Virus record (IMG/VR): IMGVR_UViG_3300011439_000036
Coordinates: 1 to 31,430 of that record
Source: a virus
Taxonomy: Duplodnaviria; Caudoviricetes
Direction: 5' to 3' (one strand)
Length of the DNA: 31,430 nt
In this document: piece by piece, positions 1 through 31,430 of the stretch
Layout: every line of letters begins with the position of its first letter
How positions within the stretch are numbered: the stretch's first letter is position 1
Notes under the pieces: generated by a model
Seen by the model: only the letters and a program-made list of their open reading frames with translations
Told to the model about the DNA's origin: nothing
Databases searched by the model: none
Position numbers and translations under genes: made by a program

Positions 1-70
1 GGATACCAATGGCACGTACCCGCGCTAGGTGGGAAATTTTAACGATTTTGCGTAAGTAGTTGATATTGGT

Positions 71-370
71 ATGGAATGGAATCAAGCCGAATACAACTCA
101 GAAGGGACCAGGTTAAGGCGCGAACAGGCCGACAAATTGGCCCTGGAAAACGCCCAAGCCCGGCGCGAACTGATCCCGTGCGTGCTGGTCGAGAAGGTGG
201 TGAACGCGGTTTTGGGCGGGTTAGCCCAGAAAATCTCGTATTTAGAGATTTCGGACCTGAAAAAGCAGGAAATATTGGCGGATTTACAGGCAATTCCGAT
301 AGATGACTATTTCACAGTCGCATTGCGCGAGATTGAAGCGGATCCTGCGAGCGGGACTAACGCTTCTTAA
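71..370 (+). CDS. Terminase small subunit (Nu1-like; short, possibly lacking the N-terminal HTH)
   Basis: Directly upstream of terL; motif 'RLRREQADKLALEN..RRELIP' typical of the Nu1 coiled-coil region. Confidence 0.8.
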   Translation: MEWNQAEYNSEGTRLRREQADKLALENAQARRELIPCVLVEKVVNAVLGGLAQKISYLEISDLKKQEILADLQAIPIDDYFTVALREIEADPASGTNAS

Positions 371-2204
371 GCCACCGCCAGCCCTGAAAGTATGGGCTTG
401 GGGCGAATTGCGTCGGCGCATGAGCAAGAATGTTACTGCTCGGCCGGGGCGGTATCGGGTGTCGGCCACGCCCTACCAGAAGTCACCACAGGAGAGTTTT
501 ACGGATCCAGATGTGCAGGTCACGGCGCTGTATTGGGCTAAAAGGTTGGGTAAAACCGAGATGATAAACAACCTGCACGGGTCAGTTATTGAGCAAGCCC
601 CTAAGAATATCCTCCATTGTATGCCGACATTGGATTCGGCTAAGAAATGGTCAAAACAGTTCTTTACCCCGATGGTTCGGAGCATCCAGGCATTGAGGGC
701 CAGGATCAAGGAAGTGCGGTCTAAAGAGACGAATAACACCATTTTAAGCAAAGAATTTCCCGGTGGGACAGTTTCGGCGATCGGGGCCAACTCGCCTTCA
801 GGGTTCAGACAGGTCCAAGCCCCGGTGGTGACCTGTGATGAGGTGGACGCCATGGAGGATGGGCCGGAGGGGGACCCTGTTACCCTGGCTTTCGGTCGAG
901 CAGAAAATTACCCGGACAGTATCCAGGTCGTCTCCAGCACGGCAACCAGGCTTCCCGGGAGCCGGATCCATAGCTGGTGGCTGAAAAGTGACCAACAAAA
1001 ATGGTTTGTCCCGTGTGAATGCGGAAAATGGCATGTCCTTATGTGGGCTGGGGTGAAGTGGCCTGAGGGTCATAAACACGAGGAAACGTGGTACGAAACG
1101 CCCTGTTGCGGGGCTAAGTGGACCGATATTGAGCGGGTAAACGCTGTTTTGTCGGGTGAATGGCGGGCGACAGCGCCGTTCCGTGGTATTCGTGGGTATT
1201 GGTTGAATGGGTTGAACACGACCTTCCCGCCGAAGAAGGGGTACAAGACCAAGCTTCACCAGATGGCTTCAGAGTTTTACGACGCTTACACGGGCGGGGA
1301 AGCGTCTCTAATTGCCTGGAAGAACACGTTTTTGTGCGAGCCGCATGAGGAAATCATAGAACGAGTCGAGGTGGCGCCGTTGCTTGAGCGGAGAGAGCAG
1401 TACACGCCTGAGACGTTGCCGGTTGAAGCGCTGGTTCTGGGCATGACGGTGGACGTTCAGGGTAACAGGTTGGAATACGAGATTATCGCCCAGGGTGCCG
1501 ACGAAGAAACTTGGGGGGTAGAATACGGTCGATTGATTGGGGATCCGGAAAAGGACGCGGTTTGGGACGATCTGAAAAAGAACGTGTTCCGAACGTTCAA
1601 GCGGGTTGATGGGGTAGAGATGAAGATTGATTTCGTGGCAATCGACCATCGGCATAAGGGATCCAGGGTTAGAAAATTTTGGAAAACCTGTGGGCATCCC
1701 AGGGTCTATCCAGTTTACGGCAGTTCTGGGAAGCAATCTTTGTTGGTCATTCCGCACTCGAATAAGCACTACCGGATGCTGTTGTTCTCGGTAAACACCG
1801 ACGCGGGGAAGGATACACTATTTGCCAGGCTGCGGCTGCGGGATCCGGGGCCGAGATACATGCACTTCCCCAATGGGTTCGGATACGAGAAGGACTACTT
1901 CGAAGGATTAACAGCGGAAGAAATCCGGACCAAATACACGAAGGGCTTTGCTGAGAGGTATTACTACAAGGAACCGAACAGGCGGAACGAACCGATTGAT
2001 TTGCGGGTGTATTTCATCGCTGGGATAGACATTTTACGGCCGGCTTGGGCTGTGCTCGCTAAGAACATGGCCCGGTCTGCGGTGAAGGATTACGACATGA
2101 AGGAACCCGAAAAGCCACACCCAGTCCAGGCTATGCCGAAACCAGCCCAGTATAAACGGCTCTGGCCGCGGCGTGGGGGAGGGTTCGTGAATGGATGGAA
2201 ATGA
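303..2204 (+). CDS. terL: Terminase large subunit, lambda GpA family (start may be slightly downstream)
   Basis: TPYQ adenine motif, Walker A-like 'KRLGKTE', Walker B 'VVTCDEVD', 'EGDPVTLA..R', 'VPCECG', nuclease motifs 'VDVQ' and 'RNEPIDL'. Confidence 0.95.
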   Translation: MTISQSHCARLKRILRAGLTLLKPPPALKVWAWGELRRRMSKNVTARPGRYRVSATPYQKSPQESFTDPDVQVTALYWAKRLGKTEMINNLHGSVIEQAPKNILHCMPTLDSAKKWSKQFFTPMVRSIQALRARIKEVRSKETNNTILSKEFPGGTVSAIGANSPSGFRQVQAPVVTCDEVDAMEDGPEGDPVTLAFGRAENYPDSIQVVSSTATRLPGSRIHSWWLKSDQQKWFVPCECGKWHVLMWAGVKWPEGHKHEETWYETPCCGAKWTDIERVNAVLSGEWRATAPFRGIRGYWLNGLNTTFPPKKGYKTKLHQMASEFYDAYTGGEASLIAWKNTFLCEPHEEIIERVEVAPLLERREQYTPETLPVEALVLGMTVDVQGNRLEYEIIAQGADEETWGVEYGRLIGDPEKDAVWDDLKKNVFRTFKRVDGVEMKIDFVAIDHRHKGSRVRKFWKTCGHPRVYPVYGSSGKQSLLVIPHSNKHYRMLLFSVNTDAGKDTLFARLRLRDPGPRYMHFPNGFGYEKDYFEGLTAEEIRTKYTKGFAERYYYKEPNRRNEPIDLRVYFIAGIDILRPAWAVLAKNMARSAVKDYDMKEPEKPHPVQAMPKPAQYKRLWPRRGGGFVNGWK

Positions 2205-2386
2205 ACGAACTAGACCAACTAAAATCCGAAAACGCCAAGCTCAAGAAATTCTTCCGAGATGTGGCGCACCTTACAATCAACCACGATGTGCTTTCCGATT
2301 CCGCTGTGGTTTATCCCAGCCGGCTGGGACCTGTGCTGGAGGATGTAGACCCGCAGTGGTGGACCCATGTGCGGTTTGAGCCATGA
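2195..2386 (+). CDS. Hypothetical protein
   Basis: 63 aa ORF overlapping the terL stop region. Confidence 0.6.
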   Translation: MEMNELDQLKSENAKLKKFFRDVAHLTINHDVLSDSAVVYPSRLGPVLEDVDPQWWTHVRFEP

Positions 2387-2396
2387 CCCGGAAAGA

Positions 2397-2585
2397 ATGG
2401 AAATGAAGATATCAGAACTGATAGCGAAACTTACCGAGTTAAGGGAACAGCACGGCGACGTAGAATGCCGCATGGGGTCTCCAGAGGATGTCCCCGGAAG
2501 GGTGCGTGATGTTAGGTATTGCCCGGGCTGGCCCAACGATTATGGAGATGAATTAACGCAGCCTTTCGTAGACCTGAACCCATGA
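2397..2585 (+). CDS. Hypothetical protein
   Basis: 'MKISELIAKLTELREQHGDVE' is a common small-phage-protein N-terminus; ATGA overlap with the next gene. Confidence 0.65.
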   Translation: MEMKISELIAKLTELREQHGDVECRMGSPEDVPGRVRDVRYCPGWPNDYGDELTQPFVDLNP

Positions 2586-3913
2586 CCAGGAAAGAAGAAT
2601 TTTACAAGCTCTGGAAGCGCGGTATTAAACTGGTCGAAGATGGCCGGGATAAAGAAGCCGAACCGCTCCTGAACGATGCAGCCACGAGATTCCCGGATTT
2701 GTGGTGTGCTTTAGCGGTGGATTTGTCCAAGCAAGGGGAAGATCAGATCAGTTTAACCCTGGCTCAACGGGTTCTGGACTTGTGCAAGAGCAACCTGGCC
2801 CGAGCTGGTGCGTTGAACACGGTTGGGCTGGTGTTTGCGAATAAGGGCTACACCGAGGAAGGGTTACAAGCGTTTAAAGAGGCACATAAGCTGAAACCAG
2901 ACGACCCGGATATCATGTCCAACATAGCCCTGGCCAATCGGTGGCTGGGGAACATAAAAGATGCGGAACACTGGCTTGCTCGAGCTTTGGGTAAAAACCC
3001 ATGGATGCACGAAGCTGAATTTGAGCGTGCATTGATTACCCTGTTGAAAGGGGATTATAAGACCGGGTTCGAGCGGTACGAATGCCGGTTCCGGTCGAAG
3101 AACAACGGCTTACCAAAAATCACCGCGTATTGTCCGGAATGGGATGGGACCAACGGTAAAAAGCTGTTTGTATATTCAGAACAAGGAGCGGGTGACGCGA
3201 TTCTGATGATGCGATATGCCAAGCTTTTAAAAGAGCGTGGGTTGTTCGTTTCCTGGGCTTTTCAGGATTCGATGGTGAGTTTAGCTGAAAGTATGGGGCT
3301 GATTGACCATGTGTTCGGCGCTAAGGAGACCAAAGAGAAGTTTCCCGACATGGATTGTCATATCCCGGCCTTTTCACTTCCTAGGATATTCGGGACCACG
3401 ATTGAGACGATACCCCCTGCGCCGTACATCCCGTGGAGGTTCTGCGATAGGAGGCTTGGGCAGTTCACGGTAGGCATTGCCTGGCGGGGGAGTGTTACCC
3501 AGAACAACGACTATATTCGATCAACCAGCCTTGCGGAATGGGGGCCAGTGCTGGCCGTTCCTGGTGTCATGTTTGAATCGCTGCAAGTCGATGGTGCGGA
3601 TGAAGCCCTGCTTTACCCTTCAATACGAACCTTCCAAAAGCCCAGCAATTGGCTGGATACGGCCACAAGGCTATGCGGGGTGGATCTGGTTATTACTGTG
3701 GACACGTCAATTTTGCACCTGGCCGGGGCTATGGGGGTGCCTTGTTGGTGCGCGATGCACTGCCGTCCATACTTTGTCTATCCCCTGACCTGTGAACATA
3801 CCCCGTGGTACCCGAGTGTAAAACTGTTCAAACAAAATAAAGCTGGAGAATGGAAACCTGTATTCGAAAGGATTGCTTATGAACTTGCCAGAAATAATAA
3901 AACGCACGATTGA
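2582..3913 (+). CDS. TPR-repeat glycosyltransferase (N-terminal TPRs + GT-B, GT9/FlmG-like)
   Basis: TPR helices 'ALNTVGLVF..KG..EEGLQAFKEAHKLKPDD'; motifs 'GFERYECR', 'EQGAGDAI..RY', 'VGIAWRG', 'DLVITVDTSILHLAGAMGVP', 'PWYPS'. Confidence 0.9.
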   Translation: MTRKEEFYKLWKRGIKLVEDGRDKEAEPLLNDAATRFPDLWCALAVDLSKQGEDQISLTLAQRVLDLCKSNLARAGALNTVGLVFANKGYTEEGLQAFKEAHKLKPDDPDIMSNIALANRWLGNIKDAEHWLARALGKNPWMHEAEFERALITLLKGDYKTGFERYECRFRSKNNGLPKITAYCPEWDGTNGKKLFVYSEQGAGDAILMMRYAKLLKERGLFVSWAFQDSMVSLAESMGLIDHVFGAKETKEKFPDMDCHIPAFSLPRIFGTTIETIPPAPYIPWRFCDRRLGQFTVGIAWRGSVTQNNDYIRSTSLAEWGPVLAVPGVMFESLQVDGADEALLYPSIRTFQKPSNWLDTATRLCGVDLVITVDTSILHLAGAMGVPCWCAMHCRPYFVYPLTCEHTPWYPSVKLFKQNKAGEWKPVFERIAYELARNNKTHD

Positions 3914-4058
3914 GGAGTTGGAGAAAGACGGCCCGATAAAGCCTGGAGAAAGCGTTACGCTTCTGTCCTGTTGTTCGCCTGTAAAGACTGAGCCAGAACC
4001 GGAGCATCACTACTGCGAGTATTGCGGCCGCGGCTGTGGTTGTGAAAGTCAAGATTAA
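3879..4058 (+). CDS. Hypothetical Cys-rich protein
   Basis: Short ORF with 'CEYCGRGCGC' that fills the gap between two genes. Confidence 0.5.
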   Translation: MNLPEIIKRTIEELEKDGPIKPGESVTLLSCCSPVKTEPEPEHHYCEYCGRGCGCESQD

Positions 4059-4868
4059 ATGAGACATCCAAACTACACAGTGACCCTGCCCAGCCGATGG
4101 GGTTGGCAAGTGTGCCTAATAAATGATTTCTTCCAGGCTAACGCCCTGTTAACCCAAGGTGAATGGGCTCCGGAAGAAACCATGCTTCTATCCGGCCTAA
4201 TCAAACCCGGTTGGACCGTGCTGGATATAGGCGCGAACATCGGGACCATGACAGTAGCCTTCGCCCGGTTCGTGGGTCAGGAAGGGCACGTTTACGCTTT
4301 TGAACCGCAACTATACCCGCATGGGTGCTTGGGTGCCACAGTCGCGCTTAACTCGATGCTTCATTACGTGACCCCGTTTAAGGCTGCGGTGGGTGAGACG
4401 ATTGGGGAAATACCCGTTCCATTACTGGACCCGACCAAACAAACGAACTTTGGCGGCACATCTCTGCAAGATAAGCACACCGCCCCAACTGAGATGGTGC
4501 CCATGCTCAACGTGGATTCCATAAGCTTGCCAGATTGTCACCTAATCAAAGCTGATGTTGAAGGGATGGAGGGGGCGGTTCTGCGTGGGGCGGTTAAGAC
4601 TATCGAGAAGTGTCGTCCATTAATCTGGGTTGAACAACTTGATCACAAAGAAGGTTCCGCGGCTGAATTGAAAGAGTTCTTCAAAGCTCACGATTATAAA
4701 GCTTGGAAATTGGCCACACACCTATATAGCCCACACAACGCCCGCGGGGAACGGTTCAACCCATTTCAGTACCCAGACGGAACATTAATGGAGGACCACA
4801 ACGTCATCGGAGTGCCACATGAGGATGACCCGCCCGAATGGGTAGCGAAAGCCGAGGTATTCGAATGA
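4059..4868 (+). CDS. FkbM-family SAM methyltransferase
   Basis: 'VLDIGANIG', 'VYAFEP', 'IKADVEGME..VLRGA..TIEKCRP'. Confidence 0.92.
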   Translation: MRHPNYTVTLPSRWGWQVCLINDFFQANALLTQGEWAPEETMLLSGLIKPGWTVLDIGANIGTMTVAFARFVGQEGHVYAFEPQLYPHGCLGATVALNSMLHYVTPFKAAVGETIGEIPVPLLDPTKQTNFGGTSLQDKHTAPTEMVPMLNVDSISLPDCHLIKADVEGMEGAVLRGAVKTIEKCRPLIWVEQLDHKEGSAAELKEFFKAHDYKAWKLATHLYSPHNARGERFNPFQYPDGTLMEDHNVIGVPHEDDPPEWVAKAEVFE

Positions 4869-5077
4869 AAGTTCTTGGTCGTAAAATCGTCTGGGCTATT
4901 CCGCCCGGGATAAAGCCACTCGAAAACGCCCCTGAAGGGCGCCGCCGATTTAAGTTCAGAAATAATGGCGTTGGTCGGGTGTTCATCAAAACTAAAACCG
5001 GGGTAGGCCATTATATACTGGAGGATAAAGGAGATGTATGGGGGCTGATTCCACAAGGGGTGAATCAACGCGTATGA
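4865..5077 (+). CDS. Hypothetical protein
   Basis: ATGA overlaps with both neighbours. Confidence 0.55.
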   Translation: MKVLGRKIVWAIPPGIKPLENAPEGRRRFKFRNNGVGRVFIKTKTGVGHYILEDKGDVWGLIPQGVNQRV

Positions 5078-5652
5078 GCTGGGGCTTTTGCATGGTCGGA
5101 AACGAGGAAGCCTTTTGCAAGTATCTCAAGTTGGCATTTGAAAGCACCGAGCTTTGGCCGTTCCGGTATCTGGAAATCGGGCTGGGCGACCTTAAGACAT
5201 TCATGGCCGTTCATGACTTCCTTGATAATACCTATGCCCACCAATGCGCCATTGAAATGGATGGCGTCGATCTCCCAACGTGGACACGGGTTCCAGAGCC
5301 TCCGCGGAGTCGGATCGTCCTTATGGGTTCAGCTTCATACTTCGCATCCAGCCCCGACCCGGCCGATTTCATCTTCATCGACGGGTGCCACGCCCACACG
5401 TGTTGCGTGCAAGACTTTCTCGGAGCGGAACGGATCATTCGCCCGGGCGGAATCGTGTGTTTCCATGACGTGAACCCGCACATACAAGGCCAAGAAAAGC
5501 AACCGCACTGCGGCCAACCCGTGAATGTGCGACCAGCCATAGAAGTACTTGGATTACTGAACGGAACCCGCTCGGGCTGGAAGTTCCTGGAGGAAACGAC
5601 CGGGGATGAACAGAAAGGCGGCCGCGGGTGCATGTTCTTTCAACGTGAATAA
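5074..5652 (+). CDS. Class I SAM methyltransferase (Methyltransf_24-like)
   Basis: 'YLEIG', 'DFIFIDGCH', 'PGGIVCFHD'. Confidence 0.88.
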   Translation: MSWGFCMVGNEEAFCKYLKLAFESTELWPFRYLEIGLGDLKTFMAVHDFLDNTYAHQCAIEMDGVDLPTWTRVPEPPRSRIVLMGSASYFASSPDPADFIFIDGCHAHTCCVQDFLGAERIIRPGGIVCFHDVNPHIQGQEKQPHCGQPVNVRPAIEVLGLLNGTRSGWKFLEETTGDEQKGGRGCMFFQRE

Positions 5653-6637
5653 ACTCTATTACCTAGGCAACCCCGAAGATGGGTTCGGCTGGGGCGTGGC
5701 AAACACTAACCTAATTCGCTCCCTGGGCGAGTTCTGCGAGGTCGAGATAGCTCCCCGCACAAGACGGACATTCAACGCGCCTATCTTCGTGCCCATAGCC
5801 ACGCAAGACTTAAAACCGGACGTTAAATACGATGCCCCCCTGGTCATGGGCTATTGCTTCCTAGAATGGCCAATCCCAGACAAGGCCAGAGTCCACGCCC
5901 GGGCGTATGACCTGCTCTTTGCTGGTTCCACGTGGAACGTTCAGCGATTAGCCGAGAAAGGAATAAAAGCTCAACCACTCCTGCAAGGAATCGACCATGA
6001 ACGGTTCTCAATCAAACCATGGAACGAATCTAAGCCGTTCGTAGTCTTTTCCGGTGGCAAATTCGAGTATCGAAAGGGGCAAGATTTAGTCATTGCTGCC
6101 ATGCGTCTATTCATGAAGATGCACCCGGATTCGGTTCTGATAGCTGCCTGGCACAATAAATGGCCCCAATCCATCGCCACGATGCAGCATAGCAACATGA
6201 TTAATCTCGAAGATCCGTTCGCTGGTTTACCCGAGGGCCGGGTTGTGCATGTCCCACCGATGCCCAATGAGAAAACCCCAGAAGTCTACGCTCAAGCCCA
6301 TATCGGCCTATTCCCGAACCGCTGCGAAGCTGGCACGAACCTGGTCATGTGCGAATTTATGGCTTGTGGCCGTCCTGTTATAGCCACATACGCACATGGT
6401 CACAAAGATGTGCTGGATCGGAATGAGTATATTTTACCCAACGGAAGCTATGATCCTGCGGGGTGGTTCCACTGCAATATCTCAGACATTATTGCAAAGT
6501 TGGAGCACGCCTACAAACACCGGGAAGAATTGAAGGATCGTGGACAGGCGTCTGCGTCGCTAGTCTCGAACCTTACTTGGCGGGCGTGCGCCGAGAAGAT
6601 TTGCGAGGCTGCGTTTCCTGCTCCTGTGCCGGTGTAA
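5645..6637 (+). CDS. Glycosyltransferase, GT4/group 1 (GTG start)
   Basis: 'GID..RF', 'GGKFEYRKGQD', 'PNRCEAGTNLVMCEFMACGRPVIAT', C-terminal 'LTWRACA'. Confidence 0.92.
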   Translation: MNKLYYLGNPEDGFGWGVANTNLIRSLGEFCEVEIAPRTRRTFNAPIFVPIATQDLKPDVKYDAPLVMGYCFLEWPIPDKARVHARAYDLLFAGSTWNVQRLAEKGIKAQPLLQGIDHERFSIKPWNESKPFVVFSGGKFEYRKGQDLVIAAMRLFMKMHPDSVLIAAWHNKWPQSIATMQHSNMINLEDPFAGLPEGRVVHVPPMPNEKTPEVYAQAHIGLFPNRCEAGTNLVMCEFMACGRPVIATYAHGHKDVLDRNEYILPNGSYDPAGWFHCNISDIIAKLEHAYKHREELKDRGQASASLVSNLTWRACAEKICEAAFPAPVPV

Positions 6638-6827
6638 AATCTCGATTCTCGATTGCGGGTTCGCGGGATTGGATCTCGTTCATCCTTGACTCAGTATAGG
6701 TGACCTCCACGACATAACCCCAGCCAATCAGGTTTATGCCTTCGTTGTGTTCCACATCAAATACGTCTCCGGGCTGTACTCCTGGGTGATTCTGGACAAC
6801 TATTGGCTTAACGAGGCGCACGCGCAT
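6573..6827 (-). CDS. Small protein encoded after the capsid gene (gpFI-position, packaging/head accessory)
   Basis: 'MRVRLVK...PGDVFDV....LIG.G' with a basic tail; ATG lies 16 nt after a GTTGAC motif. Confidence 0.7.
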   Translation of the reverse strand: MRVRLVKPIVVQNHPGVQPGDVFDVEHNEGINLIGWGYVVEVTYTESRMNEIQSREPAIENRDFTPAQEQETQPRKSSRRTPAK

Positions 6828-6849
6828 ACACGAATAGGCTTGCGTCAAC
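6828..6849 (-). promoter_or_regulatory. GTTGAC-N16-ATG motif, copy 1
   Basis: Minus strand GTTGAC GCAAGCCTATTCGTGT ATG. Confidence 0.7.
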
Positions 6850-6874
6850 GGGGCGTGGCTGGTATGGTCTGGGC
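6840..6874 (+). promoter_or_regulatory. Sigma70-type promoter giving a leaderless HNH mRNA
   Basis: TTGCGT-N17-TATGGT (TG-extended)-N6-ATG at 6875; no SD. Confidence 0.65.
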
Positions 6875-7525
6875 ATGAACAGTGTAGAACCTGTCAGCCA
6901 AATTTCCCCCATCTCCGCGGATCCTTTACCGGGTCCGGTTCTACCGGGGGTGGGGGACTCTATTTTATACAGGGCTTGTCCGGTTTGTTCTTCCGTATTT
7001 ATCCCACGCAAGATAAACCAGATGTATGATACCAGAAGATGTAGCGCCATGGCGCGTGGTAAAAAATATCAAGCGAACAACAAGGAAACCATCTTGGCCC
7101 GTCGGCGAGCGCACTACCTGGCCAATGCCGACAAAATGAGAGCGCGGGGCAAGTTGTTTTATCAGAACAACAGGGCCAAAAGGCGAGCCGTCGCAGATAA
7201 GTGGCTTGCGAACAATAAAGAAAGGTTCAAGGAGATCCAGGCTAAGTCTAGGTACAAGACTATGAGGGAATTAAAAGGAAAGGTTTATTCCAAGCTTGGC
7301 GGAAAGTGTGCAACATGTGGCGAATCAAGGCCACCAGTCCTGTCAGTCGACCATATTAACGGCGGTGGAAACATGCACCGTAAATCATTACGCAGGGACA
7401 GGCGGAAGTATTACAAAGACATTCTCTCCGATGAATCGGGAAGATTCCAAATACTTTGCATGAATTGCCAATGGATGAAAAGGCATGTGAACGGAGAGCA
7501 TAGCAAAAGGGCCGCCCATTTCTGA
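6875..7525 (+). CDS. Free-standing HNH endonuclease
   Basis: N-terminal 'CPVC..F..CS', basic helical linker, C-terminal 'CATCG...DHINGGG...QILCMNC'. Confidence 0.85.
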   Translation: MNSVEPVSQISPISADPLPGPVLPGVGDSILYRACPVCSSVFIPRKINQMYDTRRCSAMARGKKYQANNKETILARRRAHYLANADKMRARGKLFYQNNRAKRRAVADKWLANNKERFKEIQAKSRYKTMRELKGKVYSKLGGKCATCGESRPPVLSVDHINGGGNMHRKSLRRDRRKYYKDILSDESGRFQILCMNCQWMKRHVNGEHSKRAAHF

Positions 7526-7533
7526 GCGGCCCT
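7505..7533 (-). terminator. Rho-independent terminator after the capsid gene
   Basis: Minus strand AGGGCCGCTC-AGAAAT-GGGCGGCCCT-TTT, 25 nt after the capsid stop. Confidence 0.75.
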
Positions 7534-7558
7534 GAACCCTAACCCACAACCAGGAGGA

Positions 7559-9457
7559 CTAGCCTCCTAAAATACCACCCAACAGCGCGAAGCTCGCGGC
7601 GTGGCGAACTTGAACGTCCACCCATTGCGACGCCAGCACCCTAACAACCCGATTGGCCGCTAAAGTGTACGGATCCACGACGATGTCTGTTGCTCCGCCG
7701 TTAAAGTTGCCTATCAAAAGTTCATTCCAATTCCCAAAAAAGACGGGCGTTGTTATTGTAGTGGCTGTTCCGGTCGTAAGAGCATTCGAAACCTGGTTCG
7801 AGATTGCAGCACGGTACCCATTAATGATTCCATCGACATTCCCCGGTGCACTGGTGTACACCGGCGTATCGGTAGAAGCGAATTGAGTCGTGGTGCGAAG
7901 CACGCCACGAATGGAAGCCCGGAGCAGGTAAGCCAATGAACCCTGGTCGGCATTTGAAGTGCCGAGAGCAGATTCCAACGAAACCAAAGCCGGGTAGGCC
8001 GTGGCATTGTTGATTGCCAAACCGTTCGTGGAGAGCAGGACCGTGCCGATGCCGGAGATGCCAGCAATGCCGGTTGGCTGGTTAGTTCCGGTGCCGTGGA
8101 GTGCCGCTAAATCAATCGCAGTAGCGATGCTCGCCACAATGTCATCACGGATGATCTGGTCAATCGAAGGATTCGACGTGGCCAACAGTTGTTTCGAGTA
8201 CTGTTGGAACGCGGTTACACCTTTCGGGGTAAGCGTGATTTGAGTGAAGTTACCAGTTCCGAGAGTGGAGGCAACGGTTTCACCCGCCCAATTCACCGCG
8301 CCAGCCGCATTCTGCTGCGGGATGGTCACGGGATTGTCGAGCATGAGCGACCGAGCGCCGAGGCGCATAACCTGTGAACGGTTCCGAAGCAGTTCAATGA
8401 ACTGTTCGCCAAGGTTCGAGGTTTCAACCACCATACCGCCGAGGGTGCCGGTGGCAGCCACGAAATTACGTTGGCCGACCAGGGCTTCAGGAGGGCACCA
8501 GAACCCGCCAGCGGATTTGCCGGTTCGCTTGGTGATTTCCTGGTGAAGCTCTGCCTCAAGACCAGTCAGTTTGCCAGTGCACATTTCATTAATGGCCCTG
8601 GTCAGGCTGTACCTTTTCAGCGTTTCTCGATCAATGCCGAACCCGGATTCTCGGGTTGGGGGAAGCGGCTGCACATTGGGAATGTGCTTGATGACCTCAG
8701 TCCTGAACTGTTCGACGGTCCAGCCTTTCCGAACGGCCTCTCCAACCAGTTCCAGAATATTGGGAACTTTACCGCGGAGGTTGTCACCGATGGCGTTGAT
8801 TTCAGCGATACGATTGCGTTCGCGGATCATACCTTCATTGCGCTCGGATTCGTAAACGACTCCGGGCATGAGGGCTTGAGGTGCGGCCGGCTGGGGCTGG
8901 CCAGGGGGAATGACTACAGGAGTGTCCATACGTGTGCTTTCTATGATTGTTTCAAATTGATTTTCGCTGGCTCGCCCAATACCGACCGAAGGATCGGCTG
9001 GAACGCTAACGAGGGAGATTTCCATCGGGGTCCAGGCAGTGGCTCGAAGGGTTTCCACACCCTTCTCAACCTTATCGGTGACCATCTTATCTACCCGATA
9101 GCCGACGCTTACCAAGCGGCGGATGCCATCTTTTACGTCTTGGAAAATTTCTTCGGCTCGGGCAGATCGCCCAAAGCGCACAACAGCTTTACCTCTACGT
9201 CCGTCCAGTCCAACCTTCTCGATGACCCCGATTTGGTCTCCGGGGTTATGATCCATAAGTAAGGGGCCGCCATTCTGGAGGCGCGAGAGATCGACGGATT
9301 CCGGGGCGTGGTCGAGGATCTCCATTCCGAAGAATCGTTCGACGGGAGACTCGGAAGAAAACGAGAGATTGACCGTGCGCCTCTCCTCGTCAATCGCGCT
9401 GCGGTCCAGGTCAAAAGATCGCCGAAGCAACCCCGTCTTGATAACTCTCGCTGCCAT
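7559..9457 (-). CDS. HK97-type prohead protease fused to major capsid protein
   Basis: N-terminal 'FSSE..V.R..G.EIL.H', 'LLMDH', 'VSVGY', 'EISLVSVPAD'; C-terminal capsid motifs 'ALHGTG..QP.GI', 'FFGNW', 'VDPYT', 'RHAASF'. Confidence 0.95.
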   Translation of the reverse strand: MAARVIKTGLLRRSFDLDRSAIDEERRTVNLSFSSESPVERFFGMEILDHAPESVDLSRLQNGGPLLMDHNPGDQIGVIEKVGLDGRRGKAVVRFGRSARAEEIFQDVKDGIRRLVSVGYRVDKMVTDKVEKGVETLRATAWTPMEISLVSVPADPSVGIGRASENQFETIIESTRMDTPVVIPPGQPQPAAPQALMPGVVYESERNEGMIRERNRIAEINAIGDNLRGKVPNILELVGEAVRKGWTVEQFRTEVIKHIPNVQPLPPTRESGFGIDRETLKRYSLTRAINEMCTGKLTGLEAELHQEITKRTGKSAGGFWCPPEALVGQRNFVAATGTLGGMVVETSNLGEQFIELLRNRSQVMRLGARSLMLDNPVTIPQQNAAGAVNWAGETVASTLGTGNFTQITLTPKGVTAFQQYSKQLLATSNPSIDQIIRDDIVASIATAIDLAALHGTGTNQPTGIAGISGIGTVLLSTNGLAINNATAYPALVSLESALGTSNADQGSLAYLLRASIRGVLRTTTQFASTDTPVYTSAPGNVDGIINGYRAAISNQVSNALTTGTATTITTPVFFGNWNELLIGNFNGGATDIVVDPYTLAANRVVRVLASQWVDVQVRHAASFALLGGILGG

Positions 9458-9479
9458 TTACATGTCGGCAGCCGTCAAC
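9458..9479 (-). promoter_or_regulatory. GTTGAC-N16-ATG motif, copy 2 (capsid)
   Basis: Minus strand GTTGAC GGCTGCCGACATGTAA ATG, inside the 3' end of the upstream gene. Confidence 0.7.
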
Positions 9480-9809
9480 AGGAGGTCTATAAGTTCTTCG
9501 GTTGGGTTCTGGATTGCGTCGGCGTGACACTCCCCAGATAGCGAGCGGGTTTCATTCGTGAATACGGAAACCTCTGATTGGCGCTCCACGTAGACACTCG
9601 GCCGTCCTGCGCGGGAAGTGCCGGCTGGGATGGGGTTGCACCAGCGATTTGTGTGAGCAACAAACCCCACACTAGCTTTGCCTGATACACCTTGAACCTT
9701 GAATAAGGTTTCGGATATGTAACGGATTTTGGGCAGTTCCGCACGCGCCTTGGATTTAGGCCGACGACTGCCACCGCCTTGAACGGCTGGTGCTTCCGGC
9801 TGCTCGCCA

Positions 9810-10150
9810 TCGGCTTCAACCGTGACCGTCCCGACCGCCGCCGTGGATGAAAGACCGCTAGGCGATGTGTTAGCTGCGCCCGTAACGGTAACGGTTCCGA
9901 GGCTTGCGGTAGCGCTTAATCCGGTTGCGTTAGTGTTCGCATCTGCGGTGACGGTAACGGACCCGACCGTCGCTGTAGCAGAAACCCCCTCCGCATTCAC
10001 GTCCACCGGGGTTCCTGTCGTAACGGTTACTTCGCCAAGTGCGGCAGTGGCTGAAACGCCTGTGGGTGACGTGTTCGCGTCTCCGGTAACGGTCGCGGTG
10101 CCAATCGCCCCGGTACCGCTTACTCCGGTGGCAGAAACGTTAACGCTAAG
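9810..10150 (-). repeat. Five ~22-aa tandem repeats (TG[VL]S.T..[LIV]G.VTV)
   Basis: Visible in the translation of ORF 9458..10657; coordinates approximate. Confidence 0.8.
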
Positions 10151-10680
10151 CGTGTATGTTACAGTGACAACCACCCAATCCTGCCTAAGTGTGACCGCCG
10201 CGGAGGTGCTGCTGCCCGTGTTCGGCTTAGCTCCTATCCTTAGCCTAATTGATGTGGTTGAAGCATCGCTTAACCCGGTCTGGTTTGTCCCTCCAGCGGT
10301 GGCGAAAGCCGTTGTTCCGGTAAATGCCGATGAACTTGAAAATGTGTTGCGAAGTGTTCCACCGGAATCTCTTAACTCGGCCTGGCCCGGTTGTGCTGGA
10401 TGCTCCCGTAGTGTATTCAGAACATCTCCAGTCATAATCCAGGTCAACTGCGCTGATGACCGCCCCGGCTGGTAGCCCAAGGGTTTCCCATGTGCCCGAC
10501 CATTCCCAGTATGGTGTGCCATTAGAGTTGTTCTTCCCGGTTCGCCTGGTTTGCATGACACCCGTCCCGGCGTTGGTGTCATTCCCGGAATCTTCCGTTG
10601 TGTCTCTGGTCCCCGCGATGCTTGAGCCGCCGTTGGCGTTAAAGGCCCAATCTTCAATCGTGGAATTGAAGCTGAATTGT

Positions 10681-10932
10681 TTAGTAAAAGTGGCCATCGC
10701 CTAACCCTCCACGACCGCAGGAAGCTTTTAAGTCCAATTCCCCACTCCTAACCGGGTTCACTCCAAAACTGAGAACCAGGAATAACAAGTGCAGGTCCAC
10801 GTATGGACCGTAACGCTCGCCTGAAGGCGTGACCCTCGCTCTCAGGTCAATGTGTATTCCGATTGATACCCACCAATCAACCGACCATTGAACCATCCAC
10901 CAGTGTCCGTGTTTCAGGTTCCATGCTGCCAT
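10681..10932 (-). CDS. Hypothetical Trp-rich protein
   Basis: 83 aa; TAATG overlap with the upstream gene. Confidence 0.55.
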   Translation of the reverse strand: MAAWNLKHGHWWMVQWSVDWWVSIGIHIDLRARVTPSGERYGPYVDLHLLFLVLSFGVNPVRSGELDLKASCGRGGLGDGHFY

Positions 10933-11351
10933 TAACCTAATCGGATAAGCGCGTTGCTTGCGTCGGCTGTGGGCAAGATCACGGTAAAAGTACCGTTGGT
11001 GCTGACTTTGTCCGAACCAAAATCCAACACAGCCACAGCCTTGTTGCTATTGGTGGAGTTATAGATCAGCGCCCCTCGAGCTGTTATGGTTGAGCTGGCC
11101 CAAGACGGGTCGGAGGTAAAATCAATCCAAGCGGTGGTTCCGCTGGCGCTCCGCGTATAGCCTGAAAGCGTGGCTCCACCGGCGCTGTAGCCCGTGCCCG
11201 AAACTTCATTGGTCGCGCTGTAGGCCGAGGTGCTGGCGTCCAGGCTGGCCGCGCTGGTGTACAGGGCTATTTTGTAAGTGTCGGCGGCTTCATGTTCGCC
11301 GCCAAGAATCTCTTGTTTAAAACTAGTGCAAATCGCTGCGGTTATTGCCAT
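10932..11351 (-). CDS. Conserved phage structural (fibre-associated) protein
   Basis: 'MAIT.AICTSFKQE', 'KIALYT', 'EVSGTGY.AGG', 'ITARGALIYN', 'VLDFG.DK'; SD GGAGGAG. Confidence 0.85.
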   Translation of the reverse strand: MAITAAICTSFKQEILGGEHEAADTYKIALYTSAASLDASTSAYSATNEVSGTGYSAGGATLSGYTRSASGTTAWIDFTSDPSWASSTITARGALIYNSTNSNKAVAVLDFGSDKVSTNGTFTVILPTADASNALIRLG

Positions 11352-12981
11352 TGGTCTCCTCCACAAGTGCGCCAGTTATTTCGCCTCTACTGTTACGATT
11401 GAATTCAATTCGTTTAACTGGCTTTGGTGTATCCTTCGGGAACTCAACCCGAACTTTGCTTTCGGGCACGTTTATAGTTACCGGAGCAGGCGAAATATGG
11501 TTGCTGATTGGCTGAATAACTCTTTCAGCGGCCACTGGTTGTGGTTCAGGCTTGGAATCGGGTGCATAGACAGAATCTGTGTCCAGATTCTTAGTAACCG
11601 GGTCATTTTCGAAATCTTTATCAATGGCTTCCATGTCCCCGCCCAGTTCCTTGATGACCTGGTTTCTGGATTCGATACGCATGGCAATAGCCGTTTTATG
11701 AGCTTCCATGTCGGCCTGAGGATCGACCCAGGGCCAACGGCGTGGGGTCCACTCGGGTTTATTGAACTTATCGAACTTAGAAGCGGGGAGAGCGACGCCA
11801 GATGTGGACTTGATAAGTCCCATGGTAAGTTCCCATTGAAGCCAATCCTCGAACAACCGGCCCTCGAAGGTTTCAATAAACCATTCCTGAATAGCTTTCC
11901 ATTCTTCACGCTGTTCGAGTTCACCCGAGCGGATTGAGGAGTAATTCACGCCTTCCAGGTCATTGGCCAGGCTGACATAGGAGACGCCCATACCCGAGGC
12001 AGACCCGCGCAGCTTGGACTTAACGAAATCACCAAAAGCCTGGTTGGGGTGAGTGGGGTCGATGGCTTTGTAGACTTGGCCAGGGCCGAGGTTAAGAACC
12101 ATACCGGGTTCCATGTCTTGCAGTTCATTCCCACGCCCGTCCACTTCGCCCTGGAACTGGTCTGGGGTGGTGTTCTCAATAGCGGCACCTTTGCAGGCGG
12201 CTTCTCTGGCTGCTACCAGCTCGGCTTCCTCATAGCCGGCCAACATCTTCAAAGGAAGAATCGAGGGAGCAATCCACGGCACGCCAACGTTCTGGCCTAT
12301 CCGTGTGGGCATGTAGACGTGAATTAATTCATCGGCTGGGATACGTGCTCGACGCCGTTTGGCCCTGTGCAGTGTGTCTCCTGGGTGGTCGTTGAAGATG
12401 TGGTAAGCTATTGGCCGCTTCCATTGGTCAAACTCAATCCCCATGCGGACTTCGTTCCCTTCGAATATCCCGTCAAAGTCGTGGTCTAACTGGTCAATCT
12501 CGATGAGTTGAACAGCGTATTTCCGGGCGTTATCGAACCCGCGCACGATACGAACCAAAGCCCCAGAATCGCGGGCGGCTGCATGCAGGACCAGTCGTTC
12601 AATTTGTCTCTTGGTGTGTTGGCCAGAAACGGTGAAGTTCTTGGCTTTGCACTGATCCTCCCATGCCATCTCAATAGCATCATTGGCCCCGGTATCATAA
12701 GAACCGTCCGGGTTTTGAATCTTCATCTGCAACTTGATTCCACAAGCCCCGAGAACGTTATTGAGCAGAAGCTTGAAGTATCGAGCAGCGTATTCGTTGT
12801 TCCGGTCCAAGTCTCTCGACCTGGCAATAAGTGACTTTCTCCCAGTCTTAATCTCCGCATCTGCGCTGGTGTAGGAGGTTAGCCAATCACTGGTCAGCCT
12901 GGAGTTAACCGCGCCAGCATAAGACCGCGTGGTCATACCGGATTTAACTATCCAACGAGCGAACTTGCGAAATAGATTCAC
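11323..12981 (-). CDS. Portal protein, lambda family
   Basis: 'ARSRDL.RNN', 'MGIEFD..RPIAYH', 'VNYSSIR', 'WPWVDP'; Pro-rich C-terminal extension. Confidence 0.95.
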   Translation of the reverse strand: MNLFRKFARWIVKSGMTTRSYAGAVNSRLTSDWLTSYTSADAEIKTGRKSLIARSRDLDRNNEYAARYFKLLLNNVLGACGIKLQMKIQNPDGSYDTGANDAIEMAWEDQCKAKNFTVSGQHTKRQIERLVLHAAARDSGALVRIVRGFDNARKYAVQLIEIDQLDHDFDGIFEGNEVRMGIEFDQWKRPIAYHIFNDHPGDTLHRAKRRRARIPADELIHVYMPTRIGQNVGVPWIAPSILPLKMLAGYEEAELVAAREAACKGAAIENTTPDQFQGEVDGRGNELQDMEPGMVLNLGPGQVYKAIDPTHPNQAFGDFVKSKLRGSASGMGVSYVSLANDLEGVNYSSIRSGELEQREEWKAIQEWFIETFEGRLFEDWLQWELTMGLIKSTSGVALPASKFDKFNKPEWTPRRWPWVDPQADMEAHKTAIAMRIESRNQVIKELGGDMEAIDKDFENDPVTKNLDTDSVYAPDSKPEPQPVAAERVIQPISNHISPAPVTINVPESKVRVEFPKDTPKPVKRIEFNRNSRGEITGALVEETNGNNRSDLH

Positions 12982-13571
12982 GGGAATGTGATGTCAGGGG
13001 CCCACTGTGACGGGGCGCGGAACCGGGCCAAGATGACTTTGCGATTCATCCCAGCAGCCGCGGCTTCCTCATTCAATACTTCATTCAGATAATGGGCTTT
13101 GAGCTTCAGTAACTTTTCAATGTCTTGAAACTCGAAGCTCACACCCTCGATAGTGACGCGGGTGGTTTGTTTCGCGGCCAACCGTTCCAAGGAGCGTTCA
13201 ATCAAGTCCAGGATTCGGCGGGAGTTGGTTCGGGTATCAATCTGGCCAGCACTAACAAAGTTGGGGTTGATGGTGAGTTTACCCGACCAGATATGTCGCC
13301 GTTCGCCCGTGGCGGTTTTGGTTACATACCCTTGGCCGTTATACTCCCCAGCAACCCATAGCTCGGTTGTGGCTGGTTCGATGGTGACCAGGTGATCGTC
13401 CCCGTCGTCATCTGCTTCGATTAGGATTGGGTCACCAGCAATCGGGACAGAGATGAACGCATAGGTTAAAACCCAATCCGGAGCGGGATAATCTGTAAGG
13501 CGTCGGGTCCACTCGGCGGTATCGCCAGCGGTAATCTGAACCGGTTCGATGTTTGGAATCGTGGCGGCCAC
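12978..13571 (-). CDS. Head-tail adaptor (N-terminal 'AGDT..W' domain + gpW-like C-terminus)
   Basis: Upstream of the portal; 'VTIEG...F..IEKL.KL...Y..EV' resembles gpW. Confidence 0.75.
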   Translation of the reverse strand: MAATIPNIEPVQITAGDTAEWTRRLTDYPAPDWVLTYAFISVPIAGDPILIEADDDGDDHLVTIEPATTELWVAGEYNGQGYVTKTATGERRHIWSGKLTINPNFVSAGQIDTRTNSRRILDLIERSLERLAAKQTTRVTIEGVSFEFQDIEKLLKLKAHYLNEVLNEEAAAAGMNRKVILARFRAPSQWAPDITFP

Positions 13572-13622
13572 GGTCTAAACAAGGCTGGCTAGTCAACGCG
13601 GTTGACGGGTGGTAATGGGTGA
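13572..13622. promoter_or_regulatory. Back-to-back GTTGAC motifs (copies 3 and 4) forming the palindrome GTCAAC-GCG-GTTGAC
   Basis: Palindrome at 13592-13606; plus strand N16-ATG(13623); minus strand N20-GTG(13571). Confidence 0.75.
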
Positions 13623-13949
13623 ATGCCAGAGATAGGCGAACTTTGCGCGGAAGTATTTCAAGAACTTGAAGAAGCAGGATTGTTCGACCCCGCGTTTACT
13701 TGGGCGGGAGGTTCTTACGCCTGTATCCCCAATGCGGTCAGAAAACGGGCTTCACTTGAACCCGGTGGATTCAGCGTGGACGAAGATTTAGTATTGCACT
13801 GCAGGTCTGGTCAATTTGGGGACACGTTACCAACCAGGGGGCAGACCATAAGCTATGTCAGTGTGACTTACCGTATAGATAGCGTAACAACGGCCCCAGA
13901 CCAGGGCTTCATCCGACTCGGGTGTGTCAACGCTTCTAAAGGCGCATGA
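13623..13949 (+). CDS. Head-tail joining protein (gpFII-like)
   Basis: 108 aa; 'LP.RG..I......YRI..V' pattern; first gene of the tail operon. Confidence 0.65.
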   Translation: MPEIGELCAEVFQELEEAGLFDPAFTWAGGSYACIPNAVRKRASLEPGGFSVDEDLVLHCRSGQFGDTLPTRGQTISYVSVTYRIDSVTTAPDQGFIRLGCVNASKGA

Positions 13950-14095
13950 ACGAACTAATGAGAGAATTAAGAGTGGTCGCCAAAATTGAATATTACGACC
14001 CGGACGGGTACCTTGTTGCCGAGGTTTGGGTGCTTCCCAACGGTGAAAAGCGAATTATTGGGGACCCCCGGGCAGTGATACCGATTTCGGTATGA
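13946..14095 (+). CDS. Hypothetical protein, 49 aa (not in the ORF track)
   Basis: MNELMRELRVVAKIEYYDPDG...; ATGA overlaps on both sides. Confidence 0.55.
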   Translation: MNELMRELRVVAKIEYYDPDGYLVAEVWVLPNGEKRIIGDPRAVIPISV

Positions 14096-14751
14096 AGCCC
14101 ACGTTCAAACTCGATACCCGAGAATTTGACCGGACCATGCGCCGGTATGTTCAGCTTTCCAGTCGTGACCCGAAACAGATCACGGACACCAAAGGATTCT
14201 TCATTGCCAGACGGGCCACGGTTGAGACCAAGAAGGCAGACAAGGACAAAATTGCATCTCAACTCGGCCGGCTGATTAAGGTTCGGGGCATTAAAGGCAA
14301 GACTCTGGCTGCAAAGCCTTTGCTGGAAAGCATCATTCGGGCAAGGATTTATCGGGCCGGAGGAAAGCAACCAGCCAAAGAGGAAGTCAGAGATTTGATG
14401 CGAAAGGAGTTGGCTACAAGGATGAGTTCAATCGCCTTTATCAAGTCGGGTTGGTTGCCAGCTATTAAGACCCTAGCACCGTTCGCTGAGAAGCGCAACC
14501 AACCCAAGATAGACCGAACCGCCAAACAGCGCGGCAAACCCAACGGCTATGCCATACCCAGCCGGGGTGGGTGGCGTGGCAAAACCATCATAGCCAATAC
14601 AGCCGCATCCAAGACGGACAGGGGCGGGTTTATGAGATTCGGCATGGCTGGGCTGCAAGCAGCGTTCAATCACGAAACCAGATCCATGAAGGATTATATT
14701 CTGAACAAGCTTCGAGGCACAGCCCGTCAAGCTGGGGTGAAGGTGCGATAA
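14092..14751 (+). CDS. Basic neck/tail completion protein (HK97 gp10 position)
   Basis: Lys/Arg-rich, 'KSGWLPA' motif, gene position. Confidence 0.6.
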   Translation: MKPTFKLDTREFDRTMRRYVQLSSRDPKQITDTKGFFIARRATVETKKADKDKIASQLGRLIKVRGIKGKTLAAKPLLESIIRARIYRAGGKQPAKEEVRDLMRKELATRMSSIAFIKSGWLPAIKTLAPFAEKRNQPKIDRTAKQRGKPNGYAIPSRGGWRGKTIIANTAASKTDRGGFMRFGMAGLQAAFNHETRSMKDYILNKLRGTARQAGVKVR

Positions 14752-15203
14752 TGGCCACTGCCGCAATAGTCCTATCCAAGACCCGGCAAGCCCTGGTTGC
14801 GTACCTGACCGCTCAAGGCATATCCGGACTGACCATAGCAGACGGGAAAGCTTCTGGGGAAAAAGCCGCGCCTATTGCTATCTGTGACGCATCCAGCGCA
14901 ACCGAGGACATACCTGGGACAGGCAACTTCTGGGTGGATGTTGAGGTGATGCTGAAAACGGTTGCCCCGGTGGATTCGGGCGAGGATGAGACAGACCCGC
15001 ATACAAACTCAGAATCTTATTCGACTTCTGTGGCGAACGCCCTGTTCGATTCGGATTTACCCGGCGAACTGTCAGACGGTCTTGTCGATGAATTCCATTG
15101 CTTCGGGATCGGGGACGATACTGCCCATGAATCTGGCCAGGGTGAAGATTGTTGGGTTGAGACCTGGCGGTTTCGGTTGCTCTGTTGCTGCACCAGTTTC
15201 TAA
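14751..15203 (+). CDS. Tail terminator-like protein
   Basis: 150 aa, acidic; directly precedes the major tail gene; TAATG overlap. Confidence 0.6.
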   Translation: MATAAIVLSKTRQALVAYLTAQGISGLTIADGKASGEKAAPIAICDASSATEDIPGTGNFWVDVEVMLKTVAPVDSGEDETDPHTNSESYSTSVANALFDSDLPGELSDGLVDEFHCFGIGDDTAHESGQGEDCWVETWRFRLLCCCTSF

Positions 15204-15206
15204 AGC

Positions 15207-15229
15207 GTTGACGGTTGGCCATTCTCGAT
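15207..15229 (+). promoter_or_regulatory. GTTGAC-N17-ATG motif, copy 5 (major tail gene)
   Basis: GTTGAC GGTTGGCCATTCTCGAT ATG fills the intergenic gap. Confidence 0.7.
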
Positions 15230-15661
15230 ATGGCGACCATACGCGGCACTCCAATTAATTTCGGATTCACCACGGAAACCGGCGGGTTTACCGCTACCAA
15301 CTTATCCGGCAAGGGCCTGCTTCAAAGCGCGGAGCTGAGCGAAGAGGGGGACGTTGAGGAGGTGCGGGACGCAGACGGCGACTTGGCCGCGGAGGCGCAT
15401 TACAACCGCGGGCAGCGGGCGGTTCTGGAAATCATCATCATTGATGCAACCAACATCGCCAACGCCATCAACAACTGCGCACTCGGAACTAACTTCATCA
15501 AAGGTGCCTTCTTCCCGATAACAGCCTGTACCAGTATGCCGGAATTAATTGATACATCCGGTGCAAAATGGCGCATCATGGAAGCCCGTTGCGTCAAGGG
15601 CAACACCAACGCTGCTCGGTTGAACGTTACATTAGTCAAGCACGCTGGAATCGTCTCATAA
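15230..15661 (+). CDS. Major tail (tube) protein, putative
   Basis: 143 aa, beta-rich; lies between terminator and chaperone/TMP genes; has its own upstream motif. Confidence 0.65.
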   Translation: MATIRGTPINFGFTTETGGFTATNLSGKGLLQSAELSEEGDVEEVRDADGDLAAEAHYNRGQRAVLEIIIIDATNIANAINNCALGTNFIKGAFFPITACTSMPELIDTSGAKWRIMEARCVKGNTNAARLNVTLVKHAGIVS

Positions 15662-15664
15662 CCC

Positions 15665-16276
15665 ATGGGTGCCGCTTACTTTAAAGCGGCCATCCCAGAG
15701 CCGTATAGAATACTGGGCTTAAAGCTCAAACCGTTCTCGCTCGGCCATTATTTCATCTTGAGACGGTTTGAGTGTTCGTTTGTGGATGACGAAAAAGCGA
15801 CTGCAACTTTGGAAGATTTGATATTTGCCGTTTCTGTTTGTTCCATGTCCTACAAAGATTTCTTGGAGTTTATCGAACGCAAATATTATCCGTGGTGGTC
15901 CGTTCTGCTTTCCTGGGTATGGCCATGGCATCGGCCAAAGCCGAGATTTGTATGGCCTAGAGAGGCCAGGAAGTGGGGGAAGCAAGCGGGGCTGTTCGAC
16001 TTCAAATCCAAGGTTGCGTTGTTCATGCAATATCTGAATGAAGCAACAGAGCAACCCCAATATTGGGTAGAGGAGGAAGGCAAACCCAGTGGGGCACATT
16101 GGGCACAAGCTCTGTACGATTCTTTAATTGGTCAGGTTGGTTACACTCAAGAACAGGCTTTGAATAATCCATTGGCGCAATGTTTATCGGATTTCTACAG
16201 GCACGCCGAATCGGTTGGGTCTGTGCGGTTGATGACCGATCAGGAAGTTGAGGTGATAAATGGCGCTCAAGCTTGA
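15665..16276 (+). CDS. Tail assembly chaperone, putative
   Basis: Between tube and TMP genes; 'ILGLKLKPFSLGH', 'QEQALN.PL'. Confidence 0.6.
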   Translation: MGAAYFKAAIPEPYRILGLKLKPFSLGHYFILRRFECSFVDDEKATATLEDLIFAVSVCSMSYKDFLEFIERKYYPWWSVLLSWVWPWHRPKPRFVWPREARKWGKQAGLFDFKSKVALFMQYLNEATEQPQYWVEEEGKPSGAHWAQALYDSLIGQVGYTQEQALNNPLAQCLSDFYRHAESVGSVRLMTDQEVEVINGAQA

Positions 16277-17312
16277 AGCTCAAATAGGGCTGGATGGAGC
16301 TGGTTTTCAAGCCGGCATGAACCGAGTCATGGGGGCTGTGGGTAGTCTCAAAACCGCACTCGCCAGCGCATTCACCGCTGGGGCCGTGGCCAGTGCAACC
16401 CGTTCATTGATTCGGTTTGCGAGCGAGATTAAGGATACTGCCACAAGACTCGGAATGACAACTACCGAGGTTCAAGAGTTGTCATTCGCAGCGGACCAGA
16501 GCGGGTCAACCATGGCAAAGTTTGCGGTGGGGTTGGATTTCCTGGCAAGACAAATGGAATCGGCCGCTGAGGAGGGCGGGGACGCAGCGGAAGCCCTGCT
16601 TAGATTGGGGGCATCGTGGGAGGACATCAGATCACAAAACCCGGCCCAGGTTGCGGCGGCGATAGGGAAAGCACTGCAAACCACCAACATTACCAGCCAG
16701 GTATCTGCCGACCTGACAACAGCGATGGGGAGGGCTGGAACCAAGCTGATTCCGGTGCTTAAAGAGCTTGAGGAGAACATAGCAAAGGTTAGGGCACAAG
16801 GCTCAATAGTCTCACCCGAAAGTATTGATAACGTGGAACGAATGGGGGACAAAATAGATGCTTTAAAGAACAAGATAAAATCGTTTGAGGTCGAAGCCAT
16901 CGGAAGTCGGATCTCTTTGTTCGATGGGGAATGGTTAGCTGGTGTAGATGAGGGATACTGGGAGGGCAAGATCAGGATGAGCCAGCTTCACAAGATGTTC
17001 ACCGATCGGTCTAGGAAAAAGGGGAAGATGATGGACCAACCCCCAATGCCGACAGCGGAACAGATGAAAGCACTGCGGCCCGCAGGTGCTAGTAACAATC
17101 TCCCGTGGATGACGCAGGGGCCACCAGCCAGCCCCCCGACCATGGGTTCATCCGATGGGTTGGTTAGCGTGGGAAATTTCCTAGGCTCAAACCGCGCTTC
17201 AATTCTCACAGCAGCAGAAAAGACCAACAAGCTTTTGACGCTTACCAACCAACACTTGGCAGATATTAAAAAGTCATTAACCGGGTCGGAAACAGGATTC
17301 CCGCCCACATAA
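16260..17312 (+). CDS. Tape measure protein (short, 350 aa)
   Basis: 'LEAQIGLDG..F..G', 'RLGMTT.EVQEL.FAA.QSG', Ala-rich helical sequence. Confidence 0.8.
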   Translation: MALKLEAQIGLDGAGFQAGMNRVMGAVGSLKTALASAFTAGAVASATRSLIRFASEIKDTATRLGMTTTEVQELSFAADQSGSTMAKFAVGLDFLARQMESAAEEGGDAAEALLRLGASWEDIRSQNPAQVAAAIGKALQTTNITSQVSADLTTAMGRAGTKLIPVLKELEENIAKVRAQGSIVSPESIDNVERMGDKIDALKNKIKSFEVEAIGSRISLFDGEWLAGVDEGYWEGKIRMSQLHKMFTDRSRKKGKMMDQPPMPTAEQMKALRPAGASNNLPWMTQGPPASPPTMGSSDGLVSVGNFLGSNRASILTAAEKTNKLLTLTNQHLADIKKSLTGSETGFPPT

Positions 17313-17313
17313 T

Positions 17314-18120
17314 ATGCCGCACATTATCTTAGGAGCACCAGGCGCGGTTGAGCAACCGAAACGATACCGGGGTGATACACAGAACCCGGATACAATCGTC
17401 CGTTCATGGAAAGGGCCAAAGGAAGCAATCCTTAACCTGATACGACAAGCCAAAGTTGGAAGATACACATGGCGGGTTGAGGAGGGTCCGGGACCGTTAG
17501 CCACAATCGAAATGGAGGTTCCAATTTCGGCCGGGGGTGGAGGTGGCGAGGAAGAGGTGCCGGTTGATACATGGGAATTGTTGCCTGGTATTGTGGAGAA
17601 AGACTTGCTGGACTCGGATAATGTAGCCGTGGCCAACCTAACAATAGCTCAGCGAGACCAACTCCGGGACATAATCCACAATGGCAAGCCCGAGTCGCCA
17701 TCGTGGGCGTTTTCTGGGTCAACCATTACCGATGCCGGCCAGATTTACGCTCTGATGTCTAATGGGGTCCGTTCTGCTATCCAGTTTGCGCCAGTGATGC
17801 GCCGGACCAGGGCTGTATCCAATGCTTACGCCACGAAGCAAGCAAATACTAATGTGCGAAGAATACTAAGCACAGAGACGCTTGTGGATGACGAGGCTGT
17901 GCCGGGTTCGTTCCTGATTACCCTGGACAGTTCTCCTTACACGGATCAAATCTCTGGTGCCGAAGCCACGCTAAGGGCATCTCGTGGCCAACCGCCAATT
18001 CAGTTTGGGTGGTTAAAACATTCCCCGACACTTCAACAGGCCGCATTTAGTCGGCTGCACATAACCCAGGAATGGCATTTCGGACTGTGGTCCACGGTTC
18101 TTTATGACGAGGTTTTATGA
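17314..18120 (+). CDS. Tail tip/minor tail protein
   Basis: Position after TMP only. Confidence 0.55.
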   Translation: MPHIILGAPGAVEQPKRYRGDTQNPDTIVRSWKGPKEAILNLIRQAKVGRYTWRVEEGPGPLATIEMEVPISAGGGGGEEEVPVDTWELLPGIVEKDLLDSDNVAVANLTIAQRDQLRDIIHNGKPESPSWAFSGSTITDAGQIYALMSNGVRSAIQFAPVMRRTRAVSNAYATKQANTNVRRILSTETLVDDEAVPGSFLITLDSSPYTDQISGAEATLRASRGQPPIQFGWLKHSPTLQQAAFSRLHITQEWHFGLWSTVLYDEVL

Positions 18121-18653
18121 GGTACCCAATTGAACCCACTGGGCAAGGGTTGTTTGTTCAATGGTGCCGCAACCTGTTGTGGGCGGCCAAGTCCAAACAG
18201 ATCCTTCAGGGGCGCGGATATAGAATCAGAGAAACCCCAGACGGAACATTTTTGGAACTGATTCCCGGGGGCGGGAGTGGGGCGATTGTGTCCATGTATA
18301 AATTCGTTTCGATGGATTCAGAACATATTGTCTGTCACACATGGGATGGGGAGACCGAGGGAACAGACCCGGTGCGAATCGCTAAGCCGTGGAACCTGCG
18401 CCATTCCATTGTAAGCCAAACGATTGACGGGGTAGCGGTAACGTTCAGCGCATACAGCACATCAGCACAAACCAGGCTGGCAACGTCTGGCGGCGAGTCG
18501 GAAACCCAAGTAATGGTTCCGAGGTATCTCACCACAAGCCGAATCTGGGCGGTAACGGCACCAACCGATGTGGACCTTGGGACCGAGGAAGAACCGGACG
18601 TGTTGACCTTGCTGGACCTGAACATTGACGGCCGCGCTTACAGCGCAGTATGA
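18117..18653 (+). CDS. Minor tail protein, putative
   Basis: Position; 'GRGYRIRETPDGT.L'. Confidence 0.5.
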   Translation: MRYPIEPTGQGLFVQWCRNLLWAAKSKQILQGRGYRIRETPDGTFLELIPGGGSGAIVSMYKFVSMDSEHIVCHTWDGETEGTDPVRIAKPWNLRHSIVSQTIDGVAVTFSAYSTSAQTRLATSGGESETQVMVPRYLTTSRIWAVTAPTDVDLGTEEEPDVLTLLDLNIDGRAYSAV

Positions 18654-19852
18654 GCACGGGGCGCAACGCCTTTAATCAGTCGCCAAAGTACGCCTTTACT
18701 CAATCGCCGCACTTTGCGCGGGGATTGAGTTCACCCCCACCAGAGATTGAGATACAGATGTTATTGCAGACCAAGCAATGGCCGGGGCTTGGGTCTGGGG
18801 TTGTGCTTGGAAACAATCCATCGTTCAGATCCCCCGGTTATCCTGACGTGCCCCCCACCGCGGATTGGAGGCTGAAGGTTCGAAGGCGGTTTAGGGATTT
18901 GAGAAGCACGTGGACACATGGGGCGGTGTCTTATGAGGGCATTCACTCATATGCTGGCCCGGGAGATGTGCCGATGATCCAAGGGTTTCCACTGGAGATT
19001 CATGGCGACCCATCTGTGCTATCTGGGGAAAATCCTTTTCCGGCATTCCCCAACCCGGGACCATTCAATCAAGATTGGGATACAGAAGTCCCAGAGTTCT
19101 TTTTCGATTGGATTGAAGCTTACTGGACTGAACACGACCCCGCATTGATTCATGCTGACCAGTCTAGGAACTGGTTCCTAAGCACCAATGGCGAATATGA
19201 CTTCTTTACAGAGTTTTCATGGTTAAGAGAGCGGATTATACAACGGCCATATCCCACATTCGAAGTCGGGGTCTTTCCCGAGCGGTTCAATGAGTACAAC
19301 AACCTACTAGACATTGGTTCAAAAGACCCGGTTGATTATGACCGCAGCCCAGTAGCTTTGCCGCGGCGGAATGAGTTCGTGGATTTTATTCCGCCATTTG
19401 GTGCCCCGGCACACCCGGAGAATTTTTTTGATGTTCTGGCTTCCTGGTGGGTATATTTGTCTGAGGATTACAAGGGTGGAACGTTTGCAATTTCAGATGC
19501 TTTGTTTACACTGAACCAGCCTATCCGCGCTGTCAAAACCCGGTTCCGAACACCGCGCACAACGTCCTATTTCATTGCTGAAGGGATGCTTTTCAACTCT
19601 GGCGGTGCGGTCAATTTCTACCCACATATCGAGCATGATGTTATTCACGGGGCATCGGTTGTCGAACAAGGCACATTAACAGCCGGTCAGATAAAGGACG
19701 TTGGCTTTTATAAGACTGGGGCCGATGGGTATTATGGCGAGGAGGACTTTGCTCAGATCCGAGGCGGGATAGCTTGCGGTGGTATCCGGTTTTGTATCCT
19801 TGGAGAAACCCCAGCCCAATACACAGCCAGGACGGGGCTTGTTTTAGGTTAG
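18650..19852 (+). CDS. Minor tail protein, putative (Pro/aromatic-rich)
   Basis: 400 aa ORF coupled to the tail operon. Confidence 0.5.
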   Translation: MSTGRNAFNQSPKYAFTQSPHFARGLSSPPPEIEIQMLLQTKQWPGLGSGVVLGNNPSFRSPGYPDVPPTADWRLKVRRRFRDLRSTWTHGAVSYEGIHSYAGPGDVPMIQGFPLEIHGDPSVLSGENPFPAFPNPGPFNQDWDTEVPEFFFDWIEAYWTEHDPALIHADQSRNWFLSTNGEYDFFTEFSWLRERIIQRPYPTFEVGVFPERFNEYNNLLDIGSKDPVDYDRSPVALPRRNEFVDFIPPFGAPAHPENFFDVLASWWVYLSEDYKGGTFAISDALFTLNQPIRAVKTRFRTPRTTSYFIAEGMLFNSGGAVNFYPHIEHDVIHGASVVEQGTLTAGQIKDVGFYKTGADGYYGEEDFAQIRGGIACGGIRFCILGETPAQYTARTGLVLG

Positions 19853-19855
19853 CCC

Positions 19856-19878
19856 GTTGACGGGTGGCCCATTGAGGA
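19856..19878 (+). promoter_or_regulatory. GTTGAC-N17-ATG motif, copy 6
   Basis: GTTGAC GGGTGGCCCATTGAGGA ATG fills the intergenic gap. Confidence 0.7.
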
Positions 19879-20502
19879 ATGGGCTTACTCAAGCTTGCCA
19901 TTAATCGGCAGAGCAAATCGTTGGTGGACTTTGAGGGGACCGCCGTATCAATTCCTGCGCTTTTCCAAGGCGACACTCAGCCGTTTGAAATCTCCATTTT
20001 AGACCCGACTGGTCAGTTGCAAAACCCATACGCCAAGGTTGATGTCGGTTCCTTAACCCTTCGTGTGTCTGTTGGGCAGACCCCGACCGGAACAGCCGGT
20101 GGCCCGACCCCATTAGCCCTGCAAACCACTTGGACGTGGGATTCCACCAATCAACAGTTTGAAGGGGAGATAGCTTTAAACACGGCAGGGATTACTTCGT
20201 TTATCGGGACGGCTTCGGAACGAACAGCGTATTTCGAGGTCAAGCTGGATGATGGTGGCGAGTTGGACACGGTTCTGCAACTCCAATTCACCCTGAAAGC
20301 CGTGGTGGATGAGAACGCAACCGAAGCCCCAGCCCTTACCGAGACATTCCTAACCTTTGCCCAGTCCGATGCGCGGTATGTCAAGTTCGCAAACAATACG
20401 AACGGGGCCACGATCAGATTGAGAAGTCCGAACGGAACATACGAATTGGAGTTGGGCTGCAACGACGATGGGTCGGTGAAGATGGACGTAATCACGTTAT
20501 GA
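19879..20502 (+). CDS. BppU-like baseplate/fibre adaptor
   Basis: 'QGDT' N-terminal motif, 'AYFEV', 'AQSDARYV', C-terminal 'LRSPNGT..L...DDG'; no signal peptide. Confidence 0.6.
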   Translation: MGLLKLAINRQSKSLVDFEGTAVSIPALFQGDTQPFEISILDPTGQLQNPYAKVDVGSLTLRVSVGQTPTGTAGGPTPLALQTTWTWDSTNQQFEGEIALNTAGITSFIGTASERTAYFEVKLDDGGELDTVLQLQFTLKAVVDENATEAPALTETFLTFAQSDARYVKFANNTNGATIRLRSPNGTYELELGCNDDGSVKMDVITL

Positions 20503-21908
20503 GAATTCTTTTGGTATTACTTCTGTTCCTGTCTTTATCTGCGAATGCCGCCATTCGAATCACGGCAAGTTTATCCATCACCAACGGGACCACGAACGGC
20601 CAGACCATTGTCATCAATGGAAGTACCCGGACCTGGACCAATTCGGTTTTTGTCCCGTTAACTCAGGTTCTCACCAACAGCACGGCAGCCGGGGCCAAGA
20701 CGAATCTATATTCCCATTTCGGTTCATCCCCGATTGCTTCGGTGGCAATCAGCGACGCGGGTTCAACCAACTTCAATTTTATCGGTCAATGCGGTTCATT
20801 CCTGACCGTTACACCCTCGGCTGGGTGGGCCACGGTCTCATACAGCACCCAGCAATGTACAACCCTTGTTGGTGTACGCGTGCCAGTCAGTGGTGAACCT
20901 GCTTCGGCGCAGCAGACCAATATCGCTTCTGGGTTGGTTCATGCCTTTAACATGAATGTTGTCACCCAGGCTTTATTTGAAAGCTCCACATCTGTATCGA
21001 ACCTAGTTGGCCGGACCAATGCGCAATCCATTTCCGGGAACAAGACGTTCACGGGGACCAACATCTATTCCAACTCATTTTCGATTTTCTATAACGGAAC
21101 GGTTTCGAATGCAACAGACATAAGCGGGAACTTGGGCACTGTTACAAATGGTTCGTGGCGAAACCCAAAGATGATAGGAGACACTTCAATCACCAATGGG
21201 GTTCTGGCGATCACCAACGGGACGCAGGCATACGTTGAGCTTTCCCCGAATCAGGGAAGTGTTGTGTGGCGACTCATCGGGCTTACTACTGGTCTTACTA
21301 TAGGCCAAATCGGCACTGGTAATTGGCTTAGCCTGCTTACAAATGGATCGACAATAGTGTCCGCGGTGGCGTCCAGCCAGCCTGCGTTTATTGTTCAAGC
21401 AGCTGGCACTACTGCAACCAATCTGGTTGAGATTCAAGGCCCGGGGCAGAACATTGTTTTCTCGGTTAACACCAACGGAAACGCATACCTTTCAGGAAGC
21501 CTGTATGTTGTTGGGTCTATCACGAATGTTACCACACGCGGAACGAACAATTTCCCAGCCGGCTCAGACATAGCTTTCGGTAGGTACGCTAATGCGTCCT
21601 TGGCTTCGGGGAACAATTCTGGGGTGATTGTCGGAACAAACGTTTATATGGAAGTGTCCGGCCCTGGAGCGGCGTTCTCGATTCACGGCATCACTGGCAG
21701 CCCCAACCGAGACGGAAAGCTAATCATTATCGACAACAACACAGGCTTTGACATGACCATCGCTCATCAATCCGGGACAGACCCAGTTGCCGGAAACCGA
21801 ATCATCTCGAACACCGGAGCGGACAGAACCACGACCGGGAACGGTTCGGCAATCCTGATTTATAACGGAACAACTTCGCGCTGGAAACTTGTCCATTTCG
21901 ACCCATGA
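20499..21908 (+). CDS. Tail-fibre-like protein with a predicted Sec signal peptide
   Basis: N-terminus MRILLVLLLFLSLSANA|A; fibre motif 'AQSISGNKTFTG'; C-terminal '..AILIYNGTTSRW'. Confidence 0.75.
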   Translation: MRILLVLLLFLSLSANAAIRITASLSITNGTTNGQTIVINGSTRTWTNSVFVPLTQVLTNSTAAGAKTNLYSHFGSSPIASVAISDAGSTNFNFIGQCGSFLTVTPSAGWATVSYSTQQCTTLVGVRVPVSGEPASAQQTNIASGLVHAFNMNVVTQALFESSTSVSNLVGRTNAQSISGNKTFTGTNIYSNSFSIFYNGTVSNATDISGNLGTVTNGSWRNPKMIGDTSITNGVLAITNGTQAYVELSPNQGSVVWRLIGLTTGLTIGQIGTGNWLSLLTNGSTIVSAVASSQPAFIVQAAGTTATNLVEIQGPGQNIVFSVNTNGNAYLSGSLYVVGSITNVTTRGTNNFPAGSDIAFGRYANASLASGNNSGVIVGTNVYMEVSGPGAAFSIHGITGSPNRDGKLIIIDNNTGFDMTIAHQSGTDPVAGNRIISNTGADRTTTGNGSAILIYNGTTSRWKLVHFDP

Positions 21909-24427
21909 GAATACTTCTCGCCTTAATTCTCCTGTCCTTACCCGCTCAAGCGGCTCATGTAATATTCAATTTCGAAGATTACACCACTGAACCGCATTGG
22001 GTGCGTAGGTTCGTGCTGTATCCCGTGGGCCAGTTCACCAACGGTGCGGGAGCGATGATTACCCGGGATTGGGTCTCAAGGAACACCGGGACCAACGGGA
22101 GCACAACCATTTCTAATGTGTACGGCTGGACCTATCGAGGAGAGTTCTACGGGCGCAACATTGTCACGACCAATTATTTTACTTTCCCGGTTACAAACGG
22201 ATTAATCAATGCCAGCCATTATGTAGGGTCTGCCACGAATCAGCCCGGACTTGGCTACACCATGCAAGGGGCAGACTTGCGGTTTGTGAATGTGACTGGG
22301 GACGGCATGACAGCGGGCGGGCTTACAAACAACTCTGACGGGTTCTGGTATAACGGTGAACTAATCACGGCTGGGGGTGCGAGCACCACTAACAGTTTGC
22401 GGGTTTACGTGGACCCGAGCGGATCAGATTCCACTGGAACAAGGGGGCTGAGGTCTAAAGCATTCAGGACATTGGCTGGGGCGATTACCGTCGTGCAGTC
22501 CGGCGACACGGTTCAGGTATCAGCCGGAACTTATGTCGGGACCAACCTTTCAGTTAACGGTGTCACATGGATCTTTGACCAAAACTCAATCATCAACACG
22601 ACAAATCGGGTTGTGTTTTATGACCAGGGAGTAGCCTGCACAAATTATGTTCGTGGTGGGCGCTGGTATCACAATGGGTCTGCATTCGCGTTTGCAGACA
22701 TTAGCGCACAATCCCTATTGGTAATCGACTGTGAACAAATCGAATCTACATCCACATCGGGCATGTTCGTCCTGGCTGATGGCCATGTGTTTGTTCGGGC
22801 CAGTCGTTTCCTTAACGCATCAGAATATGACATTGTTAGCCCCGGTATTGGCGACTGGGATTCACTCTATATTGAGTCTCCGCTGATCCGGGCTAAAGAT
22901 AGCATTCTTGAGACGGGCGCGGCCGGGATTACTCACTTGATAGCGATGCGGGCTGAATCTCAAGGGGAACAGAACTGGGTCATGTTCTGCAATAGCAACA
23001 CCGTGGCGCAAGTTGGTGAACTCGTAATGACCAGCGGCAAACTCGGCGGGAACGGTGGCATCATCGACGCTGACACGATCACCAGCTATTCAACGAACAC
23101 ATTCGGGATTCAATCCGGCCTGTGCAGTTCATACGGTGTGCTCACGATTAAGAACGCCCGAATCAATTTATCGACCAATTCTTTCGGCCTGCTGAATTGT
23201 GCGAGTGCACATTACGTTTTTCAAAACTGCGATATTGTTTCAACCCACGCCACGCCGTTTGGGCTTGCTGGCTCGACGGTGACATACCTGGCAACCCGGA
23301 CGAATGGGGTCTTAGCATCTACTGCGGAGTTTAGCGGAACCGAGATCCAGCTAAATGGGGACAGCGGGGCTGATCCTATTCTAACAATCAACGACACGGA
23401 CGAGACTTTTGCCGCGGGGGCGAAAGTAATCAGTCTTGTGAATGGGCTGCTCGGCGAGGTGCTCTCGGTTAGTTCGGCGGGCGAGGTCGTTAACGTGGGT
23501 GGGTTCACAAGCTCAGATGATTTCACGGCGACCACTGGTGGCACATTCATTGGGAGCGGGGGTGGGTTAAGCAATGCCGTGGACCTGATTCCTGGTAGCA
23601 ATGTCACAATCACGACCAACGCGAACAAGAGGAGCTTCACTATAGCATCAACTGGGGGTGGGGGTTCGCCCGGCGGTAGCGATAGCTATGTGCAGTATAA
23701 CAACGGCGGAGCATTCGGCGGTGAAGCTACTTTCGCTTGGGACGATGTAAACGATCTGCTCACGGTGACTGGCGGAGGGATTAATAGCGGAATAGTCACC
23801 GACAAAATCCTGCAAGGGAATCACATCACCAGCACGACCGATGTTATTGCTGGCGCTGACGTGGCTGCTACAGGAACCGTGAGTGGTGCGGATGTTACAT
23901 CATCAGACGATACAACGGTCGGTGATGCGCTGACCGTGGGTGGGGCACAAACCAATACAGCCCTTGCCGGGTCCGGGGTGCGTTATGTCCAGGTGCTTTC
24001 TGATGGAGCCTTTCGGGCGGTGAACGCTACCAATGCCGTTGGGGCTTCGGGCATGACCACGAACTATAATGGGCTGCAATTCTCCAATGGGTCTTTAACG
24101 AATGTGACCGTGAAGATTTACCGGGCGTTGATAACTCAGTCTGGTGTTGGCGCACCATCTGCCACTGTGCTGGAAAACACCCTTGGTGGTACAGTGGTCT
24201 GGGCGTATTCGGACGTGGGCAGATACACAGCCACGCTATCCTCTGCTTTCACGGCAAATAAAACATTTCTCTTGTTAAGCCTTGCTTCGACCGGCGAGTC
24301 GCCATCGAAGGCGCACGCCCTGCACACATCCGCCGATGTAATATCGGTGAATAGTGGGGACGGTGGGAACTATGCTGACGACCTTATCCCAGCGGGTTCC
24401 TGTATCCAAATCCTGGTGTACCCATGA
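21905..24427 (+). CDS. Tail fibre/spike-like protein (beta-helix region) with a predicted Sec signal peptide
   Basis: N-terminus MRILLALILLSLPAQA|A; 'ADLRFVNVTGD', 'VYVDPSGSD..G....AFRTL..AI', 'PGSNVTIT', 'PGGSDSYVQYNNGGAFGG', 'YRALITQSG..AP.ATVLENTLG'. Confidence 0.8.
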   Translation: MRILLALILLSLPAQAAHVIFNFEDYTTEPHWVRRFVLYPVGQFTNGAGAMITRDWVSRNTGTNGSTTISNVYGWTYRGEFYGRNIVTTNYFTFPVTNGLINASHYVGSATNQPGLGYTMQGADLRFVNVTGDGMTAGGLTNNSDGFWYNGELITAGGASTTNSLRVYVDPSGSDSTGTRGLRSKAFRTLAGAITVVQSGDTVQVSAGTYVGTNLSVNGVTWIFDQNSIINTTNRVVFYDQGVACTNYVRGGRWYHNGSAFAFADISAQSLLVIDCEQIESTSTSGMFVLADGHVFVRASRFLNASEYDIVSPGIGDWDSLYIESPLIRAKDSILETGAAGITHLIAMRAESQGEQNWVMFCNSNTVAQVGELVMTSGKLGGNGGIIDADTITSYSTNTFGIQSGLCSSYGVLTIKNARINLSTNSFGLLNCASAHYVFQNCDIVSTHATPFGLAGSTVTYLATRTNGVLASTAEFSGTEIQLNGDSGADPILTINDTDETFAAGAKVISLVNGLLGEVLSVSSAGEVVNVGGFTSSDDFTATTGGTFIGSGGGLSNAVDLIPGSNVTITTNANKRSFTIASTGGGGSPGGSDSYVQYNNGGAFGGEATFAWDDVNDLLTVTGGGINSGIVTDKILQGNHITSTTDVIAGADVAATGTVSGADVTSSDDTTVGDALTVGGAQTNTALAGSGVRYVQVLSDGAFRAVNATNAVGASGMTTNYNGLQFSNGSLTNVTVKIYRALITQSGVGAPSATVLENTLGGTVVWAYSDVGRYTATLSSAFTANKTFLLLSLASTGESPSKAHALHTSADVISVNSGDGGNYADDLIPAGSCIQILVYP

Positions 24428-24603
24428 GTGAACGCGTAAAGGATTTTATCGCCACAGCAGCCGCTACAAGCCCGTGGATTGCTACCGGGGTAAGCCTGGC
24501 TGCGGTTGAGCAGTGGCTAAGGATTGCGTCTCTGTGCGTGGGTATTTGCGGCGGGGTCTGCGCGATCATTTATTACCTAATCAAAATCCAAAAGGACGAA
24601 TGA
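24424..24603 (+). CDS. Small membrane protein, holin-like, 59 aa (not in the ORF track)
   Basis: MSERVKDF...WLRIASLCVGICGGVCAIIYYLIKIQKDE; ATGA overlaps. Confidence 0.65.
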   Translation: MSERVKDFIATAAATSPWIATGVSLAAVEQWLRIASLCVGICGGVCAIIYYLIKIQKDE

Positions 24604-24878
24604 GCATTTTCACAAACGGTAACGCACGGATCACGAAGCTAATCCTATTGCAGCTCGCGGCCGGTGTGGTGGTCATGGTCCTGACCCAGGTTCTAGCAAA
24701 TTTACCCGCACAGGATTGGCTCTCGCCCAAGGCTCTAAAGGTGACTTCATTCGTGCTCGGAACAGTCCTGACCGCAATTAAAGGGGGCGAAATGTTCTTT
24801 AGCAAGACTGTCGCGTTGTTCAAAGGAAAAGACCCGGAAACCGTTAGCGGAAACACAGAAACCATAACTAAACCATGA
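24600..24878 (+). CDS. Two-TM membrane protein, holin-like
   Basis: Two hydrophobic segments and a charged C-terminus. Confidence 0.6.
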   Translation: MSIFTNGNARITKLILLQLAAGVVVMVLTQVLANLPAQDWLSPKALKVTSFVLGTVLTAIKGGEMFFSKTVALFKGKDPETVSGNTETITKP

Positions 24879-25243
24879 AAAAACTCATATCACTATTACT
24901 GGCCGCAGTCTCGGTGGTCTTGATTACAGGATGCGCCAATGTGGGAAAGTCTCTAGCCACAACCGCCGTTACCGTAGATTCAGCCATGCAGGGATGGGCA
25001 ACATACGTTGCTCTTGGAAACGCCACCGAAGAGCAAGAGGCGCAAGTGAAAACGGCCTATGCTAAGTACCAAGCATCCATGCGGATTGCCCGGGATGCTT
25101 ACGTGGCGGCCGCCACTGCCGGGAATAAAGACCTTTACACATCAGCCGCGGAAGTGCTCGAAGCGAACCAATTCGCGCTGTTGAGTATGCTTTCATTTTT
25201 CCAAACCGCACAAACAACCCCACAAGTGAAGGTGAACCAATGA
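24875..25243 (+). CDS. Lipoprotein (possibly spanin-like)
   Basis: MKKLISLLLAAVSVVLITG|C lipobox; helical mature region. Confidence 0.75.
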   Translation: MKKLISLLLAAVSVVLITGCANVGKSLATTAVTVDSAMQGWATYVALGNATEEQEAQVKTAYAKYQASMRIARDAYVAAATAGNKDLYTSAAEVLEANQFALLSMLSFFQTAQTTPQVKVNQ

Positions 25244-25431
25244 GTGGAGCAATCATCGCACAATTAATAATCGCACTCGGCCCGGTGGCGCTTCAATACG
25301 CCCCTAAGCTTGCCGAGATCTGGAACAAGGACTTGACGGTTGAAGAGGTGAAAACCTTCTGCAACTTGGCCGAGAAGTCTTACGACCAATACATCACTGA
25401 AGCCAAGGCGAGACTGAACCCCCCGGTGTGA
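25240..25431 (+). CDS. Hypothetical protein with hydrophobic N-terminus
   Basis: 63 aa, coupled to the lipoprotein gene. Confidence 0.6.
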   Translation: MSGAIIAQLIIALGPVALQYAPKLAEIWNKDLTVEEVKTFCNLAEKSYDQYITEAKARLNPPV

Positions 25432-25745
25432 CCAACCCCGTCATACTCGCATTAACCATCACGAACATTGTGGCGTGTGATGGTTCGGTGACATGGTTCA
25501 CACCAACTGGGAAAACCAACGGGATGGGATTGCATTGTTGTTATCAAGCCACGCTGAGTTGGACCACGGAGACAAACGTAAACTATTACGTGTTGTGCAA
25601 AGCCTTCGATGATGTCTCGCAGCAGTTCGGCGCGTGGAACTATGTGAGCAAGGGTATCCCTGGGACGGGTCAAGCAGTGACGTATTCCACGGGAACACCT
25701 GAACCAGTGTTTGCATTGTTCGCAATCGAAGCGAGGCAACAATGA
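25428..25745 (+). CDS. Small beta-rich hypothetical protein
   Basis: GTGA overlap; 'LSW.....Y.V.........W..V...IPGTG....Y'. Confidence 0.6.
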   Translation: MTNPVILALTITNIVACDGSVTWFTPTGKTNGMGLHCCYQATLSWTTETNVNYYVLCKAFDDVSQQFGAWNYVSKGIPGTGQAVTYSTGTPEPVFALFAIEARQQ

Positions 25746-25912
25746 TTATGACAGAAAAGATTCGACTCAACGCCGCTCGGTTTTTGCTTTGGTTCATTTT
25801 CAACGGACTGCAAGTGACGGTCTGCTCTAAGACCATCGTTGGCAGTACTGAGGGTTGGGTGATCATGAAGGATTATCAGAAGGATGACTTGGATTTCCTA
25901 ACAACTGGCTAA
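25742..25912 (+). CDS. Hypothetical protein, 56 aa (not in the ORF track)
   Basis: Fills the gap exactly, with an ATGA overlap. Confidence 0.45.
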   Translation: MIMTEKIRLNAARFLLWFIFNGLQVTVCSKTIVGSTEGWVIMKDYQKDDLDFLTTG

Positions 25913-25914
25913 GT

Positions 25915-26616
25915 ATGATTCAAGCCCGACGCAGGAAGCGGGTTCCCATCCCGGACATATACACGGATTCATTCACGAGCCGAACCGATGGATGGTCAGA
26001 GAACTTTGATTTTCAGCATCACACCCTTACCTGGGATTATCTGCAAAGGAACGACCCGCCAAGCGTGCTTTTATCTGACTGGTCAAGTCCGGTCTCGGGT
26101 TATGCCGCTTCGATTAGCCGGCAGTTGAACGGGCCACATCCAACAGCCCATGTGACGTATCGATTCAAGGTGGACAAATACCCGGCCAGGATCGTGGAAG
26201 TGTGTGATCTATACGATTCAACCTTTGTCCATGAAATCTGCAATTGTTACCTGTTCCCGAATGGCAACCTGACCCTGTTCGGCGGCCCGGATTCAATTCT
26301 TAAACCCATCGAAAATCCAGTTCCTTTAAACACCTGGATTCGAGTTTGGCAAACGTTCAAGACCGTGAACGGACCCGGCACACCGAGTCTCATGTGGCTA
26401 TCCTGGGCATTGGATGGCCAACCTGAACCGACCAGCGGCAACTATGTAACGACCGTGGGCACGTTCCCCGGCGGCGTGGCTAAGCTTCTGTTCGGCCCAC
26501 TCGGCGATGTGGGTGCCCCAACCGGGTCCAAGTTCTGGTACGGTGGCCTGGCCATATCCTCTTTTCCCCTGACCATTCACCGAACTGTGCGCGAGCCAGA
26601 TGCAGAACATTCGTGA
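25915..26616 (+). CDS. Hypothetical protein, possible ConA/LamG-like beta-sandwich
   Basis: 'PVPLNTWIRV', 'LDG' and beta-strand periodicity. Confidence 0.5.
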   Translation: MIQARRRKRVPIPDIYTDSFTSRTDGWSENFDFQHHTLTWDYLQRNDPPSVLLSDWSSPVSGYAASISRQLNGPHPTAHVTYRFKVDKYPARIVEVCDLYDSTFVHEICNCYLFPNGNLTLFGGPDSILKPIENPVPLNTWIRVWQTFKTVNGPGTPSLMWLSWALDGQPEPTSGNYVTTVGTFPGGVAKLLFGPLGDVGAPTGSKFWYGGLAISSFPLTIHRTVREPDAEHS

Positions 26617-26801
26617 ACGCTGAAGCTCAACTGATTTCTGGGGCTAGAGAGAACATTATCCGAGCCAAAGAATCAGCAGCGAACCGGGGCCGGGGTGATA
26701 TCGACGGGTGGTTAACCATGGCTTTGTGGTGGATTCAAAAAGCGATTGAAGCAGAAGGTGACCCCAAACCAAACACGGTGTACCCGCATCGCGGGGATTA
26801 A
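26613..26801 (+). CDS. Hypothetical protein
   Basis: Coupled 62 aa ORF. Confidence 0.55.
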   Translation: MNAEAQLISGARENIIRAKESAANRGRGDIDGWLTMALWWIQKAIEAEGDPKPNTVYPHRGD

Positions 26802-27362
26802 ATGAAAACAGCAATATTCGACCTGGAAACATCAAACCTTTACGCCGACACGGGCATACTGCTCTGTGCTGTCATAAAGGAATACGGGTCCAAGTCTGCC
26901 CCAACTGTTATCCGAGCGGACCAGTTCGGCACATGGAAGAATCAACGATCGAACTGTAAGCCAATTGTCGAGGCCACAATCAACGCCCTGCTCGATTACG
27001 ACATTTATGTTGCTCATAACGGGCAATTCTTTGATAAGACCATGCTCACGAGTTGGGCCTTGAAGTTCAACCTGCGTGTGGATCTACGGTTCTCACGATT
27101 CATCGACCCGGTTATGTTGGCCCGGCGCCACATGCGATTGAGCCGGCGCAGCCTCGGGAACGTGCTTCAGTTCTTCGGGATCGAGGAAGAAAAAACCCCC
27201 ATTAAGTGGGTTTACTGGATGCAATCGGCACTGGACGGTAATTCCAAATCCCTGAATTACATCGTGGACCATTGCGTAGCCGACGTGCATTTACTGGAAA
27301 AAGTTTATGACAAAGCCAAACGACTGGTCAAAGGCATTGACGAAAGGGGGAGTTCATTTTGA
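26802..27362 (+). CDS. DEDD 3'-5' exonuclease (RNase H-like domain)
   Basis: ExoI 'FDLET', ExoII 'HNGQFFD', ExoIII 'HCVADV'. Confidence 0.9.
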   Translation: MKTAIFDLETSNLYADTGILLCAVIKEYGSKSAPTVIRADQFGTWKNQRSNCKPIVEATINALLDYDIYVAHNGQFFDKTMLTSWALKFNLRVDLRFSRFIDPVMLARRHMRLSRRSLGNVLQFFGIEEEKTPIKWVYWMQSALDGNSKSLNYIVDHCVADVHLLEKVYDKAKRLVKGIDERGSSF

Positions 27363-27562
27363 GCTTATCTGATGATTTCCCAAAGATAGCGGTGGACCAA
27401 AAAGCCGAATCAGTTGCTGACCTCATGAAGGTTTGGCCCAAAAGCCGGAACATGCTTTACGGGTTCATCGACGCACAGCTCAAATCTGGTGCATGGGAAA
27501 AGGTCATAAAAAGGGACCACCTGGGCCGGGTTGTGGCTGCTTATCGACGCAAGAAACGCTAG
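27359..27562 (+). CDS. Hypothetical protein
   Basis: TTGA overlap with the exonuclease gene; basic C-terminus. Confidence 0.55.
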   Translation: MSLSDDFPKIAVDQKAESVADLMKVWPKSRNMLYGFIDAQLKSGAWEKVIKRDHLGRVVAAYRRKKR

Positions 27563-27612
27563 CTAAATTTCATTACCAGACAAGCACTTAGGCCGGGTTC
27601 AGAAAATAATGC

Positions 27613-27646
27613 TTGTATCGTATCGGGGATATGATAGGATTTGGGC
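27613..27646 (+). promoter_or_regulatory. Sigma70-type leaderless promoter with a palindromic operator
   Basis: TTGTAT-N16-TAGGAT-N6-ATG; TATCGTATC-GGG-GATATGATA at 27616-27636. Confidence 0.65.
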
Positions 27647-27817
27647 ATGAAAACGAAATACCAAGTCCTGCATGGAACAGTGAAAGTGAGCGTCCACGCA
27701 TCGAAGGTTGCGGCAATAAAAGCTGCACGTGAATACCTTGGGCAACAGCCAGCGGACAGGTTTGTCCCGGTGTCGGTTGCCAGACTCAACGGCTGCATCG
27801 TGTGGAGCAACCGATGA
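27647..27817 (+). CDS. Hypothetical protein, 56 aa (not in the ORF track)
   Basis: MKTKYQVLHG...; starts 6 nt after the -10; abuts the next ATG. Confidence 0.6.
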   Translation: MKTKYQVLHGTVKVSVHASKVAAIKAAREYLGQQPADRFVPVSVARLNGCIVWSNR

Positions 27818-28051
27818 ATGAAAACGTACACCCTTTCCCAATTCAAAGCCTGGGGCAGTCTGGGGAGTAAGGTCCGGAAGCATCGGAAGCTAACCCCGGC
27901 CCAGGCCCGGGCCATGGTCAAGGCCAGGGAACGGAAACGGAAAGAACGGGAATCCACAAAAGGGTTCGTGTCGGCACCGACCATTGGGATTTCACTAACA
28001 CATGAAACTGAAAGAAATCAGCAAAATGGAGACCGCGCAAATCAGGGATGA
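27818..28051 (+). CDS. Small basic protein (possibly DNA-binding)
   Basis: 'GSLGSK....LTPAQAR.M..AR'. Confidence 0.55.
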   Translation: MKTYTLSQFKAWGSLGSKVRKHRKLTPAQARAMVKARERKRKERESTKGFVSAPTIGISLTHETERNQQNGDRANQG

Positions 28052-28193
28052 AATCGAGCGGCTCACTCGCAGGCCGTACCGTGCTGAATCGCAATGGGCC
28101 ATGAGATTATTCGATCTTCGGCAAGAGCTGAAAAAGCGAAGCCCTCAACCAAACCATTCCTCAGCCTCGGCCGGTGTGACCAGTTCCCGGTAG
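28002..28193 (+). CDS. Hypothetical protein
   Basis: 63 aa helical ORF. Confidence 0.45.
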   Translation: MKLKEISKMETAQIRDEIERLTRRPYRAESQWAMRLFDLRQELKKRSPQPNHSSASAGVTSSR

Positions 28194-28196
28194 TGC

Positions 28197-28562
28197 TCAC
28201 TTAACGGGCTGTTTGGGCAGACCAGCCCTGATCCGTTCCTCGACGTGGAATTTCTTGACCATTAAATCGGCTCGTTCTTTTGCAATCGGGCTTGCCTCGG
28301 CATTCAATTGTTTCCGCGCCTGTTCTTCTGGTTTTGTGCTTTGACCGGCAGTCATTTTCAGATGTTGAAGCGTGGTTAGCCTGGTAGTGTTCGACCTGTA
28401 CTTCGCAAGTTGAATATCAATCGCGGCAAGCCGGGTCATGATCCATTTATGTTCCGAGTCAGCCTTGCACCTGATCGTGAACAAATCGTTCGTGGCAGCC
28501 TTCTTTGGTGTGGGTTGGGCCAAAGCCGAAACAGTCATCAACAACAATATGATAAACCGCAT
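28197..28562 (-). CDS. Secreted coiled-coil protein (possible lysogenic conversion/exclusion factor)
   Basis: Signal peptide MRFIILLLMTVSALA|Q; upstream TTGACC-N17-CAAAAG-N6-ATG. Confidence 0.65.
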   Translation of the reverse strand: MRFIILLLMTVSALAQPTPKKAATNDLFTIRCKADSEHKWIMTRLAAIDIQLAKYRSNTTRLTTLQHLKMTAGQSTKPEEQARKQLNAEASPIAKERADLMVKKFHVEERIRAGLPKQPVK

Positions 28563-28761
28563 GGACCCCTTTTGCCTGAAGGCTGGCCCGTGGTCAAGTC
28601 AGTAAAACCACTAGTGCTATAACTTTGCTTCCGATTGTAATTTCTCCTTGTAATTATAATGCCCCTACCCCACTCTGAGTCGCGAAGTGCTTGAATGTTC
28701 CAAACATTGTGCGAACGGGTGGGGCAATTTCCCAGCGAAAGCTTTCTCCTCTGTCAATGCC

Positions 28762-28998
28762 TTACTTCAGTGTGCCGTTTACCGAGTCCTTGGAGACAAC
28801 GCTCCAAACGGCACGTTGAAGGTCCCTGACCAGGCTGGGAATCTGGTGGGACTGTTTCAGCACACAAAGGCTCAAAAACTTGCTCTGCGACAAGCCGGTT
28901 TCACGGCACCCATTTTCGATCATCTTCACCACATCGACAGCAAGTCTGCAGTTGAACTGAGTCGATTTGGCCGCTTTTTTATCACCGAACGTTATCAC
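28762..28998 (-). CDS. RHH-like DNA-binding protein
   Basis: 'QFNCRL..DV..MI......GLSQSKF'; SD GGAAGGGG. Confidence 0.65.
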   Translation of the reverse strand: MITFGDKKAAKSTQFNCRLAVDVVKMIENGCRETGLSQSKFLSLCVLKQSHQIPSLVRDLQRAVWSVVSKDSVNGTLK

Positions 28999-29031
28999 AG
29001 TATCCCCTTCCCATGAAAGTTGACCACACGT

Positions 29032-29262
29032 TTATTCTGGCTTGTCTTGCGCTATATTTGCGAAACGACGCTCGGCCTCCAAGGCCAAAGCTTCGCGCTG
29101 CTCTTTCGTCTGACGACTTACCTCTGACCGGTACAACAAGAAGGCACGCTCCAAAAGCGCACCTTGTGAAAGCCCGTCCGCCGCGGCCTGGATTTTAAGC
29201 GCTGCCCTGATTTGCCGGGTAAATCGGAAGGTCGAAAGTTGCTTGCTCTTCCTTTTTGCCAT
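29032..29262 (-). CDS. RHH (Arc/Mnt-like) repressor candidate (start may be 29280)
   Basis: 'STFRF...IRAALK.QA..DGLSQ.ALLERA'. Confidence 0.7.
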   Translation of the reverse strand: MAKRKSKQLSTFRFTRQIRAALKIQAAADGLSQGALLERAFLLYRSEVSRQTKEQREALALEAERRFANIAQDKPE

Positions 29263-29288
29263 ATCTAAAAAACCTAGCATTGGCGGGG

Positions 29289-29373
29289 ACAATAGCAGGG
29301 TTTGTAGTTACGGGCAACACTTTTCCACAAATAATGCTTGCATGTGTAGTAACACGTAACTACTCTTTGCCCA
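29289..29373. promoter_or_regulatory. Divergent promoters with two operator-like palindromes
   Basis: Minus strand TTGCCC-N17-TATTGT; plus strand TTGCAT-N17-TACTCT-N7-ATG; GTAGTTACggGCAACACT (29304-29321) and GTAGTAACacGTAACTAC (29346-29363). Confidence 0.7.
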
Positions 29374-29544
29374 ATGAAGCAAAACAGGCGATTGCAACAG
29401 TTCAGATTCCCGCCAAAAACCGTTGTTTTATTGACCAAAGAGGCGGCTGAAACCAACCGCACCAAAACCAGAATTATCGAAATAGCCTTCGCTCACTATA
29501 TGAGCCTGAAGCGCGACCACCGGCTGAAGCTTAACCCGCTATGA
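29374..29544 (+). CDS. RHH protein in the Cro position, 56 aa (not in the ORF track)
   Basis: MKQNRRLQQFRFPPKTVVLLTKEAAETNRTKTRIIEIAF; leaderless; ATGA overlap with the next gene. Confidence 0.75.
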   Translation: MKQNRRLQQFRFPPKTVVLLTKEAAETNRTKTRIIEIAFAHYMSLKRDHRLKLNPL

Positions 29545-29891
29545 AATCCATGGAGCTTGATTTGTTCTCTGGCGAGGCTGCCAAAGCGGCGGGCATGGCG
29601 TTAGTGACAGCGAACAACCCCGAATGGAAAGACACGGTGCGGGCTGTAATCCTGTCGCTAAGCGGAGAATTCACCAACGACGATGTGAGAATTGCCTGCC
29701 GTGCGATTGGGTTGCCGTCACCAAAATCTCCCAATGCCTGGGGTGCTGCTATCTGTGCCGTTGCCAAGACTGGAGCCATAAGGCGGGTTGGTTATCGCAA
29801 ATCCGCCATTCCATCGACTCACGCAAGGGTGGTAGCGGTTTGGCGACGCAACTTTTTACGGAATGAACCAATAAGGCTTTCACAACAATGA
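29541..29891 (+). CDS. Conserved phage hypothetical protein (winged-helix-like)
   Basis: 'FT.DDVR', 'PNAWGA', 'H.R...VW'. Confidence 0.7.
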   Translation: MKSMELDLFSGEAAKAAGMALVTANNPEWKDTVRAVILSLSGEFTNDDVRIACRAIGLPSPKSPNAWGAAICAVAKTGAIRRVGYRKSAIPSTHARVVAVWRRNFLRNEPIRLSQQ

Positions 29892-29991
29892 ACCCACTCT
29901 ACAGCACCGCGCCGGCCGACCGGAACAGCCCCCAGTTTGGTCGGAGTCTCAACCTGCGCGGCGCTTGATTTAACTAAATGAAAGGCAACCC

Positions 29992-30075
29992 ATGATTATC
30001 ACAATCCCGATGGCCTTTGCCATATTAGCTGTTCTGTGGATGTTCGGTGTGTGGTGGACCAGTGAGGAGTTATGA
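29992..30075 (+). CDS. 27-aa single-TM peptide
   Basis: MIITIPMAFAILAVLWMFGVWWTSEEL; SD GAAAGG; ATGA overlap. Confidence 0.5.
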   Translation: MIITIPMAFAILAVLWMFGVWWTSEEL

Positions 30076-30272
30076 ACGCCGAAACCACACCACAACGATT
30101 CGAGTTTACGCGCTGGTTCAATGTGTATCGGCGCGAAGATGGCGGATTCGATCTCGGCATCCCATCTGACTACAAGTGTGAATGCGACGAAACCCGATTT
30201 GAAATCCACACTGAGAAATGCATCGCCTGTATCGAACTGATCATTACCGGAGAAGTGGGGCAAGGATTATGA
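30072..30272 (+). CDS. Hypothetical protein
   Basis: SD GAGGAG; 'W.NVY...' and C-terminal 'GQGL'. Confidence 0.6.
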   Translation: MNAETTPQRFEFTRWFNVYRREDGGFDLGIPSDYKCECDETRFEIHTEKCIACIELIITGEVGQGL

Positions 30273-30508
30273 ACCCCGTGATAGACCCCATTTGGCAATG
30301 CTGCATCTGCAAGGTCTGGTACACCGCAAATGCAATCGTGGACCCGCCTGCAGATACTTCAAACCCGTCACATGGATATTGCCCAGCCCATGCCAAACAG
30401 AAGCGGGCCGAGGACCGGATCTGGATAGAACGTTACAAATCCTTAAAGACTTTACCCGGGGCGCAGCCTACGCCCGATCGCGGAGTGATTGTGTCCCGAC
30501 ATGACTGA
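30269..30508 (+). CDS. Small Zn-binding hypothetical protein
   Basis: 'CCIC...SHGYCP.H'. Confidence 0.6.
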   Translation: MNPVIDPIWQCCICKVWYTANAIVDPPADTSNPSHGYCPAHAKQKRAEDRIWIERYKSLKTLPGAQPTPDRGVIVSRHD

Positions 30509-30547
30509 GGACACCTGCGCCCCGGGGAATAAACAGAGAGAGAAATT

Positions 30548-30985
30548 ATGCACATTAGCAAACTAACACAAAGCAAGTTCTTGACCCGGGCAGATGTAGG
30601 CTCTGGGGTGCTGGCTACTATCGAAGATGTATTTCATGAGAACGTGGCCAAAGAGGGCGCACCAGAAGAGTTAAAGGTGTGCATTTCGTTCACAGGTGTA
30701 GAAAGGCCCCTGGTTTTAAACAAGACCAACAAGGATATTATCATATCCATCCTGGCAAGCCGAGGCATGCCCATGGACGACATCTCGGAAACAGATAACT
30801 GGAGGGGGCAGCAAATAGTTTTATATGATGACCCGAACGTCCCATATCAAGGCAAGCTCGTGGGCGGAATTCGGGTCAGGGCGCCGCGTGGCAAGGCTGC
30901 TACTGCGCAACAACAGAAACCTGCGGCCACACCAGCGCCATCCCCGCTTGAGCCCGAACCGCCAGACGACGACGTACCGTTCTGA
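30548..30985 (+). CDS. Phage ssDNA-binding-like protein
   Basis: 'SKFL...D', 'LVLNKTN', 'W.GQ.I.LY', 'GIRVR', Pro/Ala linker, acidic tail 'DDDVPF'. Confidence 0.7.
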   Translation: MHISKLTQSKFLTRADVGSGVLATIEDVFHENVAKEGAPEELKVCISFTGVERPLVLNKTNKDIIISILASRGMPMDDISETDNWRGQQIVLYDDPNVPYQGKLVGGIRVRAPRGKAATAQQQKPAATPAPSPLEPEPPDDDVPF

Positions 30986-31395
30986 TGAACCTGAAAGACC
31001 TTAAACCGAGATATGTTCCGATGAAAACTAAACTAACCAAGAAAGCTTTACTAGACTTAAGTCCATGCGATGAAGGCCGTGCGTTTATCAAAAAACACAA
31101 GACGCTCAAGACGATGTGGGACAAGTGTGAGAACGTGGAGTGGATGGTCTGGGCGCTGAAGAAATTCGGAATCATTGATGAACGGACTGCCCGACAATTT
31201 GCTGTGGCCTGCGCGGAACATACACTGCACCTGTTCGAGGATAAATACCCAAACGATAAACGGCCACGGCAAGCAATAGAGTTTGCGCGGACGCTGATTG
31301 ATAACCCGGCGGCGGCAAGGGCGGCGGCGGAGGCGGCGGAGGCGGCGGAGTCGGCGGAGTCGGCGGCAAGGGCGGCGGCAACGGCGGCGGAATGA
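30985..31395 (+). CDS. Imm5-like phage protein with Ala-rich repeats (start may be 31021)
   Basis: 'FAVACAEH.LHLFE..YPNDKRPRQAIE.AR' followed by AAx repeats. Confidence 0.65.
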   Translation: MNLKDLKPRYVPMKTKLTKKALLDLSPCDEGRAFIKKHKTLKTMWDKCENVEWMVWALKKFGIIDERTARQFAVACAEHTLHLFEDKYPNDKRPRQAIEFARTLIDNPAAARAAAEAAEAAESAESAARAAATAAE

Positions 31396-31430
31396 GCGGC
31401 GGCGAGGGCGCCGGGCAAGTCGGCGGCACA
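31307..31430 (+). repeat. Degenerate 9-nt GCGGCGNNN tandem repeat
   Basis: ggcggcgga / gtcggcgga units that run to the window end. Confidence 0.8.

Follow-up and report, generated by a model that had tools for sequence, protein, structure and literature searches.

A lambda-like siphophage with signal peptides on two adjacent tail-fibre-type proteins: a possible periplasmic leg in fibre assembly

Here we describe two adjacent genes in the tail-fibre position of a siphophage, A and B, whose products are very probably exported through conserved Sec signal peptides, and we propose that they form the outer links of an adaptor–A–B fibre chain, travel by way of the periplasm and join the virion at lysis. 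We put the probability of this chain at about 0.65. The window, the whole stretch of 31,430 nucleotides analysed, belongs to a 39,895-bp record of a lambda-like siphophage of 39.9 kb that likely infects Verrucomicrobia. Tailed virions assemble in the cytoplasm, and their fibres normally lack signal peptides; A and B depart from that pattern of leaderless, cytoplasmically folded fibres in carrying leaders. The label 'fibre' is drawn here from gene position, predicted folds, fusions and domains in common with other proteins, not from a direct family match: neither protein has a PHROG match, and Pfam offers only a sub-threshold BppL_N match in A.

All features lie on the plus strand. A (20499..21908; 469 aa) and B (21905..24427; 840 aa) are intact ORFs with the gene of a leaderless adaptor on their upstream side (19879..20502; 207 aa) and lysis-type genes on their downstream side, and an ATGA overlap occurs at each junction (adaptor/A, A/B and B/next gene). 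Further upstream, a leaderless neck and tail module (13623..19852), in the same order in relatives, comprises putative neck and tail-tube genes, a 350-aa tape measure (16260..17312; PHROG tape-measure matches), two conserved tail-tip genes (starting at 17314 and 18117) and a 400-aa leaderless gene (18650..19852) in a slot of greatly varying length among relatives; roles other than that of the tape measure are assigned from position. The putative lysis genes (24424..25243), so called from position and hydrophobicity, comprise two small hydrophobic holin-like ORFs (24424..24603 and 24600..24878) and a lipoprotein (24875..25243); the two that were scanned had no family match in PHROG or Pfam. This order (baseplate, A/B, putative lysis genes) in a late operon is that of tail fibres, and elsewhere in the 39,895-bp record we saw no further ORF of fibre type. 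A tblastn search of A against GenBank phages returned no match, and no cultured member was found.

Both genes open with a signal peptide, as the initial annotation had observed. The leaders are of Sec/SPI type, spanning residues 1–17 of A (20499..20549; MRILL, a hydrophobic core and ANA|AIRIT, with predicted cleavage after residue 17) and residues 1–16 of B (21905..21952; MRILL, a hydrophobic core and AQA|AHVIF, with predicted cleavage after residue 16), each with a basic n-region, an uncharged hydrophobic h-region and a small-x-small cleavage site. The four fibre motifs singled out in that annotation were all located (A176, B123, B590 and B739). The survey of related phages that it had called for bears out conservation: by an n/h/c-region rule devised here and used in place of SignalP, with about 3% false positives, 107–109 of 120 listed A relatives (the window's A counted in) are leader-positive, as against 0/150 adaptor relatives and 4/139 head and tail relatives from the same loci. 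A hydrophobic 8-mer precedes the conserved first strand in 116 of the 120; the four others start at most 14 residues from that strand, and for one of these four, P0067, a member of its cluster has a full leader. The small-x-small pattern is present in 114/120, and identity across the family is 0.34 in the leader, 0.51 in the N-domain and 0.62 in the C-domain. On the side of B, all strict matches of its N-domain profile (20 distinct domains) are leader-positive, as is the gene directly after A in 20 of 21 loci. A reading of the leaders as chance hydrophobic starts or wrongly called start codons could draw on the false-positive rate of the rule, but about 90% of a divergent A family is leader-positive with unrelated leader sequences, and the starts overlap upstream stops; already contradicted by the family leader and adaptor-junction surveys, this reading has a next to negligible chance.

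Composition also points to export. Thr-Asn occurs at about 2.7–3.1 times expectation in A and B (2.8-fold in mature A); in 32 large exported proteins encoded after A it reaches 2.6-fold, the highest there of all 400 dipeptides, whereas the ratio is 1.01 in head and tail genes and, for two leaderless fibre sets, 0.76 and 0.83. On a Verrucomicrobiae chromosome it is 1.6–1.8 in leader-bearing proteins versus 1.05 in charged leaderless ones, a charge split that is our own proxy; the low-charge leaderless class is likewise enriched (1.76), which counts against tying the bias to export. C98 and C120 of A occur together in 6 of 120 relatives, C120 never without C98, although 96 of 120 mature A relatives have no or one cysteine, which counts against the chain. 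The bias may mark a Verrucomicrobia protein-modification motif, which we did not find in the literature. A canonical N-glycoprotein of the STT3/PglB route was considered and set aside: N-x-S/T has a ratio of 0.97 in the A family, and a search of 3 genomes (two drafts, none known as a host of the phage) found no STT3-type PF02516. Taken with the conserved leaders, the Thr-Asn bias and the co-occurring cysteine pair strongly support the export that the initial annotation had proposed. Were the leaders not, or only partly, used for export, they could serve as membrane tethers that keep fibre assembly next to the inner membrane, with the fibres added to the tail from within the cytoplasm, which would fit standard assembly; the cleavage pattern in 114/120, the short h-regions, the paired cysteines and a Thr-Asn bias that tracks the leader and not the fold make this highly improbable.

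Structure predictions, all monomer models, suggest how exported proteins could reach the tail. The adaptor (pLDDT 90) has a BppU/p132-like N-domain (residues 1–140), a collar helix and a small C-terminal beta module (175–207). Its best Foldseek matches are the TP901-1 baseplate (4v96) and the ORF48 N-domain (3uh8; TM 0.59 by target), with E values of 4e-6 to 2e-5; the T5 tail tip (7qg9_L) and the 80alpha baseplate also match, generic Ig folds follow at E of about 1e-3, and BppU_N is a lead besides the structural match. The N-domain is thus predicted to have the Ig-like fold of a BppU/p132 anchor. Residues 175–207 are a predicted socket for A, as suggested by a leaderless protein (L038) in which adaptor residues 1–174 (probability 99.5) are joined to an A C-domain (E 2e-11). 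Such adaptor fusions to an A C-domain, all leaderless, occur in four related phage contigs (L037, L038, L039 and L041). The earlier proposal that the fibres attach through the adaptor is strengthened by this predicted fold and these fusions.

A comprises three parts. Its N-domain (18–120; 20550..20858; pLDDT about 95) is a beta-sandwich that holds the C98/C120 pair and is a predicted plug for the adaptor; it resembles the tail-sheath insertion domain and those of T7 gp12 and T4 gp11, and aligns with the cyanophage A-1(L) sheath (Z 11.2, r.m.s.d. 1.9, 90 aligned), with podophage tail proteins and T4 gp11 (Z 7.5–8.7) and with flagellin/FliD (Z 6–7.5). The stalk (20859..21575), modelled at low confidence, consists of a helix, a BppL_N-like collar motif (173–187; sub-threshold PF18338, E 0.0039) and a variable beta spacer that holds YadA-head repeats (PF05658) in many relatives; the A-family profile matches trimeric adhesin heads. 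The C-domain (360–469; 21576..21905; pLDDT about 90) is a jelly-roll and a predicted socket for B, with structural matches to 6o38, 7rfo, 9ny6, 9f4a and 24qj (Z 7.2–8.4); it resembles the N-terminal region of CBA120 TSP4 and the Pa223 capsid spike tip, and its best Foldseek match is TSP4 1–335 (E 8.8e-5). Two leaderless proteins (L032 and L028) end in an A-type C-domain behind N-termini that match PHROG tail-fibre families. In five distinct proteins A is fused to a fibre body, and the B N-domain is absent from all five.

The N-domain of B (17–131; 21953..22297), a prealbumin-like fold with a collar motif, is a predicted plug onto A; it matches viral clusters in the Atlas (TM 0.63–0.68), and PF08400 (phage_tail_N) was a lead at 0.82, below the bar. 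The variable body (22298..24112), likely a beta-helix (judged by eye) with fibre segments, is the probable receptor-binding part and had no family match in profile searches including PHROG and Pfam. The C-domain (737–839; 24113..24421) recurs in cultured Flavobacterium phages, in leaderless proteins of fibre type (74 records, best identity 41–44%) annotated 'putative tail fiber protein' or 'structural protein'; the three checked are all leaderless. Both C-domains, that of A and that of B, also occur in annotated tail fibres or spikes. In several relatives, 3–5 exported proteins stand in tandem. Among the exported proteins that follow A in relatives are pectate-lyase-like, alpha-galactosidase, GDSL and LamG domains and tail-spike PHROG matches. 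With such carbohydrate-active domains, tandem sets that may exceed the need of one chain and a highly variable 18650 slot, A and B might never sit on the virion but be freed at lysis as adhesins, decoys or depolymerases clearing capsule or biofilm, with the product of 18650..19852 or the adaptor alone recognising the host. We consider this unlikely, as it accounts neither for the almost constant adjacency of A to the adaptor nor for the adaptor–A fusion nor for the loss of the B N-domain in A-body fusions.

We favour the adaptor–A–B chain because leaders are common in A relatives and the next genes, lacking in adaptor relatives and rare in head and tail relatives; because the adaptor model best matches BppU and the T5 and 80alpha tail-tip anchors; because leaderless adaptor–A C-domain fusions exist and A-body fusions drop the B N-domain; because the A C-domain ends leaderless proteins with tail-fibre N-termini; because the record has no other fibre-like ORF; and because the Thr-Asn bias tracks exported proteins and C98 and C120 co-occur. 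A further reason is that A abuts the adaptor in most adaptor loci: 29 of 37 distinct adaptor ORFs, from loci retrieved via A and hence biased, are followed by an A gene, with a spacing of −3 to +4 nt in 23 of the 29 pairs and a leader-positive A in 27. Against the chain, an adaptor-first survey found the next gene leaderless in 9 of 14 cases, leader-bearing in 4 and matching A in none, so the adaptor does not require an exported partner; one chromosome (L059/G001) keeps A with no adaptor match genome-wide; leader-bearing proteins in apparently cellular contexts also hold the A C-domain (L061, and L060 beside secreted proteins); the N-domain fold is shared with flagellin/FliD; and the receptor-binding tip proper could be the product of 18650..19852.

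Many A relatives hold YadA-head repeats of a kind typical of bacterial surface adhesins; these likewise weigh against the chain and raise the prospect that A and B form a trimeric adhesin-like structure on the infected or lysogenic cell, in lysogenic conversion or a superinfection block. Display on the infected cell, as adhesins or receptor decoys, was the alternative offered in the initial annotation. One source name reads 'trimeric autotransporter adhesin', integrated members exist (the G002 contig), G001 retains A without the adaptor, and Bdellovibrio displays signal-peptide-bearing phage-like fibres on its surface (PMC10769870). However, Pfam found no YadA anchor or other barrel in A or B, there is no lipobox cysteine, the C-terminus of A models as a jelly-roll, the reading frames overlap those of tail and lysis-type neighbours, and promoter-like sites stand at chance level (12 found versus 11.1 expected); we regard such display as distinctly improbable.

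In the adaptor–A–B chain, the three proteins would be made together from the late tail operon, as their order and overlaps suggest. The adaptor would remain cytoplasmic and enter the tail tip, consistent with its predicted fold, while A and B would leave via Sec and lose their leaders, a step that the sequence strongly supports. In the periplasm they may trimerise, form disulfides in some members and probably be modified at Thr-Asn by a host envelope enzyme. Once the inner membrane is breached, the A N-domain would dock on the C-terminal module of the adaptor and the B N-domain on the A C-domain, as the fusions suggest, and the variable body of B would bind or cut host surface glycans. More tentatively, at somewhat under even odds, a widespread Verrucomicrobia-phage family would build a two-compartment virion, in which head, tail and BppU-like socket are cytoplasmic and an exported two-link fibre, Thr-Asn-glycosylated by an undescribed host envelope system, snaps on at lysis. 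Particles built in this way would carry sugars made by the host, and the fibres of one phage could arm the particles of another in the same cell.

In the textbook account, tailed-phage virions are completed in the cytoplasm before lysis, and we found no account in the literature of tail fibres matured outside the cytoplasm by such a route. If correct, a fibre chain via the periplasm adds a second assembly compartment, would open disulfide formation and host envelope modification to receptor-binding proteins, and might hold glycan-cutting fibres apart from unfinished particles. The parts have known folds; the novelty lies in the route. The locus makes the idea testable, with a candidate socket (adaptor 175–207), a candidate plug (A 18–120) and leaderless fused counterparts that can serve as controls.

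Among known systems, the Bdellovibrio MAT fibres differ in being cellular surface adhesins of the predator and not products of phage tail-operon genes; an S74 chaperone is terminal in 13 of 21 (PMC10769870). S74 matches were lacking in A and B as well as in 28 related proteins, and A gave one weak Foldseek match to Bd1334 (E 0.23). Prophages of Porphyromonas gingivalis likewise encode proteins whose Sec signal peptides are adapted to the host; these are five genes of unknown function, read as possible outer-membrane modifiers, and 'tail fiber' is absent from that text (PMC10367356). The cultured Verrucomicrobia siphophage P8625 has a related terminase, portal and tape measure, and the start of its tail fibre gp22 weakly matches the adaptor (probability 31, E 5e-4). 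It differs in having no leaders by our rule, in keeping with its paper, which found no signal peptides (PMC4642752), and no Thr-Asn enrichment (3 versus 3.9 and 4 versus 4.1); neither the A nor the B profile matches it.

Trimeric autotransporter adhesins (YadA, BpaC, EibD) share the Sec leader and, with many A relatives, mid-protein YadA-head repeats, although Pfam found no such repeat in the window's own A. They differ in their C-terminal translocator barrel, which was found neither in A (Pfam and model, the C-terminus being a jelly-roll at pLDDT about 90) nor in B (Pfam). Filamentous phage coat proteins are virion proteins with Sec leaders, but membrane-anchored, assembled during extrusion and part of a non-lytic, non-tailed virus. 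Further parallels are the BppU-BppL system of TP901-1 and the T5 and 80alpha anchors, which share the predicted N-domain fold of the adaptor, the order anchor then fibre and, for BppL, the weak collar motif in A. The partners of those anchors are not known to carry leaders and are assembled in the cytoplasm, whereas here they carry signal peptides, and the C-terminal part of the adaptor is unmatched to that of BppU. The A C-domain aligns with TSP4 78–179, a part presumably distinct from that with a known role in the recruitment of other spikes, and with a T4-like baseplate protein, at a Z of only about 7.5, and the A N-domain aligns with T4 gp11; we know of no leaders on TSP4 or T4 gp10/gp11 proteins. 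A and B nevertheless share with these branched or two-part tailspikes a common plan, in which a conserved hub is followed by variable glycan-acting partners.

The two adjacent plus-strand genes in the tail-fibre slot, A (20499..21908, 469 amino acids) and B (21905..24427, 840 amino acids), are intact open reading frames (ORFs) with ATGA overlaps to their neighbours. Both carry the signal-peptide-type starts described in the initial annotation, MRILL and a hydrophobic core followed by ANA|A in A and by AQA|A in B, and all four fibre motifs named there are present in the two sequences. We called Sec-type leaders with our own rule, which combines a basic n-region, an uncharged hydrophobic 8-mer and a small-x-small site. 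Of 8000 candidates in a family search, 145 proved to be relatives of A; the counts given here use the 120 that were listed. The survey of relatives suggested in that annotation found the leader conserved, in 107–109 of the 120 listed relatives under the final rule (98 of 120 under an earlier version), and homologues lacking a hydrophobic N terminus, which it had envisaged as counter-evidence, were few: a hydrophobic 8-mer lies ahead of the first conserved strand in 116 of 120. The four relatives without such an 8-mer start at most 14 residues from the strand, and one of them has a cluster member with a full leader. Mean identity to the query is 0.34 in the leader versus 0.51 and 0.62 in the two folded domains of the A family; thus, the character of the leader is conserved, not its letters.

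Two controls were applied. None of the 150 best-matching relatives of the adaptor, the 207-residue product of the gene directly upstream of A (19879..20502), has a leader, and the adaptor itself is leaderless, as had been noted. Leaders were called in 4 of 139 head and tail relatives from 27 loci; at the same loci, A is leader-positive in 24 of 27 cases and the gene after A in 20 of 21. All strict matches to a profile of the B N-domain (residues 17–131; 20 distinct domains) are leader-positive, and one looser match (locus L006) is leader-negative; its domain is located 120 residues inside the ORF as called. Judged by these sequence features, A and B are very probably exported. The B N-domain also occurs alone, as a 130-residue leader-bearing protein with an acidic tail (L016:11557-11949, L094:3890-4282 and L097:1111-1503; L-numbers denote sequence stretches of relatives), which may be a cap or another adaptor. 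Unrelated phage contigs also encode leader-bearing proteins that contain the A C-domain (residues 360–469) or lie next to it (L031:7784-10330, L040:8474-10285, L100:7024-11257 and L035:10966-12146).

The model of A comprises two confident domains and a poorly predicted middle. Residues 18–118 resemble a tail-sheath domain (Z 11.2, r.m.s.d. 1.9, 90 residues aligned), T7-type tail proteins and T4 gp11 (Z 7.5–8.7), and flagellin and FliD (Z 6–7.5). The C-domain resembles 6o38, a bacterial chaperone-substrate entry (Z 8.4), and CBA120 TSP4 78–179, the Pa223 capsid spike and a T4-like baseplate protein (Z about 7.5). In these model-based comparisons the scores are middling. The middle region contains YadA-head repeats in many relatives; that A and B form a trimeric autotransporter is unlikely, as no barrel was found by Pfam in either or in the model of A. 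The A C-domain terminates leaderless proteins in L032 and L028, the N termini of which match PHROG tail-fibre families, and, via L038, it matches Manatee Spring phage proteins that carry a tail-fibre annotation. It also ends large, apparently cellular proteins among secreted proteins (L061:6611-10216 and L060:8207-10333). The B N-domain is prealbumin-like, with viral clusters as its nearest neighbours and a below-threshold lead to a prophage tail-fibre N-terminal family. The B C-domain (residues 737–839) is common to 74 phage records, 73 of them Flavobacterium phages, and the three such proteins that were translated are all leaderless. The publication PMC7077304 contains no mass spectrometry, and the 'structural protein' of pippi8-1 is therefore an annotation only. 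The sole match of B among PDB sequences, a DNMT3B row, is spurious. In relatives, pectate-lyase-like, alpha-galactosidase, GDSL or LamG domains are found on exported proteins encoded downstream of A; among the 28 proteins scanned, 6 of this group had such matches.

The adaptor was modelled with a pLDDT of 90. Its best Foldseek matches are TP901-1 baseplate chains (4v96) and the ORF48 (BppU) N-domain (3uh8), at E values of 4e-6 to 2e-5, followed by neck proteins, the T5 tail-tip chain 7qg9_L and the 80alpha baseplate, and then by generic Ig folds. A profile search gave a weak match to a T5-like L-shaped fibre assembly protein (E 0.28), and residues 4–148 align with Verrucomicrobiota proteins of 737 and 767 amino acids (Atlas). 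A, B and the adaptor have no PHROG or above-threshold Pfam match. A viral-contig scan with the single adaptor protein matched only the phage of the window itself, and the adaptor profile was matched by 1842 cluster representatives. We collected 37 distinct adaptor ORFs from loci retrieved with A, a count thereby biased towards A; an A gene comes next after 29 of them (within −3 to +4 nt in 23, leader-positive in 27), four are fusions and four are cut off or uninformative. One of the 37 was flagged as leader-bearing. In an adaptor-first survey covering 401 genomes of the phylum, 18 matched. The 18 stretches, from 17 new genomes, gave 14 ORFs with the adaptor domain; none of them has a leader, and many are long. 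The following gene is leaderless in nine, leader-bearing in four (one doubtful) and absent in one, and no A match was found among these following genes. One of the leaderless ones (L136) matches PHROG tail and tail-fibre families. Thus, what follows the adaptor differs between lineages: an ordinary fibre in some, exported proteins in that of the window. A, mostly with an adaptor-like gene, is also present in phages whose other tail genes differ from those of the window (L006, L012, L019–L021 and L022), and the A/adaptor module therefore likely moves between tail types.

Natural fusions suggest how the parts may connect. Four closely related contigs (L037, L038, L039 and L041) encode a leaderless fusion protein of 300–302 amino acids; the next gene, visible in three of the four, is also leaderless. 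The L038 fusion consists of adaptor residues 1–174 (probability 99.5) followed by the A C-domain (E 2e-11), and it omits the last 30 residues of the adaptor and the leader, N-domain and stalk of A. From the parts dropped in this one lineage, the C-terminal end of the adaptor is predicted to be a socket and the A N-domain (residues 18–120) its plug. In five distinct loci (L008, L009, L101, L085 and L022), the fibre body continues directly from the A C-domain; none of the five retains a B N-domain, and on the basis of these lineages the B N-domain is predicted to plug onto A.

We propose that the adaptor would become part of the tail tip within the cytoplasm, and that A and B would be exported by Sec, cleaved, trimerised and likely modified in the periplasm. 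Opening of the inner membrane by holins, or lysis, would then let A and B meet the particles, with A docking onto the adaptor and B onto A. For P22 tailspikes and T4 long fibres, attachment to completed particles outside a cell is established in vitro. We assign this mechanism as a whole, an exported A/B chain docking on the adaptor, a probability of roughly 0.65. Against this mechanism, the A C-domain is also found in apparently cellular leader-bearing proteins (L061), and on one bacterial chromosome a relative of A (L059:9932-12753) immediately precedes a tape-measure gene in a genome that gave no adaptor match. The latter locus reads as a decayed or domesticated prophage piece. Alternatively, the variable leaderless gene at 18650..19852 could encode the real receptor-binding tip, in which case A and B would be accessory proteins, either free or bound to the cell. 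No cultured member of the A family was found.

The exported proteins share a compositional bias. Mature A relatives contain 1782 Thr-Asn dipeptides versus 636 ± 24 in shuffles (18 versus 5.7 expected in A of the window, 18 versus 6.8 in B). Because A relatives are not independent, we took a second set from 29 loci, comprising 32 large proteins that carry leaders and are encoded downstream of A, with the first 140 residues of each removed. Thr-Asn ranks first there among 400 dipeptides (549 versus 209 expected), 30 of the 32 exceed expectation, and Pro is depleted after Thr-Asn. The ratio is 1.01 in head and tail genes, 0.69 in adaptors, 0.76 in 19 leaderless proteins sharing the A C-domain and 0.83 in nine leaderless anchor or fibre proteins from other Verrucomicrobiota prophages, and L135, an exported fibre-slot protein of another genome, has no bias. 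Thus, Thr-Asn tracks export in the lineage of the window, not the fibre fold. In 740 kb of a Verrucomicrobiae chromosome (G001; stretches L145–L164 and L172–L188), which may not be that of the host of this phage, leader-bearing proteins have ratios of 1.61 (57 proteins) and 1.78 (25 proteins), charged leaderless proteins 1.05 (224 proteins) and membrane proteins 0.94. Low-charge leaderless proteins reach 1.76 (59 proteins), or 0.99 without the 14 top contributors, many of which look secreted by eye. A DNA-level cause is unlikely, since seven codon pairs are in use for Thr-Asn. Canonical N-glycosylation was rejected because N-x-S/T sequons are not enriched in the A family (ratio 0.97) and STT3 was not found in the three genomes searched. 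We infer from composition that Thr-Asn is a candidate modification motif of the host envelope, and the excess in G001 leader-bearing proteins may reflect an undescribed motif of this kind. Cysteines C98 and C120 of A co-occur in 6 of the 120 listed relatives, C120 never alone, and two further relatives have an unrelated nearby cysteine. These six may belong to a single clade, and no more than one cysteine is present in 96 of 120; disulfides are thus not a general reason for export.

PHROG and Pfam matches identify the window as most of a lambda-like siphophage, with a gpA-type terminase (303..2204), a lambda-family portal, protease-fused capsid protein and head–tail joining gene on the minus strand (7559..13571), and a 350-residue tape measure (16260..17312). 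The inverted head block lies between the terminase and tail blocks, which are both on the plus strand; no inverted repeats were found to bracket it, and it is either a real inversion or an assembly effect. A 39,895-bp virus record, estimated complete, contains the same DNA. The 9.5 kb covering its remainder has no fibre-like ORF (longest, 242 amino acids), and nine ORFs there gave nucleases, a methyltransferase or unknowns against PHROGs. No endolysin or integrase match was found among 31 scanned ORFs of the window and these nine (window 24424..26616 and L168), and promoter and terminator scans gave nothing above chance level. Downstream of the terminase (2582..6637) lie a TPR protein, two methyltransferases and a group 1 glycosyltransferase, which may modify virion proteins in the cytoplasm; relatives of some of these genes lie near neck genes in L010, L071, L015, L011 and L101. 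Between the portal and capsid genes, a Thr/Ser/Ala/Gly-rich repeat protein (9458..10657, minus strand) with no family match is a possible head decoration, its true start probably downstream of the called one. L008 and L085 contain relatives of a lipoprotein encoded at 24875..25243, and a 121-residue leader-bearing protein (28197..28562, minus strand) is encoded opposite to and outside the tail operon. Relatives of A were located on a Verrucomicrobiia contig, where phage genes continue into host-like ORFs as judged by eye, on a Verrucomicrobiae chromosome and on a contig binned as Terriglobia; we infer a Verrucomicrobiota host. An integrated member of the family is present on contig G002:C60. 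All seven sequencing runs listed for 19879..24427 are freshwater sediment metagenomes, three of which may have yielded this DNA, and no RNA data set was listed.

In the literature searched, mostly outside subscription papers and in part only, there is no account of exported tailed-phage fibres or of a Thr-Asn motif. The parts of the system are known folds, and the two-compartment route is undescribed for tailed phages in those sources. The nearest published cases, from the portions consulted, come from Bdellovibrio, with its MAT fibres (PMC10769870), and from P. gingivalis prophages, which contain signal-peptide genes whose function is unknown (PMC10367356). The cultured verrucophage P8625 resembles the phage of the window in its terminase, portal and tape measure, and the start of its tail fibre gives a weak adaptor-like match (probability 31). 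Unlike the window, P8625 has no A or B match and no Thr-Asn bias, and the consulted parts of its description report no signal peptides (PMC4642752). P8625 is thus the lineage type with an ordinary fibre after the adaptor.
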